Source: a virus. From it: a DNA stretch of 64,000 nucleotides. Below are positions 1-64,000 of this stretch, piece by piece; within the stretch, counting starts at the first letter, position 1, and each line of letters begins with the position of its first letter. Made by a program: the position numbers and the translations under genes. The notes below the pieces were generated by a model, which was not told the DNA's origin, did no database searches, and saw nothing but the letters and a program-made list of their open reading frames with translations. The stretch lies in IMG/VR virus record IMGVR_UViG_3300045988_056936, positions 1 to 64,000 of that record; one strand, given 5' to 3'.

Positions 1-112
1 AATTAACCTACTAACACCCTTCATTCAACACTACGTTATCTTTTGCCTAGAGGCAAGGATATTACTTAGCAAACTAAAAAAAAATAATAAAATGTTTCTA
101 AATATATAATAA

Positions 113-209
113 CTCGACATTGGAATTGGCATTGCTGACGTCATTGTTAGAATTGAAATAGCTGAGACCCGCATTGCCGCCATTATTCGCGTTGCTGCCT
201 ACTAGCAGT
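113..209 (-). repeat. DGR template repeat (TR). Non-coding copy rich in AAC/AAT codons, lying 75 bp past the tail-fibre stop codon
   Basis: About 97 nt homologous to 314-410 and to 28271-28367. I aligned base by base: about 22 mismatches to VR1 and about 20 to VR2, all at positions where this copy has A on the minus strand (T on plus), none at other bases. Read as peptide it gives ...GSNANNGGNAGLSYFNSNNDVSNANSIVGFR, the AAY-codon pattern typical of DGR templates. Confidence 0.85.
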
Positions 210-283
210 ACTTTTTTGCCAATCAACGGTTTTTAGAAGTAATATCCTACGATTTATCATCTAAATCGATTTTTATATTGTAT

Positions 284-3200
284 ATCTTAAGATACTCTAT
301 TCAGAGTCCTGAACCCGACAATGGAATCGGCACCGCCGACGTCATAGCTAGAATGGAAATAGCCGAGACCCGCATAGCCGCCATTACCCGCGCTGCCGCC
401 CACCAGCAGCGTGCGAAGCGCTGTGCTTCTTGCGTTGCAGTAATGGTAATCGCAAATATAAGTAGTAGCACTTCCTCCAACAGCGGATGGAATTATTTCA
501 GCGGTTTCACCTAAGTCAAATGCCTTAATATAACCATCAGATGCTACTTCGTATCCTGCAACGGTTTTCTCTCCAACTACGTCGGTAAATTCCGATACGT
601 TAGTAGTTGTATAGACAGTGCTAATCTCATTAGCAGCTGCTCTCACTATAACTACTCCGTCCAGGTTAGTCCAAATATCTCCAAATGGATTATCAAAACC
701 TCTCCATCTTGGAACTTTAAATGTCTTAGTCGCTACTGTATCTGTTCCGTTTGTTGCAGTACACTCTGGAATAACTAAATCTTTGATTCCAGTAAAGTTA
801 CCAATATCGTTACAGTAACCACATGGAGTAAGAGGATAGGTTCCATTATATCCAGACCAACTTGTAGCAGAGTTACTCCAGTCTGTAACTCCAGGACCAA
901 GTCCTCCTTGACGATAACCATCAGAAGTAAGCTCGGCATTATATGCAGCCTGAGAGTTAAAGTTAGCATATTCTATTACATAGTTCCAGTAGAATATCCA
1001 TTTATAATATTCATAGCATAATAATTCAGAACCTGCATTTGTAGCATAAGTTCTCATATTAGCTCTAGAAACATTAGTTCTAGGTTTTCCTAAATCGCTT
1101 CTAAAAGCATCTTTGGTCTCAAGTTCAGTAGTTAGATACCCATCGAATTGTGCTCTATTTCCACCACCTCTAAATGCTTCTGTAGTATTGACCACAGACA
1201 CAGCTTTAGGGGTTGCTGACACAGTATTATCAACGGTATTTCTATATGCGTCAATTAATAGTTCTGGTATTTCTATCCATGAATCATCAAGCTTTACTAG
1301 AGAAATTCTAACCCATCTTTTATTTCCATTAGAGCCTGATTTACCATAAAATTTAGGAGTGTGGACTCTTACAGTTCCATCAGTTCCATCGAGCACAGAA
1401 GGAGTACTTCCATCTTCTTTGTAAGCCCAATCATCCGGATATAAATAGTAATTTACCACACCGTTATTTGCTACACATCCTCTGTAAGCGGACTAGATAG
1501 GGAGGGATTTATGTAATAGTGGGTTTCCTATTCTAGTAAGGATAGGAGAAGATACGGTAATATCCCATTCTACTCCATAAGAGTATAAGTCTACGTTACT
1601 GCTTAACTCTGTGACTTGTTTGCTTAGACTCTATTGTTTTTTTTGTAATTCTTCCCAAGCAGTATTAAGAGCATTAAATTGTTTCTCTAACTTAGTACTA
1701 GTATCTGCCCACTATGCAGTCCCATCTTCAGAAAAGGTTAAAATCTATCCAAGTGCTCCTCCAGCAGGTATGTGTTTATTTCCAGAAGTAGTTGGGTGTA
1801 CATAATTATTTGCATTATCTGCAATACCACTAAGTTTCTGTTTTTCAGTTTCTGTGTAATTAGCTTCAGAAAGTCCTTTTCCTAATTCTTTATCTACCTT
1901 ACTTTCCAACTCCGTTTTAGTAGCTAAACCGCTTATATCCTAGTGTTCCTTTAAATAATTTTCATCATTCTATAACTAAGACACTTTAGTTGGAATGGCA
2001 CTAGATTTTGCATATGTCTAATCTATAACATTTCCAGAGCCATCATAGGTAGCCTTTAAGTCATATACGGTTTCTCCAACCTTTATAGATTTGATTGCTG
2101 CCATATCATTGTATTATTAAAGTTTCATCAACTACATCGTGATCTATTCCCTCTATGGAAGCAGTTAGGTCCTCAACAGCCTTCTACAATTCTGCTTTAG
2201 TAGCATAGTTCTTGAGAACTTCCTAGTCTACTCCAGAGCCTCCTCCTATACTTCCTCCAACAACTTTTACTGGTTTGGCAGAACTCTTAAACTGTCCTTC
2301 AATATAAATTGTTCCCATATTGTTTAAAATATTAATTGTTCATTTTCTCCATCTACCTCTACACTAGAACCTGGCTATAAAGCGTCTATCTTTTTCTACA
2401 ATTCGGCTACGGCCTAGCTAATTAGTTCTTCTACCTCAGCTTTGGTGTAGTATCTCTCTATAAGATATTCGCTCCTAACATATCCAGTATCTTGTAAATC
2501 TTTTTCTCCATAGGTGCAATAATAAGTATCTTCTTCAGTCTTACTATTCTCAACTAGGTCATCATAATCAGCTTGTGGTAAGCATACAAGTTTTGGTACT
2601 TCTTCAGTAATAGCAACTTGCTTGCCTCCAGCAAATAGCCTGTTATCTTCTGTGGTAAGTTTAACAGAACTCTCAATAACTTGCTCAGTTCCTGTTTCCT
2701 CAAAAGGTTCTCCAGTTGTTCCCTATTGTACTTCTTTTTCTCCAATTTTCTAAATAGTAATATCAGAAGTTTCTACTGATGTAGATTTCAAAAGCTCAGT
2801 GCTAAATTCTTTAGCAGCAGCAGCCTAATCATCCTGATATTTTTTCTAGGTAACAAATATGAAATCATCATCTCCGGTTTCAGGAGAGTCTCCCCTTAAA
2901 CTTTCTTTTGTTACGTAATCTTCGGCTATCTAATCTGATAAATCAGATAATGACTATTGAGTAGCATAAGTAGACTGAGCATTTTCCTTAGTAAGAAATT
3001 TGTCATCAACCTGCTAAATAGTATAATAAGCCTTAATATCTTCTGTAGTAACGTAGTTTCCAAGTTTTTGCAAACCTTGAACTATTTCATCAATCTACTT
3101 CTTGGAGTAATAATTTGTAGCAACCCAGGACTGATATTGATTGGTAGTATGATAATTCTAATCCAAATATTCCTTAGTAATATAAACCTTTGCATCATTT

Positions 3201-5778
3201 GTGACGTCATATACATAGTAATATGTATCAGGCTCTACCGTCCCTTCCTCTACTAACTTTAGATACTCTTCTTCAGTTAATGTTACTAAGTTCGGAATAT
3301 CCGATTCAGTAGCAATCTAATCTTCACCTATAAATAATCCTTCAGACCTAACGTCTACTACTAGCTAGCTCTCTCCCTCTACTACAGGAGATTTTATCTA
3401 TCCAACAGTGATGCTTTCTAAGGAACCATTCCCATCTACCTTTAAAGTCTTATCTAGCTCATCTTGAATAGCCTATTGGTCTTCGTCATACTATTTCTTT
3501 GTAACAAAGACAAAATCATCTCCTTCCATTCCTTCTCCTCTAAGACTTTCTTTGGTAACAAATATGTCATCAGTTTCTTCCTTAGTATAATGGTTAGATA
3601 AGGCTTTAGATAACAAGGACTCTGGGTCCTCTAAATCTAGATCAGTTTTAGGGGCATAATTCTCAGTTAACTCTTCAAGGGTAGCATACTTGGAAAGGTT
3701 AGAGATTGTCTAGTCTAAATCCGTTCTAATCTGTACGACAGTAGTATTTAGAGCTTTCTATTTCAACTATTCCTCTATCTTTTTACCCCATTCTGCTGAT
3801 AAGTAAAACTAATCATCATCTAGGCTGTCTTCATATATATAATAATATGTTTCTGCATGAAGATATGTTTTATCTTCGTCTATAGGTTTAAAATCTTCTG
3901 TGGTATTTTTAGACCATTCCTTATATTCAGCCTCTGTACAGGTGATTATCTAAATAGATTCATAAGAAGCTTTCCAACCTTCTTTGTATTTAATCTTAGA
4001 CTTATCTACTAGCATATAAATATTTCCGTTATCTATATTTGAAACGGTCATGCCTTGATAAGCATATTTCTCCGGAATAGAATATAATTCGTCTAAATTA
4101 TCGACTACTGTTCTATTATCAAGAGGTTTAGGAGTTTCTACGGTTAAAGCAACACCTAATGTAGCATCACCTGTATATTTAAATGCCATTATTGTGATAA
4201 AGTAAAGTTAATTTGATGAGGCAATGCTGAAGAATAAGTATCCTTCTTAGTCCATACTTTATAAGGAAATCCATTTATCTATTCAGTAGAAGTTTCCCAT
4301 CCACTTAAATCAACATTTAGGTATCCTAGTCCTCCATCTACTGTAAATGAATTTAGCTAAGTATTACTTCCAGGTAATTTTATAATAGCCTTTCCACTTA
4401 ATGAAAATGTAATAATTCCAGAAGATTGTCCAAATGGAACAAGACTCTATTTGATTAAACTATCTGTATTACCAGAATACCAAGGGTAGGTAGCAGTCAC
4501 CTATGCTGTAGTTGATATTGAACCAGCCTCCACCCTCTTGTCTGTAACCTCTCCCTTGTTGTTAATAAGATATTCTCCAGCAGCATAATTTACGGTACCA
4601 GAATGCACATAAACACCGATAGAATCATATGTTTCAGATTCTACAGGAGAATCATTATAGGTAATAGTTTCTTCTCTACCAGTTTCCTCTCCAGCATCAT
4701 TTTTTATAAATGTTAAAGTAGGGGTAAGTAAAGCGGATCCTACCTCCACAATCTAAGAGGTGAAGCTATAATACAACTAAGGATAAACCAAATCTCTAAC
4801 AACAGTAGGAAATAATAGAGTGTCTATAATCTCATTAAACGGCTTTCCTTTCAATTTTTCAACTGTAGTTCCTTGAATAACAGTAGAAGTAGTATCATCT
4901 GGAAGTTCAGTTTGATAAGTAGCTATAGTTTCTAAACTTGTCTATATATTTGTGATATTCTCAGTATTAGAATCTACTTTAGAATCAGTGTTCTTCTAAG
5001 CTTCCTATACTCCCTTAACTTCTTCCTTTACCTCTGTTAGAGATGGTTCCAGGTCTTTTACATATATTCCAGGTAGAACTACTGTGGAAGGTTCTCCTTC
5101 CTCCTCTACTGGAGGAATTTCCTACTGAATCAGATGTATTGCATTATCCTCCTACTAAGATAGAATTACTTCTAGAGTATTATCATCCTTTATTTCTATG
5201 GTTTTGGAGTTTCTTAGACTATTAGTTATCCAATTCTAGATGTTTTTGTCAACATCTATATTTTTGATAGACTCATTAATATCCTCTATTGCCTCATTAA
5301 TCTAGGTTATTTTCTCAGAAAGATTGTTTATGCCAGTTCTGTTAGATTCAATTTCTTCTTCAAGTTCTTCCTTAAGTACAGTAATAGAAGTTCTGATATT
5401 ACTTATATCAACTTTTATTTCCTCTATTTCTTCTGTATTAGCTTCGTACTAACTTATAAAGAATAAAGCATAATCTAAGGCATCTTTTACAGTATTGATA
5501 TTCTCTGCAACATCACTAGTATAAGTCCATTTCTATTCTATGTACTATACTAAATCTTTCTAGGCTTCTATAGTTCCTTCTATATTTCCCCAAAGAAGAC
5601 TCTACTCATCAGCGATACCTAGATTCTTTCTAACCTTAGCTCTTTCTAATTCAGTTCTATATTCTCCAAGATAGTTGTTTCTTAGGAGAGGTATAGGTTC
5701 ACTTTTTATTAAATGTCCTTTCTTTCCACAAGGCTTTATATCAGCATTGCTTACCGAAGTATAAATAGGCTGTATCAT
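284..5778 (-). CDS. Tail fibre / receptor-binding protein, possibly more than one gene, TAG-recoded, with the DGR variable region at the C-terminus. The 5' boundary is uncertain (candidate ATG at 5776-5778)
   Basis: ORF-track fragment 287..1459. My manual translation upstream continues in frame through TAG codons at 1493, 1631, 1712 and 1745 with no TAA or TGA. It yields ...YTETEKQKLSGIADNANNYVHPTTSGNKHIPAGGALG(Q)ILTF..., a phage tail-fibre-like motif. The C-terminus carries VR1. Confidence 0.45.
314..410 (-). repeat. DGR variable repeat VR1 at the extreme 3' end of the tail-fibre gene. GC-rich island
   Basis: Differs from TR only at TR adenines. Encodes ...LVGGSAGNGGYAGLGYFHSSYDVGGADSIVGFRTLN, then RVS and a TAA stop at 284-286. 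Its GC content stands out in an AT-rich genome. Confidence 0.85.
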
Positions 5779-5779
5779 T

Positions 5780-8700
5780 ATGATTCAATAATTGCTATTT
5801 AATAAATTCGTGATTATCTAATTTTACGGGTAGGTTAATAAAACAAATTAGATTCAAAATATCCTAATAATCTGGTCTATATCCCTTTCTAACCCTTTTA
5901 AGGAAATCCTCATACCTTTTAATAGCCTTTCTTTTAAGAGCATCCACAACCTATACGTTTATGTTCATGGTGATTGTCACAGAATCCACCGCAAGTGCGG
6001 AACATTGCTAACAATCTTTCAGCTTCCATGAATTGTTTAAAGCCTATTAAATAATCTATAATGTTAAGTGTCATCCAGATAAAATCTCTTGCAAATATAT
6101 CTGCATCATGTTCTCTAGTTAGACACTTATTTAATAAAGAGTCAAAGAGTTTCTTACAGTAGTTAATATAACACTATTGCAGATTTCCTGTAAAGAATAC
6201 ATCTACCTTACATTTTTTGATAGTAGTTCCTTCTATATTTCTCTCAAGGATTTCTTTTACAGTACATTCCTCTAGCTCTCCATCTACTTCTTTATATAGT
6301 TTCTCTCCATCAGTTATATAGATAGTTTCATAATACTCCTTGTATTCATCAGATGAATTTTCATACCATTTCATATTAGGAAGAATTATGTGGTCTACTA
6401 CATAATATCCATCTTCTTTCACCTTAAATGTACAAGAGTCTAAATCCTCTGTATGGTCATTGAGAAGTACGTCTATCAAAGTAGCATCTCCTATACTAAC
6501 TTTTATGATAGTATTTAGGGTAGCACTTTCACTATACTTATAAGAATCATAGGAAGTTACTACCTCTAAATCTTCATCAATATACTATCCATATTCCTTT
6601 GAAAAGTCTTCAATAGTTATTTCCCCGTTAATCTGGGTATGTATATCAATACTAAATTCCATATTATAATAATTAAGACTCAGTAGTAGGCCATTGACCA
6701 TATTGAGCAGGAGTAGAAAATGGTTTCCACTTACCTTCTTGTCGTATACGTCTAGACATAAAAACTGAACTAAATGATAAACTAATATCTTGAGGATAGT
6801 CTGTCCATGTATATGACTAACCTTCAGGAGTCGGTGGTAGACTATTTAATTTACCAGCTGGTTTCCCATTCCAATAATAATTATAGTCATATGCCTTAGT
6901 TGGAGTAACAGTCGTTGTTTCATGTCCTTCTAAATCTACATATAGAGGATTTCCATCCTCATCTGTTTTCTGCTTATACTCAATAACTGGAGTTATTCCC
7001 TCAGTTCTAGTGTATATATTCTAGATAATAGTAGAAACATCGCTTGCCACAATCTCATAAATAGTAGTTCCCTGAGATTCGTCAGCTCCCTAGAAAGTAA
7101 ATTTAGTTCTTTTCCAGATGTATGGATTCTCTTCAGTTGGAAGTTCAAAAGTATCAGTCCACTATTTAGTAGATAATTTTATCTCAGATTCTTCAGCAGT
7201 ATCAGCAGGTAAGTAATGAATCTTAATAATAATATTATTTACCGCTTCACTAGAACCAGAAAGATCTGACACCTATTTAAATAGTTTCTTTAAATCTTCT
7301 TCCACATTTGATTTGGAACCAGAAGCATTACTAATAATTACTGAACCATCTGAAATAGGATAAATCTATTGCTAATCCTTATTATATACAATTGTTCCAG
7401 TTGCCATATTAATGTATTTGTCTTATTTTGTCATTATATGGATTTCCATCATGAAGCTAAGCTAACTCTATTTCAGTTCTCTTTTCTTCTATATCCATTT
7501 GTCTATCTTTATATGTAGAATCAGATTGAGCTTTGAGCCAGTTAACTTTATATTCTAACTACATTTTCTGCTACTCTAATCCTAATCTCTATTCATCCAA
7601 ACTTTCTATCTTCTACTAAGCTTTCTATAGTTCTTGCTGTAACTGCTGTGCCTATTGTGAAGTTTCTTCCAGTTTTTCCTATAGCTGCTATAGCTAATTG
7701 TTTTCTTCTTTACGAATCTATACTGCTTTCTTAACCTTATATTTAAGGTCTGTAAGACTCTTAGCAGTTAGTGCTTCAAATATGATGTCAGGATCCATTT
7801 GCTGACTTTTAACAAACTCTGGAATAATAGCTTTAATAGTTTGTAAATCTTCCATTACTTCAGAGCTAGAAGTTATATGGATGTCATAATCAGTAACCGT
7901 AAAATACTCTGGAAGCGCTGTAAATATCTGCTAGTATTTATCTCCAAGTATAATAGTACCAGTCAATCCTTTCTTATATGTTATTTTAGCCTAGTTTAGA
8001 CTATCCAATAATATCTCACAAGTGATTAGGTCCATCTACTAGAAATAATGCTTGGTTACTATGTAAGAGTTAGTAACACCTTGCTTAATATTAGTTACAG
8101 CATCGTGAGTTTCTATTCCATTTAATCTTTCTCTAAATACTCCAGTTATAGATGATGTAGTTTGTTCTACTGATTGAATTGCTAATTCAATAGCCTATAC
8201 AGCCTAAGCTTTTAAGGTATCATCAAATCCATTGTATATCTAGTTAGGTGCTTGCGCTCCATCATTTCTTCCCTCCTAAGTGGAATCAATCCACATGATA
8301 CCACCCTTCTTGTATGCTAACCATTTCTACACTCTTTCTGGCCATTTTACGCCTAGGTTAGTAGGAAGCAATGACATATCCATGATTACTCCAGCAGTAC
8401 CGCTGTTAGCTATCAGGTTGTCCCTATAATAATTTAACAAGTCATATCTATCCTGTAGATGTGCACACTTTAATATCAGAGAGTACGGTTGTTGGGAACG
8501 ATTTAAGAAATATACCCCATTCACAGACAAAGAGCAGAAATTAGGATTATCTTTCGACCTCATAACAGTCTTGTCTAGACCTCTCAGAATATATATTTCT
8601 TCTCCAATTCTAATGGTATTGTATCTCTACATTACAAAATCGTCATCAGTTTCTATCCACTCTACATCATAAACAGGAATTAACTAAAATCTATGAGCAC

Positions 8701-9480
8701 TATATTCATTATCTGGATATCCAGGAATAGTTTCATGATTCTAATCTTCGTTTACTATAGTACAAGTGTCACCATAAACTCTTCTATAAACTGCAGCTGA
8801 ATCATCAGCTCTCCATTCATCTTTTAGTCTTTTCAAATCTTCTCTAGAGATTTCTTTTCCGTATTTAGCTAATATCTAGCTTTTACTCATCCATTTTCTA
8901 ACCACAACTCTATACGAATTTCTAACATATGGAGATTCTGGATTCCTATCTACGAAAGTATTTAAAGGATTCAGAACTTCTATTTCTATGTTAGTTCCAG
9001 AAGATGATGATTTTACTCTGAAAAATGTATAGCCAGTAATTAATAAATCTGTAAGTAACTATCGGAGTTTAGTTATTAAATCGGTTTCTCTAGACTGCAT
9101 AATATAATGAATAATATTCTATGCAGCTATCTCATATTGAGAAATAAAAGACTAATCAATGTCTTGAATAATTTTATCTAACTAAGTCTTCACGGCTTTA
9201 TCTGTAATATCTTTTCCGTCGATAAATTTCAGAATAGAATTACTTAAATGGTCTCTAAGAAATTTAACTATTCCTTTAGTTATTTCTAACTATTTTTCTC
9301 TAGTGATATTACTAATGGTATCTGAATCCTTACAAGAAATCTTCGGAAGGATAGGGGTTCCTAGATATTCTCCTACTAGAGCATCTACATGCTTTTTTAG
9401 TAATGGTGTAAATTCTACAGAAGTAGGACTACCTATTCCGAAGTTTTCTTCCAGGTAACGAAACTATTCTGGGTCTCTCT
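5780..9480 (-). CDS. Block of TAG-recoded virion/morphogenesis genes, not individually delimited. The ORF track is fragmented here because amber codons are sense codons
   Basis: All six frames lack long ORFs although the region is clearly coding: codon-like composition, minus-strand ORF fragments 6174..6479 and 8327..8563, and frequent CTA triplets on plus, which are TAG on minus. Confidence 0.3.
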
Positions 9481-9777
9481 TTCCGTTATAGTAATTATAG
9501 GCTTTCTATAATTCGTATTTATCATATACAAGCTCCGCAATAGCCTCGTTCGTCTTGTCTATCAGTTCTTTTTCTTTCATAACATAAATTATGCTGTTCT
9601 GGAGGAAGTTTAGTTGCATTATAGTATTTAACTCTTTGTAACTTCCTACTTCTTAATTCTTCCTTTATAAATGGGAGAAATTCTTCATCAGGTAAATCAG
9701 CTATAATGACTAAAGGCATCTCTGACCTATCAAAGTTAAACGATACCTTATAACCAACTGGATCTAGGTTCTGAATT

Positions 9778-12138
9778 TCAAGCCCACCTACGTATTCCAT
9801 TTTGTACAAGTCTCTCATATAACCTAGGATCACTTGTTTCAATTCTGTATGGGTCATCGTATTCATTTTTTTGTATGTTAGTTTCAAAAGTCTTAGAAGT
9901 TGGTATAACCCCAAATCTTTTGATTCCTCTCTCGTCGTAATAATAACCATAATCTTGGAATTGTTCAACTTCTTTTTCAACAAGCACTGGCTATCTTCCT
10001 GACAATTCCTAGTCTGCCAATTCTGTCATTCCCACAGCTGCTACAATATCGAATTTACCTTTATTCTCATCATTATATCCAGTAAATTGGTCTAACATTT
10101 CTTCAAACCATATAGTATGACAGAAATCCTCAATAAAGGCTGCTGTCAAATCAGTATGTTGTTCTATAATAGTTTTGGTAGCGGGTGTTCCGTACTATTT
10201 AGTAGTTCCATTCTTGACGTCTGTTAGAGTAGCTCTAGGTCTTTTCATAAAGTAGTTTAAACAACCCTTTTCTCTAGCCCAGGTAATCATACCTACACGG
10301 GTAGCTTCTATGTTTATTCTACAATTATAGTATCTAGCTAAACACATAGCTATTTTATAGGCTTCTCTAATGTCATTAGGTCTGTCTTTATACATAGCAA
10401 CATACTACGGTTCGTTTAGACCAAATGCTCTTCTTTTTATAGTTATACAGAAATCAGAAGGATCTCTTGTTTCTTTTGAAGTTTGACTAGCTCCTATATC
10501 AATACCGTCTATTCCTGCAACATATAAATCATGCATTTCTTTGTACGCTGGAGATTCAAATTCTTCTCCCCTTTCCTCGGCTTCCTATCTAAGTTTATCC
10601 ATCTACTCTTTATACAAATCAGACCATACAGGATGTTCAAGTATTTTTACTTTTCCGTTAATATTAGGAATCCATTTAAAACCATCTATATTATCCTAGG
10701 TGTGTTTATTATTTTTATAGAAATAGTCTATGTATCCAGATTCTGGTCTTGGTCCTATTTTCTTAAGTCTTATATTAGCTAACTGGTCCGCAATAAGAAT
10801 CTTGTTGAACTTGTTAACACCTTCAAGATTAAATGCTTCTTCTGCATTCCAACATCGTTCAGCACACTTCTTTAGATAGTCATCTGGAACTGCTAATAAA
10901 TTGTCGCGCTCTTCCTATAGATACTTCTTATATTCTACTGTATTACATACACCTCTATGGTCCATGTATTCTGAATTTAGAGACTAGACAAAATATGGAA
11001 TGAAGAACCCACTTTCAATAGTAGTCCCATCCTGGGTATAATTATGTCTAAATGGAAGAACTTTGTAAGCTTTTGGATTATAATATATCTTCTTAAGACC
11101 TGCTAATGGAGCGCCCATATCACCACCAGTACCTCCAAATAACATTGTTCCACGAGGTTTACCTTGAACTTCACAAAGCTCTTGTCCCTACACTACAGCA
11201 GTATCTAGTCCAGGCCAAGATCCTGCTTCATCATATATTAATAAGTCAACACGGTCTCCACGAATATTAGATGCCTTAGCTCCGTTTATTCCAACTACTT
11301 CCGATTTAAATCCAACATCCTCAAACTGTCCGTTTACCTTAATCTGTTTACCGGACTTCTTTCTTAAGTCTTGGTCAATCAAACGTAGTTTGAAGAATCC
11401 TCCTCCTGTACAAGTATTCAAGAATGTTAAAGCATTATCAAACTTACTAAAAGTACCTTTAAGGAAGGTATCATTAAAACAGGTAATCATTACTCTGCTT
11501 CTTCTGATTACTGAATACATTCTTGCAGATAAGGATGCATTTATTTCAGAGAATCCAATAGAACGAGCTTTCATAAGAGCTGCGTGTTTATGCAGAACTC
11601 TAGCCATCTATAGATAATGAAAGAACATATAATGAGATGCGAAAAATATAGGAAAGTCACTACTTGTTCCTTCTCCAGATGCCTTGTTATCATCAATAAT
11701 AGGAAGCTAGTAGAAGTTTAGGAAGAAATAGTTATCTCCAGTAATTGTATAACCATTAACAGTCATTCCATATTTACATCTTCTATACTATTCCTTCCAA
11801 AACTCATTATATCTCTTACTATCTTTTAGATATGGACAATACTTTCCAGTTTTTCTATATACTTCTCTGGTCTCAGTAAACCAATCTGGGTCGAAATCAA
11901 GACCATGTGTTTCATCTATTGGTCTATATCCAGTTATTTCATAAGATAAAGTAGGGTCAAATACCTCTATCTTATCTCCTCTTTTTACATCCCAATAATC
12001 AGCATTTTTGCCTCTTTCCTCTCTTATCTTCTATACTAGTTCTCTAGCTTCTTTGGCATCCTCTTTTTGTTCTTTCTCTCTTACCTAATCTACTATATTC
12101 TAGATTTCTTCAGGTAATATTTTTTTCTTTCTAGGCAT
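9778..12138 (-). CDS. terL: Terminase large subunit (TAG-recoded)
   Basis: ORF fragments 11188..11607 (..LIYDEAG.. Walker-B-like terminase ATPase motif), 10195..10395 and 9778..9987 share one frame. ATG at 12138-12136 and TGA at 9778-9780. In-frame TAGs link the fragments. Confidence 0.55.
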
Positions 12139-13520
12139 AATTAAAAGTCTCCTGGGTCAAAGCCGTCTGTAGCTCCACCTCTTACAGTAGATTGTTCTGT
12201 AAGCTCTTTCTTAACCTGCTCTTCTAGTGTTACTAATTCTTCATGAACTTTATGAAGAGTAGCCATTTCTTTCATTACCTTTTCAGCTTGAAAGACGGGT
12301 TTGCCATTATTATCACGTTCATTTAAATCTACTATAGTATCAAAATAATCAATAAACTAGTCAGCTGCTCTTTTAGCTGCTTCTAGAAGTTTTATTGATT
12401 TGTTAGAATCCTACAATGCTCGGTATTTTCTACAGGCTTCCCTGAATAACGGGTCATTAAATTCGGATTCAGATAGTCCAGAGTCACTAATAGCTTCATC
12501 ATGTCTTTCATGTTCTGAATATTGGCTATAGGGACTCTTCCAATCAATAGCTAGATAAATGTAAGATAATTCTCTAGTTACTCGTTCCTTGTCAACAGAT
12601 TTATCCCTCTGTATCAAAGCCTTAAACTCTTTAACTAGAAGAAGCTCTGGTTCATTTATTTCTAACTATTTAGTTAAAGTGTTATAATTAAATACATTCA
12701 TACTCATCAATCATTAACATTAACATCTTTAATCTTTTTATTTCATTTTAGAACCGCATTTACTTACTTTCATTTTAGAACCACAAGCATCTTTCTTAGC
12801 ATACTTTGTTCTATCTGGAACCCATTTTCCATTTTTAAAGTTTCCCTTGTGTCCTCTATTTGCCATGACCTCCTAGTCATTATATTTATTAATAGATACA
12901 GAATCTCTGGATGCTTCATCCTTTGCAGATTTCATATCCTTTTTATACTAAGCTCTTCCAGCCTTGAACTTGTCAACTTCATTAGCTTTCTTAGTAACCT
13001 TAGTTCCTTTCTATGCTTTTTGGCAAGCTTTGCAGATTCTTCCTCCCTGTTTAAAATAAACAAGTTCCTCTCCTTCTGGGCATACTCCTTTTAATTTTTT
13101 ATAGTATTCTAGTTTAGCTCCAAGTCTAGCCATAACTCCGCCTTGCATCTTCTACATAAATTCTTGATACTTGGCTTTGATTCCATCTTCTCCAAGCTAC
13201 TCAGCGTAAGCCTATAAATCTTGCTCTGATTGTAGTTGTATCCCTTGTGCTTGGGCATCTTGTATCAAGTATGCCATGAATGCTTTCTGTAATTCTTCCT
13301 AATTAGCCATTACTCTTCTACTTTAATTAAATCCTTTGTATTAAATACTGCTTCCTGCATTAATCCAGAATCAGTAAACCATCTACATCTTAGTCCTCGT
13401 AATCCTTGGTTATCTTTAAATAAAGCTGCTTCTCTTCTTAGAACAAGCATAACTGGAGAGTGCATTACTTTACACTACCGTAAAGTAACACAATCCCCAG
13501 GCTTAAAATAAACTTTTTCA

Positions 13521-14123
13521 TCAATTGTTTCCATGCTTCAATTCGTCTCTTCTTTCAGTTAGTTTCTCATTAACTACAGCCATGATTCTATTCTCATTAA
13601 CTACTACAAATCCTAGTTTATAGAATGGAACCATACATTCACTAGCTATTGTATAAAATACAATATCTCCAGGCTTCAAGAACTCACACTTATGTCCTAC
13701 TTCTATCACAGTTCCTACCTTAATAAATTGTTGCTCTTCTTCAATTTCTCCAGTCTCATTAGATTTATAAGTAGGAGTAAATCCACCTAAATCAGTAATA
13801 AGACCGCTTTTAGTAGTTTTTATTTTTTGGAATGGGTTTTGTTCAAAGGGTTTAATTAATGCATACCCATACATCGGCATAATTTCAACTCCATTCATAT
13901 CGTTAGATAATGATTTAGCGTAATCCTCTAGTGCCTGATTATGTTTAGAGAATTTATCTTCTAACTCATCTACTGCGGTATTAAACTTCTCTTGTTTTTC
14001 TCTTAATAATGTTTGGTCTGCAGCCTCTCCATTTAAAATAAAATGTTCTCCCGTACCTTCCATTCCGGTTAATGATAGTGCTAGTTTTTCGTTACTGTTT
14101 AATTCTGTTCTTAAAGTTTCCAT
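13521..14123 (-). CDS. GroES-like co-chaperonin fold protein (T4 gp31-like?) with an N-terminal coiled-coil extension
   Basis: The C-terminal ...KSGLITDLGG...VGTVIEVG...LKPGDIVFY...IMAVVNE resembles the GroES/gp31 mobile-loop and beta-barrel pattern. Confidence 0.35.
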   Translation of the reverse strand: METLRTELNSNEKLALSLTGMEGTGEHFILNGEAADQTLLREKQEKFNTAVDELEDKFSKHNQALEDYAKSLSNDMNGVEIMPMYGYALIKPFEQNPFQKIKTTKSGLITDLGGFTPTYKSNETGEIEEEQQFIKVGTVIEVGHKCEFLKPGDIVFYTIASECMVPFYKLGFVVVNENRIMAVVNEKLTERRDELKHGNN

Positions 14124-14131
14124 AATTCATT

Positions 14132-14664
14132 TTACCATTTACATAAATCACAATGTTCATCTTCAATTCTTGTTTTATTCTCTAGTATACAACCACATTC
14201 ATCGCACACTTCCCCAACAGATGTTTGTAATTTATGGGAACAAGTGTCACAAATTTTTAATCTTTTGGTTGCCAAATCTTGATTTATTCCGAATATATTG
14301 AAATATATACTTTTCAATATTGTTAAAGGTTTAATAAATATTGCTTTAATCCATTTCCATATCATATCTTCTTCCTCCTTCTCGTTTATATTTTGGACAG
14401 TAAGTATATAATGCTTATCTGGTTTATATAATATAGGAGTTCCATAGATTACCATTTCCCTGCTGGGCAATGTTTCTTTTCGTTTGGAATCTTCTTCTCT
14501 AGTAAACATCCACATCCCTTTATATACCCTTCTTTAGGGCTTATACTTATATCATTATTCTTTGGATTTAGATACAAATGCCCATTACATAATCCATTAT
14601 CTTGGTCACATATTGGGCAGCGTCTACATATCTCAAATCTTTCTTCTATTTCCTCTAGTGTCAT
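14132..14664 (-). CDS. Two overlapping Cys-rich zinc-ribbon ORFs (CxxC...CxxC repeats). Possibly one frameshifted gene
   Basis: ORFs 14132..14515 and 14449..14664 overlap by 67 nt in different frames. Both carry CxxC pairs (CDTCSHK..CDECGC..CDLCKW; CRRCPICD..CNGH..CGC..HCPAG). Confidence 0.35.
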
Positions 14665-14666
14665 AA

Positions 14667-15581
14667 TTAATATTCAATACGTTGACGTTTTCTTTTATTT
14701 TCTGCCAATATAGATTCCTTCTTGTAGAAGGCTAGCATTTTTATAACCTCATCTTTTAGGTATGGCAAGTGATATACTGTCATATTGTCATTATGATCGA
14801 AATGTACCAAAACCAAATCCTCTATTTCAAACTCTGGATTTTTCTTTTGAATCATCCAAGCATAAGTACTTAATTGTAAAGTATAGTGCCAGTAATTAAC
14901 ATCATCTAAATTATTTAGAGGATATTTCATCTTAACAGAAGTTTTGGTTTTAGAATTGAAGAAACTCTTAGTTTCTATTTTCTTATTGGTCTTCCAGTCT
15001 CCTATAATTATCTTATTTCCCCTTTTAACTAATAAGTCAATCTGTCCTGCTATTCTTAGCTTTCCATCATCCGATACTCTAGATATTAAATACTCAGGAT
15101 ATACACCATTCTCTAAGTCTAATTCATTGTGGTCTTTTATACACTCAAACTTGCCACCTATTTGATATTTACTAAGGTCTATGTTCTGTTTCTTTTTATA
15201 GAAAGAGTTTTCCAAATCTGCATGGATTTTAGTTCCCCTCTCGCATGAGTTTCTATTCTCTAAATCCCAAGCATCTAAGATAGCTTGTTGCTCTTTATTA
15301 AACTCGTCTTCTGTAATGTTATGAAGTTCAAGTAGAACTTTATCAAATTTCTTAGTGTTCAACAAAGACTTTTTTTCTATAGCCCAATCTTCTTTAGGTA
15401 AGAGTTTCTCTAGTGCTTTATATGCTGACCAGAACTCCTTATCAAATGGTTGGGTGAAAGAATGAATTAAAGTCGTTACAGATATAAACTTCTGCTCTGG
15501 CTTTGTAACATCATAATAAATATGAGCTTCTTCCTCAAAAGCTATGTTCCCATTTTGTTTTGTAATTTTACTTTTGTCCAT
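14667..15581 (-). CDS. PD-(D/E)XK-superfamily nuclease (RecB/Cas4/YqaJ-like exonuclease)
   Basis: C-terminal ...GQIDLLVKRGNKIIIGDWKTNKK matches the D..(D/E)xK core. The N-terminal H..Y motif is also present. Confidence 0.5.
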   Translation of the reverse strand: MDKSKITKQNGNIAFEEEAHIYYDVTKPEQKFISVTTLIHSFTQPFDKEFWSAYKALEKLLPKEDWAIEKKSLLNTKKFDKVLLELHNITEDEFNKEQQAILDAWDLENRNSCERGTKIHADLENSFYKKKQNIDLSKYQIGGKFECIKDHNELDLENGVYPEYLISRVSDDGKLRIAGQIDLLVKRGNKIIIGDWKTNKKIETKSFFNSKTKTSVKMKYPLNNLDDVNYWHYTLQLSTYAWMIQKKNPEFEIEDLVLVHFDHNDNMTVYHLPYLKDEVIKMLAFYKKESILAENKRKRQRIEY

Positions 15582-15695
15582 TAGTCATAATTCATTTAAT
15601 CATTTATCACATTTATCTATATTTATTTGATACTTTTCAAGTATATTAATATTCTTTGTAAGATACAAATCAATAAATAATACATTATATTAAAA

Positions 15696-16037
15696 ATGTC
15701 TAACAGTAAGAAAATTACAACATTTGGGTGTCCAATTTTCAAAAATGGGTCGGGCATTCACATTAAAGAGAAGAACAGAGGCAAATTTACAGCATCTGCC
15801 AAGGCAGCAGGAGAATCTGTACAAGAACACGCTAAGCATGTACTAAACAATCCTAACGCTACCCCTCTTTAGAAGAAGCGAGCTAATTTTGCTAGAAATG
15901 CTTCTAAATGGAAACACGAAGATGGGGCTAAGATACATAAACCGAGTGGACATAGGTCTATTCTAGATAATGGATGGATTCCTACTACTAGATTAAAGAA
16001 GGGAACTTATGGATTTATTAAAACTAAGAAACGATGA
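15696..16037 (+). CDS. Small plus-strand gene embedded in the minus block, TAG-recoded (MSNSKKITTFGCPIFKNGSGIHIKEK...)
   Basis: ATG at 15696. My manual translation reads through in-frame TAGs and ends at TGA near 16037. It is not called by the ORF track because of the amber codons. Confidence 0.3.
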
Positions 16038-16310
16038 AAAACATTATTAAGTGCATTAAAGAGATTGTATTAAGAATATATCTATATTTACTATTTATAT
16101 TTAAAAAGTAACATGGACTATAACAAAGCAACTTTACACGCGGCAACAGGTCGTACTCTCTTACTTCCTGGATGGAGAGGATATTTTTATTGGGATTATT
16201 CTAAAAAGGAATTGAATTTCAGAAACGGAGATTATCATTTAGATAATAAATAGCTTAGAGAAAAGGGAGTCATGGAGAGAACTGATTGGTACTATATTAT
16301 ATAACAAAAT

Positions 16311-16350
16311 AGGCGAGCCTAGAGATTAGGTTCGCCTATTTTTATTTAAC
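16311..16350 (+). terminator. Rho-independent terminator-like hairpin (taggcga...tcgccta followed by a T-run)
   Basis: A 7-bp perfect stem followed by TTTTTATTT, immediately after the small plus-strand ORFs at 15696-16310. Confidence 0.45.
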
Positions 16351-17504
16351 ATTATACTTTGTATCATAAGTACAAGTGATTCTATTTATACCATCCTCCC
16401 ACCAAGGTTTATCTGATGGCTATCTAATACCACTTGGGATGGTTATTGTAGGAGTAGAAGTTTCTACTATAGCATCTACTATTTTAAATAATGTATCCAA
16501 GTCAAATTCTGGAAATTCATTATGTAAGTTTGTCAATGTCTTTTTAAAGTCTATCATATCCCTCAAATGTATTATCAATTATTGCTTTTTCTAGTGTAGT
16601 GTCTTTATATAGTCCATTTTTAATTAGATTTCTAACTGAATTGTCAACTACATTCCATATATCAATCAGTAATGATTTATTCTCCGGAACACTTCTAAGT
16701 GTACTTTCTAAATATCCGGCTTTTATCATATTTATTAGTTGACCGTTAATAAAGACTTCAAATTTAAATTCTTTATCCATATATTTTAGTATATTACACT
16801 TAGTCTATTTAATTCATCTAGGTAATCTAGAAACCATTGTTCATTTTGTTTTCCTTCTTCTGCAACAATCTCAATTAAAGATTCTGCTGCTAGGAGTATA
16901 GTTTCAGATAACTCTTTTAAATTTGGCTTAGTTAGTTCATTGTATTTATCAGTCAAGTTTAACATAATCCATCCAGTCTTTTATATATGATTTACATTCC
17001 TCTAAATCTGGATAGATACTTGCTATAGTGCAACCTGTTTTTGGATTCCTAAAATGATGGAGTTTTGCTTCCTCATTTTTCTCCTCTTCTATATTTCTAT
17101 TTAATGTTCTATTCCAGTAGTTGTATTTCTCATCTAGCATTTCCTTATCACACTCCTCCAATATTTTCATATTGGGATTACTCATTATTTTGTCATACTT
17201 TCTTTTTAAATTAGAAACTTTGACAACATCATTACCATTCAATACGACTGCACACTGTTTCATTTCACTACTTTATAAGTACATATCTTACCTATCTGCT
17301 TTCCTTGAATACTTATTTGTGGAAGAAAGTAGCAGGCTTGATTCTCAAATTCTTGAGGTACAAATATGTAATCAAATCTACATCCAACTACCTTATCGCA
17401 AACTTTATTCCAATCATCTCCCTCTTCAATAATAAGGGTCTTAGCTCCTGTTGGAGTTACAGCATAATTCTCATTTAAATTTATCATAACTATTAATTTT
17501 GGCG

Positions 17505-17576
17505 TTGCCCTACTAGGATTCGAACCCAGACTAAATGATTTAGAGTCATCTGTGCTGACCATTACACCATAGGGCA
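17505..17576 (-). tRNA. Amber-suppressor tRNA, anticodon CUA, tRNA-Gln-derived
   Basis: Manual cloverleaf: acceptor TGCCCTA/TAGGGCA (U1-A72) with discriminator A; D-arm GGTGTAATGGTC; anticodon stem GATGA/TCATT with loop CTCTAAA (U33, CUA, A37); T-arm CTGGG-TTCGAAT-CCTAG. The D-arm and acceptor are near-identical to tRNA-Gln(UUG) at 32536. It sits at the 5' head of the TAG-rich minus-strand block. Confidence 0.8.
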
Positions 17577-18240
17577 GTATTTATTTCTCTTTTAGAGATT
17601 TATTCTCCGCTGCCAATTTCTCTAGTTCTTTCCTTAGCTGTTCGTTTTCGTGAAATAAAGCCTACATGGTTGCATTTACATTAGCAAGGAGTATTCTTAT
17701 TTGAGCTATTTGTTCATACATATGCTTTCAGTTGTTCTATTTTCATAGTTACCACATTAGATAATGCCATTCTGAATTTAGTAATTCCAGCTCTTACTGA
17801 TTCCAATTTTCCACTTTCCAAACATTCTTGAATTTTATTTAGTTCGGATTCCCCTAGATATTCGCAGACATCTATAAATAAATCATCATCTAAAGATTCT
17901 AAGTATTTCTGGAATTTGCCTACTTCTTCATTAGCTAGACAGCTTTCCTCTTTCTATCTCTCATAAGATATTAATAAGAATAAAGAATCATCTGTAGATT
18001 CCGCTTTAATGGTTAGACCATTACTTGATAGATAATACTCCTAGTTCTTATTAATTGCATCAACGAGATTCTTAAACTCGTCCTAATTTAGTAATGTTTC
18101 TAAGTCTGTAATCATAATTGTTTCTTTTTTAGTTATATACAACAATACCTTCTGAAAAGTTAAATACAAAGTTAAAAAATTCTAATTCTAATATTATACA
18201 TATTTCATTTAGTTATCCGCAAATGGGTACAGGTACTTTA

Positions 18241-18249
18241 TATAAATAG
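18241..18249 (+). promoter_or_regulatory. TATAAATA(G) motif, copy 1 (T4-late-promoter-like box)
   Basis: ttatataaatagcc, about 190 bp upstream of ORF 18434. Confidence 0.25.
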
Positions 18250-18433
18250 CCCCCTGGGGGTTTAATAAATTCGGAATTTATATACAGGTGAAAATTACCT
18301 AGATTCCGAAAATTATATGAGAGACTGTTATGGCGGTCCACAACCCCTTTAGTCCCCCCCTGTATATTGATATAAAACTAAAACAAAAACAAAAGTAACT
18401 CACAGTATTAACAAATTAAAAATTTTTAGTATT

Positions 18434-18880
18434 ATGACACTCGAAGAATTAAAGAACAGTAATCTCAGCGTAGAAGAACGTGCTAAATCAGTGGTAAACT
18501 CATTAGGTTTGGAAGGTAATGAACGTTCAGTTGTTGTCGGCTTGAAGAAGGGCGATAAGTTCCAGATTGTTGCTATGAACAAAATGGAATTGACAAACAA
18601 CACACAAAGAGAAGGACAAGCAAGGTTTGTGCCTATCACTTTCACAACTGACAGTGGTGCATCAATCGGAGCTAAACACTTCGCTGGCGTAACTATCGAC
18701 GACGAAGCTCCTGCTATTGGTTCTACTCCTTTGGAAAATGCAAATTTCCTTGTTTGGTGCATAGACCACAAAGTAACATTTGTGGTTAAGAGCATCACCT
18801 CTGAAGACATCGAGGCACACGGAGGAGTTCCGGCTTACACCAAGAGAACTTACAAACTTGAGGTTGAGGATTACGAGTAA
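18434..18880 (+). CDS. Hypothetical protein. First gene of the rightward arm, likely early and abundant
   Basis: A 148-aa ORF with no internal TAG, directly downstream of the divergent promoter region. Confidence 0.5.
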   Translation: MTLEELKNSNLSVEERAKSVVNSLGLEGNERSVVVGLKKGDKFQIVAMNKMELTNNTQREGQARFVPITFTTDSGASIGAKHFAGVTIDDEAPAIGSTPLENANFLVWCIDHKVTFVVKSITSEDIEAHGGVPAYTKRTYKLEVEDYE

Positions 18881-19140
18881 AAGATTGGGGAGAAATCCCC
18901 TTTCTTTTATATACAAATAATCTTTGTAGTTATGGACACGAGAAAAAAGTTCAGAACGAGAAAGTGTTTGTATAGCTGGGGAGCAATCTATGACCCAAAG
19001 ACTGGAGAAAAGTTAAATCTCAAAGCGGACAGAGTTTATTGTAAAACTTCTGAAGCATGGATTATGACTTATCAAAAGTCAGAAGAAGACATCCCAAAAG
19101 TAATAAGAATTGTCTTTGTAGATTAACACGACTCTCTCGT

Positions 19141-19149
19141 GTATAAATA
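19141..19149 (+). promoter_or_regulatory. cGtGTATAAATA motif, copy 2, flanked by the inverted repeat actctctc/gagagtgt
   Basis: tctcgtgtataaataagtgagag. Confidence 0.3.
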
Positions 19150-19236
19150 AGTGAGAGTGTGACCGAATCTTAGAGTCAATCTCAGCGCACAACGAGATTT
19201 AAAATAAGTCAAACGTGCAACTCTAAGGTATTACGA

Positions 19237-19245
19237 GTATAAATA
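19237..19245 (+). promoter_or_regulatory. cGaGTATAAATA motif, copy 3
   Basis: ttacgagtataaataaaatg. Confidence 0.3.
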
Positions 19246-19975
19246 AAATGCCCATATGAACTCCATCATTGGAACATTGGTCAACGGAGAAATCAACAAC
19301 AAAACAAAAAAAATCAAAACCGAGTTAACTTTTGTAGTAGTTTTAGTTTTTATGTCTGGCTGATAGGAAAGACTATCATTTCTAGTAAAATCGTGTATGT
19401 TTCACGTGAAAATATGGAGAGTAAGGAGAAGAATGTTCCACAAACTCAAAGGCAGATTTTCCTACTTTTTCCAGTTTTCAAAAAATCGCCAGTAGGACGA
19501 GTTTTATAACTCATACTACAATGATTATTTACTCTAACATTAGCCTATAAAAAGGCAACAAAAAGCGGGGTTACGCAGATAGCCCAATATCCGAAAATAA
19601 CTGCTATTAATGAAAATGAGAGTTCGCAAACTTATCTCATGAGTAAGGAGGATTGAGCTATAAGATTGGTCACTTATAGCAATATATGAAAGTACTGCTG
19701 ACATACAAGTAGACCATGTATGTCATATTTTTATATGTTATGCAATTGTATTAGAAGTTGCCTGGTATAAGCCGCTAGATTAATAAGGCTAGCTGATAAG
19801 AGGATACCTCATAAGGGTATATTTCCTACCTCGAACTCAGTCGCAAGAATATGGATTAGCTACCTATATTCTTAGTGAACGTTAGTAACGTAGCTATTTG
19901 ATTTTCAGTATAGGAAACTGAGAATTAAGTAGTTGAATAACTCTCTATCTTATACTAGTTGCCAAGATAGAGTTT

Positions 19976-20045
19976 TCCCCATTAGTATAATGCATTGCGC
20001 CTTCCTCTAAAGAAGGAGATTCTGGTTCAAACCCGGAGTGGGGAA
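19976..20045 (+). tRNA. Second CUA-anticodon (amber-suppressor) tRNA, Gln-like acceptor, atypical 3-bp D-stem
   Basis: Acceptor TCCCCAT/GTGGGGA (U1-A72, U7·G66) with discriminator A; anticodon stem CCTTC/GAAGG with loop CTCTAAA (CUA); T-arm TCTGG-TTCAAAC-CCGGA. The D-arm is weak (GTA/TGC). Confidence 0.45.
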
Positions 20046-20851
20046 CTTAGTATTTGAGGACTACAGCTACTTGTAGGCTCTATTTGCTGTTAAGGACTAT
20101 AATGGGTACGCCCAGAGACTATGTAATTGTTGTGAAACAATTCAAAGGAGAGTGGCACAGGAAGGTCTTTTGATAGTGTTCATTTTTTATCCCAACAGCG
20201 GTGGGGATATTTTTAAAACTCAGCCTAGGAGAGTATAAAATACCATCTGATGAGACTAGGACGAAATATACTTTGTATATAATGGTATAACTAATTAAAA
20301 CTAAGAAGATGAAAAAGAGATATATTATTCCAGAGGAACTGCATTTTGCTTCTGCTAGCTGTGGATTTGAATGTAATAATTATGACGAGGTATTAGCGTT
20401 TGCTGGATATTTTCTATCTATCGGGTGTTCCTTTGAGGTTTCGGATCTCTATATCGAACCAAAGGGGAATTTAATTCCTTTAAAACAGTCGAACGAAGAA
20501 AGGGATGTATGGGAATATCTCATGCTAGAGTTTTAATAACTAAAACATAAATATTATGAGCAAATTGACAAAAAAGAAAACAGAAACTCTCTATGCCAAA
20601 ATGGTAAGAGAAGAAAAAGCTATGCAAATTGCTGCTCAATATGGTCTTCAATATGAAGTACTTCAGTCTATTAAGGCTGGATGTACTCCAGAAGAAGCCT
20701 TACGTGAATGGGATTTAGTATAGCTTTCTTTAAAAAACTTAATAACTTTCCAAGTCATTGAGGACACCAGTTTCTTATATGTTACGCATGAGAGGTCGAA
20801 CATACTCCTTGCGATATAAGTTTTAGGTGTAAAATGCAATACTAGTTATAT

Positions 20852-21187
20852 ATGAAAGAGATAAAAATTCTAGAAACAACAAAAGTTCTCTCTGATAGAG
20901 AGGCTGATTTACTTTGTTCCGTATTATGGTCTTTAGGTATTTATCCAGAGATTACAGCACTTGAAAGGAAAAATAGAAACATTACACTGGCGAGTATTCT
21001 TCCAGAAATGCAACCTAGGACAGCTAGCCGTATTAGAGCTATGTTGGATGATCAAGTTTATATCTCTCTCAACATTTTCATGGAAAACTATTCTTGGCGT
21101 GATTTCATGAAAATGCCTGGTGTTGGAAGGAAATCGCTAAGTGATTTAAGATCAGTTTTGCAAAAGTACGGATACAAAACATTCTAA
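20852..21187 (+). CDS. Small protein whose C-terminus resembles the RNA polymerase alpha-subunit C-terminal domain HhH motif (..MPGVGRKSLSDLRSVLQKYGY..)
   Basis: Motif resemblance only. Confidence 0.25.
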   Translation: MKEIKILETTKVLSDREADLLCSVLWSLGIYPEITALERKNRNITLASILPEMQPRTASRIRAMLDDQVYISLNIFMENYSWRDFMKMPGVGRKSLSDLRSVLQKYGYKTF

Positions 21188-21200
21188 CTCGACTTCGCGA

Positions 21201-21209
21201 GTATAAATA
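21201..21209 (+). promoter_or_regulatory. cGaGTATAAATA motif, copy 4, upstream of recoded gene 21316..22507
   Basis: ttcgcgagtataaataggc. Confidence 0.3.
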
Positions 21210-21315
21210 GGCTTTAGGCGGAGAGCGGTAGGTAGAATAGTCTACCTACGTAGTGTAAAATACTTGCTATTTAGCAAACAAATGTGTAGTATTCTATAAA
21301 TAAAAATTAAATATT

Positions 21316-22507
21316 TATGGAAGACAAAGTAAAAGAATTTAGAGACAAAAATCCTATACTAGACTTCCTAGCAGGATTTATTCCTGGAGTTGGAGAAGCA
21401 TAGGACGCACATGATTTTATTCATGCCGCAAAAGATAAAGATTATATAAGTATGGGTTTAGCAGCTACAGGCTTAATTATTCCAGGAATCACAGGAGGGC
21501 AAATAAAGAAACTTTCAAACGTTTTAATAAAGAAAGGTTGGCGAGAAACGAAGGGAAGAATATTTGACCCATAGGGAGTTGAATACATTAGGAATAAAGA
21601 AGGAAAACTTCAAAGCTTATCATCTTACAGACAGACTCAAGCCGTAGAAAAAAGAATTGAGGAAAATAAGTCTAAGGCTAAAGCCAGATCTAATCAACAA
21701 AAGAAAGTAATCAAAGAGCATAACGAAGAAGCAGAAAAGTTTAGACTTCGAACGGGACTTGATTATTCTTTAGAAAATTGGCAATCACTAGCTTCAGGAC
21801 ATAAGATGTCACAAGAGGAAATAGACTTATTCACCAAAAAAGCTTTTCCCTAGTTTGTTCAAACTTATAATGAACTAATTAAGTCTGGTAAGCTGATAAG
21901 ATAGCCTAATGGAAGATATACTGCTAATGGAAGGAAGAATCTAAGCAACATAGAAACTATGTATTATATCTAGGCAAACTCTCCTCAAGGTAAGAATCTT
22001 TTATATAATGGTATCACAATGAGGTCTGGAATTAAGGATAAACATAGTTTTGAAACCGGAAAAAATAACCAGAATTATGAGAAATGGTTCAGTTCTAATC
22101 CAAGAGGAGCAAAAGCTTACGGAGACTTTGCAATCTGGGGACTACCAGTTAAACCTTCTATAATTAATCCCAACTGGGATGACTAGATTAGGCTTATAAA
22201 AAGGCAGAAAGCTAATCCATCTTCTAATAATTGGGCAGGAGGTCCAATAGGTGCTTATTTAAGCAAGGATAGAGCACGTTCTGTAAATATGTCTGAAGGT
22301 GTTCTTACAGACGATTATGCAACATAGGTTCTTAATTCTGACCCTATAAAAGGAGTATTTACTATAGTAGGTCCAGATATTCCTGTAAAATCTGTATTTG
22401 GAGGATCTGGAATGTACGATGTTAGTCCCAAAAAGCTATATAATCCATTCTTATCTCTTACCATGATGGGAATGCTAGGTTATAAACATTTAAATAAAGA
22501 TGAATAA
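21316..22507 (+). CDS. Hypothetical protein of about 395 aa, TAG-recoded (about 7 in-frame TAGs), TAA stop
   Basis: My manual translation from ATG 21316 runs about 395 codons with no TAA or TGA and ends ...MLGYKHLNKDE* overlapping the ATG of ORF 22500. It is invisible to the stop-to-stop ORF track. Confidence 0.45.
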
Positions 22508-22985
22508 ATTTACATTCAAAGAGTGGTGCCAACTGGCTATGCCTCACTCTCAATTAGATCAGAGTGGACTTCCTCTAGAAGAAACAAGACAACTTGCTCG
22601 CAAAATGTATCTTGGACTTGACAGATTCATTGAAGCACAAGATAAGTGGAATACTTATCAAACTGCCTTGGAAGAAGTCAAAGCAGGGAAGAAGAAAACA
22701 CATTGGATTTGGTTTATCTTTCCTCAAATGGAGGGACTTGGCACAAGTGAAAAGTCTCGTTACTACGGAATACGTGGGCGTGATGAAGCTATTGAATATA
22801 TCAACCATCCTATATTGAGAGATAGGTTAGTTGAAATCACAGAAGCGGTCTATAATAACGAGAAAACTGTTTACGAGATATTTGGAAACGATGTAATTAA
22901 AGTAAGGTCTTGTATGTTACTTTTCGCATCTGTTTCTGATATTCCTATCTTTCAAAAGATGCTTGAAAAGCATTGCTGGAGATAA
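22500..22985 (+). CDS. DUF1810-like protein (..HWIWFIFPQ.. motif)
   Basis: Motif recalled from the DUF1810 family. Function unknown. Confidence 0.35.
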   Translation: MNKFTFKEWCQLAMPHSQLDQSGLPLEETRQLARKMYLGLDRFIEAQDKWNTYQTALEEVKAGKKKTHWIWFIFPQMEGLGTSEKSRYYGIRGRDEAIEYINHPILRDRLVEITEAVYNNEKTVYEIFGNDVIKVRSCMLLFASVSDIPIFQKMLEKHCWR

Positions 22986-24011
22986 AATCCTCTGATGAGT
23001 CTTTGAAAATTAAGACGAAACTACCTAGAAATAGGTAGTCAGGATTAAAAGAAAAAGAAAATGAGAAAATTCAACAGATTACACTGCGATTCAACTGTTC
23101 GCGCAAGATTTACAGATTCATGGGGAAGAGTGATAACTCTCACTGGAACCCACGCCTTCGAGTATACCATTCACATAGAAGGCATCAGAACAGTTACAGA
23201 AACATTTGTGAATGGAAATTAGCAAGAAAAAGATTTAACGAATTAAAAAGAAAACCATGAGAAAAAGATTCAAAGCTGCGAGAATAGCATCTTCAGACAA
23301 CTACGAATTGTCTAGAAGAATACATTCTCAGTATTTAAAGAGATGGCACAATGCTAACATCGAGGTAATCACTGAAATTACCACATCATTAGTAATCAAA
23401 GAACAAAAATACATAAGAGTATTTGGAGAATTAATTCCGATTTCGGAAGAGGAATTGAGAATCCATAACACTCTGATAATTGAGAACTAATATGGAAGAT
23501 TTATTAGCAATTGTTAGATGGGGCATTACTTTACCCGTTTGGTTATTAGAACATATACTGAAAGGTTTAACTTTCATTGTTCTAGTATTTGGACTTGTCG
23601 TTATGGCGATTTTATTCCCGCTATTTCGATCTACTTGGCGTCGTACAGGCGATTCTCGTGTATTTAAGTATGCAACAAAGTGGAGAGGAAACTATCCACT
23701 AACAAAAAAAGTATTTAGTTTATGGCAATAATGAGAAGAATCACCGAAATAAACGGTGAGATAATTATGGTGGAAACTATGATTATTGTAGGCAATATAA
23801 TCCTTTGTACAATTCATATTAATGGAGAGCTAGTTAAGTATGAAATATTATCTGTTGGACAGCTACGGGAAGATCATTAGGTCTTTCCGTAGCTGGTCAG
23901 AAGCTAACAAATTCAGAATAGTGATGAATAGATTGGATTGGAGGATTGTACCATGACCTATATAGTAGTATTCATAATATTAATTATCATTTGGAAGGCA
24001 ATTGAAGAACA

Positions 24012-33563: not shown

Positions 33564-33980
33564 TTGGAATTTATGAATTATCAGTATTTCGGATTGTTTT
33601 TAAATGAACATAATAGGAATGAGCTTATGAAAATCATTTTTGCTAATCCTATTATAGCTAATCTGGTCCTTCAAAGAGGAAGTACTTTATATCTAGACCA
33701 TTGTACTCTGCTCCACAGAAATCAAAACGACAAAGAGATATATGACTCTCTTGTAAAGAAGATTGATGAATCATGGATGGTAGAAGTAAATGGGATAGGT
33801 TTCTCTAACAAAGCAATAGCTTTTAGAGTTACTATACCAGACTTGCCTTGTGCAAATGCTAAGCCACATATTACTATTTGCACAATCAATGGAGGAAAAC
33901 CAGTTGATAGCAATGGAATATGCGAGTGGATTTCTATTCCCAAACTCAATATTTGTTGTGAAATAAAATTAGTGAAATAA
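33564..33980 (+). CDS. 2H-phosphoesterase superfamily protein (LigT/2',5'-RNA-ligase/CPDase-like) with two HxTx motifs
   Basis: ..DHCTLLH.. and ..PHITICT.. are spaced like 2H enzymes. It is embedded in the tRNA array. Confidence 0.45.
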   Translation: MEFMNYQYFGLFLNEHNRNELMKIIFANPIIANLVLQRGSTLYLDHCTLLHRNQNDKEIYDSLVKKIDESWMVEVNGIGFSNKAIAFRVTIPDLPCANAKPHITICTINGGKPVDSNGICEWISIPKLNICCEIKLVK

Positions 33981-34433
33981 TGTGGTCAAGAGAAAGTCCA
34001 ATGAAAGAATATGCCAGGAAACATCCTGGCTGTTCTCTTCAAGAGTATTGTGAATACTTAGATAATATTGCTAGAGAGGAAGCAGAAAGAAGGAGACTAA
34101 AAGAAGAAGAAAATAATCAACTTCTAAAAAGTTTTGAGGGAAAATGCTTTCAAATAAACTTCAATAGACAATCATTTGGTTATTTCAAGATAACTAAAGA
34201 TATTACTGCCCTTAGAGAAGATGTTAAAGAAGATTTCTATGAAGTTTTCATAGATAGCAATACAACTAGAATAAGTCTTGAAAAGAAGAGAATGATAAAT
34301 CGTCAATGGCTTCCTGGGCAGGGAAGTGAAAAGTGTACAATAGTTCCTGAAGAATTGTTCAATAAGGTAGTCAAGTATTATCAAGAGATGTGTACTATGG
34401 CTGAGAAAATAAGAGACGGGGAATTGTAACCTT

Positions 34434-34515
34434 GGGGTAGTGGCGGAATTGGTAGACGCGCTAGACTTAGGATCTAGTACAGAAATGTGTGAGGGTTCGA
34501 GTCCCTCCTACCCTA
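34434..34515 (+). tRNA. tRNA-Leu(UAG), type II
   Basis: Acceptor GGGGTAG/CTACCCT; anticodon stem CTAGA/TCTAG with loop CTTAGGA; long variable arm; T-arm GAGGG-TTCGAGT-CCCTC. Confidence 0.8.
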
Positions 34516-34746
34516 CAACTTTTATTCGATTATAGATTATGAAAGAGTTAAGTGAAATTATCCAAGAATTGGTAGACAGTAGCAATTCCATGAATCAAAT
34601 TGATTCAAAAACTGCTATACAGTATGTTGTGGAGGCTTACGAAGCTGGAATGGATAAGGCTAAAGAACTTATCAAAGACAGTGGAGAACTTTAATTAACT
34701 GAATGTTCTGAAACATTCATATTAAATAACAATTAAAAATAAAGAA

Positions 34747-35931
34747 ATGAACAAGGTTTGGATGTGTTCCGGGTCTACATACACCCAAGTAGGCTCAGGT
34801 TACAAGATTTCGGAATCTCTTCCGGTTGGTATTTACAGTATTAGTCTGACAATGACAGGTTATCACCTGGATAAGTATGCAGACAAGTTCGTATTTCCGT
34901 ACAAGATGTATGGACTGCAGGAAGATTTCATAGACTATGTAATCAAAACTTATAGTAACACGGAAGGAAACTTGGGAATCATGCTTACTGGTACAAAAGG
35001 TACTGGAAAGACTGTCACAGCTAAAGAATTAGCTAACAAATTGAACCTTCCTGTTATTATAGTAAAGGATATGGGAGACCATAATCAATCTATGATTGAG
35101 TTTCTCTCTGGCATTGAGGGAGACTGTGTTCTCTTCCTAGACGAGTTTGAAAAGAACTTCAGCGAGTCGGATTCTACAATCCTCCAAATTATGGATGGAG
35201 TTTATAACTCTAAGTATCGTAAGGTATTCTTGTTGACTACTAATGCAATGTCTATCAACGAGAATATGGTAGGACGTCCGTCTAGAATCCGCTACGTCAA
35301 GAAGTTTGAAAATCTTGATTTGAAGGTTGTAAACGAATATCTAGACGATGCCTTGGAAGTTCCAGAAGCACGTCAAGATTTGCTTGACTTCATTGATTCT
35401 TTGACCATATCAACTATTGATATTCTCAAAACTATAGTTAATGAAGTTAACATTCATGGAATTGAAGGTTTGAGAAAGGCTAAGAGTTTCTTCAATGTAG
35501 TAACTAATGAGTATGAGTATTCCTGTATCAGAGGTTATGCTTACACTGGAGAAATTGAGCAAGACAAGAATAAGTTCTCTATTGAGAACTTCTCCAAGGC
35601 TGTTGAGAGATTTAATAATCCTATACCTAAGCCTATTGTTAACGATGAGGATAACTGTACTATGGAGGAAAGAAAAGCTCTCAACGAATACTATGAGTAT
35701 CGTCGCCATAACTTCCACAACCTGTCGTATTACTTTATCTACTCTTCTACCAAGTTCAGCAATCTTAAGGTGGGAGACGGCTTCTACAGTGACGAGATTA
35801 TCGCTATTGACAAGAAGTTGAATGTTATTGTTACTAAGAACGGTAACGAAATTAACTACTACTGGATTAAAGATCCTAACAGTAAGCCATCTCTGTATCG
35901 TACAGGAAGATACGATTCTTTGGTACTCTAA
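34747..35931 (+). CDS. AAA+ ATPase, function unknown
   Basis: Walker A GTKGTGKT, Walker B VLFLDEFEK, sensor ..LLTTNA... Confidence 0.5.
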   Translation: MNKVWMCSGSTYTQVGSGYKISESLPVGIYSISLTMTGYHLDKYADKFVFPYKMYGLQEDFIDYVIKTYSNTEGNLGIMLTGTKGTGKTVTAKELANKLNLPVIIVKDMGDHNQSMIEFLSGIEGDCVLFLDEFEKNFSESDSTILQIMDGVYNSKYRKVFLLTTNAMSINENMVGRPSRIRYVKKFENLDLKVVNEYLDDALEVPEARQDLLDFIDSLTISTIDILKTIVNEVNIHGIEGLRKAKSFFNVVTNEYEYSCIRGYAYTGEIEQDKNKFSIENFSKAVERFNNPIPKPIVNDEDNCTMEERKALNEYYEYRRHNFHNLSYYFIYSSTKFSNLKVGDGFYSDEIIAIDKKLNVIVTKNGNEINYYWIKDPNSKPSLYRTGRYDSLVL

Positions 35932-35958
35932 AAACTGGGGAGCTAGTCTCCCCTTTAT

Positions 35959-36032
35959 GTCTGGATGCCTGAGTGGTCTAAGGGAACGGTCTGCAAAACC
36001 GTGTTTCGTGGGTTCGAATCCCACTCCAGATT
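35959..36032 (+). tRNA. tRNA-Cys(GCA), discriminator U73
   Basis: Acceptor GTCTGGA/TCCAGAT with discriminator T; anticodon stem ACGGT/ACCGT with loop CTGCAAA; T-arm GTGGG-TTCGAAT-CCCAC. Track ORFs overlapping it (35410..36024 and the 5' part of 35822..36481) are probably spurious there. Confidence 0.7.
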
Positions 36033-37343
36033 CTACACTAATTTATTTGCCTATGGACAGAAAATTAAGAAGAGAGCTTTCTAAAAGAAAGTGGATTTCT
36101 AGAGCTAAAAAAGTTTATAACTCTTGCGGGAAGTTCTATATCCCGGTAAACGGAATTAAAGCCAGTGTTCAGTATAATGTTCCTATTTTCAGAAATAGAG
36201 CACTGAGAATTTGTGAATCAATTACGGATTTTCTTAATGATTCCAAGTATGCCAAAATGCTTAAGAATTGCACTTCTCCCTACAGAAGTAAGATGATGCA
36301 GTACGAATATAAGAAAGAGAATAGAAAAGATAGATATAAGGCTAAGAAAGATATCCAGGAAGGTATTCAGGAATATGAGTCCAGGGACAATCTTTCATGC
36401 TCATCATGTATATTCTATGATGGAGGTCTATGCGAGAAAGGATTATTAACGACAGATGATTGTCCAGAATATTGGGATTAATTATGGATAAATATATTAA
36501 TGGAAATTTAATAAAGAGGATACTAGTTTTTAAAACTAGAAAACATCCAGAATGGAAGCATAGAATAGCGGATACCAAATTTTTATTCTGGAAAAGGCAT
36601 ATTGATTATTGGTATCTTCTAGACCCATGCTTTGGGACTTACTCTGAGAAAGGGATGCTCGAATCAATTAGTAAGAGAACATCCTTCTACAAGGATGGAA
36701 TAGTATACCAGAAGCCGCATATTATTCTAGAGTTCTCTGAGAGACATGATGAGTCTATCTATTTTGATAGTGATGAGGAAATGGAAGGCTGGCTTGAGTC
36801 TTTCAGGCAAGAATTTGGAAACCATTTATTTATATAGAATAATACCTTTATCCCAGTTTAGAGCTTAGCTCAAGTAGTGAAGAACAGTAGCTATTGGTTA
36901 AAACGAGGTGGAGTGCCAGACGAAAGACTGGAATTAACATAGTTTAACTTTGAATCTCCGACTATGCGGAGTATCATTATGGCAGAATTGATTTTCTTAC
37001 CTAATGGAAAATGCGACTTGAAGTTCCACGCTCATCCCAAGAATTTCAAAAGGGTTGAGAAGTTCAACTACAAAAAGAACTTTTTCAAGGTTTACGTTGA
37101 CCGAAACGACAGCGTTTACGAGATAACTCGCTGCGAGGTGGTTACATGGAAAACCATAGAGAAAGGCAAGAAGAAATTTAACGTCCCTGACGAGGTGAAA
37201 GAAACTCGTGATGCTCACTTGTTTGACAAAATCAAGGGGAATCCGTTCAAAATCGCTATTACTAAGGTAGCTGGCGAGATTGATATGCAGGAGCTGTTAT
37301 CTGAGTAATTCGTTTAGGAGAGTATCGTAAAACTCTCCATTAT

Positions 37344-37418
37344 GCAGGTGTGGTGTTAATGGATTGAGCACGCCAGACTTCCAATCTGGAGGGGAGAGTT
37401 CGAGTCTCTCTACCTGCA
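37344..37418 (+). tRNA. tRNA-Gly(UCC)
   Basis: Acceptor GCAGGTG/TACCTGC; anticodon loop CTTCCAA; T-arm GAGAG-TTCGAGT-CTCTC. Confidence 0.8.
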
Positions 37419-37423
37419 CATTT

Positions 37424-37495
37424 GTGGGTATAGCACAACGGTTAGTGCATCGGCTTGCCATGCCGAGGATGTGAGTTCGATTCTCATTACCTACT
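37424..37495 (+). tRNA. tRNA-Gly(GCC)
   Basis: Acceptor GTGGGTA/TACCTAC; D-arm GCAC/GTGC; anticodon stem TCGGC/GCCGA with loop TTGCCAT; T-arm GTGAG-TTCGATT-CTCAT. Confidence 0.75.
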
Positions 37496-37804
37496 CAAAA
37501 TTTAAGTTTTATGAAAATAAAGTGTACAGTATGTAATAAAGAATTTTATTATGGAGACCATAACTCTCCAATGTTTATTGATGAGGTTTGGAACAAGATA
37601 ATAAATTACTTTAAGCTAACCAATTTTGAAAAAGAAGCTGCAAAGAAATTCTCCTCTTATTACAAAGGGGGAGGTAAAGATTATTATCCAGACCACCATG
37701 TGTTTATCTGTAGCGAATGTGCGGAGAAGGCTCTAGGTAGGGAAATAACTGATAAGGATATTAATGATTCATTATTTAATATCCCATTTAGAGAGAAGTA
37801 CTTT

Positions 37805-37889
37805 AAATCTTAATATCCGTGTGGGTGAATGGTTTAGCCATCAGTCTGCAAAACTGAAAAGAGAAATCTTTAATGAGGGTTCGAATCCC
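37805..37889 (+). tRNA. Atypical type-II tRNA with GCA anticodon and U73 (Cys identity elements) plus a 17-nt variable stem-loop
   Basis: Acceptor ATCCGTG/CACGGAT perfect, discriminator T; anticodon stem TCAGT/ACTGA with loop CTGCAAA; variable arm AAAGA-GAAA-TCTTT-AAT; T-arm GAGGG-TTCGAAT-CCCTC. Confidence 0.55.
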
Positions 37890-37919
37890 TCCACGGATTC
37901 TAATTTTAAATTTAAAAAT

Positions 37920-38546
37920 ATGGCATATATTTATTGCATTACAAATTTAATTAATAGCAAGCGATACGTAGGAAAAACTACTACTTCTATAGAAGAGCGC
38001 TGGAAGGAACATTGTTATGACTTTTAGAAAGAAAGATGCAACAAAAGACCTTTATATGATGCCATGAATAAGTATGGTGTTGAGAACTTTATGATAGAGG
38101 AATTGGAATATGTAGATAGTAACTCTGAATTATCTGAAAGAGAAATCTATTGGATAAAAGAGCTAGGAACTTATGGTTCTAATGGGTACAATGCCTCTAA
38201 AGGAGGAGATGGCACTATTCTATACAATCATAGTGAAATTGTAGAATTAGCTAGATTGGGATATACTAGTTCTTAGATACAAGAAAAAATAGGGTGCTGT
38301 AAAGACACTATTTACAAAGTTTTGAAGGCAAATAATATAAAAATTAGAAAAAGTAACGCAAAGTTAATTGCTTAGTATGACTTAGCAGGTAATTTTATAC
38401 AGGTATTCTTTGGTTCCAGAGAAGCTTAGGAATGGTTAATTAATAACGGAATTACTGACAATAAATCTGCATAGAGTCATATTATAGGATGCTGTAAGAA
38501 TAAAACCAAATCATAGTATGGCTATATTTGGAAATATCTTCCAGAG
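37920..38546 (+). CDS. GIY-YIG homing endonuclease (I-TevI/Seg-like), TAG-recoded (6 in-frame TAGs), free-standing in the tRNA array
   Basis: MAYIYCITNLINSKRYVGKTT..IEERWKEH.. (GIY-YIG). CYDF(TAG)KERCNKRPLYDAMNKYGVENF aligns with I-TevI HLQNAWNKYGEDNF. ORFs 37764..38027 and 38064..38276 are in the same frame, joined through TAG. TAA at 38544. Confidence 0.7.
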
Positions 38547-38701
38547 CCTATTTAATCTTTAAATCACTGTTTCGACATTTTCAGTCTAAATGCCGTGTCT
38601 GGAGACGTTACCAACCAGTCGTGCTATACGGTTAGAATAGTCCGTGCCTCACTGGTGATAGAGGCATCCCTGGGTAGCGGATGTAAAGTAGTTACCAATA
38701 T

Positions 38702-38780
38702 CGTGGAGTAGAGAAGTGGTCATCTCGCTAGGCTCATAACCTAGAAATCGTCATAAACGGTTCGAATCCTACCTCCGCAA
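38702..38780 (+). tRNA. tRNA-like element with CAU anticodon and initiator-like C1xA72, but a disrupted/extended T-arm. Possible pseudo-tRNA
   Basis: Acceptor CGTGGAG/CTCCGCA; D-arm GAGA/TCTC; anticodon stem CTAGG/CCTAG with loop CTCATAA. The T-loop TTCGAAT is present but the 5' T-stem strand is replaced by GTCATAAACGG. Confidence 0.3.
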
Positions 38781-39024
38781 CTAAACTCCTTTTGTGGCTC
38801 TGAATTAGATTAATTATTAACAATTTTAAACTTTGATGTTATGAAGAAAGTAATTAATGTTGTGAAGAAAGCTGCTAAGTGGTATTTTGAACAGAGTTCT
38901 AAGAGCTATACATGGTTAGTTTCTGGAACTATTCCGCCTCCTTATAGAGGTCTAGAGTAAAGATACTACTAAAAGGTAAGTACCAAAGGGGTACTTATCT
39001 ACACCCGTGGAGAAAATTAACTAT

Positions 39025-39096
39025 TGGGGTATAGTTCAAAGGTCAGAACTTTTGACTGTTAATCAAAGAATCATGGTTCGAGTCCATGTGCCCCAG
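39025..39096 (+). tRNA. tRNA-Asn(GUU)
   Basis: Acceptor TGGGGTA/TGCCCCA; D-arm GTTC/GAAC; anticodon stem TTTGA/TCAAA with loop CTGTTAA; T-arm CATGG-TTCGAGT-CCATG. Confidence 0.8.
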
Positions 39097-39622
39097 CTAT
39101 TGACCTTATATTAGATTATGCATCAGTGTGATTATTGTTGTTGGTACTACAGTGGAAATTGTGATTGTCCATATGTAATGAAGAAACAAGCGTGTGAAAA
39201 TGCTTTGAAAACTAAAGAGAGAAATGAAAGACCTATTAGAAAAGTACAAAATGTTTCAAACTCCAAAACTAGCTAATGAGATTTCATGGAAAGACATGAA
39301 GGAATTTAACTCTTATATGAAAGAAGTAGTTCGTGATTATAAGATTAAACAGGCTAAATCAATTCAGAGTGCTAGAAACGTAATAATATCCTGACCTGGC
39401 AAGGTAAAATCCATTCGGGGTTTAAGTTAAAGCCAGTCCCTGCGGAATCATAGAGACCTTTTCTGACACGATAGTCGATGAACTGAGAGAGTAGTATGGT
39501 TGCGGACTTATGCTACTAGAACATGATTCAAACAAAAAACTTATCTGGTGTTGTTAAGTTGTGGAATCTTAACAGTGGAAATTTATGGGTATGTCACCAA
39601 TTAAAAAGAAAATCCCAAAAAT

Positions 39623-39695
39623 GGGCCGTTAGCTCAAATGGCTAGAGCGCTGGTTTTGCACACCGGAAGATAGGGTTCGAGTCCCTGCGTGTCCA
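39623..39695 (+). tRNA. tRNA-Ala(UGC) with G3·U70. The inner acceptor stem is weakly paired
   Basis: D-arm GCTC/GAGC; anticodon stem CTGGT/ACCGG with loop TTTGCAC; T-arm TAGGG-TTCGAGT-CCCTG. Acceptor GGGCCGT/CGTGTCC has only 4 of 7 pairs but includes G3·U70. Confidence 0.55.
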
Positions 39696-39904
39696 CAAAC
39701 TTTATTTAAAAAATTATGAAAGTATATGTAGTTGTAGTAAATTATCACCCAGCTAATGCTCCTCAAAATTATGAAACTGATTGCCAAATCTTCTTAGACA
39801 AGAAACAGGCAGAGAAGTATAAAGAGGCTAAGGAAAAAGAGTTTCCTATTAGATGGGGAGGAGAGTATAATCATTGTAAACTAATTAAAAAGTATTTGTA
39901 ATAT

Positions 39905-39977
39905 CGCGGGATGATAGCAGAGGTAGCTAGTCAGGCTCATAACCTGAAGGTCGTCGGTTCGAATCCGACTCCCGCTA
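39905..39977 (+). tRNA. tRNA-Met(CAU), initiator-like (unpaired 1-72)
   Basis: Aligns position by position with E. coli tRNA-fMet: acceptor CGCGGGA/TCCCGCT with C1xU72; D-arm TAGC/GCTA; anticodon stem TCAGG/CCTGA with loop CTCATAA; T-arm GTCGG-TTCGAAT-CCGAC. Track ORF 39911..40150 over it is spurious. Confidence 0.7.
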
Positions 39978-41311
39978 CTAAGTTATTTTTAACAATTAAA
40001 ATTAGATTATGGATTTCAAGAATCTTACGAAGGAATCTCTTCCGAAAGAATTTCAGGAGAGAATTGAACGTTTCAATCGTTTATTCATTGAAGCTGGTAA
40101 TGGTACATTTGAAGAAAATGACCTATTCGATTATGAAATGGCTTGTATAAAGCAAGCTCTATCATTTTCTGAGTTTTTCAAAGAAATGAGTCTGGAGGAA
40201 TGTAAAGCCTTCTATGAGAAATATCCTAGCTTATTTGAGCTGATTGAGGCTATCAAAGACAAACTTCCGTACTACGACAAAGGACATAGTGGAAATTCCA
40301 TGAGTATGAGTTGGATGCTATACAGGTGTTATAAGGAGAAACCTGAGCTTGTTCCTTATATGCATGGTTGTCTGGCTCAACTTGTTGGGGACGAAGGTTA
40401 TCATGATAATCGTTCTGATGTTCCAAAACTATGAGTGTAATACAACAAGTTTATTTAGCTGAAGCTGGTTATTCTATTTACATAAAGGGAATTAAACCAG
40501 ATAAGGATAATGAATGTTCTGGTGAGATTACTATAAATGGTAATCCCACTAGATTAGAGAGAAAAGAACGCTATCATATTGATGGCAGTATGCTTGTAAC
40601 TGACAATTACCACATTCCTATGGACTTCATAATTAGTTTTTTACAAGCTAATAATTCTGTTGAACAGAAAGAGGATGGTAAAATGTATGTTGTTCTAAAA
40701 GAAGTGGAATTTAAACTCAATAAATAATGTTATCAATACTTTATGACGAATACCTAAAATGGGGTTGTCCCAACTGTGGTTGTGATACCATTAAAGGTAG
40801 TTGTGTATCTGGAGGAGGTTTAACTTCTGGTACTTGTAGGCACTGTGGTATACATTTTGAAGTAAGGAGCGATAATCCTACTATGAAGTGTTTGTATGGA
40901 GCTTATCCAGAGAATCCGTCTGACCCAAACTCTGAATGGGTAAAGGAAGAAGCTATAAGAATAGACCATCCTAGAAAAGGTATTTCTCCTTGGCATTGGA
41001 AACCAAAAGACATTCGTCCAGAGGAAGGAGAATACTGGAGTTCTAGAGGTGTTGGATATGATTTATCTGGATTCGTAAAAACTAAAGCTGCTGGTGAACG
41101 TATTTTAGCTATGGTACGAGAAGTTCTTGGAACCGATGACTGTGAATCTTGGTTAGATTATAGACCAAGCGAGCCAACTTGGATTCAATTCAAGTTTCAA
41201 TCTAGCGAGTTTGACCTAGAGAAACTGAATAAGTTATCTAGAGAAGCTAATAACGTAATTACTAAGGAAATAATTAAACAATGTAAACTCCCGTCTAATT
41301 GACGGGAACAT

Positions 41312-41872
41312 GGGCCTACTTGGATTTGACAGGCGATTACGAATTATAAGGACGTGTAGAGCGCAATCTCTTTAAACGAAGAAAACAAATAACTGCAGAA
41401 ATTGCACCTGTAAGAATGGCAGCCTAAGCTGCTGGCTTGTTGGTAGACACTATTAACTAAGTCGGGTTACGGGAGAGACCTAGAAACAGAAGAGGTTGAG
41501 TATATTGATATAATGGAGAGCTAGGCTCTAATCCTAGTAATATACTCTTAATCAGAACACTCTAAGAGTTAGTAAGACTGAATCTCCTACGTCATAAAAC
41601 AGATGGAAGATGTGTTCCATGAGATGTGACGAATCTCTAAAGTATCATCCCGTTCTCCAACGTAAATGGAGTGGTGGAACGTTGACTTCGGTCAGCCCTA
41701 TAGTTTGGTAGCTTGTAGATAAGCATCTAGAGAAATACTTAGTATGGACTCTTGTAAGACTTATAAAACTACCTAAATGCTAGAACTCCCTAGCTGATGT
41801 AATAAAAATGAGACGCACGTTATCCTTGTAACGAGGGTTGTTTGGACACGGGTTCGACTCCCGTTAGGTCCA
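41312..41872 (+). ncRNA. ssrA: tmRNA-like (SsrA) RNA. tRNA-like ends flank a long internal region (about 560 nt)
   Basis: The 5' end GGGCCTACTTGGATTTGACAGGCG compares with E. coli tmRNA GGGGCUGAUUCUGGAUUCGACGGG. The 3' end GGACACGGGTTCGACTCCCGTTAGGTCCA compares with GGACGGGGGUUCAAAUCCCCCCGGCUCCA. The 5' GGGCCTA pairs with the 3' TAGGTCC. A possible tag ORF ends ..VRMAA-TAA (gcagcctaa) at about 41430. Confidence 0.45.
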
Positions 41873-41878
41873 CATAAT

Positions 41879-41952
41879 AGGGCTATAGCTCAACTGGTTA
41901 GAGCACCACACTGATAATGTGGAGGTTATCAGTTCAAGTCTGATTAGCCCTA
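41879..41952 (+). tRNA. tRNA-Ile(GAU)
   Basis: Acceptor AGGGCTA/TAGCCCT; D-arm GCTC/GAGC; anticodon stem CCACA/TGTGG with loop CTGATAA; T-arm ATCAG-TTCAAGT-CTGAT. Confidence 0.8.
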
Positions 41953-42029
41953 CAAAACCGCCAGCTCACGCGGTATATAAGAAAGGATTGCCGGACTCGC
42001 AGGTGTAACGAGATAAATACCTGCATTTT

Positions 42030-42102
42030 CGAGGCTGTGGTGTAATGGCTTGCATATCACACTGTCACTGTGAAGGTTGGGGTTCGAATCCCCCAGTCTC
42101 GG
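42030..42102 (+). tRNA. tRNA-Asp(GUC)
   Basis: Anticodon stem TCACA/TGTGA with loop CTGTCAC; T-arm (T)GGGG-TTCGAAT-CCCC(C); acceptor CGAGGCT/AGTCTCG. Confidence 0.65.
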
Positions 42103-42109
42103 CATTTAT

Positions 42110-42182
42110 TCCCCTGTAGTTTAGTTGGTTAGAACACGTGATTTGTAATCTCGAGACCTCGGTTCGAATCCGAGTGGGGGAT
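42110..42182 (+). tRNA. tRNA-Thr(UGU)
   Basis: Acceptor TCCCCTG/TGGGGGA; D-arm GTTT/GAAC; anticodon loop TTTGTAA; T-arm CTCGG-TTCGAAT-CCGAG. Confidence 0.7.
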
Positions 42183-42888
42183 CTTTGGTAATTTAATAGA
42201 TTAATTATTTATGACTAGATTAGAAAAGTATTTATTAGCAACAGCTTCCGAGATTATCGAAGCTGAAACCACTGTTTCTCGCTACTTTGTCATTGGAAAC
42301 GTCAAAGTTAGAGTATCAGACCATTTAAGTAAAATGAGTGATGCAGACTTACAAGTAATTATCCCATTGAACGGAGGGACTAAGTATATAGTTACTGTTA
42401 AGGATAGTCCTGGAAAATTTCTTGTATGGAATGCAACTCAAATAAAAGACTTTATTCCTTCATTGCAGATTATTAAGGGCTTGAAGGAAGGAGTGCAACT
42501 TAAGCCAAAACCTAAAGACTCTGCAGTTCAGAAGATTCAGCTAGCATTAAATAATAGTAATACCGATGGAGGTTCGTTAACGTTCGATGGTACTATTATC
42601 GAGTCTAGATTGAAAGAAAAGCAACTTACCTCCAAACAGCGGGAAGTTTTCAGGAGAACTAAATCTACTTGGGATATTTCTCAGATTGGAACATTACCCA
42701 GTATGATTAAAGTAGATTTGGGATTGTCAAATGGTTCTGTAAACGAAGATGTGCAGATATTTCTAACTTGTACATCTTTAACCTACAAAGAAATTCTGAA
42801 CATTTATAAAATAATAGTTGTTGATAACCATATGGTTCCAACTATTAAACTGTTGCAAGAAGCTTATAGCTTAATTGTGCAGTAGGAT

Positions 42889-42960
42889 AGCGCCATCATC
42901 TAATGGTTAGGATTCAGGCTTTTCACGCCTGCCATACGGGTTCGAATCCCGTTGGCGTTA
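42889..42960 (+). tRNA. tRNA-Glu(UUC)
   Basis: Acceptor AGCGCCA/TGGCGTT; anticodon stem CAGGC/GCCTG with loop TTTTCAC; T-arm ACGGG-TTCGAAT-CCCGT. Track ORF 42923..43108(-) over it is spurious. Confidence 0.7.
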
Positions 42961-44734
42961 CTATGTACCCCAGCAGCGGAAGTTGTTGGGGTATTTTTTG
43001 TTTAATATAATTAATAATTGATGAGAAAAACATTTGAGTTTGTAAAGGTTGGAGGAGTCTGGTTCTATTGGTGGCCAGATTATGACGGAACACCAGAGGA
43101 ACTAGCAATGGTTGGTGGTGCAGATGAACTTCTTGATTCTCTAGATAATAAGTTTGTTAGATTGCAGATGGTTGACCCAGCTGCAGCTAAGATAACGTTG
43201 TCTAAAATTGAGGAGGATGAATGTGGAGCAACTTACTTATGCAAAAGTAAGAATTACAATGACAGGGTATGGATTTGTGCTGTAACTCTATCAGTATTCG
43301 GGGAATATCCTCAAAATATTTACCTAAAAGATATGTAAAAAATGAAAACGTTAAATGAGATTTTAGACAATTACAAAGACTATGCCGTAGTTCTCGATGA
43401 CCGTTTCGGTTCTAGATTAGCAAAGTTTTTAACAGAAGAGCAGTTAGAAAAAATAGGCTTCAAGTACGATGGTGATGAGCCTTATCCAGAGCCTAAGGAA
43501 TGGACTAGAGAGAATATCCTAGAGCAACTTAAGTCTGACGTGGAGTTTGGTTTTGAGAAGGCTCTAGACCAGAGAGGCATTTCAGCTAGCCTAATGTTCT
43601 ACGTGGTACTAAGGTGGAATCAAGTTCTAGAAGAGGGCTTAGAGAATTATCCTGAAGAGAATTATGCTATGTATATGGGTTGCCTTTGTTTAAGGCTACT
43701 GCTGTAAAGTATGGATGGGAGAATCCTATAGGCGACGATAATGGGGACGAAGAGTTCTACAATGAGTAGCGCTATGAAGGAATCTTCTATACTTAAAGCA
43801 ATTTCTGACGCTATTGAAGAATACGAGGAAAATCAACAAAGACGAATAGACCTGTTAGAGAGTAAAATTCTGCTATTTGAGAGAGAAAGGGAGGCTTTTA
43901 TTCGGCATTTGAGAGAAGGAAACATTCAATTATTAAAGGATTATCTAGGAATTAAAGATGAGTAAGTACTATTTAATTAAGGAATGTAATAATATTCCTT
44001 TTATCTTAGGACAGTTCGATAGTATTGAAGAGGCTGAGGCCGCTCTTCCTTCTACAAATAAGAAGGGAGCTAAGCACTTTGTCGTTTGTTCTACAGAGCA
44101 ATTAAAGTCAGCAAGGGCGGCTATATCCTACTTACAAGAAGAACTTAGAAAGAGTCGAGAGGAGGTACGGCAATGGAGGGATTTAGAACTTAAAACAAGG
44201 CTAGATTTCTCAAACCAAATCTGTGAATTATCGAAGATAGCTAATCTAACTGTAGAGGACCTAACTAAAGTATTGTTATGATAGTAAGTTCTCCTTTTGA
44301 TAAAGATTTGCTTGGACATGAGATAAGGGGTGTAAATACATCTTACTACGGACTTTCTGCATTGCAGGCTGTAATAAATCATGACGGAATCCGTCAAGAT
44401 ATTGCAAAATATATGTATAGAGACTGCATTGTAGATGGAGGACGAAAAGGAGTAATCATAGGATTTGAGGATAATAATCAATTCTTTGATTACTACTATA
44501 TAGTCTATGTGCCAGAGCTAAATACTACTGTATATCAATTAGCTAATGATGCGAGATTTATTAATTCAATTGAGATATGAAAGTATATTATATTTCAATT
44601 CCCACGGCATATGACGGGCAAGTCCCTATAAACTATGAGAAGATCTCTCCTCTTTTTCTAGAGAAGAAAGACGCTATAGAATGGGCGGTAACTCAAAATT
44701 ACTGGGATATTAGATTAATAGAAGAAGAAGTTTT

Positions 44735-45229
44735 ATGAAAAAGAAAGTTTTAATTATCCTTATGATTAGTATTGTATTCGGATTTGCAACTGGTTATTCT
44801 TTGCATCATCTGATACATTTCAATCAGAAACAGGAGGAAATGGTATTGCTGCCAGAGCATCCATTCTACTTATTGGATGAAGTAAACGAAGAAGTATTGT
44901 ACAATACTTTGAAGCATTACGATTTTCCAAATCCAGCAATTATAACAGCTCAGGCTGTTCTGGAATCTGGCAATTTTAAATCGAAACTTTGTAAGGATAA
45001 TAACAATCTGTTCGGGTTGTATAACTCCAGAACAATGTCTTACTTCAAGTTCGATAGTTGGATAAGCTGCGTGTTCGCTTATAAGCAATTTATCCTTAGT
45101 AGGTATAACCCAGAAGAGGATTATTACAAATTCCTAGACAGAATTGGCTACGCTGAGGATTCCTTGTATGAAAGTAAAGTTAAGGAATTGGAATTAGATA
45201 TACTTAATAAATATGGAAGCTCAAATTGA
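44735..45229 (+). CDS. Peptidoglycan hydrolase, glucosaminidase/FlgJ-like domain (endolysin or virion lysin)
   Basis: N-terminal TM/signal, then ..ITAQAVLESGNFKSKLCKDNNNLFGLYN.. matching the glucosaminidase motif (AQAxLESG...NNLFGI). Confidence 0.55.
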   Translation: MKKKVLIILMISIVFGFATGYSLHHLIHFNQKQEEMVLLPEHPFYLLDEVNEEVLYNTLKHYDFPNPAIITAQAVLESGNFKSKLCKDNNNLFGLYNSRTMSYFKFDSWISCVFAYKQFILSRYNPEEDYYKFLDRIGYAEDSLYESKVKELELDILNKYGSSN

Positions 45230-45560
45230 AGAAGCTATCAAATTTAGAAAGAAAGCTAATTTCAAGATATTAACTAGATTAAGTCAAATCATTGACCAAT
45301 ATCCTTATCTAAGATTTCACCAAATTCTTATTATATATAAGATTAGTGAGCTGGGAGTGGATAAGTTCAATGAGGAGAGTGTAGAAACTTTGAAGAAGCT
45401 AGAGCATGAAATGGTGGAAAAAGGAATTAGTAAGATTACTAGTAATAGTTCTGATGGGAACAATACTATTAGTAACTAGGGAAGTAACGGGTTTTGAGAC
45501 CGCAGTTATGACTGGTCTAACTATTATATTATGCAATCAAATATTTAACGAATAAAGATT

Positions 45561-47576
45561 ATGAATTTTAAAGATTTCAAGAAAGATGTAGAGTCTGCTT
45601 TCAATGCTATGATTGCAGATAATTTATTTGTAGTTAATGTAGACAAAGACCTTTTGTGGATGAGTTATCTTCTCTCCTTTGAGGACGAAACAATTCGGCA
45701 AGATCACAATTGTAATGCTTGTAAGTCTTTCATACGTCACTATGGTAAGGTAGTCGCTATAGACCCTCAAACCTACAAGGTGAAAACCTTCTGGGATGAT
45801 GTTCACACTCCTGGCTATGAAAAGACCGCATCTGATTTAGCTAAGCTCGTTAAGGAAGCTGGAATAGGAGATATATTCATTCAGGATGTTAATGAGTTTC
45901 ACGGTTGTGACCATAATGTGCAACTTCTTCCTGATGGAACTACTAGAACTTGGACTCACTTGTACGTGACTATTCCTAACAAGTTTAAATTCAACAAGAG
46001 AGTACATCATTTCGATTCTGCCGCAGGTTATCGCGGAGATGTTAGAGCTAGAGCTGGTGTCTTTGAACGCTCTCTTTCCGAGCTTAAACTAAGTGCGGTA
46101 GAAACCGTAATTGAGTTGATAGAGGATAATAATCTCTATCGCGGAGAAGAGTTCCTAAAGACTCTGCAAGAGTTCAGAAGAACTATGCTTGAGGCCGATA
46201 ATCTCTCACCAGAGGTTCGCACTAACTATTGTTGGTTTAACTTCAAATCTCCAATAGCTAAAATTAGAAATACGGCTATGGGAACTCTACTGATTGACTT
46301 AAGTAATGGTGTAGACCTGGAAAGAGCTGTTAAGTCTTATGAGAACATTATGGCTCCATCTAACTATAAGAGACCTACTGCTCTTATTACTAAGAAACAA
46401 ATTGAGGCTGCTCAGAAGAAGGTTGAAGAACTTGGGTTAACTGATGCCCTTCCTCGCCGTCATGCTCGTGTAGAAGATATTTCTGTAAACGACGTTCTGT
46501 TCGTAAATAGAGACACTCGTGCACGTATGAAAGGAGGTATATTTGACTCTTTAAAAGAGACCTCAACGGTTAATCCTAAAGAGTATACCAAAGCTACTGA
46601 AATTTCAATTTCGGAGTTTGTAACTAATGTATTGCCACACTCTAAGGATGTGCAAATTCTTGTTGAGAATAAGCATATTCCTAATTTTGTTACCCTAACT
46701 GCTCCAGAGAACCCTGATGCAGGTCAGCTGTTCAAATGGAAGAATAACTTCGCTTGGGTGTATAATGGCTCTATGGCGGATTCATTCAAGGAGAAAGTAA
46801 AAGCAGCAGGTGGTAACGTAAATGGATTCCTAAGATGTTCTCTACACTGGTTTAACTATGATGACCTTGACCTCCATGTAACAGAACCTGGTGGTAATGA
46901 AATCTATTACGGGCATAAGAGAGGATTAACTGGTGGTACACTAGATGTAGATATGAACGCTGGTTCTGGTAAAACCAGAGATGCAGTCGAGAATATTATC
47001 TGGACTGACCAATCTAAACTCAGAGCAGGTCGATATGAAGTGCGTGTGCATAACTTCTGCAAAAGAGAACATATAGACTTTGGATTCGAGGTAGAAATCG
47101 AAATCAATGGAGAACTTCATAAGTTCAACTATGATAAGATGGTGTCAGACAGAGAATATATTGCGGTAGCAATTATCAAGGTAGATTCTATTGGTAATAT
47201 AACCCTAAGTCCGGTAATTGCCGAAGGTGCAACTTCATACAAGTCTATGAACGAGTGGGGCATTGATACTATGCGTTTCCAAACTGTTTCTTGCATCATG
47301 TATTCTCCAAATTATTGGGAAGGTAATGAAATAGGAAACAAGCACCTATTCTTCATGATTGATGGATGTAAAAATCCTGACCCAGTTCGAGGATTCTTCA
47401 ATGAATATCTGAGACCCGATCTCGAAAAAGATCATAAGAGAGTATTCGAAGCTATTGGCTCTAGAGCTAAAGCAGAATACAACGATAACCAGTTGAGTGG
47501 ACTAGGATTCTCTAGTACGTCTCACGACGAGGTTGTAGTTAAAGTTGATAATAAACCATTTAAAATTAAATTCTAA
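45561..47576 (+). CDS. Large hypothetical protein (671 aa)
   Basis: Long TAG-free ORF. No confident family assignment from motifs. Confidence 0.5.
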   Translation: MNFKDFKKDVESAFNAMIADNLFVVNVDKDLLWMSYLLSFEDETIRQDHNCNACKSFIRHYGKVVAIDPQTYKVKTFWDDVHTPGYEKTASDLAKLVKEAGIGDIFIQDVNEFHGCDHNVQLLPDGTTRTWTHLYVTIPNKFKFNKRVHHFDSAAGYRGDVRARAGVFERSLSELKLSAVETVIELIEDNNLYRGEEFLKTLQEFRRTMLEADNLSPEVRTNYCWFNFKSPIAKIRNTAMGTLLIDLSNGVDLERAVKSYENIMAPSNYKRPTALITKKQIEAAQKKVEELGLTDALPRRHARVEDISVNDVLFVNRDTRARMKGGIFDSLKETSTVNPKEYTKATEISISEFVTNVLPHSKDVQILVENKHIPNFVTLTAPENPDAGQLFKWKNNFAWVYNGSMADSFKEKVKAAGGNVNGFLRCSLHWFNYDDLDLHVTEPGGNEIYYGHKRGLTGGTLDVDMNAGSGKTRDAVENIIWTDQSKLRAGRYEVRVHNFCKREHIDFGFEVEIEINGELHKFNYDKMVSDREYIAVAIIKVDSIGNITLSPVIAEGATSYKSMNEWGIDTMRFQTVSCIMYSPNYWEGNEIGNKHLFFMIDGCKNPDPVRGFFNEYLRPDLEKDHKRVFEAIGSRAKAEYNDNQLSGLGFSSTSHDEVVVKVDNKPFKIKF

Positions 47577-48319
47577 TTATGTACAAACAAGCGTCTAAAA
47601 TGAAGTTGCGCTTTGCAACTAGTAAAGGTAATTTGAGTGTGGAAGATTTGTGGGACTTAAGTCTGCCTGCATTGGACAGACTGGCAGTGTCCTATGACGA
47701 AGAATTAGCCAAGAGTCCTAGAAAATCTTTCATAACTAATGATACTCCTAGCAATAGCGAACTGGAGTTAAAGTTCAACATTGTGAAAGATGTTATCACT
47801 GATAAGCTGAAAGACAAGGCCGCTAGAGAAGCAGCTAAAGATAAGGCAGCTGAGAAGGCACGCCTGACTGAACTGCTGGCTAAGAAACAGTCTGAGAAAA
47901 TGGAAAGTATGTCCGAAGATGAAATCAGACAACGACTTGCAGAACTCGGATAATTGTGTCGTATTGAAAACAGTTAGTCCACAAATCTTAGATAAACTAA
48001 GGGAAAGTGGATTGACTGTTTGTACGTGTTGTGAATTTCCTGGTACAGCCTGGTTAGTATTCAGACCAAATATGCCTACATCGGATATTCACGGTGAGGG
48101 GTATGATTTCGAAGAGATAGGACTTTTTGGAACAGAGGCTGTTCTCAAATACTTCGAAGCTAACACTCCGAATTATGTAGATTGCGGAACTGATGTCGAT
48201 AAATTTATTAACATTTGTTTGCAGTTTAAATAAGTTAACGGTTTTTAACTTTGAATTTAACACTTGTACTGTTATTATAGTAAGTTGATTAGCGGTACGT
48301 GAGTATAGCTAATTACTAT

Positions 48320-48405
48320 GCCCGAATGGTGGAATTGGTAGACACGTCAGATTTAAGCTCTGATGCCCAGTAATGGGCGTGTGGGTTCGAGTCCCACTTC
48401 GGGTA
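48320..48405 (+). tRNA. tRNA-Leu(UAA), type II
   Basis: Acceptor GCCCGAA/TTCGGGT; anticodon stem TCAGA/TCTGA with loop TTTAAGC; variable arm GCCCAGTAATGGGC; T-arm GTGGG-TTCGAGT-CCCAC. Confidence 0.8.
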
Positions 48406-48596
48406 CTAATTTAATATCAATAATATGGAAAGATATATAGAAGAACTTATTGAAATATATAGAAAAAATACTCTAAAGTCAGATGAAGAATTAGAATCTC
48501 TGAAGAGTTTACTTAGAAATGTTCATCGTGATGGATTTATAGCAGGAGAAGAATCAATAATTAATGTTGTGGATAAACTAACAAAACGTAACTAAT

Positions 48597-49508
48597 ATGA
48601 ACAGTGTATTTTTTGGAAATGAAGGGTTGACTTCTACGTCAGCAAACTTCTATGCGAACATCGCACAAGAAATGATTCAAGCAGCACAGGAACGCTTGAA
48701 TAATGTGAAATTCTTTCAAGTATCTGTAGCCTCTATCGGTGGAGGAGAAAAGCAGTTAATGACAGTAGGACAAAAGTCCCTTGACTTTATAAAAGATGAT
48801 TTGGAAAAGGTCGCTGCCATGAATAGTTTTTGTGCTTGGGTACGAGAAGCTATTAAAGAGAAAGAAGGAATGATTGGCAAAGTATCTGCTACTATGCTTG
48901 ATGATTGGGCAGAAAGTCAGGGAATAGGACTGCCAGAGCAGCCTAAGTATCCAGAAGCTCTACCTTCTCCGACTGAAGAGACTATCATAAAGTCGTGGGA
49001 TATTAACAAGAGAAATAAATTCCTAAGATTAGAGGCGTTTGCTTCTACCTATGGAAAGTATATTCATCCAAAAGGAGCCTTTAGTAAAGCACGAAAAGAA
49101 GTTCATGCAGCTGAGAATTGTCCTATCTATAAGGAAGGCTCTGGAAGAGATTTAATTCTCTACTACCAAGACCCTACCATCGAAGTAGAAAAAGTGGACA
49201 ATATGTTCATGTCTCTTCAAGACACCTATCGTTCTTACGAGAAGGAGTTAAATGCTCTTAAAGCTGAGCTTAAGGAGGAGGTTAATAAACTTTCTAACAC
49301 TCAAGAACAAGAGTATCGTGAGAAAATGGCTGAATTTAAAGCAAAATACGACAAATATACCTCCGAATTAGGAGAGTTGAGAAGTCGTTTCAATAGTTGG
49401 AAAACTTCTGAAATGGAACGTATTTCCAAACTAAAAATCGCTTTGCCTAAGAATCTTTTAGATATTTTCGAAGAGATTAGGAGACAAGGCGACTCTTCCT
49501 CTAAGTAA
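48597..49508 (+). CDS. Hypothetical protein
   Basis: A 303-aa TAG-free ORF with a coiled-coil-rich C-terminus. Confidence 0.4.
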   Translation: MNSVFFGNEGLTSTSANFYANIAQEMIQAAQERLNNVKFFQVSVASIGGGEKQLMTVGQKSLDFIKDDLEKVAAMNSFCAWVREAIKEKEGMIGKVSATMLDDWAESQGIGLPEQPKYPEALPSPTEETIIKSWDINKRNKFLRLEAFASTYGKYIHPKGAFSKARKEVHAAENCPIYKEGSGRDLILYYQDPTIEVEKVDNMFMSLQDTYRSYEKELNALKAELKEEVNKLSNTQEQEYREKMAEFKAKYDKYTSELGELRSRFNSWKTSEMERISKLKIALPKNLLDIFEEIRRQGDSSSK

Positions 49509-51204
49509 TTAGAGGACTTCCGTAGGAAGCTAACATAACATACTTAACAGGAATAATTATGAACAGTATATTCTTAAATCCGCATGGATTTAATCTTTAT
49601 TCGCTGGCTACACAAAAATTTACAACCTACTCTCTAATTGAGAGTCTTTGTCTTAGTCTTTGTTAGTGTAGCTAGGTCTTTGACTACGGCTTCATCTTTG
49701 CCTGCGCGTTAGCTTCCTACATAGCTCGTCAACCACGTGTTGAAGGAGTTACGGAATCCCTTCGGGATTCTAGCCTTTTGCTTCAGTTACAAGTAATCTT
49801 TAAACTTGGTGACTATTATCCCAAATTCTCAACAAGATGAAGAGGGAGGTTGACCAACCTAATAATGGTACAAGCTCTTCGGAGTGATAGGAGTGGGGAA
49901 AGTATCTGGTGAAGCACAGATACTGGAACCACTCTTTTTTTTGATAGATAAAATGATTATTAACTAATTTAAATTAAGAAAAATGAAGAAAGTACTATTG
50001 CTTTTCGGAATGGTTGCACTGATGTCTGCTTGTGCAGGTAATACAAAGACTCAGGCTCCAGAAAACGATTCTATCGCAATCGTTAAAGAAGTTGCTGACA
50101 CAATGAGTGTAGACACTCTAGGTGTGGATAGTCTTGTAATTGATAGTATTCAGTAATATGGATTTTATCGCAACCAGAGTCAATGAACTCTTAAGTAGGG
50201 TATCTCCTATTAAGCGATGGCTTATTTCTGATGTTGCGAATGAATACTATCGAGCAGGATATCAAGATGGTCAGAAACTAGTCTACAGAAATGTGTTAAA
50301 GGGAAGCGCATTGAGAGAGTTTATCGAAATTCTAAATCATTGCGGAATTAAACTTAGTTACAACTTACGTAAGGGTGGGCTACTGGTCAGTGTAAGAACT
50401 GATAAGTTGTCCAACTTACAGAATCTTGTTAATTGTTACAAAAATGAGCAAAACAAAGAGAACAGTCCTGACAAGGGATGATTGTCCCCCATTGGAGGAA
50501 CAATACAAAAGCATTATGGAGAACTTTGATTTTGATAAGGTTCTGGAGTATATGCAGTGGGACAAGAGTCATAGAGAATATGATGACGAGGGTCGCTGTA
50601 TAGGCAAAAGTACATGGAAAATGTATGTAGGTCCGAACGAACACAGAGTTCCCACTCTTTACGAACTATCCAGAAATGCTAGCGTACTACTAAGAGAAGT
50701 AATGAAGCTGTACAATGACAACAAAAGTCCTTATCTTTCTATAGCTACTGGACCATTCAAGGTTATTTGCAGATATGGGATGCTGGAACTTATAGCTTGC
50801 CTAGAAACTTGGAGTTATGATTGAATTTAATCAGATTTTTTGTGAGGATTTGAAAGATGATTTCGAGGAAGCTGGTAGGCATGAGAGAAATTTCGAGTTA
50901 GACGAGTTTATTCAGAAGGATTTAAGTAGAGCATTTGCGTTTGGTTATTGTCATTTAGACTGGATAAAGGAGAAAATGTGGTTTCCTGTTCCTATTAGGA
51001 AGGCTTTACGGCATTTAGGGGACGACCTAGAAGATTTTGCTCCTCAGCTTAAATGGCTTAACGAAAAATATGGTGCTATAGGAAAGAGAGTTAGAATTGT
51101 TGATTATGCAAACTATATTTTAGATAATATATTTTGTGACAATCAAGACGATTTGCTAAAGATAGCAATATTACTCGGAACTAACATGAGAGTAAATACT
51201 GCTG

Positions 51205-51648
51205 ATGAGCAGGCTAGAAGTGTTCACTGATGGAGCTTTTAGCTCGTCTAGAGACACAGGAGGAGTAGGAGTTGTATTCGTAATTGATGGGGAAAAAGCC
51301 TATGAATTTAGTAAGATGATTCCTAATACTACTAATAATAAATGTGAGTTGTTAGCAGTAATTTATGCTCTAAATGCAGTAAGTCGTAAAATCGAATCTC
51401 TGACTATTTACTCAGATTCTCAGTACGTCATAGGATGTGCTACTAAAGGATGGAAAAGAAAGAAGAACGTAGAGTTATGGAATTTATACGACAAGGTCTT
51501 AAATAAGGCAAAGCAATTTTGTCCTAATATAGATTTTTGTTGGGTGAAAGGACATACTTCAAGTTCAGACTTCTTTTCTCAGATGAATAATCTCGCAGAT
51601 AAATTAGCAGTTGAAGCAAGTCAGGAATATGAAACTAAGAAAGAATAA
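51205..51648 (+). CDS. rnhA: Ribonuclease H (RNase HI)
   Basis: ..VFTDGA.. (Asp1), ..NNKCELLAVIYAL.. (Glu), ..IYSDSQYV.. (Asp), ..WVKGHTSS...NLADKLA.. (His/Asp). Classic RNase H1 motif order. Confidence 0.75.
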   Translation: MSRLEVFTDGAFSSSRDTGGVGVVFVIDGEKAYEFSKMIPNTTNNKCELLAVIYALNAVSRKIESLTIYSDSQYVIGCATKGWKRKKNVELWNLYDKVLNKAKQFCPNIDFCWVKGHTSSSDFFSQMNNLADKLAVEASQEYETKKE

Positions 51649-52061
51649 GAATAAGAAACTTATCAAAGAAGCTATGAAGTTTTATCCATTCGATTATGGA
51701 TTTGTTCTCTCTTTAGAGAAACAAGCCCTAATTAGAATGTATGAATACTTTAAGGTATCTAGAATTGCGGAAGGCAATGAACGTGTCGAAAAAGAGCTAA
51801 ATCTAGCACTAAAGCTATTAGATATTGTGCTAGAAATAGATTCTGCGTATCACCATGACTTTAGACCTGGGTCAAAGGGATTTGTAGATAGACACATAAA
51901 TACTAAAAATTGGAATCGATTCCACCCTAAGGCTGCTGATCTCGATTGGAATACTCCAATCCTTAAAGATTATCTGAGAAGAGAAAAAGCCTGGTACTTA
52001 TACAACAAACTAAAGTTTGAACGTATGAGGTCTTGGTGGGATTAATTTAATTAATAGAATT

Positions 52062-53078
52062 ATGAAGAAAATTTTTAGTATTATTTGTTTGTGTTTAATG
52101 TGCGTGTTTGCTAGCGCACAAGTTGTTGAAACTGGAAGTTTGAAAGATAACTGGTATGTTTCTGGTAATGTAGGTACCACAATTTGGGACAACTCAAGAA
52201 GTTGGGCTGAACCTCATGATGTATTAGTAAATATTGCGGTGGGTAAAGAAATTACTCCTATCTTCGGACTAGAGTTAGATATGATGGCAGGTATGAATCA
52301 AGGCAGTAAAACGTTCTTCGATTCCCATAACCTTACAGCTAATGTAACTACTAATCTAACTAATCTTATTTGTGGATACGAAGGCTCTAGACGTTTATTT
52401 GAGCCTGTATTACTGATAGGTGCTGGTTGGTATCATACTTATGGTGATGTTTATAATAATGTATCTGCAAGAGGTGCAATTAGATGCAACTTTAATATTA
52501 CTGATAGTTGGGCACTAAATGTTACTCCAGAGTATATGCTACTTCCAAAGACTACTCCTCTAAATCATGAAGTAAATGTTTATATAGGAGCCACTTACCG
52601 GTTTAAGTCTAATAAAGGAAACTTTCCTATGATGAAACTATATAGTGACGCTGAAGTAGAAAGTCTTAATGCTGCTATTAACGAGTTGAGGGTTAAGAAT
52701 AGCGAATTGGAATCTCGTAAACCAGTAGAAATAATTAAGACTGATACTATAGTAGTTACTAAGGTAGAACTTCTTACACCTAAAATTCAGTTTTTACAGA
52801 ACTCTTCTGAAATCTCTACAACTTCTAATGTTGCAGTATCGGAGTTAGCAGCTTATATTTCAAATAGTGGTAAGTCATATATGATTGAAGGATATGCTTC
52901 TGAAGAAGGTCCAGTAGATTTTAATGACAACTTAGCTGTAGCTAGAGCAGAATCTATGAAGAAGGCCCTTATCAGTTATGGCGCTCCAGAGGATAAGCTT
53001 ATAGTTAAAGGCTGCGGAAGCACTACTGAGTTTGGAGATAGAGAATTTAACAGAATCGTAATCGTAACAGAACAATGA
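52062..53078 (+). CDS. OmpA-family outer-membrane protein (signal peptide, beta-barrel, OmpA_C peptidoglycan-binding domain)
   Basis: MKKIFSIICLCLMCVFASAQ. The C-terminal ..EGYASEEGPVDFNDNLAVARAESMKKAL..GCGSTTE.. matches OmpA_C. Confidence 0.6.
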   Translation: MKKIFSIICLCLMCVFASAQVVETGSLKDNWYVSGNVGTTIWDNSRSWAEPHDVLVNIAVGKEITPIFGLELDMMAGMNQGSKTFFDSHNLTANVTTNLTNLICGYEGSRRLFEPVLLIGAGWYHTYGDVYNNVSARGAIRCNFNITDSWALNVTPEYMLLPKTTPLNHEVNVYIGATYRFKSNKGNFPMMKLYSDAEVESLNAAINELRVKNSELESRKPVEIIKTDTIVVTKVELLTPKIQFLQNSSEISTTSNVAVSELAAYISNSGKSYMIEGYASEEGPVDFNDNLAVARAESMKKALISYGAPEDKLIVKGCGSTTEFGDREFNRIVIVTEQ

Positions 53079-54140
53079 AATACAAGAAAAAAGTAAAATG
53101 GTTAAAGGATAAACAGGCATGGTGGGATAAGCAGGGAAAAGATTTCCAAGCTGCAACCACTAGACCTGGTTCCGTTAAAACTCGATAATCTATGTTAGCT
53201 ATTATACTAGCAATAGTCTTGATAATCGCCTTTATTTATTACGACCCATATGTAGATATTACAGAGGATAATGTCTTATTATGGTATAATGGTAAGGGAT
53301 ATAGGGAATACATTATTCTGTGGTCCAGAAATACTAATTAAGTATGGACGTAAAGATTATGTTGATAAGTGATTGTATAGGAGTTGTGCTCTATGCGCTC
53401 CTATACTATACACTTTATCATACCTATGAACTAGATTATTTAGGTTCTGGAAGGTGGAGAAGGTGGAGAAGAATATCTGTGCCTGGTTGGGCTGTAGTTA
53501 TAGCCCTAGTGAGCCTATGTCTTCCTCCTGTAGCTGTCTCGCTTTCTATAGTAAGCTGGATTATATATATGCTTAAGTTTCTCGGCGATAAATATTACGA
53601 GGTAGACGTTTCTTTTATTAAGTTTTTATCAAACTCAATACATGACACGAATATTTAAACATCTAATTAGGATTATTAAGCATAAATACTGGGTAGCACG
53701 CTATTGTTTCCAGTTAGGTCTTTATTGGCAGGGAATAGTACATGACTGGTCTAAGTTTAGCTATACTGAATTTAGTAGGTCAATAAAGTATTGGGACGAT
53801 ACTATTAGTCCTCTAGCTAATGAGAAAAACATACACGGATATTCTGAAACCTTCCTACATCATCGAGGAAGAAATCCACATCACTATGAATATTGGGTTC
53901 ATAGTTTAGATGAAGGAGGAGTTCCAGCGAAAATGCCAAGAAAATATGCTTTGGAATTAGTCTGTGATTATCTGGCTGCTGGGAGAACCTATAATAAAGA
54001 TTTTACCTATGGGAGTGAGTACAACTGGTGGATTAAATTTCTAAGTTCACCTAGAGCTATACATCCCGAAACCAAGGACTTCGTAACTAAATGCTTTAGG
54101 CATTTGAGTGCCGGAGGTAATATTAAATATTTATTGAAAA

Positions 54141-54965
54141 TTGACTATGAGTAAGATAATAGGGCAAGACAAGTTAATTAAGGAAGTTAATAGAATATTT
54201 CAGGTATTTGTAAATAGTAATTGCAAGATAAGACCGCACTTTATTCTTACAGGTGAGAGCGGGTCTGGTAAGAGCTTTACTATTAAACAGTTATGTGATA
54301 TGAATGAACTTAGCTTTCTAGAAGTTAATGCAGCTCAAATAACTAAAGAGGGTATTTCTGGAAATAGTTTAAGCAAAATTCTATCTCCACTTGTTAACTA
54401 TAGTCACACACCTATTGTAGTCTTCGTAGACGAGTTTGATAAACTTTTCATCAACGGAAACACTAATAGCCAACTGGCTAATGAATCTACTGCCAGTGTA
54501 CAGAACGAGTTTCTCAAACTTTTAGAGTCTGATACTACTAGTGTTTTTGGCGATTATGGGAAGTACATATCAGTCCCTATTGATAATGTACTATTTGTGT
54601 TTGCTGGAGCATTCAATAATGAGCCTCACATTACATTAGATAGACTAAGAGACTTTGGAGTTAAAACAGAGTTTCTTGGAAGAGTAGGATTAATCTACAA
54701 TACTAAACCTCTCACTCTAGAGGATTTGTATTCTATCTTGGAGTGTTCAGACTTGTTGCAGAATTATCTTGACTTATTCTTTAATGTAAATAGAGAACAA
54801 GTCATTAGTGATTTGAAAGGGTATCTCGAAAGTTCTTTTCGCAATAATACTCTTGGAGCAAGAACAATTAATACTCTTATTCACCAATACTTTATCAAAG
54901 GTGGAAAACTCGAAACTGAAGAAGTAAAAGAAATAACTTTTAACAAAAAATTAGAATGGAAATAA
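54141..54965 (+). CDS. AAA+ ATPase (ClpX/HslU-like core)
   Basis: Walker A GESGSGKS, Walker B VVFVDEFDKLF, sensor ..FVFAGAF... Confidence 0.55.
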   Translation: MTMSKIIGQDKLIKEVNRIFQVFVNSNCKIRPHFILTGESGSGKSFTIKQLCDMNELSFLEVNAAQITKEGISGNSLSKILSPLVNYSHTPIVVFVDEFDKLFINGNTNSQLANESTASVQNEFLKLLESDTTSVFGDYGKYISVPIDNVLFVFAGAFNNEPHITLDRLRDFGVKTEFLGRVGLIYNTKPLTLEDLYSILECSDLLQNYLDLFFNVNREQVISDLKGYLESSFRNNTLGARTINTLIHQYFIKGGKLETEEVKEITFNKKLEWK

Positions 54966-56506
54966 TTAATGCTACAGATGGTTACAAGTTGGGCCATCAC
55001 AGAATGTACCCCGAAGGTACTGAACAAGTTTATAGTAACTGGACTCCTAGAAGTAATAAATACTTCCCAGAAGCAACCGAAGGTTCAGTAGTATTTGGTA
55101 TTCAATACCTAATCAAAGAATATCTCATTAAACAGTTTGAGAAAAACTTCTTTAATCTACCAAAGAAGGAAGCTGTGGAGATGTTCTATCGTAGAGTAAA
55201 CAACTTTGTTGGTATTGAATCCGTTGGGTACAGACATATTGAAGCTTTATATGACCTTGGGTATCTACCAATTCGCATAAAGGCTCTTCCTGAAGGTTCT
55301 GTGTGCCCTATTCGGGTTCCCATGATGACCATTACAAATACTCTACCCGAGTTCTTTTGGTTAACTAACTACTTAGAGACTATTATCAGCTGTACCTTGT
55401 GGATGCCATGCACATCTGCTACTAGAGCTAGGCTTTATAAGAAAGAGCTACATCGTCATGCTTGCAAGACTGGTTTTCCAACAGATGTAAATCTTGGTTT
55501 TTGTTGTCATGATTTCTCAATGCGAGGTATGGCGGGAATGGAAGCCGCAATTATATCTGGTATGGCGCATATGACTTCTTTTGTGGGAAGTGAAACTATT
55601 CCAGCTATTGCTGCTTTGGAAGAATATTATGGAGCTAATTCAGACGAGGAATTGATTGCTGCTACAGTTCCAGCAACAGAACACTCTGTAATGTGTGCTG
55701 GAGGGGAGGAAGATGAGCTGGGCACTTTCAAACGTCTAATTAATGATTTGTATCCTTCTGGGTTTGTTTCTATTGTATCTGATACTTGGGATTTCTGGAA
55801 TGTAATTGAAAATTTCTTGCCCAAGCTGAAGAAAGACATTATGGCTCGTGATGGTAGAGTAGTAATCCGTCCTGATAGTGGAGACCCAGTAGATATAATC
55901 TGCGGGTTGAGAACTAATCCTCACTTCAATACCAGAATGAAAGAAGGTAAGTATTATTGCTGCTATGCTCCGTTTAACGACGATGCAGAGTATGTTGAAG
56001 TGTCCGAAGGTCAATATTATGGGGCATATTATATGCTTGGTAAAATCTTCGGATGGAATACTACTTCAAAGGATTACCGTTATCCTAGCACTAAGGTTGG
56101 TCTGCTTTATGGAGATTCTATTACTCTGGAACGTCAAAAGCAAATCTACTTGAGATTAGAAAACGCTCATATGGCGGCTTGTAATCTCGTTCTGGGAGTA
56201 GGTTCATATTCCTATCAGTATGCAAGTAGAGATAGTCTTGGGTTTGCTATTAAGGCTACTGCTTGCGTAGTAAATGGCGAATTGAAAGAAATCTTCAAAC
56301 ATCCTAAAACTGATGATGGTACTAAGAACTCTTTGAAAGGTTTGATTGCTGTCTATAAATGTCTGGATGGGAAGTATACTGCTACCGACCAGGTCTCAAT
56401 CGAGGAGGAAAAAGAGGGATGCTTAGAGACTGTCTTTGAAGATGGTATCTTGAAGAAAGAATATTCTCTTGAAGAAATCAGACAAAGAATTGACCATGGA
56501 CTTTAA
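54956..56506 (+). CDS. nadV: Nicotinamide phosphoribosyltransferase family protein (NAMPT/NadV-like; candidate Namat of an NAD+ reconstitution pathway)
   Basis: N-terminal ..INATDGYKLGHHRMYPEGTEQVYSNWTPRS.. matches the NAMPT start (ATDSYK..H...YP). Length 516 aa. Confidence 0.75.
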   Translation: MEIINATDGYKLGHHRMYPEGTEQVYSNWTPRSNKYFPEATEGSVVFGIQYLIKEYLIKQFEKNFFNLPKKEAVEMFYRRVNNFVGIESVGYRHIEALYDLGYLPIRIKALPEGSVCPIRVPMMTITNTLPEFFWLTNYLETIISCTLWMPCTSATRARLYKKELHRHACKTGFPTDVNLGFCCHDFSMRGMAGMEAAIISGMAHMTSFVGSETIPAIAALEEYYGANSDEELIAATVPATEHSVMCAGGEEDELGTFKRLINDLYPSGFVSIVSDTWDFWNVIENFLPKLKKDIMARDGRVVIRPDSGDPVDIICGLRTNPHFNTRMKEGKYYCCYAPFNDDAEYVEVSEGQYYGAYYMLGKIFGWNTTSKDYRYPSTKVGLLYGDSITLERQKQIYLRLENAHMAACNLVLGVGSYSYQYASRDSLGFAIKATACVVNGELKEIFKHPKTDDGTKNSLKGLIAVYKCLDGKYTATDQVSIEEEKEGCLETVFEDGILKKEYSLEEIRQRIDHGL

Positions 56507-56933
56507 TCATCCTTTTGGGAAAGAAGCTTGCAAGAAACGACTATTAGAAGAGTATCATAAATACGGAAAGCTAATAGTCGCTTTCGATTTTGATAATACT
56601 ATTTTCGATTACCATAATACTGGCGGAGATTATAGTTGCGTTATAGAACTACTTAAAGAATGCTCACTTCTAGGTTTTGAAATGATTTTATTCACCACTG
56701 ATGAAGATGATTATAAAATTATGGCAAAGCAGACAATTTGTATGCGATTAGGAATAGCAAATATTACTTCTAATACTTTATCTGCTCCAAACATTAGTAG
56801 TTCTATATTCTCTAAATCTAAGAAACCTTATTACAATATCCTCCTAGATGATAGGGCAGGTCTGGAAGAAAGTTATGAAATCTTAAAATATGTAGTAGAT
56901 GAAATTAAACTTAATCAACAAGGAAATCAGTGA
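56469..56933 (+). CDS. HAD-superfamily hydrolase-like protein
   Basis: ..VAFDFDNTIFD.. (HAD motif I, DxDxT). Confidence 0.4.
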   Translation: MKKSDKELTMDFNHPFGKEACKKRLLEEYHKYGKLIVAFDFDNTIFDYHNTGGDYSCVIELLKECSLLGFEMILFTTDEDDYKIMAKQTICMRLGIANITSNTLSAPNISSSIFSKSKKPYYNILLDDRAGLEESYEILKYVVDEIKLNQQGNQ

Positions 56934-57708
56934 AATTAAGTACGATGTTACTAGATTTCCTGATGGAGAGCCTCAGTTTTTCCTTACTGAGGAATTAAAC
57001 AGAAAGGAATCTATTGATGTCATTTGTAGAATATCTAATACTGAGGATTTATTCCTCTTAGTGCAAGTAGGAGATATTTTAGATAGACAAGAAGTAGAAT
57101 GGGATTTACACATTACTTATTTAATGTCTATGCGTATGGATAGAGTAATGAGTTTTAATCGTCCATTCTCCTTGAAAGTAGTATGTAATATGTTAAATAG
57201 CTTAGGCTATAGAAACATATATGTTCTTGAGGCACATTCTAGTAGAACTTTTCATCTTCTTGGTGACAGATGTTTACCTTGGGAATTTGGACACCACTCT
57301 TGGATTCCAGCCCAAAGTAATATCGTGTTCCCAGACCATGGGGCGAAGGACAGATATGGAAGTAACTATTCTCACTATGGTTATTTAGTCTTCAAAAAGG
57401 AAAGAAATCTAGAGACTGGAAGAATTGAGTCCTTTGAAATAGAGGAGTCTAAGAATTGCTACTATTCTACATTTGTGTTCATTGATGACTTGTGTGATGC
57501 CGGAGGAACTTTCCTAGGAGAGCTTAAGGTTCTCAAAGAGAGATATCCAAATAGCAAGTTTATCATAATCGTATGTCACGCAGTTAATGATAAAGGTCTG
57601 ATTAATATGTGTAATAATTTTGACCAGGTTATTGTATCTAATTCTCATAGGGATATTAATTATCGTCCCAGCAACGAGAACTTAACTGTAATAGACGTTT
57701 GTAAATAA
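56899..57708 (+). CDS. Ribose-phosphate pyrophosphokinase (PRPP synthetase) family protein. Candidate ADPR-pyrophosphate synthetase (Adps) partner of the NAMPT-like enzyme
   Basis: N-terminal ..FPDGEPQFFL.. and ..ITYLMSMRMDR.. (Prs FSDGE / PYxxYARQDR). PRPP-binding loop ..FVFIDDLCDAGGTF... Confidence 0.65.
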   Translation: MKLNLINKEISEIKYDVTRFPDGEPQFFLTEELNRKESIDVICRISNTEDLFLLVQVGDILDRQEVEWDLHITYLMSMRMDRVMSFNRPFSLKVVCNMLNSLGYRNIYVLEAHSSRTFHLLGDRCLPWEFGHHSWIPAQSNIVFPDHGAKDRYGSNYSHYGYLVFKKERNLETGRIESFEIEESKNCYYSTFVFIDDLCDAGGTFLGELKVLKERYPNSKFIIIVCHAVNDKGLINMCNNFDQVIVSNSHRDINYRPSNENLTVIDVCK

Positions 57709-60700
57709 CAAAATAAAAATGGTAATTGAAGGTCCTTTTTACAGACTTACTCCCATTAGTGAATCTTCTCCGAGGTTTGACTTGGAATTGTTGTATGATA
57801 TTGGTGGGAAAAATCCGAGAAAAGAATTTAAAGTGGAAGGCTATGGCTATCCCCTAGAAGCTGCTATAGAGCGATGTCGCCATTATGCAGTAAGAAAAAA
57901 GTTCGGAAAAGATGAAGTTATAACTTTAGGTAGGTACTTAGATGAGTTTAAAAAGGCAAAGGAGGAAATTAAACTCGAAGTCTCAGGAGATTCAGGAGAT
58001 TCTAGCGGAGAGGCTGAATAAGCTTTGTAGATTCTTAGATGAGGAATATGACGTTAATTGTGGAGGGTGTTGCTATATAGCATACTGTCTAGCTAGGCTA
58101 CTAAGTAGAGATAAATTCAAGTTCAAAGTCATTATTTACGAGGATTATGAACTAGAAGAAAAGTTTAGCGAAGTAGCGAGAAGTCATTATCATTATGCGA
58201 TTTCTATTGGAAAGTACACCATAAACGCAGCAGATTGTGATGATGACGATAGCTTTTGCAGAAATGTGTATACTGGCGTAAAAGCTTCCGAACTACTATC
58301 TCACTATCAGAAATGTAGCTGGAATGACTGTTATAATACTCAAAAGAATCAATTCATTTTTAAGACTATAAAGGTGTTTTATGACGACCTCACGGAGGAC
58401 TTACGAGAAGGATAAACAAATTGTGCATACGCACGATAAGTTTATCTACTGTAGTTCAGTATATCAAATATGGAGCTGGGGAGCTGCTCTAATGGAAGAA
58501 AAATACTACTCTTCTAATAAACCTATTGTATTGAAAAAGAATCAACTATGTTGTAAGAGGAAGAAGTACTCTTTGCATAGATTCTTTGAATTACAATTTG
58601 CTCCCGAAGAATATTTAATTAATAACGGTTTTAAAATTGTAGAAAATGAAACAGGATGTGATTGAGTACATGGTAGACTCATTTGTAGACTTTAAGGGTG
58701 AAGAACGTAAAATTGTAGCTTGTGCTTTAAGTCAGGCTGCTGAAGTAAGTGAGGATGATTGTGTCTTAGCAGTAGGTTGGGTAGCTCCCGATGAATACAT
58801 ATGCACAAATGATCCGGACTATGCTAGAATCTGTAGAGTAGTAACCGTTGGTATTGCAGTATGTAATCCTAGTGATACCTTCGATTTGGCTAAGGGACAG
58901 AAGAAGGCTTACGATAAGGCTCTTCATGATCCAAAGTGTCCAGCTATTTATACTACATCTAGAGGTGTAGCAGGTAAAGTGCTGGTAAAAGCATTCTTGG
59001 AACAGGAGCTTACTTTCTTGAAAGAAAATCCAGAGCGTATCATTAAGGGGTATAACCAAATGAAAGCTCGATTCGAAAGAAAAGAAGCCCTCAAGAACGA
59101 AATCAAAAATCTCTCTGATAAAGAGAAGCAAGCTTTGAATCTAGCTAAAGAAGGTATAGATGTAGTTAAATGCGCTGAACTGGTAACTAAAGCCAAGGCA
59201 ATAGGCGTTGAGCTAAATGAACAGGACTAAGTTTTGCTATATCTTAATAGCCTTGATGGGATTGCTAATTATTTATTTGCTAATACCTAAGAAGGAAACC
59301 GCAGTTTCTCCGCCTAATGTGCAGGAAATAGTAAGGGATTCTATAATTAGAGATAGCATCTATATAGTTAACGATTCCATCGTGGAGAAAATTAAGTATA
59401 TAGACAAAGAGTATGATGAGAAAGTATCTACTATTATGTCTAGTTCTGATAGCATCAATTTGTGCTTTTTCTCAGAATACATCGACCGTTACAATAACCA
59501 GCGAGCAACTAAAAACAACTAATCTGATATTTGCCGAGCATCAGAAGTTGTCTGAAACTGTTCCGTTATTGAATAAGCGAATAACTAATCTAGAACTAAT
59601 AAATAAGAGTTGGGAAAAAACGGATTCTCTTCGTAGAGTTCAGTTACTGTATTATGGAAACATAATTGAAGATAAAAATAGATCTATTGAAGGTCTTAAT
59701 AAGTCTTTAAAAAAGAAGCAGAATGTCATTAAATATGGCGCTGCTGGTTCATGTGTATTAATATTATTATGCCTATTACTGAAGTAATGTTTAAGGACAA
59801 AGATGGTTTTCACTACAAACATCCTGAACGTAGCTGCACTAGGTGTAAGAATTACCCTTGCTTGCCTAACATGGATAAGCTGCAAGGAGACTTCGCTTCT
59901 TATGGTTGTAGGAAGTTCGAGGATATTAATACATTTGAAGTGTGGAAACCAAAGAAGTAACTTACCATGTCAAATTTGTTGCTGAATGTGAGGACGGGAT
60001 GGGATACGCTAATTATGTCTTTGAAAGGCTAGAATATGATAATCTAGATTACAAGGATATAATGTGTGTTCGATTCCCGAATTGGAACCAGTGTTCTATG
60101 AAATTAGGAGATGTCGGCTATGTTTCACTAAGATACGTAGAAGAAGGCATCGATAGATGGTACGATGGTAAAGATTTTGTTCCATACAAGGATAGTAATA
60201 TAATTTTCTTGAAATTTATTCATGAAAAGCCTATCATTGAAGATGGACAAATATTATTAGATTAACATTAAAAAGGAGATAAACTATGAAGTATTTTTAA
60301 AGAATAATTTATGACTGTATTAGGAGATAAGCTGAGAGAGGCTTTGAGCGATAAAGCAAACGACGTTAATAGCTATGTATGGAAAGGACCTAAGGTAAAT
60401 GGGGTCCAGGAGGAAATTAAATTGGTAGACGCAGGTTATGACCAGCTGAGACGATTCTACAATCATTGTGAACAAATGTTGTACAACTCTGATACCAAGA
60501 ATCCGGGTCGTGTAACATTACTCGGAATTGTGCCCGACCAAATACAAAGATGTCGTGCAGAGCTTCTTATTAGATGGCTTAGAGCTGAAAAGCAATACAC
60601 AAACACACGTTGTTTGGAAGACTTGAAAGCTGTTATCAAAAACAATAAGGAAGTGTTAACTAATGAGGCTATTAAGGTCTATCCAATTGGAGAGATTCTT

Positions 60701-61170
60701 AATGGAATCCCTGTAGAGTTTAGAGAAGTACCAGTAAGTTTAGTTATGGATGCTTGTTTAGATTCCTTGGGATTGTTTGACAACTCTCATTTGACGCTTA
60801 ACTTCATTGTAAAAATGGGACTGTGGTTTACACAGCAAGAAATGCAGAAAGACTTGTATCGTAAAGACCCAGTGACAGGTAAAGCTGTTAACAGACTGTT
60901 AGTAGTAAGTAAGGAACTTCGTTTGAATCCTTCTATAGCTCTGAAAATCTGTGATACTGGATTAAGTTATGCTGAGTTTAGATCTATGTGTAGATTGAAA
61001 CGAGATAAATATGCTAACTTAACTAGTGATCAGCTCAGACTGCTATCAAACAAAGTTCTTTATCGCTTCCAAAATCAATGCGAGAACCAGGCTAAACAAT
61101 GGAAGGATAAGATGGAAGAAATCAAGAAAGTTGCAGAACTTAAAGGATGGGACATCACTAGGAATATAGA

Positions 61171-62448
61171 TTGATGAAAGACCTCTTTACTCCTGTTACT
61201 CGTGATGAGCGACAGGAGCAATGTAAGAGAGCCTGGTTATTACATAAAGGAAGAGGCACCATAGAAGCCTGTACAGGCTTTGGTAAAACACGATGTGCTA
61301 TTAATTGTTTAAAGGCTGTTCTATCTAAATATCCTACTATTAGAGCATTGGTAGTAGTCCCCACGGAACTTTTAAAGAATCAGTGGATAGATATATTAGA
61401 TAAGGAAGGTCTAGGGTTAAATACAGAGGTGCAAGTTGTAAATACTACAGCAAAGAATGGATACGAATGTGACTTTTTAATCATTGATGAAATCCATAGA
61501 ACTGCTGCTGAGACTTTACAATTTGTATTTAGTAAGGTTAAATACAAGTTAATTCTTGGACTAACTGCTACTCTGGAAAGACTTGACGGTAGACATACTA
61601 TAGTCGAGAAATATTGCCCTGTAGTTGATAGCGTAACTATTGAAGTAGCCAAAGCCAATGGTTGGGTATCTGATTTTACTGAATATCAAGTAATTATCAC
61701 AGCAGAAGACATCGAAAGCTATCGAGAGCAAAATAGGGAATTTATAAGACATTTTGAATTCTTTAACTTTGATTTTGGACTCGCAATGAGTATGGTTGGT
61801 AAAGACGGCCTCAGAAATAGGCTTAATTACAGAAACCAGATTTGTAGTAGTTCGGATAAAGCTGAGCTGTCTAATGCTTTGAAGCAGATTACCTTTCATT
61901 CTACAGCTTTTATGAGAGCTTTACAAGCTAGAAAAAAGTTTATCCATAATCATCCGGCTAAATTAGAAGTGGCTAGGGAGATTATTGCTCACAGAGCAGA
62001 CAAGAAAATTATTACATTCTCTGCTAACACTGCAATGGCAGAGAAGATAGGAGTAGGATATGTTTACACTGGCAAAGAAAGTAAAAAACAAAACAGAATT
62101 ACACTTGAGGAGTTCGCCCTACTAGACAAGGGCGTGATTAATAGCTGTAAATTGGCTATTGAAGGTTTTGATTGTCCCGGTCTATCGGTCGGGATAATGC
62201 TTGGAGTTGACTCTAGTAGCACAAAAAGCACTCAAGCCGCTGGTAGGGTCATTAGAAAAGAAGGTTCTAAATACTCTGAAATATTCACATTAGTGCTAGA
62301 AGATACCGTTGAACAAGAATGGTTTAAGAAGTCTCATCAAAAGAGCGAGTATGTTACTATTGATGTAGATAACTTACGAAAGTTACTTAATGGAGAGCCT
62401 TGGGAACCTTACAAGAAAAAATTGCAGAATTTTACCTATCGTTTTTAA
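61171..62448 (+). CDS. Superfamily-2 DEAH-box helicase (UvsW/XPB-like)
   Basis: Motif I ..CTGFGKTR.., motif II ..LIIDEIHR.., motif III ..GLTATLER.. Confidence 0.7.
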   Translation: MMKDLFTPVTRDERQEQCKRAWLLHKGRGTIEACTGFGKTRCAINCLKAVLSKYPTIRALVVVPTELLKNQWIDILDKEGLGLNTEVQVVNTTAKNGYECDFLIIDEIHRTAAETLQFVFSKVKYKLILGLTATLERLDGRHTIVEKYCPVVDSVTIEVAKANGWVSDFTEYQVIITAEDIESYREQNREFIRHFEFFNFDFGLAMSMVGKDGLRNRLNYRNQICSSSDKAELSNALKQITFHSTAFMRALQARKKFIHNHPAKLEVAREIIAHRADKKIITFSANTAMAEKIGVGYVYTGKESKKQNRITLEEFALLDKGVINSCKLAIEGFDCPGLSVGIMLGVDSSSTKSTQAAGRVIRKEGSKYSEIFTLVLEDTVEQEWFKKSHQKSEYVTIDVDNLRKLLNGEPWEPYKKKLQNFTYRF

Positions 62449-63307
62449 TTATGGAAACTTATTACACTAAAAAAGAGTTTAATGAGATGAAGTCTGCTTT
62501 GACTAAGAAGTGCAAAGCATTGGAAACTAAAGTTAGTAAGCTTACCGCTGAATTGAAGGAATTAAAGAAGGACTATGCAGTACTTCTTGAAACTGCCAGC
62601 GAAAAAGTTGAGGACTAAAGTTTATCACGTAACCAAGTTTTAACGCTTTAACAAGTAAACTAGACTTGGTGTATAGATTAGTAGAAAATCTATTAATTTG
62701 TACACGTGAAAAATCTTGAACTGAAACAGCAACTTTTGTTTTGTGAAAAATATAGCATAAACCCAAGTGAGCTGTTGTTGTTAGAAATTCTTCTTATCGC
62801 CCAAGAGGGTGATGAACCCGAAATTGTCCACGAGTATTTCTCTTCTAGAGTATGCGCTCGTGGTTTTACAATAGAACTATTAACTGGACTTCGCGATGCT
62901 GGAGTTATTCATAAATCCTATAAGATTCCTGAGAAAGGGTCTGTATTTAACCCACTAGATGTTCCTCTAAATAAGTTAGTTGTGAAAGACTTTTATAAGT
63001 GTTCATTCGACTTAGGTAAGGAATTGTGGGATACTTATCCATTATTTGGAATAGTTAATAATACACAAGTGGGTCTGAAAAGCGTATCTAAGAAATTTGA
63101 TACAATTGAAGACTTCTATAGGTTTTATGGTAAAACTATCAGATGGAAGCCAGAAACTCATAACCATATTATAGAGTTAGTTAAGTGGGCTAATGAACAC
63201 AATATATTGTGTACCACAATAGCTAATTTTGTAATAGACCATAAGTGGGAAGAACTAGAGGCATTAAAGAATGAAGGCGGAGTTAATTATGATTCTATGA
63301 GATTACT

Positions 63308-64000
63308 ATGATTTCTGATAAACTTCTCAATGAAATTGATAGAGGTAGACAGGGACTAAATCATGGTATTTCTATGAAACTTCCTAAGCTAGAGAGTATT
63401 ATTGATGGAGTTACTAGGGAAACCTATACTTTAATTCTATCAAACTCTGGTGCAGGTAAGACTTCGTTTGCCTTATATGCTTATGTATATCGACCACTAA
63501 TGGAACATCTTGATGATGATGATTTTAAGGTATTATATTTCAGTCTTGAAATGGGAGAAGTAGCTTTGTATATTAAGCTGTTATCCATATATATATTTGA
63601 GACCTATGGAATCCAACTATCTTTTAAGAAGATATTGTCAAGAGAAAAAGAATATATTTTATCTGATGAGCATTATGACTTAGTTAAGCAATGTATGCCT
63701 TGGATAGATAAGATTAGTAAGAAGTTAGAAATCTATGACAAGAAGGTAACTCCGAAGAAGGTATATGCCATCTTGAAAACTAGGTTGGAGGAAATGGGAA
63801 CCTTTTCTGAAAGTGAAACCCGCCTCGTCTATACTCCAAATAATCCTAATCTTATTTATAATGTAGTTGTAGACCATATTGGTCTTGTTGGTACAAAGCC
63901 TGATATTGATTTGTTGTCTAGCTATCTTCTTTTTCTTAGAGATAAGTGTTTTATTAGTCCTGTAGTAATACAGCAAGCTAATAGAGAGCAGGGAAATATT
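63308..64000 (+). CDS. DnaB-like replicative helicase (partial, runs off the window)
   Basis: ..GLNHGISMKLPKLESII..LILSNSGAGKTSFALY.. (Walker A), ..YFSLEMG.. (DnaB H1a SLEM). The reading frame is open to the window end. ATG overlaps the stop of ORF 62706..63311 (ATGA). Confidence 0.65.
   Translation, partial: MISDKLLNEIDRGRQGLNHGISMKLPKLESIIDGVTRETYTLILSNSGAGKTSFALYAYVYRPLMEHLDDDDFKVLYFSLEMGEVALYIKLLSIYIFETYGIQLSFKKILSREKEYILSDEHYDLVKQCMPWIDKISKKLEIYDKKVTPKKVYAILKTRLEEMGTFSESETRLVYTPNNPNLIYNVVVDHIGLVGTKPDIDLLSSYLLFLRDKCFISPVVIQQANREQGNI

Follow-up and report, generated by a model that had tools for sequence, protein, structure and literature searches.

The DNA analysed here (the window) is a 64,000-nt stretch of a viral record in IMG/VR (IMGVR_UViG_3300045988_056936). 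It begins inside a diversity-generating retroelement (DGR). On the minus strand, a tail-protein gene carrying a variable repeat (VR1) is followed, after a gap of 102 nt from VR1, by a template repeat (TR), a 141-nt spacer and a reverse transcriptase (RT) gene that starts outside the window. The features are listed below. Conservation was judged in alignment A2, built from the TR and flanking DNA of 48 distinct sequences, the window among them; the RTs of these relatives are 70–99% identical.

1–42, minus strand: first part of the distal TR–RT spacer, AAAAGATAACGTAGTGTTGAATGAAGGGTGTTAGTAGGTTAATT, nearly invariant in A2 and cut by the window edge.
43–56, minus strand: stem-loop TTGCC-TCTA-GGCAA, then unpaired adenosines, from RNAalifold.
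56–67, minus strand: downstream arm of a long-range helix, AAGTAATATCCT, a perfect 12-nt inverted repeat with 237–248.
68–110, minus strand: A/U-rich linker from the TR to the downstream arm, variable in length and sequence among relatives.
111–209, minus strand: TR, from the repeat search and the adenine mismatch pattern against VR1.
237–248, minus strand: upstream arm of the long-range helix, AGGATATTACTT, from the inverted repeat, RNAalifold and covariation.
287–2104, minus strand: target gene 1, whose 605-aa product matches PHROG phrog_5302 'tail protein' (E=1e-85).
312–410, minus strand: VR1, at the 3' end of the tail-protein gene, with adenine-site mismatches.
17504–17576, minus strand: tRNA(CTA), an amber suppressor (ARAGORN).
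19976–20046, plus strand: a second tRNA(CTA) (ARAGORN).
27926–28486, plus strand: target gene 2, in the early region, encoding a 186-aa protein of unknown function (phrog_11581).
28271–28368, plus strand: VR2, another target of the TR, remote from it (~28 kb) and on the opposite strand.

The repeat search returned a 98-nt direct repeat with an offset of 201 and 83% identity (111–208 against 312–409). When TR and VR1 are read on the minus strand, all 17 mismatches fall on TR adenines (A to G 13 times, A to T three times and A to C once). Adenines account for 28 of the 98 TR bases; by our own arithmetic, the chance of an all-adenine pattern is ~(28/98)^17, or ~6e-10. One further A-site mismatch, at 209/410, extends the repeats to 209 and 410. 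The first-pass annotation had placed the TR on the minus strand at 113–209. The strand and the upper bound are right and the lower bound is 111; its count of 112 bp remaining after the TR becomes ~110 nt. Differences confined to TR adenines are the defining signature of a DGR TR/VR pair. Plain duplication as the source of the repeat was rejected because the mismatches sit only at TR adenines. The pair at the window start are real DGR repeats.

Among 68 relatives, 29 different TR sequences were seen, and no two VR1s were alike (68 sequences); nearly all the differences were at TR adenines. The TR of the source genome has, on the minus strand, G at window positions 170 and 178; the base is A in every close relative. 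Two adenines have thus been lost from the window TR compared with relatives. An exact search for this TR variant found it neither in JGI metagenome contigs nor in GTDB genomes. Adenine-specific changes were also seen in the TRs of relatives, in the 5' part for L022 and in the 3' part for L096, with some in L072. Now and then, part of the TR itself seems to be overwritten by mutagenised cDNA or by VR sequence. Separately, a hairpin (TTCAG-GACT-CTGAA, 290–311, minus strand) begins right where VR1/TR homology stops. Bordetella phage BPP-1 has a hairpin/cruciform at the corresponding position, which is needed for target recognition. There is no equally clear hairpin after VR2.

Target gene 1 is open only with TAG readthrough and contains eight in-frame TAG codons. 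VR1 ends 24 nt from its stop codon. Translated with TAG as Q, the tail protein is identical to protein entry P0154, which lies on the 191,730-bp source contig; the 390-aa fragment that translation table 11 gives for this target has no entry. Scanning the window with the TR while ignoring adenine positions revealed VR2. It matches the TR at 67 of 70 non-adenine positions; the mismatches are 21 at adenine sites and three at the edges. In 32 relatives VR2 occurred as 31 distinct sequences, variable at 29 of the 30 TR adenine columns. Target gene 2 has no in-frame TAG, its exact protein is present on the source contig, and VR2 sits in the C-terminal third of the 186-aa product. In DGRs the VR typically sits at the 3' terminus of the ORF that is targeted, most often within a C-type lectin fold; the target proteins gave no Pfam match. 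Since VR2 matches the TR and is hypervariable, one TR serves two targets. Judged from these sequences, a single TR would diversify two proteins encoded 28 kb apart on opposite strands.

No RT lies in the window, as the first-pass annotation had said. A tblastn search with the family RT in all six frames found none (best E=0.05 over 20 aa). The same annotation reported no YxDD in any ORF. It is correct that no gene has RT motifs; two YxDD-like strings do occur, in long ORFs that were rejected as RTs. The ORF at 34726–35931 encodes an AAA ATPase and that at 56887–57708 a phosphoribosyltransferase. A small-ORF match to Pfam RNase_H/RVT_3 was set aside as well, being an RNase H domain and not a polymerase.

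The RT had been predicted at or beyond position 1 on the minus strand, and inspection of the preceding contig had been proposed. We did this on the source contig (ENA ERZ28595537, LIJU14-1_SAMEA2338727_METAG-scaffold_15, 191,730 bp). The contig is identical to window 17926–38486 at 20,561 of 20,561 bases (fetched stretch L133). Positions 1–6104 of a further stretch, L163, are the reverse complement of window 1–6104 with 0 mismatches. The RT ORF could be read directly, adjoining the TR. Its CDS occupies L163 6136–7410 (record 165,530–166,804, minus strand of the window). The gene starts with a TTG 32 nt past window position 1 and 141 nt after the TR; past position 1, the remaining 31 nt of the distal spacer are followed by this codon. 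It encodes 424 aa and ends in TAA. The motifs are IGNYLSQ (IGNYLSqFF; GxxxSQ type) and YADD. IGNYLSQ is a DGR hallmark motif; RTs of the DGR clade carry (I/L/V)GxxxSQ and YxDD. There are four in-frame TAG codons, at 127, 158, 188 and 252, and codon 188 is the Q of IGNYLSQ; the suggestion that the gene might be TAG-recoded was therefore right. The RT is missing from the window because its start codon comes 32 nt after the edge. It is present in the genome, and its absence from the window results merely from the cut position.

Relatives show the same arrangement. An exact 51-mer (window 20–70) retrieved 16 IMG/VR contigs of 96–192 kb, which are 85–98% identical to the window. Wherever their DNA reaches past the edge, there is a minus-strand ORF with RT motifs, and every inspected relative has the RT at the same place. 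The contigs reached through RT cluster members P0126 and P0148 and through the conserved 98-aa protein (9525–9818) were likewise relatives, none identical to the window. The genes downstream of the RT vary. Some relatives have a 117-aa and a 73-aa gene and then a gene for a 2169-aa protein; in other relatives and on the source contig, a 121-aa gene precedes one for an 888-aa protein with a faint Metallophos match. The regions with differing genes are L163 7355–7720 and 7768 onward, and L017 11238–11809. Contigs of the family often start or end 100–500 nt upstream of the RT, in or near the TR/VR repeat (L024, L027, L028, L033, L035, L049, L056, L061, L070, L079 and L085). Assemblies seem to break at this repeat.

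The identity of the RT is clear from several searches. It matched Pfam RVT_1 (E=1.6e-17) and PHROG phrog_1423 'Reverse transcriptase' (E=1e-110). The best PDB sequence match was 8ub7_A (E=3e-44), in which query residues 43–329 cover nearly the whole 328-aa chain. We used an AlphaFold2 model of P0001, a homologue 99% identical to the L011 query RT (mean pLDDT 76.5). Its top Foldseek match was again 8ub7_A, 'DGR ribonucleoprotein reverse transcriptase', with a TM of 0.81 and 33% identity. Residues ~330–424 (~95 aa) are a C-terminal extension, conserved in the family, that has no counterpart in 8ub7_A. The P0001 model predicts three beta strands, a helix and a fourth short strand for this part. 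The C-terminal domain was found across thousands of gut-phage RTs. Because of the extension, the RT is slightly larger than the 300–400 aa that had been predicted. The family comprises at least ~8000 proteins at E<=1e-10 and 462 IMG/VR loci. Among 68 RT genes, 26 have 1–10 in-frame TAG codons and none ends in TAG; the TAG columns align mostly with Gln. The nearest annotated relatives are Crassvirales RTs (56–58% identity).

The start codon deserves comment. On the source contig a six-codon uORF (L163 6118–6138, 18 to 34 nt beyond window position 1; ATG AAA TAT ATA AAA AAT TGA, encoding MKYIKN) has a TGA that overlaps the RT TTG. A_AAA_AAT is a -1 slippery pattern. Translation might begin at the ATG 18 nt upstream and enter the RT frame by a -1 slip or by termination–reinitiation at TTGA. 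Where relatives have a run of seven A, this ATG shares the RT frame, and gene callers then predict an RT of 430 aa (P0001). Against this, close relatives have A-runs of 5, 6 or 7 nt, and distant relatives are without any ATG, yet keep TTG AAA (A/C)G(T/A/G). The sequence just before the TTG is non-coding, since it carries frame-breaking length changes. The TTG was kept in 69 of 69 distinct upstream sequences. Because the A-run varies and distant relatives lack the ATG, the TTG is the only family-wide start, and we consider initiation at the upstream ATG unlikely.

[quoted passage not shown] Within it, the first-pass annotation had recognised a hairpin at 44–57; the hairpin exists, and its coordinates are 43–56. 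It has a stem of 4–5 bp and a 4-nt loop. In the 48 sequences of A2 the stem is invariant and the loop varies (TCTA, TCTT, ACTT or CCTT); the A-run after the hairpin, GGCAAAAG, is invariant. The hairpin of CrAssphage LMMB is a compensatory variant, TTACC-TCTT-GGTAA. Downstream of the hairpin, the series AAAAGAYAACGTAGT...GGGTGTTAGTAGG...CTCGAA...GCTTCC is nearly invariant even at 70% RT identity. The TR–RT spacer as a whole is far more conserved than the adjoining coding sequence.

RNAalifold, given no hint, closed the TR into a loop with a 12-bp helix (248–237/67–56) and placed the 43–56 hairpin directly 3' of it. When this structure of helix and hairpin was laid on A2, 99.9% of cells were paired. 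Compensatory double changes were found at 6 of the 12 helix pairs (67 cells), and the helix score was reached by 0 of 500 shuffles. As a control, we slid the partners by 1–3 columns; only 33–57% were then paired. Many helix variants are G–U pairs, which pair only in minus-strand RNA. Folding of the window RNA alone did not recover the long-range helix (z-score 0.56, unremarkable). Support for the helix is comparative only, because single-sequence folding misses it. Just upstream of the upstream arm there is another hairpin (252–272, minus strand; CGATTTA-GATGA-TAAATCG), with compensatory changes in L034 (CAGTTTA / TAAACTG). This hairpin may terminate transcription of the tail-protein gene, or it may belong to the TR RNA.

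The linker at 68–110 differs from its surroundings in being variable, with the exception of TTATTATATATTT, which is directly 3' of the TR and invariant. By analogy with BPP-1, the linker may hold the primer strand. A template:primer duplex, sought by eye on A2, had no register consistent across relatives. A second stem of the Rfam RT-17 motif (around GGGTG / CGCTT), sought in the same way, also had no consistent register.

The spacer resembles known RNA motifs. Weinberg et al. 2017 (PMC5737381) proposed that RT motifs of this kind have a role in DGRs, like that of RT-10 in BPP-1. Rfam sets gathering scores of 40.4 bits for RT-17 (RF03020) and 41.3 bits for RT-18 (RF03021). Window 1–60 matched RT-17 at 20.8 bits, which is sub-threshold, with the 3' end of the match cut by the window edge. 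The full-length match, at L163 6045–6133, scored 28.7 bits, again sub-threshold, and ends 2 nt before the TTG. The score for RT-18 was also sub-threshold (23.9 bits). The Crassvirales phage cr7_1 reached 38.6 bits with RT-17, likewise sub-threshold, and none of 11 relatives tested passed the RT-17 threshold. Like RT-17, the element here adjoins an RT gene directly upstream. It also shares with the RT-17 consensus a first hairpin (uuGCC-uCaU-GGCaA), an A-rich stretch, a UGGUAG...CGAA core and an A-rich end. Unlike the element here, the Rfam model has no long-range helix across the TR.

Bases 1–120 might alternatively be only the 5' UTR of the RT gene, a promoter or a terminator, with the 43–56 hairpin acting as a terminator or translation signal. 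The region is indeed directly upstream of the RT start. A consensus scan calls plus-strand 41–58 terminator-like and gives several sigma-70-like matches on the plus strand. Conversely, on the coding minus strand the hairpin precedes AAAAG and there is no U-run, and there is no plus-strand gene for a plus-strand terminator to serve. The adjoining helix pairs across the TR, covaries and includes G–U pairs possible only in the minus-strand RNA. The succession of duplex, stem-loop and adenosines is the layout solved for BPP-1, and conservation of the spacer far exceeds that of neighbouring coding sequence. We therefore regard a purely regulatory role as improbable. Bases 1–120 most plausibly constitute a conserved RNA element, the 3' flank of the TR, and not an empty gap.

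That the DGR is a relic, with its RT lost or inactivated and its TR/VR differences recording past activity, is hardly credible: the window holds no RT and the G at 170 and 178 of the TR can be read as decay, but an intact 424-aa ORF with all RT motifs begins 32 nt past the edge, no relative has lost the RT, VR1 and VR2 of the source genome differ from those of every fetched relative, and the exact VR1-bearing and VR2 proteins are each found on only five contigs of the public collection.

The phage that carries this DGR is recoded. Reading through TAG lifts long-ORF coverage of the window from 43% to 75%. In-frame TAG codons are dense in the minus-strand structural genes (287–13322), and there are nearly none in the plus-strand early genes. 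ARAGORN found 27 tRNA genes in the window, two of them with anticodon CTA. The observation on the distribution of tRNAs and TAG codons covers 17504–17576 (minus), 19976–20046 (plus) and 25035–48406. On sequence grounds, tRNA(CTA) should be needed to read the RT and tail-protein genes. A nucleotide search of INPHARED phages with window 1–6000 found no match. The portal gave weak tblastn matches at ~21% identity, with Flavobacterium phage FpV4 among the matches listed; the organism tally for the portal also includes Cellulophaga, Kehishuvirus, Kolpuevirus, IAS and Azobacteroides records. Between a 786-aa gene and the portal gene, a 98-aa protein (9525–9818, minus strand) occurs exactly in 6061 public assembly blocks. 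This marks the phage family as an extremely common one among sequenced samples. The two ends of contig _050009 share ~96 nt, suggesting a genome that is circular or terminally redundant.

Taken together, it is very probable that the window begins in a canonical, active DGR of a ~190-kb TAG-recoded gut phage, whose RT lies just past the edge. The mechanism is inferred to be that of BPP-1 because the same RNA parts occur in the same order. By this analogy, one transcript would span the TR and its flanks. The helix, stem-loop and adenosines beside the TR, with the distal spacer, would wrap the RT and position the template:primer duplex. The cDNA would be self-primed from the spacer; its synthesis would run across the TR, misincorporating at adenines, as far as the helix and stop there. 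The product would then replace VR1 and VR2. With TAG at codons 127, 158, 188 and 252, production of full-length RT would depend on suppression and occur only after the phage tRNA(CTA) suppressors act. If so, mutagenesis should follow the late, recoded phase of infection and would be tied to it.

A more specific proposal is that the DGR is independent of Avd. The C-terminal domain of the RT would grip the flanking RNA in place of Avd, the RNA scaffold that in BPP-1 is called the 'cPRT Stop' would be kept, and production would be gated by a TAG=Gln switch. The gating is suggested because four TAG codons, one of them at the glutamine of the SQ motif, interrupt the RT gene. At E<=1, neither the RT C-terminus nor the neighbouring genes (70, 117, 73 and 171 aa) gave an Avd match (Pfam PF05635-like), and none of 65 small ORFs of the window was Avd-like at E<=0.01. 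An accessory protein, Avd or HRDC, is common in DGRs and not universal. We hold this proposal to be possible, though on balance doubtful, and offer it tentatively beside the BPP-1-like mechanism.

The BPP-1-like DGR described here is of interest for three reasons. A scaffold of duplex, stem-loop and adenosines is conserved, with covariation, in very abundant and apparently Avd-less gut-phage DGRs. Such conservation makes it possible to ask, in a natural comparison, which parts of the RNA require Avd. An RT in need of amber suppression would tie hypermutation to the recoded late phase. Finally, one TR appears to serve two targets, the tail protein and the small protein of unknown function from the early region.

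A close point of comparison is the cryo-EM ribonucleoprotein of BPP-1 (bRT–Avd–RNA, PDB 8ub7–8ubf; Handa et al., bioRxiv 10.1101/2023.10.23.563531). There, a segment upstream of the TR and spacer nucleotides 59–70 form an 11-bp duplex. The 'cPRT Stop' consists of this flanking duplex, a stem-loop and adenosines that make A-minor contacts. Similar duplexes were predicted in 207 Avd-containing DGRs; 47 of the 207 have an adjacent stem-loop, nearly all of them then followed by adenosines (bioRxiv 10.1101/2023.10.23.563531).

The element here shares much with that of BPP-1. The RT is homologous across the whole of bRT (E=3e-44; 33% identity; TM 0.81). There is a TR/VR pair with adenine-specific changes and a TR–RT spacer of ~140 nt. 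The upstream and spacer sequences form a duplex (12 bp here and 11 bp in BPP-1), and a short stem-loop with a tetraloop and unpaired adenosines are present. The TR flanks thus match the 'cPRT Stop' architecture in anatomy; the stop function and the A-minor contacts are putative. The two systems also differ. Unlike in BPP-1, no avd was detected between VR and TR or elsewhere in the regions searched, and there is no stem-loop of the Avd-binding type directly after the TR. The upstream arm is non-coding here, whereas it lies inside avd in BPP-1. The RT has a conserved C-terminal extension of ~95 aa that bRT is without, its gene is TAG-recoded, and there are two targets. Because BPP-1 needs Avd and none was found here, the ribonucleoprotein must differ at least in that respect.

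Close parallels also exist with DGRs of crAss-like phages (cr7_1/Burzaovirus, LMMB/Carjivirus and Zeta). These have the order tail (fibre) protein, VR, TR and RT, with no Avd between. For the Zeta crAss-like phages, PMC12386605 reports DGRs that lack Avd and amber codons inside the RT genes of seven Zeta phages; in genome size, many tRNAs and a suppressor tRNA(CTA), the phage here is like them. A second, remote VR in a small early-region protein, as found here, has no mention in the available part of PMC12386605. The crAss-like RTs are of similar length (~400–430 aa), contain GxxxSQ and are 56–58% identical over 93–94% of their length, a match that covers most of the C-terminal extension. In the Crassvirales cr7_1 and LMMB, long-range arms, a hairpin and an RT-17-like spacer occur in the same layout. 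The arms themselves differ in sequence from those of the window, being AGGTTACTATTC / GAATAGCGACCT in cr7_1 and GGTTATATTTC / GAAGTATAACC in CrAssphage LMMB. By these comparisons, the DGR here is an ordinary member of the known crAss-type DGRs, in a phage whose portal appears distantly Crassvirales-like.

Follow-up and report, generated by a model that had tools for sequence, protein, structure and literature searches.

In Bordetella phage BPP-1, the diversity-generating retroelement (DGR) has the arrangement mtd-avd-TR-Sp-brt, and sequence is transferred adenine-specifically from a template repeat (TR) to a variable repeat (VR) situated 3′-terminally in the gene of a tail protein, with a 140-nt Sp RNA located between TR and the reverse transcriptase (RT) gene. 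The RT of BPP-1 (bRT) needs Avd, the accessory variability determinant, which many but not all DGRs possess, and the bRT residues R74 and I181 promote adenine mutagenesis. The closest described relatives of the locus reported here are found in the Zeta crAss-like phages (~182-189 kb, 24-27 tRNAs, ~34.6% GC), which possess a CTA suppressor tRNA and amber recoding, and whose DGR targets a tail-fibre protein carrying the VR at its C terminus (PMC12386605). The RTs of this group contain suppressed TAG codons and a GxxxSQ motif, are unusually long (414 aa) and come without Avd, most Zeta crAss-like DGRs having been reported to lack it; a lectin fold has been reported for their targets. Additional TR/VR pairs are given in the same paper only for Lera and ct1yV3, and a remote second VR is not mentioned for the group (PMC12386605). 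DGRs with two targets have also been published for small (33-47 kb) myoviruses, where one TR and one RT serve two functionally different genes that both lie inside the cassette, one target being a classical tail/receptor-binding protein with a C-terminal VR, and target 1 a lectin-plus-Ig 'tentaclin' with an N-terminal VR. Finally, the RNA motifs RT-17 and RT-18 (RF03020 and RF03021) are adjacent to RT genes, and it was speculated in 2017 that the 'RT' motifs of Rfam are DGR priming RNAs (Weinberg et al. 2017, PMC5737381).

The window analysed here is a 64,000-nt stretch of viral DNA (positions 1 to 64,000 of IMG/VR record IMGVR_UViG_3300045988_056936), at the beginning of which the minus strand carries, in this order, a tail protein gene (target 1), a TR, a 141-nt structured spacer and, past the window edge, an RT gene (Table 1). 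We consider this locus, with a probability of roughly 0.93, to be a functional Avd-less DGR, carried by a crAss-like gut phage of Zeta type whose genome measures ~192 kb and in which TAG is decoded as glutamine. This kind of DGR is already known, as both Zeta crAss-like DGRs with an amber-recoded RT and phage DGRs with two targets have been published; what is added is a well-documented, lineage-active example in an abundant human-gut phage group. Three features go beyond the published description of the group, namely a remote second target, situated in a non-recoded arm and represented by thousands of natural variants, a conserved RT-17-like spacer RNA, and a TAG codon at the signature glutamine of the RT, and none of them alters what is known of how DGRs work. 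The parent contig (L096) is a 191,730-bp ENA scaffold with 0 mismatches to the window over 12,104 nt. Zeta crAss-like phages are characterised by a crAss-type large terminase and structural module, genomes of 155-190 kb, a tRNA gene block and frequent recoding of stop codons. The probable assignment of the contig to this clade rests on features that match Table 1 of PMC12386605 (191.7 kb, 27 tRNAs, a CTA suppressor tRNA, amber recoding, and a 424-aa RT with the GxxxSQ motif) and on TerL, which shares 26-28% identity with annotated TerL proteins of Crassvirales across ~80% of its length. Megablast of window positions 1-6000 against GenBank phages gave no match.

Table 1. Features of the DGR and associated tRNA genes in the window (nt positions)
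Feature	Position	Strand	Description
TR-to-RT spacer, window part	1..110	minus	141 nt in full
RT-17-like RNA element	1..60 (+28 nt beyond window)	minus	includes hairpin 44-57
TR	111..208	minus	non-coding 98-nt repeat with 28 adenines; 10 AAY codons when read in the VR frame
Hairpin CGATTTA-GATGA-TAAATCG	250..268	minus	VR1-TR intergenic region
Target gene 1	287..2104	minus	605-aa tail protein, 8 in-frame TAG, TAA stop 287-289
Hairpin TTCAG-GACT-CTGAA	300..313	minus	directly after VR1/TR homology, in last codons of target 1; candidate only
VR1	312..409	minus	codes residues ~565-597 of tail protein
Suppressor tRNA (anticodon CTA)	17504..17576	minus	closest to tRNA-Gln(TTG) of the same phage
Second CTA-anticodon tRNA	19976..20046	plus	not clearly related to other window tRNAs
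Target gene 2	27926..28486	plus	186-aa protein, function unknown, 0 TAG; VR = residues ~117-148, ~38 residues after
VR2	28273..28366	plus	remote second target of same TR, same reading frame

A first-pass annotation, made from the sequence alone, had described two copies of a repeat on the minus strand, and these are present as TR and VR1, which align over 98 nt with 83% identity at an offset of 201. All 17 mismatches between VR1 and TR in this 98-nt core fall on the 28 adenines of TR (hypergeometric P = 4.7e-12). The same exclusive use of TR adenines, with no difference at C, G or T, holds at the slightly shifted coordinates originally given (113-209 versus 314-410), where the differences number 18 and not about 22 (on the minus strand, A is replaced by G 14 times, by T three times and by C once). 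VR1 does lie near the C-terminal end of its ORF, as had been proposed; it codes for ...LLVGGSAGNGGYAGLGYFHSSYDVGGADSIVG, followed by FRTLNRVS and the TAA stop. The AAY codons noted earlier in TR are also there, but the translation '...SNANSIVGFR' was wrong, the actual reading being LLVGSNANNGGNAGLSYFNSNNDVSNANSNVE. Together with 8 other adenine-containing codons, the 10 AAY codons provide for ~2e15 peptide variants, and none of these codons can turn into a stop.

Target 1 matches phrog_5302 'tail protein' (E 1e-85), and its 605-aa product, with TAG read through, has a 100% identical counterpart (P0001) in public collections, whereas exact look-up of the 390-aa standard-code fragment returned nothing recorded. 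Neither a Pfam match nor, in a profile search against PDB sequences, any relative of target 1 was obtained. AlphaFold2 models of the two targets, built from shallow alignments, were unusable, with pLDDT values of 42 and 26. The pattern GG..A..GG.AGLG.F.S...VG.A.S.VG, found in the targets, is suggestive of a lectin-like fold, and a receptor-binding role may be presumed for them.

Recoding of TAG, also proposed at first sight, is borne out by target 1, which reaches 605 aa only when its 8 TAGs are read through, and by the presence of two CTA-anticodon tRNAs. In the SQ motif of the RT, TAG stands opposite a glutamine that is invariant in 38 homologues, which supports the reading of TAG as Gln in this phage, as does the resemblance of one CTA suppressor to tRNA-Gln. 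The DGR was recognisable from raw sequence even though the RT lies past the window edge and recoding fragments the genes; DGR finders that use the standard code or look at the cassette only would probably miss parts of the element.

No RT was detected inside the window by a six-frame motif scan or by Pfam searches of the larger ORFs; the ORF at 34747-35931, which contains YLDD, is an AAA ATPase. The prediction that an RT would be found beyond coordinate 1 proved right: on the parent contig, an intact RT gene of the DGR type begins 32 nt past the window edge (L096:12136-13410; 424 aa, 4 TAGs), its TTG start codon corresponding to window coordinate -31 (L096:12136), 141 nt after TR. This TTG is conserved (ATG in the distant loci L091 and L092) and is likely the RT start; an ATG considered in its place is out of frame in most relatives, with an A-run that varies from A5 to A7. 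The protein carries the motifs IGNYLSQ and YADD and matches the PHROG RT profile at 2e-113; Pfam RVT_1 was found at 1e-19 using the near-identical RT of the relative L028. Its best solved relative is 8ub7_A (E 4.7e-45), the RTs of group II introns and retrons scoring only ~1e-15, i.e., 30 orders of magnitude worse, and the counterparts of bRT R74 and I181 are conserved. An intact RT (409-424 aa) follows TR after ~140 nt (gap 139-146 nt) in 49 of 52 relatives and is truncated in the other three. Scanning of the neighbouring ORF and of about a dozen others revealed no Avd between target 1 and RT or after RT; the ORF adjoining RT (121-125 aa) matches phrog_11557 (unknown function), has no Pfam match and is unlike a basic four-helix bundle.

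As in BPP-1, the transfer from TR to VR is adenine-specific, a tail protein gene carries the VR at its 3′ end, and the RT is homologous to bRT (8ub7_A), with R74/I181 counterparts and an [I/V/L]GxxxSQ motif; the spacer corresponds in position and length to the 140-nt Sp RNA. The two systems differ in that no Avd, no GC-rich IMH and no non-adenine IMH/IMH* difference were found here, in that there are two targets, one of them remote, and in that the RT is ~95 residues longer at its C terminus and depends on the suppression of TAG codons. The spacer here resembles RT-17, whereas the motif of BPP-1 itself is RT-10.

The adenine columns of VR1 vary strongly in nature: 27 close relatives contain 27 distinct VR1 sequences and a nearly invariant TR, and the entropy of VR1 in these relatives is 1.295 bits at TR-adenine columns versus 0.114 elsewhere. 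The lack of variation at adenine positions that the first-pass annotation had named as counter-evidence is therefore contradicted at population level. Likewise, 28 distinct VR2 sequences occur in 29 relatives (1.276 versus 0.048 bits), and in about 60 other related genomes more than 90% of the TR/VR differences are at TR adenines. The combination of an almost invariant TR with VRs that are hypervariable only at TR-adenine columns argues, at the level of sequence populations, that the element is active in this lineage. The VR1 of the window itself had no exact match in IMG/VR or JGI metagenomes, which is expected because the segment is hypervariable.

Alternatively, a DGR that is real in the lineage could have fallen silent or be decaying in the genome studied here, the VR/TR differences being inherited and not ongoing, a possibility that we consider quite improbable. 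In its favour, this TR has G at two sites where the consensus TR of the clade has A (28 adenines versus 30), TRs have been partly overwritten with VR-like sequence in L038 (5′ end) and L043 (3′ part), and the RT is truncated in the three relatives mentioned above. However, the RT of the parent contig is full length and keeps every motif, the loss of the two adenines costs little repertoire because almost every VR has G at these sites, 28 adenines and all 10 AAY codons are left, and there are abundant variants of the VR2 protein with no difference outside the VR.

The second target of this DGR, which the first-pass annotation had not noted, is encoded on the opposite strand at a distance of 28 kb from the cassette, among tRNA genes in an arm that is free of TAG. 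Over 94 nt, VR2 differs from TR at 21 positions, all of them TR adenines, with 0 non-adenine mismatches (P 2.5e-15), whereas the next-best site of the window shows 37 of 70 non-adenine mismatches; the 15 sites at which VR1 and VR2 differ are also all TR adenines. The target 2 protein matches phrog_11581 (unknown function; 4e-15); it had no Pfam match, a profile search against PDB sequences was empty, and Pfam searches with 79 divergent relatives of the VR2 protein gave nothing consistent. Its 90% cluster comprises 3,514 distinct members whose differences are almost confined to the VR, and six of 13 sampled variants are identical outside the VR while differing at 8-10 VR residues. A search for a third VR in related complete genomes found none, there being at most three copies per genome (TR, VR1 and VR2). 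Compared with the two-target DGRs of myoviruses, the second target here is a stand-alone protein of 186 aa that has no Ig domain and is encoded 28 kb away on the opposite strand. Its distance from the cassette, its location on the other strand and the lack of a hairpin downstream would be compatible with VR2 being no current homing target but a remnant left when a VR1-type domain was duplicated or transferred in the past; this is very unlikely and largely refuted by the absence of non-adenine mismatches to TR, by variability equal to that of VR1 at TR-adenine columns combined with stronger conservation elsewhere (0.048 bits), and by thousands of variants that are otherwise identical. Ordinary diversifying selection and recombination on a duplicated segment, the A-rich copy being a degenerate pseudo-repeat and no template, might be invoked since phage tail receptor-binding regions are often hypervariable without any DGR, but it is effectively refuted, as it explains neither the coincidence of differences with adenines of the non-coding copy (17/17, 21/21 and >90% in ~60 genomes), nor one 94-nt segment with the same variable columns in two unrelated genes 28 kb apart, nor a DGR-clade RT that is always 140 nt downstream.

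The spacer between TR and RT contains blocks conserved across clades. The hairpin TTGCC-TAGA-GGCAA pointed out earlier at 44-57 is present, and two of its pairs show compensatory changes, 96.5% of cells being paired versus 31-60% with slid partners; as a whole, the spacer region folds no better than shuffled sequence (z = 0.83). Against the full Rfam model RF03020 (RT-17, positions 1-95), the spacer scores 28.7 bits (E 6e-4), below the gathering score of 40.4, which no relative reaches either, and against RT-18 it scores 23.9 bits; judged by these scores, it is a resemblance to RF03020 and not membership. What it has in common with RT-17 and RT-18 (PMC5737381) is the adjacent RT gene, the hairpin CCUUGCC-UCNU-GGCAAAA and another stem with UAGUAG...UCGAA on its flanks. 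The conservation of such an RNA in the TR-RT spacer supports the 2017 speculation on DGR priming.

By analogy with BPP-1, TR and spacer would be transcribed, the RT-17-like spacer RNA would position and prime the RT, and the resulting cDNA would replace VR1 at the 3′ end of the tail protein gene, as well as VR2 in the gene of the 186-aa protein, 28 kb off and on the other strand; the priming of cDNA by the spacer, the homing mechanism and the timing are inferred. As the RT depends on TAG suppression at 4 codons, one of which is the conserved Q of GxxxSQ, its production, and with it diversification, is probably tied to the phase of infection in which the suppressor tRNA is active; through a TAG at the signature glutamine of the RT, the recoding switch and diversification would be linked. 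Avd might be replaced by the RT-17-like spacer RNA in combination with the long extension at the C terminus of the RT. The VR2 protein could be a small stand-alone, TAG-free product of the arm that uses the standard code (early or middle), such as a binder, released or intracellular, that follows variable molecules of the host, e.g., components of its defence or surface. The combined proposal, in which the second target is a non-virion early effector, the RT is gated by the TAG of its own motif, and the C-terminal extension and RT-17-like RNA replace Avd, is speculative and in our opinion unlikely to hold in full; if true, a single DGR would act on two kinds of target, a recoded tail protein made late and an effector made early from the standard code.

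As to target recognition, the 3′ segment TTCC(A/T)(A/T)TGTCG(A/G)G that had been likened to an IMH/IMH* pair is indeed common to both copies, the 3′ ends of TR and VR having TTCCNNTGTCG(G/A)G in common. At the last variable position, 27 of 27 VR1 and 29 of 29 usable VR2 sequences have G, and nearly all TRs have A, two distant ones differing. The IMH/IMH* reading of this segment is plausible, although the last variable position is itself a TR adenine, so that mutagenesis with subsequent selection for Gly would give the same pattern. The search for a clear IMH/IMH* pair that differs at non-adenine bases gave none, nor was there a hairpin common to the regions downstream of both VRs, hairpins occurring after VR1 and none after VR2. 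Note also that a scan of positions 1-700 for sigma-70 promoters and terminators was uninformative for a phage of the Bacteroidota type. The candidate hairpin at 300-313 appears in some relatives as TTTAG...CTAAA, a change that is both synonymous and compensatory, and its pairing is broken in others. The intergenic hairpin at 250-268 has no counterpart after VR2 and is not kept in more distant clades; in L034 and L041 it takes the form CAGTTTA...TAAACTG, which corresponds to two compensatory pairs.

The direct repeat announced by the first-pass annotation exists and belongs to a real, lineage-active, two-target diversity-generating retroelement (DGR), without an accessory variability determinant (Avd) among the flanking ORFs examined, in an amber-recoded crAss-like phage. 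Its two 98-nt copies, offset by 201 nt and 83% identical, are an A-rich template repeat (TR) with 28 adenines and a G+C-rich variable repeat (VR1). All 17 differences in this core fall on the TR adenines (hypergeometric P 4.7e-12). At 113-209 and 314-410 on the minus strand, where adenine-only mismatches had been proposed, every difference indeed lies at a TR adenine, but there are 18 (14 A>G, 3 A>T and 1 A>C) rather than roughly 22. VR1 codes for LLVGGSAGNGGYAGLGYFHSSYDVGGADSIVG, then FRTLNRVS and a TAA stop (287-289), and the protein matches PHROG 5302 "tail protein" (E 1e-85), in keeping with the earlier placement of the repeat in a tail-protein gene just before TAA; a Pfam search of this protein gave no match. 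The TR would translate to LLVGSNANNGGNAGLSYFNSNNDVSNANSNVE; the AAY codons described before are present (10 of them), and only the last residues of the peptide then given were slightly wrong. The 3′ segment shared by both copies and the hairpin at 44-57 were likewise found in the sequence.

Features of the DGR and of the surrounding genome (window coordinates unless prefixed L096, the locus from the parent contig)
Feature	Position	Strand	Remarks
TR	111-208	minus	A-rich copy of direct repeat
VR1	312-409	minus	G+C-rich copy of direct repeat
Small hairpin 3′ of VR1	300-313
Small hairpin 3′ of VR1	250-268		compensatory changes in L034, L041
Target gene 1	287-2104	minus	605 aa with 8 TAGs when TAG is read through
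RT	L096:12136-13410		start at window coordinate -31; 424 aa, four in-frame TAGs
TerL	9778-12138		26-28% identity to annotated Crassvirales terminases
CTA-anticodon tRNA	17504-17576		closest to phage's own tRNA-Gln(TTG)
CTA-anticodon tRNA	19976-20046
Target gene 2	27926-28486	plus	186-aa ORF without TAG codons, contains VR2, between tRNA-His and tRNA-Ser
VR2	28273-28366	plus	third TR copy, reading frame as in VR1
SPFH/Band 7 protein	30013-31986	plus arm	657 aa, auxiliary gene
OmpA-like outer-membrane beta-barrel protein	52062-53078	plus arm	338 aa, auxiliary gene
Nicotinamide/nicotinate phosphoribosyltransferase	54956-56506	plus arm	516 aa, auxiliary gene

No reverse transcriptase (RT) is encoded within the 64-kb window, whose edge lies only 110 nt from the TR. 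In IMG/VR relatives with genomes of about 185-192 kb, the RT gene directly follows the TR. A database entry identical to the 605-aa target protein led to the parent contig (ENA ERZ28595537 scaffold_15, sample SAMEA2338727, 191,730 bp), whose locus L096 matches the reverse complement of window positions 1-12,104 with 0 mismatches. There the RT predicted beyond coordinate 1 is an intact gene with the motifs IGNYLSQ and YADD. In relative L028 the RT is near-identical and matches Pfam RVT_1 (1e-19) and the PHROG reverse transcriptase family (2e-113). The closest solved structure is 8ub7_A (E 4.7e-45); RTs of group II introns and retrons reach about 1e-15. The counterpart of Gln 187, the Q of GxxxSQ, is a TAG codon in this genome. 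An intact RT of 409-424 aa follows the TR after 139-146 nt in 49 of 52 scorable relatives. Residues from about 330 to 424 form a C-terminal extension of ~95 residues past the region aligning with the 328-aa solved RT, and this extension has no family match. The TTG taken as the likely start codon is kept in all clades, with ATG at the same codon in distant relatives. Directly upstream (L096:12117-12138) lies a run of 5-7 adenines, differing in length between genomes; an ATG upstream of the run was rejected as the start, being in the RT frame only in the two relatives with seven adenines (L027, L028), the others having 5-6. This variation could be homopolymer assembly noise, or it could mark a site that is prone to slippage and influences RT initiation.

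Translated with the standard code, positions 1-13,300 of the minus strand split into short ORFs, and reading through TAG restores contiguous large genes. Two of the 27 tRNA genes in the window carry a CTA anticodon. Since glutamine is the residue most often aligned with TAG codons among 50 RT homologues, and two TAG columns hold Gln in 38/38 and 40/41 sense-codon homologues, the reading of TAG as Gln in this phage is well supported, and the recoding claimed earlier is borne out. The RTs of the close clade (L016-L043) contain 4-10 in-frame TAGs, and those of a sister clade (L042, L044-L095), about 70-74% identical, none; this difference suggests a recent origin of TAG recoding in the RT within this phage group.

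The same VR/TR pair is found in about 60 related genomes, with nearly all mismatches at TR adenines (26/26 in both L018 and L037). Among 27 close relatives, a population-level counterpart of the read pile-up proposed for the VR adenine positions, the TR is nearly invariant, most copies being identical (entropy 0.15 and 0.12 bits at A and non-A columns), and VR1 occurs as 27 different sequences, with an entropy of 1.295 bits over the 30 TR-A columns vs 0.114 over the other 68. This pattern supports mutagenic homing, and the DGR is, as judged from these comparisons, active at the level of the lineage, for which, rather than for this individual genome, the claim is made. Because two of the 30 adenines in the clade consensus have been lost to G in the TR of the window, and the TRs of L038 (5′ end) and L043 (3′ part) contain VR-like, mutagenised sequence, we suggest that cDNA or VR sequence may occasionally overwrite the template itself. 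VR1 column 5 (window about 404-405) shows a recurrent non-adenine change, CTA in TR vs CGG in VR1, in 9/27 relatives, and VR1 nearly always has G opposite the three 5′-most TR adenines; these two observations suggest rare transfer of the repeat's 5′ end or a variable homing boundary.

A search of the window with the TR, in which adenine positions were left unscored, uncovered VR2, with all 21 of its mismatches at TR adenines (P 2.5e-15); the next-best match in the whole window has 37/70 non-A mismatches. VR1 and VR2 differ at 15 sites, each a TR adenine. Target gene 2 lies 28 kb from the DGR cassette, on the opposite strand and among tRNA genes, and is present at syntenic distance in about 30 relatives, where 29 VR2 copies comprise 28 distinct sequences (1.276 bits at TR-A columns vs 0.048 elsewhere). 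The 90%-identity cluster of its protein holds 3,514 distinct sequences; 6 of 13 sampled members share all 154 residues outside the VR with the protein of the window and differ from it at 8-10 of the 32 VR residues. Differences among natural variants are nearly confined to the VR. With all TR adenines wildcarded, at most three copies (TR, VR1, VR2) were found per genome, and exactly three in twelve near-complete genomes, giving the lineage two targets. The protein belongs to a small-protein family (317 representatives at the 50% level) and matches phrog_11581, a family of unknown function; no Pfam domain was found, divergent family members included. Structure predictions of the two targets, whose fold may be lectin-like, came out at unusably low confidence (pLDDT 42 and 26).

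In Bordetella phage BPP-1, the 140-nt spacer RNA Sp provides the priming site for cDNA synthesis. The TR-RT spacer described here has blocks that are shared between clades with diverged flanking intergenic DNA, and compensatory changes preserve the hairpin at 44-57 (TTGCC/GGCAA to TTACC/GGTAA in L091 and TAACC/GGTTA in L088). In the predicted structure 96.5% of cells are paired vs 31-60% with slid partners, and the covariation score, from only 12 sequences, exceeds all 500 shuffles. The Rfam RT-17 model aligns at full length to L096:12045-12133 (window 60 to -28) with 28.7 bits (E 6e-4), below its gathering score of 40.4 bits, which no relative reached; RT-18 scored 23.9 bits. Such an RT-17-like element fits a speculation from 2017, in which the Rfam RT motifs would act as priming RNAs of DGRs. 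No hairpin comparable to those of VR1 was found downstream of VR2. At the last position of repeat homology, all usable VRs have G (GTCGGG) and nearly all TRs have A (GTCGAG); this could reflect an IMH/IMH* distinction or merely selection for glycine.

By shared features rather than by a tree, the phage is placed with the Zeta crAss-like group ctoVY1/cthgQ11/3717_85572, described in 2025 (PMC12386605), which it resembles in the size and GC content of its genome, the number of tRNAs, amber recoding with a CTA suppressor, the DGR and the long RT. Because DGRs with amber-recoded RTs have been described in this group, and phage DGRs with two targets are already published, the combination of DGR and recoding stressed by the first-pass annotation was known; the Zeta description does not include the distant second target VR2, a spacer RNA resembling RT-17, or a TAG codon for the signature glutamine.

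A strand switch and a GC-skew minimum lie within 16000-20000, flanked by the two CTA suppressor tRNAs: minus-strand genes (TAG-recoded, structural) extend to about 18.1 kb, and plus-strand genes (mostly TAG-free) start from about 18.4 kb. The plus strand of 25035-48406 carries 25 tRNA genes interspersed with small ORFs, including unusually long tRNAs, e.g., tRNA-Cys (37815-37900, 86 nt) and tRNA-Met (38702-38781, 80 nt), which may contain introns or be mis-calls.

Follow-up and report, generated by a model that had tools for sequence, protein, structure and literature searches.

The window analysed here, a stretch of 64,000 nucleotides of viral DNA, is with high confidence part of a ~188-kb crAss-like gut phage of the Zeta type, in which UAG appears to be read as glutamine in a subset of genes. 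That TAG is a sense codon for Gln (code 15) had been proposed in a first-pass annotation and was confirmed, with support from coding coverage, codon alignments and tRNA(CUA) genes. For Zeta-type crAss-like phages, amber-recoded late genes have already been published, so that the observation is known and well documented (PMC7886860, 10.1101/2021.08.26.457843, PMC9523058, PMC12386605), and near-identical genomes of ~188 kb are already present in IMG/VR.

Reading frames across TAG codons

With TAG as a sense codon, the fragmented minus strand at positions 287-13310 resolves into nine tightly packed genes, including those for a tail protein, the portal protein and the large terminase subunit (TerL). 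These genes contain 2-32 in-frame TAGs each (116 in total) and terminate with TAA (eight genes) or TGA (one gene), in line with the terminal stops named in the first-pass annotation. Coding coverage was measured for positions 1-18000 as the share covered by stop-to-stop ORFs of at least 300 amino acids. It amounts to 0.118 with table 11 and 0.652 with TAG as sense (table 15), an increase of about five-fold; with TGA (table 4) or TAA as sense it is 0.124 and 0.123, respectively. The first-pass annotation had made its proposal dependent on a gain in coding density and on full-length structural homologues: coverage rises from 12% to 65%, and the tail protein, portal and TerL are full-length in table 15, with end-to-end PHROG profile matches spanning many TAG positions. 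Given a background frequency of TAA plus TGA of 0.047 per codon over all frames, the chance of 529-786 codons without either is about 1e-11 (9e-12) to 4e-17 per gene.

The tail protein gene (287..2104, minus strand; 605 codons, 8 TAGs, stop TAA) matches phrog_5302 (tail protein, E=1.8e-84) at residues 133-601, with further N-terminal PHROG matches at residues 11-136. The frame of ORF 287..1459 runs without TAA or TGA until 2113. The TAGs at 1493-5, 1631-3, 1712-4 and 1745-7, on which the first-pass annotation relied, are indeed located on the minus strand in this frame, and the peptide it quoted, HIPAGGALG*ILTFSEDGTA*WADTSTKLEKQF, is present in the read-through. Four further virion-block genes on the same strand, all with a TAA stop, are 2324..4189 (621 codons, 22 TAGs; homologues in the relatives L001, L002 and L007, 44% identity), 4189..5778 (529 codons, 19 TAGs; L001 (57%), L002, L007 and L003), 5934..6701 (255 codons, 2 TAGs; 80% identity in L001, 31% in the standard-code relative L003) and 6673..7407 (244 codons, 7 TAGs; L001 and L002). 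The portal gene (7409..9619, minus; 736 codons, 32 TAGs, stop TAA) matches phrog_6547 (portal, E=2.3e-42) and shows 51% identity (729 aa) to the TAG-free portal of L003. As had been noticed before, the terminase fragments at 9778-12138 share a single frame. The resulting TerL gene (9778..12138, minus; 786 codons, 16 TAGs, stop TGA) matches phrog_6681 (TerL, E=5e-60) at residues 93-712 and has homologues along its full length with 73-93% identity. Upstream of TerL lies a gene with a phrog_16390 match (12141..12707, minus; 188 codons, 3 TAGs, stop TAA), and a gene for a small basic protein (12738..13310, minus; 190 codons, 7 TAGs, stop TAA) is the final one of the TAG-rich leftward block.

In the whole window 139 in-frame TAGs occur in 15 genes, each terminating solely with TAA or TGA. 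Besides the nine genes described above, six genes beyond the virion block contain TAG, two of them encoding endonucleases. The first leftward gene (17714..18115, minus; 133 codons, 3 TAGs, stop TGA) is conserved in L001, L002 and L004-L006, and L001 carries TAG or CAA-type residues at related sites. The other five are on the plus strand. A small conserved gene (15696..16037; 113 codons, 1 TAG, stop TGA) has a counterpart in L001 with TAG at the same site, while the version in L003 (84% identity) reads ATPLQKKRANFARNA, where Q occupies the position of the TAG. Profile comparison of 21317..22507 (396 codons, 7 TAGs, stop TAA) found no Pfam or PHROG match. A PD-(D/E)XK endonuclease gene within the tRNA array (25206..25667; 153 codons, 3 TAGs, no CAA or CAG) matches PF11645 (E=2.8e-20) at residues 9-136, and all three TAGs are inside this match. 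The stretch 36484..37308 (274 codons, 3 TAGs) is likely a gene as well, a call based on the ORF only, which continues past its first TAG for 156 more codons without TAA or TGA. Finally, 37920..38555 (6 TAGs, stop TAA) adjoins tRNA-Cys and encodes a GIY-YIG homing-endonuclease-like protein, whose PF01541 domain (E=1.3e-12) crosses a TAG. The TAG content that the first-pass annotation ascribed to 15696-16037 (1), 21317-22507 (7) and 37920-38555 (6) was thereby reproduced.

Suppressor tRNAs and the partition of TAG

Two tRNA(CUA) genes identified by ARAGORN flank the junction of divergent gene blocks and probably supply the mechanism of TAG reading. Sup1 (17504..17576, minus; Rfam tRNA 66.3 bits) is tRNA-Gln-like and folds into a canonical cloverleaf; the D-loop contains GG, the T-loop reads TTCGAAT and the anticodon stem comprises 5 bp. 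Its closest paralogue in the window is tRNA-Gln(UUG) (32536..32608, plus), with 71% identity and an identical D-arm, U1-A72 and A73, and its sequence clearly points to derivation from a tRNA-Gln. Orthologues in L001, L002 and L004-L006 differ by compensatory stem changes. Sup2 (19976..20046, plus; 71 nt, short D-arm, Rfam tRNA 43.9 bits) is identical across 7 IMG/VR contigs, and its orthologues in L001 and L015 show compensatory changes in the acceptor and anticodon stems. The 64 kb of the window, out of a genome of ~188 kb, contain no release factor or aminoacyl-tRNA synthetase genes. A RAGATH-14 RNA is located 30 nt upstream of Sup2, a hammerhead ribozyme 170 nt and a pistol ribozyme 1.1 kb downstream of it, and no HDV-like ribozyme matched within 17200-21400. 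The window also contains a phage tmRNA.

The distribution of TAG differs strongly between genes, which are called early or late here from their function and orientation only. Among the Gln-type codons of the late block TAG accounts for 54% (116/216; CAA 70, CAG 30), versus 0 TAG and 252 CAA plus CAG in 43 rightward genes (8,890 codons). TAG is completely missing from genes for replication and metabolism and from those of the tRNA block, and roughly three out of four genes in the window lack it altogether. The SPFH/flotillin-like gene (30013-31986), NAMPT (54956-56506), a helicase (61162-62448) and the 671-aa ORF (45561-47576) proved to be TAG-free, as had been stated. TAG almost never serves as first stop, and where it does, TAA or TGA follows 5-22 codons further on. 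The first-pass annotation had TAG running throughout the minus strand to 17600. This holds for 287-13310 but overstates the block, since the minus-strand genes between it and Sup1 (13521-14123, 14132-14515, 14667-15581 encoding a PD-(D/E)XK nuclease, and 16949-17263) are TAG-free; TAG reappears at 17714-18115. Because the latter gene is upstream of Sup1 and TAG-containing endonuclease genes lie within the rightward TAG-free block, the partition is gene-wise and does not follow a clean block or transcription unit.

We propose that the host's own Gln-charging system would load the suppressor tRNAs with Gln, and that these would win the competition with release factor 1 at UAG. The TAG-free genes could be translated early in infection by the standard code of the host, while virion genes would yield truncated products only, until the suppressor tRNA has built up sufficiently. 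The code change would thus gate late genes post-transcriptionally, according to the model of Borges et al. (10.1101/2021.08.26.457843).

With a smaller but still appreciable probability, the recoding is real and serves something other than the timing of late genes. The suppressor tRNAs could mainly sabotage host translation or defence proteins by reading through UAG stops of the host, an anti-defence reading proposed by Yutin et al. (PMC7886860), or the recoding could reflect neutral capture of a suppressor in an AT-rich genome, with TAG drifting into tolerant, highly expressed genes. The gene-wise partition with one TAG gene upstream of Sup1 fits such a reading, as do Zeta relatives that retain tRNA(CUA) yet have zero in-frame TAG (PMC12386605), and the phage's own tmRNA could handle read-through products. 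Nevertheless, drift alone falls far short of explaining a contrast as sharp as 0 TAG in 252 Gln codons versus 116 in 216, and the contrast tracks functional gene class, like in other recoded phage clades (10.1101/2021.08.26.457843). Timing and sabotage are, moreover, not mutually exclusive.

Decoding of TAG as glutamine

The residue at TAG was assessed by codon-level alignments with five relatives and a 20-way likelihood test over amino acids. Gln was best in each of four comparisons, ahead of the next-best amino acid by a delta lnL of 87 (near relatives), 28 (standard-code relative), 26 (MT835539) and 31 (MT835470). In the standard-code relative CAA/CAG face 22/61 of the window's TAGs, and Q faces 14/57 of the window's own CAA/CAG codons. 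At the DNA level TAG interchanges with CAA/CAG, and its commonest non-TAG partners are genuine CAA/CAG codons, so that the assignment is not circular. Gaps at TAG positions, which would have spoken against recoding, are virtually absent: across the 16 TAG columns, 120 TerL homologues have 1 gap in 1,920 cells, and in 12 of these columns Q holds the majority. At many TAG sites the relatives have K, E, T or S, which is normal at surface Gln positions; the assignment to Gln is therefore statistical and not site by site.

These K, E, T and S partners, together with the missing clear isoacceptor relative of Sup2 in the window and the ARAGORN label "tRNA-Pyl" for both tRNAs, could be taken to mean that UAG specifies pyrrolysine, Lys, Glu, Tyr, Trp, Leu or Ser. 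We regard this as very unlikely in view of the likelihood margins of 26-87 units. The label results simply from the CUA anticodon. At 71-73 nt both tRNAs are too short for the long variable arm that Ser, Leu and Tyr tRNAs of bacteria have, the Sup1 cloverleaf fits the phage's own tRNA-Gln(UUG) and not the atypical architecture of tRNA-Pyl, and no PylS-like match was found among the window ORFs scanned against Pfam.

There is similarly little probability that a recoded host or a host suppressor decodes UAG, with the phage tRNAs being accessory, even though a suppressor tRNA is detectable in just about 40% of TAG-recoded phages (Borges et al., 10.1101/2021.08.26.457843). tRNA(CUA) has been retained, with compensatory changes, in the phage and in each of the five recoded relatives, whereas in the standard-code relative MT835470 the homologous genes are free of TAG and the homologous region of 22 kb contains no tRNA(CUA). 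Avoidance of TAG by most genes of the window would be needless in a recoded host, and the hosts predicted for the group in the literature are Bacteroidota/Bacillota with the standard code (10.1101/2021.08.26.457843, PMC12386605).

A reading in which TAG has kept its stop function, and the fragments represent pseudogenes, errors of assembly or sequencing, or intron-split genes, might be suggested by table 11 ORFs covering just 12-35% of 1-18000 and by introns and inteins, which this phage group often carries (P0003 has a TerL intein, and TerL of MT835539 is in three pieces), but this reading is next to impossible and already refuted by the present sequence data, as fragments share one frame interrupted by TAG only and never by TAA or TGA in 4,163 codons, such open runs hardly arise by chance, full-length profile matches cross the TAGs, and the same genes in independent assemblies (L001, L002, L004-L007) have TAGs at partly different sites.

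Relation to known recoded phages

Borges et al. (10.1101/2021.08.26.457843) describe stop-codon recoding as a regulator of late or lytic genes in several phage clades, among them Lak, Garnet, Agate and Jade. As in those clades, the early genes of the window are compatible with the standard code, its structural genes are recoded, GC is low, TAG rarely serves as terminator and the phage encodes a suppressor tRNA; unlike there, a "code-change module" with RF2 or an aminoacyl-tRNA synthetase is absent from the 64 kb, and no lysis genes were identified in them. The first-pass annotation had compared the pattern to both crAss-like and Lak phages. As to affiliation, only the former holds: the TerL matches in the phage collection are overwhelmingly to crAss-like phages and related phages of Bacteroidota (Bacteroides, Flavobacterium and Azobacteroides phages) plus unannotated gut-phage records, and the genome of about 188 kb likewise differs from Lak phages.

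Kienbeck et al. 2024 (PMC10879173) described theta (HDV-like) ribozymes adjoining phage suppressor tRNAs. Our phage is likewise a recoded gut phage with self-cleaving ribozymes near a suppressor tRNA, but these are a hammerhead and a pistol instead of HDV-like ribozymes, and neither directly adjoins the 3' end of the tRNA. As in the human-gut crAss-like phages of Peters et al. 2022 (PMC9523058), TAG stands for Gln; their code 15 was proven at the protein level by metaproteomics, whereas our evidence is comparative.

The closest counterpart is the Zeta group, for which Yutin et al. 2021 (PMC7886860) reported amber recoding and whose proposed family includes cthgQ11 (188,977 bp) and ctoVY1 (183,062 bp) (PMC12386605). 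Judged by shared traits and not by tree placement among named Zeta genomes, the phage is Zeta-type and not Lak-like. It differs in nothing of substance: TerL and portal are of Crassvirales type, GC is about 35%, relatives of the window measure 182-195 kb versus 145-192 kb published, and 27-28 tRNA genes include tRNA(CUA), of which the window has two genes while the published table gives the anticodon type only. TAG likewise occurs within structural genes and TerL, homing endonucleases sit amid tRNA genes, relatives have TerL inteins or introns, and close relatives switch between the standard code and TAG recoding.

Reading of TAG in the leftward virion genes

On re-checking, the coordinates in the first-pass annotation all hold. 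The TAG triplets at 1493, 1631, 1712 and 1745 (minus strand) lie in frame with ORF 287..1459, and this frame is open up to 2113, giving a 605-codon gene with 8 TAGs. When only TAA and TGA are taken as stops, the minus strand between 287 and 13310 consists of nine abutting genes, 188–786 codons long, which carry 8, 22, 19, 2, 7, 32, 16, 3 and 7 in-frame TAGs (116 in total) and, as had been claimed, terminate exclusively with TAA (eight genes) or TGA (one gene). TAA and TGA together occur with a frequency of 0.047 per codon over all frames, so that the chance of runs of 529–786 codons without either amounts to 9e-12 to 4e-17.

Coding density rises with TAG as a sense codon, as the proposed recoding demands: ORFs of at least 300 aa cover 0.118 of positions 1–18000 under table 11 and 0.652 if TAG is read through. 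Reassignment of TGA or TAA was rejected, since neither raises this long-ORF coverage (0.124 with TGA and 0.123 with TAA as sense codon). The expected full-length structural homologues were also recovered. From end to end, the read-through products are matched by PHROG profiles for the tail protein (E-value 1.8e-84), the portal (7409–9619, minus strand; phrog_6547, 2.3e-42) and the terminase TerL (9778–12138, minus strand; phrog_6681, 5e-60), with TerL residues 93–712 lying on positions 77–725 of the 758-position profile. Conserved essential genes, namely TerL, portal and tail among the nine virion and packaging genes, carry in-frame TAG. As the standard bacterial code breaks virion genes, among them those for terminase, portal and tail, into fragments, gene calling in this region requires table 15.

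An alignment of 120 TerL homologues shows residues and not gaps at the 16 TAG columns (a single gap among 1,920 cells), and 12 of these columns have a majority of Q. As the proteins of recoded relatives may have been entered into databases with Q at TAG from the outset, this comparison is possibly circular, and codon-level tests on DNA were therefore added. Two recoded relatives were contigs of 195.7 kb (L001, TerL 79%) and 192 kb (L002, TerL 74%), for whose genes translation with table 11 does not give the database protein. In codon-level alignments with near relatives, the TAGs of the window face TAG (69 cases), CAA (33) and AAA (11), followed by others, so that CAA/CAG are the commonest partner codons apart from TAG itself. 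A likelihood test was applied to 20 amino-acid hypotheses, using an empirical substitution table that these alignments provided at their non-TAG columns, and Gln was the best of the 20 by 87 lnL units for the near relatives.

The relative MT835470 (TerL 42%, portal 51%) uses the standard code, and its homologous genes are entirely free of TAG. Opposite 22 of 61 window TAGs it has CAA/CAG, a higher match than the 14 of 57 for the window's own CAA/CAG codons, and Gln is favoured by 28 and 31 lnL units in two analyses. Against MT835539, which is itself recoded (45 TAGs in the portal gene), Gln is favoured by 26 lnL units. The lead of Gln over the next hypothesis thus ranges from 26 to 87 lnL units in four comparisons, the standard-code relative included. 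The reassignment of TAG to Gln proposed in the first-pass annotation is borne out by the codon alignments, the 20-way likelihood test and the presence of two phage-encoded tRNAs with a CUA anticodon. As judged from these sequence comparisons, TAG is a Gln sense codon in about a quarter of the window's genes.

Distribution of TAG between the gene blocks

Within the nine leftward genes, TAG makes up 116 of the 216 Gln-type codons (54%). A set of 43 plus-strand genes comprising 8,890 codons uses CAA/CAG 252 times and TAG not once. Recoding is mostly confined to structural and late genes, while the remaining, TAG-free genes are readable under both codes. As had been noted before, the latter include housekeeping-type genes: those for an SPFH/flotillin-like protein of 657 aa (30013–31986, plus strand), NAMPT (54956–56506, plus strand, with a PRTase-like gene adjoining) and a helicase, as well as the 671-aa ORF. 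Two AAA ATPases, RNase H and an OmpA-like outer-membrane beta-barrel protein (52062–53078, plus strand) are likewise encoded by TAG-free plus-strand genes. The OmpA-like, SPFH/flotillin-like, NAMPT and PRTase-like genes represent auxiliary functions, and none of the four contains TAG.

The assumption that TAG is used throughout the minus-strand block up to 17600 was only in part correct; it is true for 287–13310, but the genes in 13521–17263 are TAG-free. A conserved gene with 3 TAGs (17714–18115, minus strand) lies upstream of the suppressor tRNA gene at 17504–17576. Because 18434–18880 (plus strand) is by homology the real gene at that locus, the divergence point of the two gene blocks falls between 18115 and 18434. 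A sigma-70 promoter scan of 13000–21500 revealed 34 sites compared to 36.9 expected from shuffles and is uninformative on transcription units.

The exceptions among the rightward genes are real. They comprise a gene of no known family with 7 TAGs (21317–22507), a GIY-YIG (PF01541) endonuclease gene with 6 TAGs (37920–38555), a PD-(D/E)XK (PF11645) endonuclease gene with 3 TAGs and no CAA/CAG (25206–25667) and a further gene with 3 TAGs (36484–37308), all on the plus strand. For the single-TAG gene 15696–16037, MT835470 has ATPLQKKRANFARNA, with Q at the TAG site. The two endonuclease genes are located within the tRNA array, adjoining tRNA-Lys and an 86-nt tRNA-Cys. Since both are recoded, unlike their TAG-free neighbours, they probably encode suppressor-dependent homing endonucleases.

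No more than three coding-strand genes (42211–42885, 33129–33395 and 45213–45479) have TAG as their first in-frame stop, and in each a back-up TAA or TGA follows 5–22 codons past the TAG. The first of these (plus strand, 224 codons, otherwise TAG-free) has its TAG 3 nt before tRNA-Glu (42889–42961), and read-through would run 5 codons into the tRNA gene up to a TAA.

This partition suggests a regulatory role. Host enzymes would charge the suppressor tRNAs with Gln, and the charged tRNAs would compete with release factor 1. TAG-free genes could then be expressed from the start of infection, while the virion genes would need the suppressors, so that the gating of late protein synthesis by recoding would be post-transcriptional, following the model of Borges et al. 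(10.1101/2021.08.26.457843). Neither a release factor nor a synthetase was found within the 64-kb window, and a search of 40 of its ORFs for a release factor, GlnRS or amidotransferase gave none. Two other explanations from the literature may coexist with such gating. Recoding may serve to sabotage the translation or the defence of the host, or it may be the neutral outcome of drift after capture of a suppressor; drift alone, however, fails to explain the contrast between 0 of 252 and 116 of 216 Gln-type codons.

Suppressor tRNAs and neighbouring structured RNAs

The window has a GC content of 35.7% and contains 27 tRNA genes according to ARAGORN, to which Rfam adds one tRNA and a tmRNA. The additional tRNA (39623–39695, plus strand, 39.5 bits) overlaps a spurious ORF with 2 TAGs (39496–39756). 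Two tRNAs carry the anticodon CUA, Sup1 (17504–17576, minus strand) and Sup2 (19976–20046, plus strand; 71 nt, short D-arm). Sup1 scores 66 bits against the general tRNA model and forms a canonical cloverleaf, in which the D- and T-loops are canonical too and the anticodon stem has 5 bp. Its closest match is the phage's own tRNA-Gln(UUG) at 32536–32608 (71%), with which it has in common an identical D-arm, U1-A72, G2-C71 and A73. Sup1 orthologues are present at the same location in five recoded relatives (L001, L002, L004, L005 and L006) and have acceptor, anticodon and T stems that changed in a compensatory manner, while the anticodon loop CUCUAAA is invariant. Sup2 has the same anticodon loop, and its orthologues in the contigs L001 and L015 show compensatory changes in the acceptor and anticodon stems. 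No tRNA was found in the corresponding 22 kb of the standard-code relative MT835470. Suppressor tRNAs matching TAG are thus phage-encoded and conserved.

ARAGORN names both CUA tRNAs 'tRNA-Pyl', which would point to pyrrolysine decoding of UAG, but this label is a default reflecting the anticodon only, Sup1 has a canonical tRNA architecture unlike the atypical tRNA-Pyl, and no match to pylS or pylBCD was seen among the window ORFs scanned, so that pyrrolysine is not supported.

A tRNA(CUA) also occurs at 328–402 (minus strand) of IMGVR_UViG_3300045988_052671, a crAss-like contig of 101 kb. In its 5′ half, TGCCCTATGGTGTAATGGT.AGCACAG, it hardly differs from Sup1, which suggests that distant crAss-like lineages share or have exchanged this tRNA-Gln-derived suppressor.

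A RAGATH-14 RNA (RF03145; 19753–19946, plus strand) was detected with 183 bits at a gathering score of 149, and its 3′ end lies 30 nt ahead of Sup2. The rightward leader region furthermore contains two self-cleaving ribozyme matches: a RAGATH-1 hammerhead (20217–20286, plus strand, 68.8 bits) 170 nt after Sup2, and a pistol ribozyme (21187–21255, plus strand, 63.3 bits) between gene 20834–21187 and the 7-TAG gene. A hammerhead is also present in the relative L005 (654–740). Apart from these three RNAs and the two tRNAs, an Rfam scan of 17200–21400 yielded nothing, and a literature search on RAGATH-14 returned no papers.

Scanning IMG/VR with the RAGATH-14 core gave 24 contigs, and each of the nine large contigs among them has a Sup2-type tRNA(CUA) within 66–86 nt after the core on the same strand. 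In crAss-like contigs of 66–101 kb, RAGATH-14 occurs with no tRNA next to it, and L001 possesses Sup2 but no detectable RAGATH-14. Eight of the nine large contigs are closely related or near-identical to the window, and the adjacency of RAGATH-14 and Sup2 may therefore reflect synteny rather than coupling. It appears improbable that Sup2 is made from a structured precursor (RAGATH-14, tRNA(CUA), 170-nt spacer, hammerhead) which, rather than transcription alone, sets the timing of the active suppressor, the pistol ribozyme lying further downstream. Such a precursor, built with a hammerhead and RAGATH-14, would parallel the HDV-like theta-ribozyme tRNA units (Kienbeck et al. 2024, PMC10879173) and would give RAGATH-14 its first function. 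In those units, the cleavage site of a minimal HDV-like ribozyme abuts the tRNA 3′ end. No such arrangement was seen here, and a permissive Rfam scan of 17200–21400 revealed no HDV-like ribozyme near the suppressors, although a dedicated theta model may be missing from Rfam.

A protein of 135 aa (33573–33980, plus strand) has a match to the tRNA ligase domain with cyclic phosphodiesterase function (tRNA_lig_CPD, PF08302, E 5e-8). It could resolve 2′,3′-cyclic phosphate ends arising from cleavage by ribozymes or by an anticodon nuclease; a tie to the nearby ribozymes is speculation.

The phage tmRNA (RF00023; 41312–41875, plus strand; 66.2 bits, E 1e-23) directly precedes tRNA-Ile. Its tRNA-like ends are recognisable, and since it spans 564 nt compared to the 374 positions of the model, it probably carries insertions. 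ARAGORN in tmRNA mode called none in 41201–42000 despite the Rfam score. Read by eye, a plausible tag frame is ...AEIAPVRMAA, ending with TAA and not TAG.

Phage identity and comparison with the Zeta crAss-like group

By tblastn, the read-through TerL matches 121 of 50,697 phage records. Matches at 24–29% are crAss-like phages of Bacteroides, uncultured gut phages, and Azobacteroides and Flavobacterium phages; those at 42–45% are two unannotated human-gut contigs. A large protein database contains full-length TerL relatives at 73–93% identity, whose contigs reach 195 kb. In IMG/VR, contigs of 130–189 kb (six of eight being 186–189 kb) are 96–98.7% identical to the window over shared loci. From the TerL matches and these near-identical contigs it follows that the window is part of a crAss-like phage of about 188 kb which is already in public collections. 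Megablast of positions 1–20000 against the 50,697 phage records gave a 92-nt match only, so that no close relative exists among those records.

The likeness to crAss-like and Lak phages suggested in the first-pass annotation can be kept for the former: on similarity, not phylogeny, TerL and portal are assigned to the crAss-like (Crassvirales) lineage. A Lak megaphage (>500 kb, Lak-type terminase) is ruled out by the crAss-like TerL relatives and the size of the related contigs (180–195 kb).

A non-coding stretch of 92 nt (19126–19217, plus strand) is 92% identical to unannotated DNA of cr272_1 and cr273_1, pig-gut crAss-like phages that are otherwise very distant. It has no Rfam match, and the fold of 19116–19227 is not more stable than that of shuffled sequences (z = −1.27).

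The Zeta group of crAss-like phages has genomes of 145–192 kb with many tRNAs including suppressors, translates TAG to Gln or TGA to Trp, for the most part in late genes, switches code between close relatives and is dense in introns and inteins (Yutin et al. 2021, PMC7886860). Its amber-suppressing members have 176–189 kb, 23–27 tRNAs, 34.5–35.1% GC and a CTA suppressor (2025, PMC12386605). The present phage resembles this group in the size of its relatives' contigs (182–195 kb) and of the near-identical IMG/VR genomes (186–189 kb), in its 27–28 tRNAs, in the TerL intein of a relative and in code switching, MT835470 using the standard code and MT835539 and other relatives being TAG-recoded. 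The intein, with Hom_end, Hom_end_hint and LAGLIDADG_3 domains, is found in the TerL homologue P0003 (1131 aa, 93% identity), and TerL of MT835539 lies in three pieces over 4.3 kb (12001–16365); that of the window is uninterrupted. Judged by such features, the window matches the published Zeta descriptions point by point.

The conversion of TAG to Gln in crAss-like phages has been proved by metaproteomics (Peters et al. 2022, PMC9523058). The amber recoding described here is correct but already known, and the present findings alter nothing published for Zeta-type crAss-like phages. They add a clean further example of a phage genome partitioned between two genetic codes, with an unusually sharp contrast in Gln-type codons and two suppressor tRNAs.

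Follow-up and report, generated by a model that had tools for sequence, protein, structure and literature searches.

The supE allele (glnV44) of Escherichia coli is a tRNA-Gln with the anticodon CUA that reads UAG and is charged by the ordinary GlnRS; it arose from a cellular tRNA through one base change and suppresses only weakly. In crAss-like phages, recoding of TAG to Gln accompanied by suppressor tRNAs has been described, mostly affecting late genes (PMC7886860; 10.1101/2021.08.26.457843), and the presence of Gln at TAG has been confirmed by metaproteomics in two crAss-like phages other than the one studied here (PMC9523058). Lak, Jade, Agate and other recoded gut phages encode suppressor tRNAs and 'code-change modules', for which temporal control of late genes has been proposed (10.1101/2021.08.26.457843). 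A large-genome family of crAss-like phages has been reported with genomes of 145-192 kb that are rich in introns and inteins and encode many tRNAs, including suppressors (PMC7886860). The phenomenon is, therefore, already known: it is published in the same phage group, backed by proteomics, and homologous tRNAs are annotated in RefSeq crAss-like genomes.

The window, by which we mean the whole 64,000-nt stretch of IMG/VR record IMGVR_UViG_3300045988_056936 that was analysed, derives from a distant member of this group. Two Crassvirales hallmark genes, the large terminase (TerL) and the portal, were identified by homology (Table 1). The TerL protein shares 23-29% identity with crAss-like large terminases, with E values down to 1e-37; the best match among the ~100-kb crAss-like phages in the collection was 29%, and one unannotated 55-kb gut-phage record reached 45%. 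The contigs that encode close homologues measure 180-195 kb, and intein/homing-endonuclease domains are present in one of the TerL homologues (P0003). Together, these features match a distantly related crAss-like phage (Crassvirales) with a genome of ~185 kb, which fits the published description of the large-genome 'zeta' group.

Table 1. Features of the window discussed in the text, with the basis of each assignment
Feature	Coordinates	Strand	Basis
TAG-rich packaging/structural block (TerL, portal, tail-like proteins)	287..13322	-	ORF coverage, homology, codon counts
Portal, 32 TAG	7409-9580	-	PHROG 6547, E=9e-48
TerL, 786 aa, 16 TAG	9778-12135	-	Homology
TAG-free genes: PD-(D/E)XK exonuclease, 127-aa ORF, GroES-like protein	13521..15581	-	PHROGs, TAG counts
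Two conserved opposite-strand genes that set the tRNA cluster apart from the remaining minus-strand genes	15696..16304	+	ORF map, relatives
Small genes downstream of type a (104, 59, 78, 71 aa), almost TAG-free	16342..17263	-	ORF map
Type-a CUA tRNA, tRNA-Gln-type body	17505..17576	-	ARAGORN, Rfam, covariation, Bacteroidales scaffold match
46-aa coiled-coil-like ORF, 1 TAG, ends 4 nt before type a	17581..17721	-	ORF map
133-aa gene, 3 in-frame TAG, upstream of type a	17714..18115	-	ORF map; orthologues beside the tRNA in L001-L005
Divergent intergenic region between minus- and plus-strand blocks	18116..18433		Alignment with L002, L004, L005
RAGATH-14 RNA, 30 nt upstream of type b	19753..19946	+	Rfam, 183.3 bits
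Type-b CUA tRNA, separate Gln-derived lineage	19976..20046	+	ARAGORN; Rfam, 43.9 bits
Phage tRNA-Gln(UUG) used for comparison	32536..about 32608	+	ARAGORN, Rfam

ARAGORN predicted 27 tRNAs in the window, and CUA is the anticodon of two: a minus-strand tRNA at 17504-17576, with cta at position 34, and a plus-strand tRNA at 19976-20046. We refer to these as type a and type b. The sequence-only reading of this DNA had described the former as a minus-strand tRNA with the anticodon loop CTCTAAA and the anticodon CUA, and had named tRNAscan-SE or ARAGORN as the check. The anticodon of the computed structure is indeed CUA, and the Rfam tRNA model (RF00005) independently spans the locus end to end, covering model positions 1-71 with a score of 66.3 bits (E=1.8e-12) against a gathering score of 29. 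This is the sixth best of the 28 tRNA hits in the window. Type a is, therefore, confirmed as a real CUA tRNA.

The first part of the type-a sequence reads TGCCCTA TG GTGT AATGGTCA GCAC A GATGA CTCTAAA TCATT and the remainder TAGT CTGGG TTCGAAT CCTAG TAGGGCA A, which together form a standard 72-nt cloverleaf with the pair U1-A72, discriminator A73, the D-arm GGTGTAATGGT and a 4-nt variable loop. G18-G19 are present, the T-loop is TTCGAAT and the terminal CCA is not encoded. The 7-nt anticodon loop CUCUAAA (C32-U33-C34-U35-A36-A37-A38) places CUA at positions 34-36 behind U33, as expected of an amber suppressor, and in-frame UAG codons are abundant in the same genome. Single-strand minimum free energy folding did not recover the cloverleaf, which is usual for tRNAs, and was not used as evidence. 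A standard-code ORF that overlaps the tRNA (17260-17562) was dismissed as an artefact, as its N-terminus is the translated tRNA gene and the relatives contain no homologue.

ARAGORN labelled type a automatically as 'tRNA-Pyl', a label applied to any cta anticodon, and this is the sole support for reading the gene as a pyrrolysine tRNA. Pyrrolysine tRNAs have a small D-loop, a 6-bp anticodon stem and a 3-nt variable loop, lack G18-G19, and are accompanied by pylS and pylBCD. The type-a cloverleaf is canonical: two bases link the acceptor stem to the D stem, the anticodon stem has 5 bp, G18-G19 are present and the T-loop is TTCGAAT, features that known tRNA-Pyl lacks. In addition, pyl genes were not found among the window proteins scanned; we, therefore, rejected assignment to the tRNA-Pyl class. 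Decay of type a into a pseudogene is opposed by the strong covariation and conservation described below, and the chance that either of these two readings is correct is negligible.

Type a occurs in the same orientation, between the same flanking genes, in five related contigs (L001-L005) that were retrieved through the terminase. A pattern search identified the tRNA in 52 IMG/VR contigs of 96-225 kb, as 15 sequence variants, and the exact sequence of the window was found in 26 other loci. In an alignment of 13 distinct variants, 99.6% of cells were consistent with cloverleaf pairing, and 9 of the 21 pairs were altered on both sides, for example G2-C71 to C-G, C3-G70 to U-A, U29-A41 to A-U or G-C, and U49-A63 to A-U. 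None of 500 shuffles reached the observed values, and when the pairing partners were slid only ~47% remained paired. It should be noted that part of the D-arm and of the anticodon arm was prescribed by the search pattern, so that invariance in these regions is uninformative; the anticodon loop CUCUAAA was identical in all fetched variants, but the pattern demanded that loop. The double-sided changes show that type a is a conserved and structurally constrained gene under selection. In two contigs of ~100 kb (L021 and L037), the same tRNA is located in a tRNA array.

The coding capacity of the minus strand depends on how TAG is read. Within positions 1-18000, the fraction of the minus strand covered by ORFs of 150 aa or longer is 0.18 under the standard code and 0.80 with TAG read-through, compared with 0.19 and 0.26 for read-through of TGA and TAA, respectively. 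From 19 kb onwards, most of the plus strand can be read with the standard code. In eight late genes, TAG occurs in frame 114 times, versus 67 CAA and 28 CAG codons, which makes TAG the commonest Gln codon of the late genes (114/209 Gln-type codons) if TAG means Gln. As a stop codon TAG is nearly unused, ending only 2 of 48 plus-strand ORFs.

The meaning of TAG was tested on aligned codons. When TerL was aligned from six phages, the columns in which at least one phage has TAG contain, in the remaining phages, CAA 52 times, CAG 15 times, GAA 21 times and AAA 13 times. Across all late orthologues, compared with three lineages, the 179 TAG sites of the window face Q in 69 cases, K in 17 and E in 13. 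The log-likelihood at these sites was -431 for Q, with E next best (-633) and H at -647; in the reverse direction, at 201 sites, it was -530 for Q versus -701 for K. Gln outscores all other amino acids, the margin being about 200 natural-log units. The substitution tables were built from the same alignments, and codons were compared at the DNA level, which avoids circularity. CAA is two mutations away from TAG and yet is its main partner, which argues that the signal reflects amino-acid equivalence and not mutational closeness. A further comparison, in which Q occupied 11-12 of the 16 TerL TAG sites in 120 database homologues, was discarded as circular, because the contigs concerned fail standard-code translation and their proteins were, therefore, called with TAG as Q.

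These results show that TAG encodes Gln in the packaging and structural genes of the minus strand, which bears out the sequence-only proposal that TAG is read as Gln. In-frame TAG is also present in a small number of plus-strand genes: a PD-(D/E)XK endonuclease (25206-25667) has 3 in-frame TAG codons, a GIY-YIG endonuclease (about 37917-38555) has 6, and an unassigned 396-aa ORF (21317-22507) has 7. At least two of the TAG-bearing plus-strand genes, both endonucleases, are confirmed by Pfam domain matches. In practical terms, TAG must be annotated as Gln for the late block of the minus strand and for a few homing-endonuclease genes of the plus strand; the standard code breaks the terminase, portal and tail genes into fragments. 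The locus adds a well-supported example to the large-genome crAss-like group, in which the Gln assignment comes from the DNA level and not from pre-translated code-15 proteins.

The body of type a was compared with the tRNA-Gln(UUG) of the same phage. Both tRNAs have U1-A72, G2-C71 and A73 and are identical at nt 5-19 (CTATGGTGTAATGGT). The orientation of pairs 3-70 and 4-69 is reversed (C-G versus G-C), and there are further differences in the anticodon and T stems. The near-identity to this tRNA that had been described for the acceptor stem and D-arm consequently holds for the D-arm but not for the whole molecule, of which only 52/73 positions (71%) are identical, versus 69% for tRNA-Thr. 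Neither of the features from which a Gln identity had originally been argued is specific to Gln when taken singly. The pair U1-A72 is also present in the tRNA-Lys, tRNA-Asn and tRNA-Thr of the window and in the second CUA tRNA. When the D-arm motif TATGGTGTAATGGTNAGCAC was scanned in a genome collection (GTDB) with one genome per species, at least 120 matches were obtained; ~97 of the 120 matches listed are tRNA-His(GUG) genes of Patescibacteria, 14 are tRNA-Gln and 4 are CUA tRNAs. We, therefore, rejected the D-arm motif alone as a Gln marker. Among the matches listed, however, every carrier of the D-arm that also has U1 and A73 is a tRNA-Gln(UUG) or a CUA tRNA, so that by sequence the three features together appear confined to tRNA-Gln(UUG) genes and CUA suppressors within that set. 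The argument from a tRNA-Gln body thus stands, in this combined form.

Additional support for a Gln-type body comes from cellular tRNAs. Type a combines U1-A72, A73, the D-arm TGGTGTAATGGTNAGCAC, a 4-nt variable loop and a length of 72 nt, as in tRNA-Gln of the Bacteroidales type. Four truly chromosomal tRNA-Gln(UUG) genes were identified in Bacteroidales (Bacteroides, Equimonas, Prevotellamassilia and Alloprevotella), their chromosomal status being judged from ordinary cellular neighbours, such as the genes for enolase, for a sulfate permease and for an ABC-ATPase carrying a UvrA-type domain. Like type a, these cellular tRNAs are 72 nt long, with U1-A72, G2-C71, A73 and the T-loop TTCGAAT, and they are identical to it at nt 5-19 and 21-25 and in the variable loop AGTC. 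They differ from type a in having UUG instead of CUA, at positions 32, 37 and 38, and in the anticodon and T stems, which leaves an overall identity of about 73-75%. The acceptor stem of the suppressor of L005 is nearly the same as that of three of the four. A tRNA-Gln(CUG) of Mycobacterium phage Wildcat is 83% identical to type a. The corresponding tRNAs of the crAss-like phages cr7_1 (NC_055895) and cr60_1 (NC_055891), which use code 15, are annotated as 'tRNA-Gln' and are 84-86% identical to type a over the full length; we did not accept these RefSeq labels as evidence of identity, as both are themselves CUA tRNAs.

The same comparisons raise the question of whether the residue that type a inserts at UAG could be a different one (for example His, Trp, Lys, Glu or Tyr), its Gln-like body being coincidental. 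The frequency of the D-arm motif in tRNA-His(GUG) is compatible with this, as are the scores for body similarity, in which the best Gln match (78%) and the best Patescibacteria His match (77%) cannot alone separate Gln from His. Bacillus phage tRNA-Trp genes are 82-83% identical over partial length, and K and E are the next commonest partners of TAG. However, the codon-level likelihood prefers Gln over E, H and K in both directions, CAA remains the commonest partner in spite of its mutational distance, and Gln at TAG is known from the proteomics of two other phages of the group (PMC9523058). Type a also lacks the His marks G-1 and C73, and has U1-A72 and A73 as in cellular Bacteroidales tRNA-Gln. 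We consider insertion of a residue other than Gln highly improbable, and the sequence comparisons support a Gln-type body for type a.

The E. coli GlnRS identity set consists of G73, G2-C71, G3-C70, G10, and U35 and G36 of the anticodon. Type a deviates from this set, with A73 and C-G at pair 3-70, while G10 and U35 are present. Among the relatives, G2-C71 and G3-C70 are not kept, and half of the type-a variants have C-G at pair 2-71. Since the cellular Bacteroidales tRNA-Gln also has A73, the E. coli identity set may not apply to the host. The anticodon loop of type a differs from that of tRNA-Gln(UUG) at positions 32, 34, 36, 37 and 38, and its last three nucleotides are A36-A37-A38. In tRNAs that read codons starting with U, i6A37 is usually found in this context, which suggests that type a may be a candidate for the modification. 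Type a differs from supE in several respects: it is a diverged, phage-borne gene with A73 instead of G73 and variable pairs 2-71 and 3-70, and its anticodon loop has been remodelled (CUCUAAA versus UUUUGGU in Bacteroidales tRNA-Gln).

Taken together, we consider it very probable that type a is a functional, phage-encoded amber suppressor tRNA built on a Bacteroidales tRNA-Gln scaffold in a crAss-like phage. In the mechanism that we propose, transcription of type a would begin in the divergent intergenic region and probably include the 133-aa gene upstream. Host RNase P and a 3' processing enzyme would trim the tRNA, and its CCA end would be added by host enzymes. The host glutamine-charging system would load it with Gln, either through GlnRS or through a non-discriminating GluRS together with GatCAB. 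E. coli GlnRS tolerates CUA anticodons, and the non-discriminating GluRS and GatCAB system recognises U1-A72. Once charged, type a would compete at UAG with release factor 1, such that the 114 in-frame TAG codons in the genes for terminase, portal and tail proteins could be read as Gln. GlnRS, release factors and other code-change proteins were not found among the 20 plus-strand window proteins scanned. The locus is, in this respect, unlike the code-change modules of Lak, Jade, Agate and other recoded gut phages, and the neighbours of type a have no recognisable function.

The window shares with the code-15 crAss-like phages the taxonomic order and a TAG-to-Gln recoding that is concentrated in late genes (PMC7886860). 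It differs from phages such as cr7_1 and cr60_1 in its genome of ~185 kb, its distant TerL and the second suppressor lineage that accompanies the first; moreover, type a is positioned beside a divergent junction and not in a tRNA array. GC skew and AT skew both flip sign between 16-18 kb and 18-20 kb. On the minus strand, the intergenic region is followed by the 133-aa gene, the 46-aa ORF, type a, a 75-aa ORF, the small genes of 104, 59, 78 and 71 aa, the two opposite-strand genes, the TAG-free genes and, from 13322, the TAG-rich genes.

Part of this arrangement is conserved. The 104-, 59- and 71-aa genes are kept in relatives, and define a small cluster with the 133-aa gene and type a in which the tRNA is the second or third element. 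The 133-aa gene has 113 homologues, all unannotated and apparently all from relatives of this phage, on contigs of up to ~194 kb. Neither Pfam nor PHROGs gave a match for its product. AlphaFold predicts the structure with confidence (pLDDT 89.7), and a structure search with the model returned no PDB match with E<0.1 and, in BFVD, only uncharacterised viral proteins. The 46-aa ORF is restricted to the clade of the window and shows synonymous and conservative changes over about 30 loci, and the 75-aa ORF directly after type a is likewise found only in this clade. The first of the two opposite-strand genes has a TAG-rich orthologue in relatives, with 15 TAG in 248 aa in L002.

The tRNA had originally been placed at the head of a recoded late operon, with suppressor supply possibly coupled to late expression. 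Type a does lie near the start of the late-direction arm, on the same strand as the TAG-rich genes. However, the convergent plus-strand genes and three TAG-free genes intervene, and the TAG-rich genes begin only at 13322, such that type a and the terminase and portal genes are probably on different transcripts, judging from gene order. In addition, the presence of a second CUA tRNA on the other strand and of plus-strand genes with in-frame TAG indicates that suppressor supply is not simply tied to one late operon.

It is possible that type a belongs to a unit of its own, transcribed by the host RNA polymerase in early or middle infection, and acts as a code-setting switch that precedes the late genes and is not co-transcribed with them. 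The conserved opposite-strand genes, together with a terminator-like hairpin on the minus strand at 15800-15780, separate the tRNA cluster from the late block. The intergenic region contains several non-coding blocks that are conserved across lineages. One of them, TTTG-N19-TATTGTTG, faces the 133-aa gene and type a; read by eye, it hints at a Bacteroidetes -33/-7 promoter with one mismatch. Directly upstream of the same tRNA in L021 and L037, we observed TTTG-N20-TACCTTTG. An early unit would also agree with the published model, which puts suppressor production before late-gene translation (10.1101/2021.08.26.457843). Against this, the gene just upstream of type a in the cluster itself contains three TAG codons, and the promoter motifs were identified by eye, the exact Bacteroidetes promoter pattern giving 1 match versus 2 expected by chance. 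A scan for sigma-70 promoters and terminators likewise showed no enrichment (25 promoter-like sites versus 29 expected). On this evidence, we give separate early transcription of type a about an even chance.

Transcription of type b, the second CUA tRNA, points away from the late block, and the gene lies ahead of a large tRNA array. A relative carries type b with the anticodon UUG at 85% identity, which indicates a Gln-derived origin for this tRNA too. Both its origin and its position ahead of the array on the plus strand would fit a scenario in which type b is the main decoder of TAG and type a is redundant or a back-up. Several observations argue against this. Type b lacks G18-G19, and its Rfam score is well below that of type a (43.9 versus 66.3 bits). 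Type a is present in every related locus long enough for both tRNAs, although most of these loci were fetched by the type-a sequence itself, whereas type b varies in its anticodon or is degenerate. We, therefore, regard type b as unlikely to be the principal decoder.

Among close relatives, the type-b anticodon is CUA, UUA or UUG, and the gene is degenerate in L013 and L018. Relatives with a UUA version of type b gave no sign of TAA recoding, as in-frame TAA accounts for 0.20% of the aligned residues in each of the two groups. These codons lie almost exclusively in short, apparently non-coding frames.

An RNA of the RAGATH-14 family precedes type b. The spacing between the two is 26-55 nt, both in the window and in each of the 21 scanned related loci where they were detected together, whatever the anticodon of the tRNA. 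In L004, type b is present and no RAGATH-14 match reaches the gathering threshold, and in one contig of ~98 kb RAGATH-14 occurs without an adjacent tRNA. No paper on RAGATH-14 was found in the literature collection searched, and we know of no reported function for this RNA.

Conceptually, the type-a locus changes nothing about the known system. The more promising leads are the coexistence of two suppressor lineages, the anticodon switching of type b and the pairing of type b with RAGATH-14. We tentatively speculate, with considerable doubt, that this phage family runs a two-suppressor system, in which a stable type a is complemented by an anticodon-switching type b on which RAGATH-14 might act in cis. 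If RAGATH-14 were to control the production or processing of type b, the motif would gain a function and the code switch would gain a regulatory handle.

A second tRNA with the anticodon CUA (type b) is encoded in the window, on the strand opposite to the amber suppressor tRNA with the tRNA-Gln body (type a) and approximately 2.4 kb away from it. The type-b tRNA lacks G18-G19, and was also found at the related loci L004, L008, L009, L011, L013, L015, L018, L020, L024, L029, L038, L045, L056, L136, L142 and L160. The type-b anticodon varies across close relatives: besides CUA it can be UUG (Gln), as in the 85% identical copy at L160, or UUA, of the ochre type, and the gene is degenerate at L013 and L018. 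The type-b tRNA belongs to a tRNA-Gln lineage in which the anticodon is in the course of switching. Counts of in-frame TAA revealed no excess in the relatives whose type-b tRNA has UUA.

The type-b tRNA is preceded by a RAGATH-14 RNA. Scanning of related loci detected the RNA together with the tRNA at 21 of them; at every one of these, as in the window, the RNA lies 26-55 nt upstream of the tRNA, and this pairing is independent of the tRNA anticodon. At L004, the type-b tRNA is present and RAGATH-14 had no match at threshold. L185, a contig of ~98 kb, carries RAGATH-14 without an adjacent tRNA. Two ribozymes, a RAGATH-1 hammerhead and a Pistol, are both located shortly 3' of the type-b tRNA, the latter 60 nt upstream of a 396-aa ORF, and the same ribozymes are present in several relatives.

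Features of the window and two orthologues in related loci
Feature	Position	Strand	Match or property	In-frame TAG
Opposite-strand gene	15696-16037	+	113 aa	1
Orthologue, L002	4523-5266	-
Orthologue, L004	5667-6590	-
Divergent intergenic region	18116-18433
RAGATH-14 RNA (RF03145)	19753-19946	+	Rfam, 183 bits
Type-b tRNA	19976-20046	+	Rfam tRNA model, 43.9 bits
RAGATH-1 hammerhead ribozyme	20217-20286	+	68.8 bits
Pistol ribozyme	21187-21255	+	63.3 bits
396-aa ORF, no assigned identity	21317-22507	+		7
PD-(D/E)XK endonuclease	25206-25667	+	Pfam PDDEXK_5, E=2e-23	3
ORF, no assigned identity	36484-37308	+		3
GIY-YIG endonuclease	37917-38555	+	E=6e-13	6
tRNA-model match	39623-39695	+	Rfam, 39.5 bits
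tmRNA-model match	41312-41875	+	Rfam, 66.2 bits (gathering score 47)

In the interior of the tRNA array, four plus-strand genes contain in-frame TAG codons, two of them encoding endonucleases; recoding is therefore not restricted to the minus-strand late block. A conserved gene adjoins the type-a tRNA cluster on the opposite strand. The window copy is short and may be truncated; orthologues in relatives are 248-308 aa in length with 9-15 in-frame TAG.

The divergent intergenic region includes blocks conserved across lineages, ACAGGGGGGGACTAAAGGGGTTGTGGACC, CCCCAGGGGGCTATTTATATAAAGTACC and TTTTTTAACTTTG-N19-TATTGTTGTATATAAC, which are shared by lineages whose neighbouring protein is otherwise just 35-60% identical. 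The signs of both GC skew and AT skew flip at this region. The conserved blocks could represent promoters, an origin of replication or structured RNA.

Two further RNA-model matches were observed. The tmRNA-model match is 564 nt long, compared with 374 positions in the model, and its 3' end falls 4 nt before tRNA-Ile; ARAGORN called no tmRNA at this position. The anticodon loop of the tRNA-model match was read as UGC (Ala), and ARAGORN called no tRNA there.

Finally, contigs carrying suppressor tRNAs of this phage family appear in the species-genome collection under bacterial names, as MAG contigs of conflicting taxa: DXLM01000001.1 (L136/L114; 186,052 bp) as 'Bacteroides sp.', L142 as 'Clostridium sp.', L160 as 'Acholeplasmataceae' and L099 as 'Tenericutes'. 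These contigs are probably misbinned phage genomes.

Follow-up and report, generated by a model that had tools for sequence, protein, structure and literature searches.

The sequence analysed here, called the window, is a phage segment of 64,000 nucleotides (positions 1 to 64,000 of the IMG/VR record IMGVR_UViG_3300045988_056936) with a G+C content of 35.7%. Between 17.5 and 48.4 kb it carries 27 tRNA genes detected by ARAGORN and one more called only by Rfam; in addition there is a tmRNA, along with several ribozymes or other small RNAs. The phage, which reads TAG as a sense codon, belongs to a lineage of human gut phages of about 186 kb. Between 1 and 16 kb of the window, stop-free stretches make up 10-58% of each 4-kb bin with the standard code versus 92-100% with TAG as sense, and the window contains two tRNA(CUA) genes.

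Within the tRNA array lies a gene with the anticodon GCA and a long variable arm (Table 1). According to the textbooks, the class II tRNAs of bacteria are those for Leu, Ser, Tyr and Sec. The exceptions known to us (selC* tRNA-Cys, allo-tRNAs and nev-tRNAs) are rare, and most of them have abnormal acceptor/T branches or an identity that does not match the anticodon. The same phage also encodes a canonical tRNA-Cys(GCA) with a short variable region, located 1.8 kb upstream, and this gene was found by both programs at the position given in the initial annotation. A GIY-YIG homing endonuclease gene had been described directly downstream of the long-armed tRNA and was confirmed there. Beginning 21 nt beyond the tRNA, it is a neighbour of the tRNA rather than a component of it, and six in-frame TAG codons must be sense codons for the gene to be complete. 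On the upstream side, the tRNA is preceded by an open reading frame for 100 amino acids, which we used as the query for fetching relatives. Among the nine window proteins scanned, none was an aminoacyl-tRNA synthetase.

Table 1. Positions of the long-armed tRNA(GCA), its structural elements and its neighbours in the window
Feature	Position	Strand	Details
Canonical short-arm tRNA-Cys(GCA)	35959-36032	+	G1/U72 wobble, U2:A71, C3:G70, U73; ARAGORN, Rfam
100-aa ORF with Cys-x-x-Cys motifs	37511-37813	+	upstream of the tRNA; 1 nt between stop codon and tRNA
Long-armed tRNA(GCA), 85 nt, position 1 to U73	37815-37899	+	ARAGORN; Rfam RF00005 56.3 bits; model R1 73.1 bits
Acceptor stem, 5' strand ATCCGTG	37815-37821	+	partner CACGGAT 37892-37898; A1:U72, U2:A71, C3:G70
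D arm, 3-bp stem GGT/GCC and 10-nt loop GAATGGTTTA	37824-37839	+	
Anticodon arm TCAGT-CTGCAAA-ACTGA, A37	37841-37857	+	loop 37846-37852; anticodon GCA 37848-37850
Variable region, 17 nt	37858-37874	+	stem AAAGA/TCTTT 37858-37862 / 37867-37871; loop GAAA 37863-37866; linker AAT 37872-37874
T arm GAGGG-TTCGAAT-CCCTC	37875-37891	+	
Discriminator U73 (T)	37899	+	
GIY-YIG homing endonuclease gene, 211 codons	37920-38555	+	PF01541, 49.3 bits; 6 in-frame TAG as sense

The initial annotation had placed the long-armed tRNA at 37805-37889, which is ten nucleotides too far upstream, but its description of a type-II-shaped tRNA with the cysteine identity elements GCA and U73 was borne out. The acceptor stem is indeed perfect (7 of 7 Watson-Crick pairs, in a 7/5 cloverleaf branch), the loop CTGCAAA presents the anticodon GCA, the discriminator is a U, and the arm AAAGA-GAAA-TCTTT is present together with its linker. 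In the D arm, U12:G23 is a wobble pair and G13/A22 a mismatch, and A14, A15 and G18G19 are found. U8, G9 and A26 are present, the T loop is TTCGAAT, all stems are intact, and U48, the final base of the variable region, matches A15. At the 3' end C74 is encoded at 37900 and the full CCA is not; in the array as a whole, C74 follows each tRNA gene, and a single one has the full CCA encoded.

ARAGORN called a tRNA-Cys(GCA) with the same cloverleaf that was obtained with Rfam and with our own covariance models. The Rfam match to RF00005 (gathering score 29 bits) covers model positions 1-71 with an E value of 9e-10 in a 32-kb search and treats the arm as an insertion, and in the competition within the Rfam clan the general tRNA model was kept above the other clan models. 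In an unconstrained fold (-26.7 kcal/mol, z = -2.8) the acceptor stem was recovered together with the anticodon, variable and T arms. A different register of the anticodon stem or a pseudogene had been named as possible refutations; no method called another register, and both options are out since ARAGORN, Rfam and two models of our own gave a single cloverleaf.

GCA and U73 are the major determinants for cysteinyl-tRNA synthetase (CysRS) (PMC5389517; PMC9976931), and the long-armed tRNA has both. The canonical tRNA-Cys of the phage likewise has U72, U2:A71, C3:G70, G5:C68 and a G13/A22 mismatch, and it is the best match of the long-armed tRNA in the window once the anticodon is masked and the arm taken out (28, the next being 22). 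We built a covariance model (R1) from 61 long-armed phage tRNA(GCA), leaving out the lineage of the window. Applied to the tRNAs of the window, R1 ranked the canonical tRNA-Cys first (76.8 bits) and the long-armed tRNA second (73.1 bits), followed by lower values for Ser (64.8 and 49.8), Tyr (56.0 and 42.1) and Leu (about 43).

Two properties of a usual tRNA-Cys are missing. G1:C72, which the CP1 domain of CysRS recognizes, is the first pair most often found in tRNA-Cys, whereas the long-armed tRNA starts with A1:U72 and the canonical tRNA-Cys of the phage with a G1/U72 wobble. The second is the short variable loop of class I tRNAs (4-5 nt), in place of which there are 17 nt with a 5-bp stem. 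The U72 in the short phage tRNA-Cys suggests that the host CysRS tolerates this base, and its presence in both tRNA-Cys may reflect a property of the host enzyme.

Long-armed tRNAs of this kind are not confined to the window. We searched with the pattern CTGCAAA-N(20-32)-GGTTCGAATCC, in which the spacing demands a long variable region. All our pattern scans required a fixed T-loop sequence, and the arm calls of ARAGORN were used as they stood rather than checked one by one. Because the T loop was fixed and the matches listed are a part of the whole, the numbers for Cys, and those for Thr below, are lower bounds obtained from biased samples. In viral contigs at least 119 stretches matched the pattern, and in most of these ARAGORN called a long-armed tRNA(GCA), amounting to at least 91 genes, at least 64 of them distinct. 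The scan of 596 Gb of bacterial and archaeal genomes gave at least 120 matching stretches; among those listed, only 12 matches, in 11 loci, are such tRNAs, and five of these 11 loci have 10-29 tRNA genes within 8 kb and look like phage arrays. Among the matches listed, long-armed tRNA(GCA) genes are thus common in phage contigs and rare in the cellular-genome scan, and the assumption of the initial annotation that such a molecule is a rarity does not hold.

The members of this group have a common design. Among the 64 distinct viral sequences listed, U73 is present in 61 and G1:C72 in 58, with no preference at 2:71, and the 15:48 pair is G:C in 54 and A:U in five. The D arm consists of a 3-bp stem with the loop consensus GAGTGGTTGAA, and the usual variable arm in the matches listed has one nucleotide, 3-4 bp, a tetraloop, often GAAA, and a 3-nt linker CAC or CGC. 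A layout of 0-2 nt, at least 3 bp, a loop of 3-7 nt and a 3-nt 3' linker with its last base matching position 15 fits 33 of the 64 sequences listed, compared to 5.3 +/- 2.2 in shuffled sequences. In an unfitted alignment of the same 64, each of the three arm pairs has changes on both sides in 22-26 sequences, which shows that the arm is kept as a helix across the group through compensatory changes.

The tRNA of the window has this layout (0 nt, 5 bp, GAAA, AAT, and the A15:U48 pair) but is an outlier of the group in several respects. It has A1:U72 instead of G1:C72, a 10-nt D loop (GAAUGGUUUA) instead of the 11-nt loop (GAGUGGUUGAA), the linker AAU instead of CAC or CGC, A15:U48 where most members have G:C, and an AU-rich 5-bp arm that abuts the anticodon stem. 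It may have an origin separate from that of the rest of the group. How the group itself arose received a mixed answer: the nearest neighbours of its members were Ser in 21 cases, short Cys in 18 (from only 15 of the 908 candidates) and Tyr in seven, which leaves either a tRNA-Cys with an inserted arm or a Tyr- or Ser-type tRNA that was given a new identity.

Long arms were also found on phage tRNAs for other amino acids. In the loci that had been fetched for Cys, ARAGORN reported variable regions of 12-24 nt in tRNAs for Thr, Asn, Met, Val, Lys, Gln, Ile, Asp, Glu, Pro and Arg. A scan for tRNA-Thr(UGU) yielded long-armed tRNAs in 99 of the 116 loci listed, at least 75 of them distinct; all but three of the listed ones begin with GCC or GCU (G1:C72, C2:G71), and 64 have U73. 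The scan for tRNA-Gly(UCC) was meant as a negative control and turned out not to be one, since 55 of its 91 matches are tRNA-Gly with a long variable region, a GCGGG 5' end and U73. The Thr and Gly tRNAs keep the acceptor features of their own isotype, so that the arm alone does not change identity, and this argues against readings in which the identity has changed. Enlarged variable regions are therefore habitual among phage tRNAs, and each tRNA retains the acceptor features of its isotype. It is conceivable, although we have our doubts, that the arms are independent of the isotype (Cys, Thr, Gly, Asn, Met, Val, Lys and others) and have been selected to alter the recognition of the tRNA core by host tRNA nucleases or phage factors. 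The armed and the unarmed tRNA-Cys would then act as an insurance, and the 7/5 "class II-like" tRNAs would be a new structural class, separate from Leu, Ser, Tyr and Sec, with an anti-defence role, one possible example being the escape from Septu, retron PtuAB or similar enzymes that cut variable loops. Should the arm turn out to shield the tRNA from defences that cut tRNAs, it would be a new move in the contest between phages and hosts over tRNAs.

The long-armed tRNA of the window is most likely a tRNA-Cys in class II shape, and its arm is probably no signal of Ser, Tyr, Leu or Sec identity. Of the explanations offered in the initial annotation, the one of a cysteine tRNA with an extra arm is favoured by the evidence. 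It is likely that the gene provides the phage with a functional second tRNA-Cys that is charged by the CysRS of the host; here we infer expression, processing, charging and use in translation. The tRNA would be transcribed with the + strand tRNA array of the TAG-recoded gut phage and trimmed from the transcript, and its CCA end would be completed, as only C74 is encoded. Host CysRS would then recognize U73 and the anticodon GCA and attach cysteine, and the charged tRNA would decode UGU and UGC, with the 17-nt variable arm as a structural add-on to a Cys-type body. As to the role of the arm we can offer a guess: it may make this tRNA-Cys different from that of the host and from the short form of the phage, so that cysteine decoding could survive if a nuclease or another factor removed the ordinary form. 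Evidence against this second tRNA-Cys comes from A1:U72, which is its weak point, from the outlier features described above, from sequence-only profiles with nearly equal scores for Cys and Ser, from a broken copy in a relative and from the invariance of the upstream DNA (see below).

Compared to a canonical class I tRNA-Cys, the long-armed tRNA has the same 7/5 cloverleaf, GCA in a CUGCAAA loop, U73, a 3-bp D stem and a purine-purine mismatch at 13/22, and with the short tRNA-Cys of the phage it also has U2:A71, C3:G70 and the top R1 scores in common. It differs in the variable region (17 nt with a 5-bp stem versus 5 nt), in the first pair (A1:U72 versus G1:C72 or G1/U72) and in the 15:48 pair, which is A15:U48 here and G15:C48 in canonical tRNA-Cys (G15:G48 in E. 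coli). A long arm on a tRNA-Cys has a precedent in the selC* tRNA-Cys of anaerobic bacteria with selenocysteine genes, which is cysteinylated by CysRS (Mukai et al., Nucleic Acids Res 2017, PMC5389517). CysRS can accept a long-armed substrate. Like the window tRNA, the selC* molecules combine the long arm with U73 and GCA, and some of them have A1:U72; such A1:U72 tRNAs needed a dedicated variant enzyme, CysRS* (PMC5389517). Unlike them, the window tRNA has a 7/5 branch and a normal 5-bp anticodon stem and is part of a phage tRNA array.

Allo-tRNAs and the nev-tRNAs of nematodes likewise have a long arm with an anticodon that is not one for Ser, Leu or Tyr (PMC5389517; PMC3333845). Their identity is Ser or Leu and contradicts the anticodon, whereas the acceptor end of the window tRNA fits the amino acid of its anticodon. 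Allo-tRNAs are furthermore built as 8/4 or 9/3, and the window tRNA is not, since its T stem has five perfect pairs and an extension of the acceptor stem to eight would have to pair U8 with C65. While 8/4 Ser and His tRNAs of phages are in the literature, our full-text searches of the papers accessible to us found neither a 7/5 long-armed tRNA-Cys nor a general enlargement of phage tRNA arms described. What we report is an ordinary 7/5 tRNA with cysteine identity and a stem-loop in its variable region, a design shared by many unrelated phage contigs and extending to other amino acids. Provided that such tRNAs are charged normally, a large arm is tolerated by CysRS, ThrRS and GlyRS, the genes should not be flagged in annotation pipelines as mismatches between anticodon and isotype, and the arms are possible natural scaffolds for the design of orthogonal tRNAs.

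One rival explanation is that decoding is not the main task of this tRNA, which might instead be a decoy, a sponge or a sensor-blocker for a host tRNA-directed nuclease or tRNA-binding protein, with the arm as its key feature. We consider this unlikely. To our knowledge no defence system targets tRNA-Cys. Septu and Retron-Eco7 PtuAB cut the variable loops of tRNA-Tyr and are countered by phage tRNAs (PMC13096335, PMC11555353): the tRNA-Tyr of T5 resists Retron-Eco7 PtuAB through its distinctive variable loop (PMC11555353, PMC13096335), and the tRNA-Tyr of T6 counters Septu, where the GIY-YIG enzyme SegB amplifies a tRNA locus, leading to escape (PMC13096335). The window resembles these phages in having an isoacceptor with a variable region unlike that of the host, in an array adjoined by a GIY-YIG homing endonuclease gene, which here lies beside the tRNA itself in parallel to SegB; the link between the T5 and T6 tRNAs and the window tRNA is one of analogy only. 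That the phage already has a canonical tRNA-Cys and that variable regions are enlarged in many phage tRNA isotypes would also fit a decoy. Yet the cysteine identity elements, the anticodon loop and a 7/5 branch compatible with EF-Tu have all been kept, including U73 in the great majority of the group members listed, and a pure decoy would need none of these. In addition, our literature search found no defence nuclease directed against tRNA-Cys.

It was also suggested initially that the molecule is chargeable with serine and reads UGY. It would then be a mistranslating or ambiguous tRNA: SerRS would bind the long arm and charge the tRNA wholly or partly with Ser, so that UGU and UGC would be read as serine. 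The anticodon plays no part for SerRS, which depends on the long arm, and either G73 or U73 was deemed compatible with SerRS in allo-tRNAs (PMC5389517). In the loci we fetched, phage tRNA-Ser have U73 in 11 of 71 cases and arms of 4-7 bp, a range that includes the 5-bp stem seen here, and the D arm of the window tRNA is like that of the tRNA-Ser(GCU) in the window. Sequence-only profiles with the anticodon masked gave 30.8 bits for long-armed Cys and 29.4 for Ser, followed by Leu (20.0), short Cys (19.1) and Tyr (12.2), while true members reach 42-54 bits with the Tyr and 62-64 bits with the Leu profile. The Ser match is local and does not extend to the acceptor stem. Since these profiles do not separate long-armed Cys from Ser for this tRNA, covariance models and the features of the acceptor end are needed to decide.

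Both of these speak against serine. With a covariance model of 40 phage tRNA-Ser (R2), the long-armed tRNA obtained 58.2 bits, a level also seen for the canonical tRNA-Cys (60.9) and tRNA-Trp (56.7) and 22-25 bits below the true tRNA-Ser (83.1 and 80.6). The fetched phage tRNA-Ser mostly have G73 (57/71), G2:C71 (65/71) and A3:U70 (59/71), with one unpaired base after the arm in 45 of 69. The window tRNA has U73, U2:A71 and C3:G70, three unpaired bases after the arm, and G11:C24 in place of the more common C11:G24. Most of the tRNA-Ser with U73 still start with GGA, and a real Ser-bodied tRNA(GCA) that we found at another locus (L183) differs as well, beginning with GGAGAGA and having G73. Moreover, replacing cysteine by serine throughout the proteome would be costly. 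Charging with serine is therefore very unlikely.

The gene could also be a redundant duplicate in decay, with the arm as a neutral, tolerated insertion. In 12 aligned contigs of the lineage none of the 85 sites of the long-armed tRNA is variable, whereas 10-55 sites are variable in most of the 85-nt bins around it and the flanks differ by 3-16%. In this alignment the 425 bases preceding the tRNA are equally invariant, so the conservation is not specific to the tRNA; it is compatible with selection on the tRNA and does not prove it. A pattern from the D arm to the T loop with identical spacing was found in 14 IMG/VR contigs, all of this lineage, and the D-arm motif of the lineage with any spacing also matched only within this lineage in the IMG/VR scan. 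The identical long-armed tRNA is present in at least 14 related contigs of about 186 kb, and because all copies are identical, close relatives yield no covariation. One relative (L250, IMGVR_UViG_3300045988_058617) has a broken copy that lacks eight bases of the anticodon loop (CTGCAAAA) and has 25 additional bases after the arm; Rfam still gives it 36 bits, although the anticodon loop is gone. Provided that the assembly is correct here, this shows that loss of the gene is possible. Such a loss, the shared invariance of the upstream bases, the canonical tRNA-Cys nearby and the outlier position of the window tRNA with its A1:U72 would all suit a decaying duplicate. Against it stand the structurally perfect and identical copies in contigs whose flanks have diverged, the maintenance of the arm helix, of U73 and of the 15:48 match across the group, and the occurrence of the same arm layout in independent lineages and other isotypes. 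We regard decay as highly improbable.

For a derivative of tRNA-Tyr, tRNA-Leu or tRNA-Sec that retains its old identity one could cite the bacterial class II tRNA-Tyr, which has a short arm with about three unpaired bases on its 3' side, the geometry of phage tRNA-Tyr and of the window tRNA, which is served by a class I synthetase and whose anticodon GUA is one change away from GCA; the tRNA-Tyr of the Acinetobacter phage BS46 has a body similar to that of the window tRNA and shares its D arm and CAC linker with the long-armed Cys group. However, tRNA-Tyr has A73 and U35 where the window tRNA has U73 and C35, A73 is nearly universal in the phage tRNA-Tyr (36/39) and tRNA-Leu (89/91) that we fetched, the Tyr and Leu profiles gave 12-20 bits as opposed to 42-65 for true members, and the proposed Sec relic fails since tRNA-Sec has an 8/5 branch of 13 bp, a 6-bp D stem with a 4-nt loop and the anticodon UCA, compared to 7/5, 3 bp, 10 nt and GCA here, which makes a derivative of this kind hardly credible. 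In the fetched sets, phage tRNA-Tyr prefer G2:C71 (30/39) and G3:C70 (27/39), with an arm of about 3 bp followed by three unpaired bases, and phage tRNA-Leu have mixed acceptor pairs and an arm of mostly 4 bp, usually with no base on its 5' side and one unpaired base after it. The window tRNA has none of the acceptor-end features of Ser, Tyr or Leu.

Codon usage, which had been proposed as a check, is ordinary in the phage with 10.8 UGU and 5.3 UGC per 1000 codons and is uninformative about the tRNA. The result of a promoter scan was at chance level. A BLAST search of GenBank phages, weak with a query of 85 nt, gave a single match, the unannotated 7-kb fragment MT837398.1, which carries the same tRNA, and no cultured phage. 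Both tRNA-Cys genes are present together on a 153-kb contig of a metagenome-assembled genome labelled "uncultured Clostridium sp.", which is a weak pointer to the host.

Long variable regions are found in phage tRNAs of further isotypes. Long-armed tRNA-Thr(UGU) is widespread among phage contigs (IMG/VR loci L262-L377, for example L279 and L282) and was detected in at least 99 loci (99 of 116 among the matches listed), with at least 75 distinct sequences. Among the matches listed, all but three of the sequences start with GCC or GCU at the 5´ end, and 64 of the 75 carry U73. The layout of the arm is like that in the long-armed phage tRNAs with GCA anticodon, as in the Thr example A-GGC-GAAA-GCC-CAC. 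A variable region of 15 nucleotides with the recurrent motif AGGCGAATAG(G/T)TT(A/C)C is present in many tRNA-Gly(UCC) genes of phages (IMG/VR loci L378-L468, such as L379, L386, L388 and L399) and also in some phage tRNA-Val genes (L024, L098). The motif forms no obvious hairpin and is shared by tRNA bodies that otherwise differ.

In cellular genomes, the matches listed included a few different long-armed GCA tRNAs. The body of one, from an Acidobacteriota MAG (L183, 6939-7034), is of the Ser type (GGAGAGA..., G73); this tRNA could insert serine at cysteine codons. Those of an unidentified bacterium (L124) and an Actinomycetes MAG (L166) are near-identical (GGGGGTAATGGCGCTGGGCGC..., U73) and look like selC* or allo-tRNAs, published unusual long-armed tRNAs.

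The long-armed tRNA of the window has a rearranged copy in a close relative (L250, IMGVR_UViG_3300045988_058617, 4305-4406). There, the 8 nucleotides CTGCAAAA between CTG repeats are missing, and an extra 25 nucleotides are inserted with ATGAG repeats on either side. With this insertion, the arm could be lengthened to a 7-bp helix, AGAGAAA/TTTCTCT. Possible explanations of the copy include a pseudogene and an assembly error.

TAG is a sense codon in this phage. In the first 16,000 nucleotides of the window, stop-free stretches made up 10–58% of each 4-kb bin, and 92–100% with TAG read as sense. The homing-endonuclease gene of the GIY-YIG family contains six TAG codons in frame, and two suppressor tRNAs(CUA) are encoded, the first of which is similar to the tRNA-Gln of the window. 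RAGATH-14, the RAGATH-1 hammerhead and the Pistol ribozyme are grouped about the second.

All tRNA genes of the window (17.5–48.4 kb) are followed by a C at position 74 and only tRNA-Lys has the full CCA encoded; the others would need a CCA-adding enzyme. Since the two tRNA-Tyr(GUA) genes are different, Tyr is a further isotype with two structurally distinct copies of the same anticodon. As drawn by ARAGORN, the tRNA-Met(CAU) has a variable region of 11 nucleotides, and its T stem is weak; one further tRNA was called by Rfam only and not by ARAGORN. A tmRNA is located within the tRNA array. Farther along the window, an ORF encoding a nicotinamide/nicotinate phosphoribosyltransferase-like protein points to NAD salvage encoded by the phage.

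Features of the window with coordinates and match scores
Feature	Position	Strand	Match
Suppressor tRNA(CUA), first	17504-17576	-	
RAGATH-14 RNA	19753-19946		Rfam, 183 bits
Suppressor tRNA(CUA), second	19976-20046	+	
RAGATH-1 hammerhead ribozyme	20217-20286		Rfam, 69 bits
Pistol ribozyme	21187-21255		Rfam, 63 bits
tRNA-Lys	25114-25187		
tRNA-Tyr(GUA)	26018-26100		
tRNA-Tyr(GUA)	26779-26862		
tRNA-Gln	32536-32608		
GIY-YIG gene	37920-38555	+	
tRNA-Met(CAU)	38702-38781		Rfam, 39 bits
tRNA	39623-39695		Rfam, 39.5 bits
tmRNA	41312-41875		Rfam, 66 bits
Phosphoribosyltransferase-like ORF	54956-56506		PF04095 (NAMPT_N), 112 bits

Follow-up and report, generated by a model that had tools for sequence, protein, structure and literature searches.

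Phage-encoded tmRNAs are an established phenomenon. [quoted passage not shown] A reduced form is represented by the element of mycobacteriophage DS6A, which consists of the tRNA-like domain only; molecules of this type are inhibitors of tmRNA and may act by titration of SmpB (PMC4131195). The locus analysed here is new in three respects: it belongs to a lineage of TAG-recoded crAss-like phages of the human gut, its pseudoknot domain is enlarged and varies in a modular way, and the detector that is usually applied misses the gene.

The window, by which we mean the whole analysed stretch of 64,000 nucleotides (positions 1 to 64,000 of IMG/VR record IMGVR_UViG_3300045988_056936), had received a preliminary description in which a tmRNA-like RNA with SsrA-type ends was proposed at 41312-41872. 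This proposal holds. The segment begins with GGGCCTACTTGGATTTGACAGGCG at 41312 and ends with GGACACGGGTTCGACTCCCGTTAGGTCCA at 41872, and the covariance-model search that the description had suggested as a check places it in RF00023 with 66.2 bits, above the gathering threshold of 47 (Rfam scan of the 64-kb window; E 1.3e-23; match 41312-41875, model positions 1-374). A relative (L125) matches the same model over its full length with 69.9 bits. The model of two-piece, permuted tmRNAs (RF04321) scores only 20.0 and 19.6 bits at the locus against a gathering threshold of 47, and the pieces follow one another in the standard one-piece order, not the permuted one. The segment is a genuine one-piece tmRNA gene, confirmed far beyond chance:

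41312-41872, + strand: complete one-piece tmRNA (ssrA-like) gene, 561 nt from G1 to the discriminator A (RF00023; homology breaks at the ends)

All features of one-piece tmRNAs that can be tested on a sequence are found in the gene, except for an encoded CCA and a demonstrable pseudoknot 1. We regard it as very probable that this is a functional tmRNA gene, located in the tRNA array of a divergent, TAG-recoded crAss-like phage of the human gut with a genome of about 185-190 kb.

ARAGORN is the usual annotator of phage tmRNAs, employed for instance by the Pharokka pipeline and in the survey of huge phages, and had likewise been suggested as a check. In the intact window the program called 27 tRNAs but no tmRNA. 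Applied to the family members it gave either no call or, in a 515-nt type, the wrong tag VQQKDDRATVLNLKAKG. Copies shortened in silico by deletion of at least 153 nt of the middle were called as tmRNAs with the tag AEIAPVRMAA at nt 84-116, so that the failure on the intact gene reflects a spacing or length limit and not a defect of the gene. Because the tmRNA of this crAss-like lineage is missed or mis-tagged by ARAGORN, the carriage of tmRNAs by phages is probably under-counted.

The two ends of the RNA form a tRNA-like domain, to which helix 2 is joined:

41312-41329, + strand: 5' acceptor strand GGGCCUA, containing the G3 of G3·U70, and the D-loop-like CUUGGAUUUGA (sequence; 7/7 pairs invariant in 18 distinct sequences)
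41330-41357, + strand: 5' strand of helix 2, with its partner at 41815-41844 (23 pairs, all standard or G·U, invariant)
41358-41371, + strand: hairpin AGAG-CGCAAU-CUCU at the position of pseudoknot 1 (4 bp; the PK1 stem columns of the Rfam model are flagged as non-canonical)
41815-41844, + strand: 3' strand of helix 2, pairing with 41330-41357 (RNA positions 19-46 with 504-533)
41848-41872, + strand: T-arm ACGGG-UUCGACU-CCCGU, 3' acceptor strand UAGGUCC with U70, and discriminator A (sequence, Rfam, alignment)

The acceptor halves, whose complementarity had been remarked on in the initial reading, form a perfect 7-bp stem between both ends of the RNA (G1-C560, G2-C559, G3·U558, C4-G557, C5-G556, U6-A555 and A7-U554, numbered from G41312). 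Acceptor stem and canonical T-arm together comprise 12 pairs, none of which departs from standard or G·U pairing in any of 18 sequences, and the alanine identity elements are in place with G41314·U41869, which corresponds to G3·U70, and the discriminator A41872. Helix 2 is recovered by RNAalifold as well as in the single-sequence minimum free energy structure. Neither the tRNA-like domain nor helix 2 varies among family members, so that the support for their pairing comes from the Rfam model and not from covariation. Many bacterial tRNA and tmRNA genes do not encode the terminal CCA, which is added post-transcriptionally. In the phage gene, too, CCA is not encoded: its 3' end reads ...GGUCCA-CAU, with -GGA or -CUA in relatives, and the CCA would therefore need to be added after transcription. 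Pseudoknot 1 is important in E. coli tmRNA. At the corresponding site of the phage RNA no convincing second stem was found besides the hairpin, since the candidate pairings exclude one another, are equally compatible with the sequences and show no covariation.

The preliminary description had also pointed to a short frame ending in MAA-TAA, and had named the resume codon as a feature to be looked for. The frame is indeed there (ATG GCA GCC TAA, with the stop codon at 41425-41427, nt 114-116), and in the Rfam alignment the resume codon is GCA 41395-41397:

41395-41427, + strand: tag frame with GCA resume codon, AEIAPVRMAA and stop TAA (Rfam alignment; ARAGORN on shortened copies; three variants in relatives)
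41419-41432, + strand: helix 5, GCAGC-CUAA-GCUGC, with the stop codon in the loop (folding and alignment)

The frame was assigned independently by Rfam and, on the shortened copies, by ARAGORN. AAAUAACU stands directly before the resume codon and puts U-A-A at positions -5 to -3, where E. coli tmRNA has U-A-G. The relatives reveal three versions of the tag: GCA GAA AUU GCA CCU GUA AGA AUG GCA GCC UAA, which encodes AEIAPVRMAA (version 1); GCU (G/A)CU UAU AGC GAA GUA AGA AUG GCA GCC UAA, which encodes A(A/T)YSEVRMAA (version 2); and a form of version 2 ending in GCG UGA, in which the change from GCC to GCG is synonymous (version 3). Although 10 of the 15 nucleotides of the first five codons are changed between versions, the length of ten codons, the frame, the VRMAA end and the position of the stop codon in the loop of helix 5 are kept. 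Retention of length, frame, end and stop despite sequence change is the signature of a translated tag and not of a protein gene. The stop codon is TAA or TGA in 18/18 variants and never TAG. Tags ending in MAA are found in other tmRNAs, and ...ALAA tags are common on other viral contigs. Because the hydrophobic-Ala-Ala end resembles known degrons, degradation of tagged products is plausible, and by this analogy the tag end probably marks them for proteolysis.

Compared with the 374 positions of the model, the RNA of 561 nt is about 50% longer than usual, and the RF00023 alignment contains 273 nt inserted relative to the model. The roughly 380 nt between helix 5 and the 3' strand of helix 2 are composed of a conserved scaffold and three variable modules that are swapped between relatives (M1, RNA positions 187-236; M2, 277-339; M3, 401-457):

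41434-41463 (RNA 123-152), + strand: hairpin Ha, 13 bp with one bulge (covariation: G-C to A-U once, G·U to A-U three times)
41464-41497, + strand: nearly invariant scaffold with the local hairpin GGGUU...GACCU, GGAGA and AGAAACAGAAGAGGU (alignment)
41498-41547, + strand: variable module M1, a closing helix of 9-10 bp with an inner hairpin or pseudoknot (four unrelated sequences at this site in relatives)
41548-41587, + strand: conserved scaffold with the hairpin ACUC-UAA-GAGU (AGCC-AAA-GGUU in other types) and an invariant UCUCC (alignment)
41588-41650, + strand: variable module M2, 63 nt here and 27-63 nt in relatives, holding the 7-nt and 8-nt indels
41655-41696, + strand: hairpins Hb (CUCCA/UGGAG) and Hc (GUUGAC-UUCG-GUCAGC) with the conserved GGUGGA between them (helices kept with different sequences in other types)
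41702-41778, + strand: variable module M3, enclosed by the helix GUUUGGUAG.../...CUACCUAAAU (G-C, G·U and A-U are all seen at pair 397:461)
41779-41812 (RNA 468-483, 498-501), + strand: hairpin Hd GCUAG-AACUCC-CUAGC, the loop of which can pair with UGAG at 41809-41812 (pseudoknot-4-like; stem nearly invariant)

The modules differ in sequence while keeping a related form. Each of the four M1 versions has a closing helix, of 6 to 11 bp, and three of the four fold more stably than shuffled controls, with z-scores of -2.6, -2.0 and -3.3. In M3, three pairs of the inner helix are changed on both sides, and inspection of the sequences indicates that an H-type pseudoknot is possible in types 4 and 5 (GCUGG/CCAGC and GCUAG/CUAGC). 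The pairing between the Hd loop and its tail comprises 3 bp in the window and 4 bp in 14/18 relatives, with no covariation. At least seven helical elements can be counted in the pseudoknot region, more than three pseudoknots need, and some of these elements covary. A scan of alignment columns for long-range partners of the invariant GGAGA, UCUCC and GGUGG returned only competing pairings that fit equally well and do not covary. The same kind of scan gave a high score to a helix between positions 145-151 and 392-398, which we rejected as it conflicts with hairpin Ha, for which the compensatory support is better. Copies of the variable modules were not found elsewhere in the 64-kb window. The architecture is clearly that of a tmRNA with an enlarged, modular pseudoknot domain, the topology of which is partly worked out.

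Two pattern scans detected the gene, in the same synteny, on 27 viral contigs of IMG/VR with lengths of 45-192 kb, most of them above 100 kb and many of 180-192 kb. In a comparison of 28 related loci, homology ends precisely at G1 on one side and A561 on the other, with three different contexts upstream and five downstream, and these breaks therefore mark the ends of the RNA. Within the gene, about 300 nt are identical in 18/18 distinct aligned sequences, whereas identity in the DNA that flanks it in these phages is only 75-98%. To the invariant part belong helices 2 and 5, the tRNA-like domain, the second half of the ten tag codons, several segments of the scaffold and the hairpin that stands in the place of pseudoknot 1; the tRNA-like and tag parts are under strong purifying selection.

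A blastn search for more distant homologues against 50,697 phage records returned only two unannotated faecal fragments, which belong to the same lineage. The 25-nt 3' end has a single exact match in 185,579 species genomes, on a 29.8-kb contig of a Clostridium MAG that shows the order tmRNA-Ile-Asp-Thr-Glu as in the phage and is evidently a mis-binned phage. With this as the only match, neither the gene nor an attachment site corresponding to it is carried by any bacterium among these genomes. The gene may be dispensable, since its acceptor stem is broken in L096, one of the family members. MT835470, a relative with 42% terminase identity, has no Rfam match and neither tRNA nor tmRNA.

That the gene is part of a genuine phage genome is shown by the crAss-like terminase-like gene and the structural-gene-sized ORFs in the same window. 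The terminase-like protein shares 26-28% identity with large terminases of crAss-like phages and 42-45% with two unannotated faecal phage records. That the phage recodes a stop codon, as had been stated in advance, is borne out by ten minus-strand genes at 287-13310 with 2-32 in-frame TAGs each and by two tRNA(CUA) genes in the window. With TAG read through, the frames of these ten genes extend over 188-786 codons and include the terminase-like and structural-gene-sized ORFs. One of the tRNA(CUA) genes is closely similar to the tRNA-Gln of this phage, which fits a reading of TAG as Gln. Most plus-strand genes from 18 to 64 kb have no in-frame TAG and end in TAA or TGA, and the tmRNA is located in this standard-code part of the genome, inside the array of 27 tRNAs. 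The adjoining tRNA-Ile named in the preliminary description begins six nucleotides past the 3' end of the RNA:

41879-41953, + strand: tRNA-Ile(GAT), the first of the downstream run of tRNAs (ARAGORN, Rfam), followed by Asp at 42030, Thr at 42110 and Glu at 42889

The only strong terminator-like site follows tRNA-Glu (42965-42994). Neither a promoter of its own directly upstream of the tmRNA nor a terminator directly downstream of it was found, and two terminator-like matches within the tmRNA gene itself are accounted for by helix 5 and hairpin Hc. This arrangement, with no adjacent promoter and a terminator only past tRNA-Glu, makes co-transcription and tRNA-type processing likely. SmpB was not found in the 64-kb window by tblastn with an approximate E. 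coli SmpB query, which makes a weak test, or among 30 ORFs searched with Pfam, and the same 30 ORFs showed no release-factor gene and no RF1 inhibitor. A scan of 33 ORFs, among them every ORF close to the gene, revealed no integrase. The ORF directly upstream (40727-41302; conserved, 191 aa) has no Pfam or PHROG match. As a partner protein of the tmRNA it was rejected, because three distant large contigs have it in densely packed gene arrays that show neither a tRNA nor a tmRNA in the vicinity; with 246 homologues it is a widespread phage protein.

Judged from its sequence and surroundings, the tmRNA would be transcribed together with the neighbouring ORFs and tRNAs, and host tRNA-processing enzymes would cut the transcript at G1 and A561 before CCA is added. 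Alanyl-tRNA synthetase (AlaRS) of the host would then recognize G3·U70 and charge the RNA with alanine. Together with SmpB, presumably that of the host, and EF-Tu, the charged RNA is expected to enter ribosomes stalled at the 3' ends of mRNAs. Translation would resume at GCA 41395, adding Ala and AEIAPVRMAA to the nascent chain, termination at UAA would free the ribosome, and the released product would probably be directed to proteolysis by its hydrophobic-Ala-Ala end. The most likely purpose is a high capacity for ribosome rescue during infection, as for the rest of the translation kit of the phage. An extra demand for rescue that arises from TAG suppression is speculative.

The last point could be taken further by regarding the tmRNA as part of the code-switch toolkit, an explanation that we consider unlikely. 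Suppression of TAG, perhaps together with inhibition of RF1, would let ribosomes read through TAG-terminated host and early mRNAs to the ends of these, or would make them stall at hungry UAG codons; the tmRNA of the phage would take up this load and put its own tag on the products. The preliminary description had offered a loosely stated hypothesis in this direction, namely rescue at unsuppressed TAGs. The evidence for such a role is circumstantial: TAG is recoded in this phage, two suppressor tRNAs with the anticodon CUA are present, no paper in the literature library searched joins phage tmRNA with recoding, and the absence of TAG as tag stop throughout the 18 variants would suit it, although tmRNA frames normally end in UAA anyway. 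The exchange of modules could, on these terms, reflect a conflict with an RNA-targeting host factor. The mechanics are less favourable: tmRNA-SmpB requires an empty mRNA channel and does not act at an internal UAG unless the mRNA has been cleaved before, and in a host with the standard code RF1 terminates at UAG so that no stall arises. In E. coli devoid of RF1, tmRNA tags proteins at unassigned UAG codons and decides the propagation of UAG-containing viruses, but tagging at UAG has been demonstrated only without RF1 (Ma et al, 2018; PMC6207430), and among the 30 ORFs of the window searched neither a release-factor gene nor an RF1 inhibitor was seen. On at least 11 other viral contigs, tmRNAs occur in tRNA arrays with no suppressor tRNA within the 3-15 kb examined in each, and huge phages and mycobacteriophages also have tmRNAs.

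We think it improbable that the RNA acts as a decoy or competitor, binding SmpB, AlaRS and stalled ribosomes in place of the host tmRNA and thereby either blocking trans-translation of the host or replacing its degron by a tag that spares products of the phage. Inhibition of tmRNA by molecules such as the DS6A element provides a precedent, the tag of the phage is unlike the common ...ALAA tags of other viral contigs, and the bulky, fast-changing middle might be poorly suited to passage through the ribosome. A pure decoy, however, would not be expected to conserve the surroundings of the resume codon, the reading frame, the length and VRMAA end of the tag and the place of its stop codon. The tag also has a degron-like hydrophobic-Ala-Ala end, and MAA ends are known from other tmRNAs.

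There is very little to recommend the view that the gene is a decaying or neutral passenger of bacterial origin, or a mimic of the attachment site for integration into the ssrA gene of the host. The version with the destroyed acceptor stem (L096) and the highly variable middle would agree with decay, whereas the stretch of about 300 invariant nucleotides between flanks of 75-98% identity would not. A mimic of the attachment site would be expected neither with a complete gene in place of a 3' fragment of ssrA nor with neighbours among which no integrase was seen, and the 25-nt 3' end points to no bacterial donor or site in 185,579 genomes other than the mis-binned phage contig.

That the segment is a TAG-recoded protein gene with a coincidental likeness to tmRNA, the outcome that the preliminary description had named as refuting it, has practically no chance of being correct: frames of 84 codons (- strand) and 77 codons (+ strand) do open when TAG is read as sense, but no long ORF was seen by that description either and the longest standard-code frame has 44 codons, the Rfam E is 1e-23, conservation follows RNA helices and not codons, and the 7-nt and 8-nt indels and non-homologous module swaps between near-identical relatives rule out coding.

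A functional tmRNA serving ribosome rescue thus stays our preferred reading, and it would make the gene one more item of the translation kit, which is the most likely outcome and an ordinary finding. If the code-switch explanation were true instead, the phage would supply a high-capacity tmRNA that recycles ribosomes from TAG read-through. The finding matters in that a tmRNA is conserved across a whole lineage of abundant crAss-like phages of the human gut. It also provides a testable handle on ribosome rescue in a TAG-recoding phage, since the tag ...VRMAA can be searched for in faecal metaproteomes, data of a kind that served to validate code 15 in crAss-like phages (PMC9523058), and the module-swapped 561-nt architecture constitutes a natural data set on the replaceable parts of tmRNA.

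In comparison with known systems, the phage RNA is closest in plan to bacterial SsrA (RF00023). It shares the acceptor stem closed by both ends, G3·U70, the T-arm and the long helix 2, as well as the GCA resume codon after an A-rich U-A-A/G motif, the 10-codon tag, the stop codon in the loop of helix 5 and a 3' region that is probably rich in pseudoknots. It departs from SsrA in its length (561 nt against a model of 374 positions), in having only a hairpin at the position of pseudoknot 1, in its three exchanged modules, and in being encoded by a phage without a matching bacterial gene in 185,579 genomes. Like the tmRNAs of mycobacteriophages and phage G, it is a complete ssrA in a large, tRNA-rich phage; in contrast to these, it comes from a crAss-like lineage of the human gut with another host range and TAG recoding, and there is no detectable sequence kinship beyond the universal T-arm. 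With the huge phages it has in common a phage-encoded translation kit of tRNAs and rescue factors, whereas the family is missed by ARAGORN, SmpB was not seen in the 64-kb window, and the genome is below the 200-kb threshold of 'huge' phages. As a phage-borne, tmRNA-derived RNA that could compete for SmpB it resembles the DS6A element, but unlike that element, which is limited to the tRNA-like domain, it has kept helix 5 and a conserved in-frame template for the tag.

In many relatives, the tRNA-Ile that follows the tmRNA gene (41312-41872, plus strand) is swapped from the D-loop onward for a different tRNA-like sequence, AGGGCTATAG(C/T)TCAAC(C/T)GATTGGGATGTAGTTTAACGG..., and in other relatives 90-750 nt of unrelated DNA are inserted immediately past the tmRNA 3′ end. 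Such replacements or insertions were recorded on the viral contigs L050, L071, L074, L081, L090, L117, L118, L121, L122, L124 and L125. These sequence rearrangements suggest a recombination hot spot at the tmRNA 3′ end.

On the contig of one family member, L096 (IMGVR_UViG_3300045988_063986, positions 7390-7990), the tmRNA T-arm is joined to tRNA-Glu sequence comprising the T-arm and the 3′ acceptor strand of that tRNA. About 1.1 kb is gone as a result (tRNA-Ile, tRNA-Asp, tRNA-Thr and the ORF 42211-42885, in window coordinates), and the tmRNA acceptor stem is lost through the fusion. Because the T-arms of the tmRNA (41848-41865) and of tRNA-Glu (42936-42953) are identical at 17 of 18 positions in the window, the fusion looks like a product of either homologous recombination or chimeric assembly. 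If real, it would represent a tmRNA knockout occurring in nature.

The ORF missing from L096 is listed below together with one inside the tRNA array.

ORFs in and beside the tRNA array
33573-33980, plus strand, ORF of 135 aa inside the tRNA array, match to PF08302 (E 5e-8)
42211-42885, plus strand, ORF immediately 3′ of the tmRNA/tRNA cluster, TAG at codon 225 of 230

In fungal tRNA ligase, PF08302 is the phosphodiesterase domain, and the match hints at a tRNA-repair function of the phage. The second ORF is among three candidate genes with an in-frame TAG within the last few codons (also 33129-33464 and 45168-45497), and its read-through extension would enter tRNA-Glu. In nearly every other TAG-free gene, TAA or TGA closes the frame directly.

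Within the tmRNA, a 4-bp helix (U83-G84-C85-A86 paired with U98-G99-U100-A101, window 41394-41412) covers the resume codon. Between the two versions of the tag cassette (10 versus 8 sequences), this helix shows a compensatory change from A-U to U-A. The pairing may have arisen by chance or may serve as a structural element for presenting the resume codon.

Elsewhere in the window, structured RNAs cluster around one TAG-suppressor tRNA (19753-21255, plus strand), and auxiliary genes are found in the early region.

Structured RNAs around the suppressor tRNA, and auxiliary genes of the early region
19753-19946, plus strand, RAGATH-14 RNA (183 bits)
19976-20046, plus strand, TAG-suppressor tRNA(CUA), 30 nt past the RAGATH-14 RNA
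20217-20286, plus strand, RAGATH-1 hammerhead
21187-21255, plus strand, pistol ribozyme
22500-22985, plus strand, DUF1810 protein (auxiliary)
52062-53078, plus strand, OmpA-like outer-membrane protein (auxiliary)
54956-56506, plus strand, nicotinamide phosphoribosyltransferase (auxiliary)

The self-cleaving ribozymes flanking this code-change tRNA may have a role in its processing or regulation.

Unusually long tmRNAs of about 467 nt also occur on other viral contigs, with atypical ARAGORN-predicted tags that lack an Ala-Ala end: APV(P/S)LMGL on L020, L053 and L056, and a tag of 27 aa for the 467-nt tmRNAs of L075-L077 and L112. Since ARAGORN mis-assigned the tag in the tmRNA family of the window, these atypical tags may be wrong as well.
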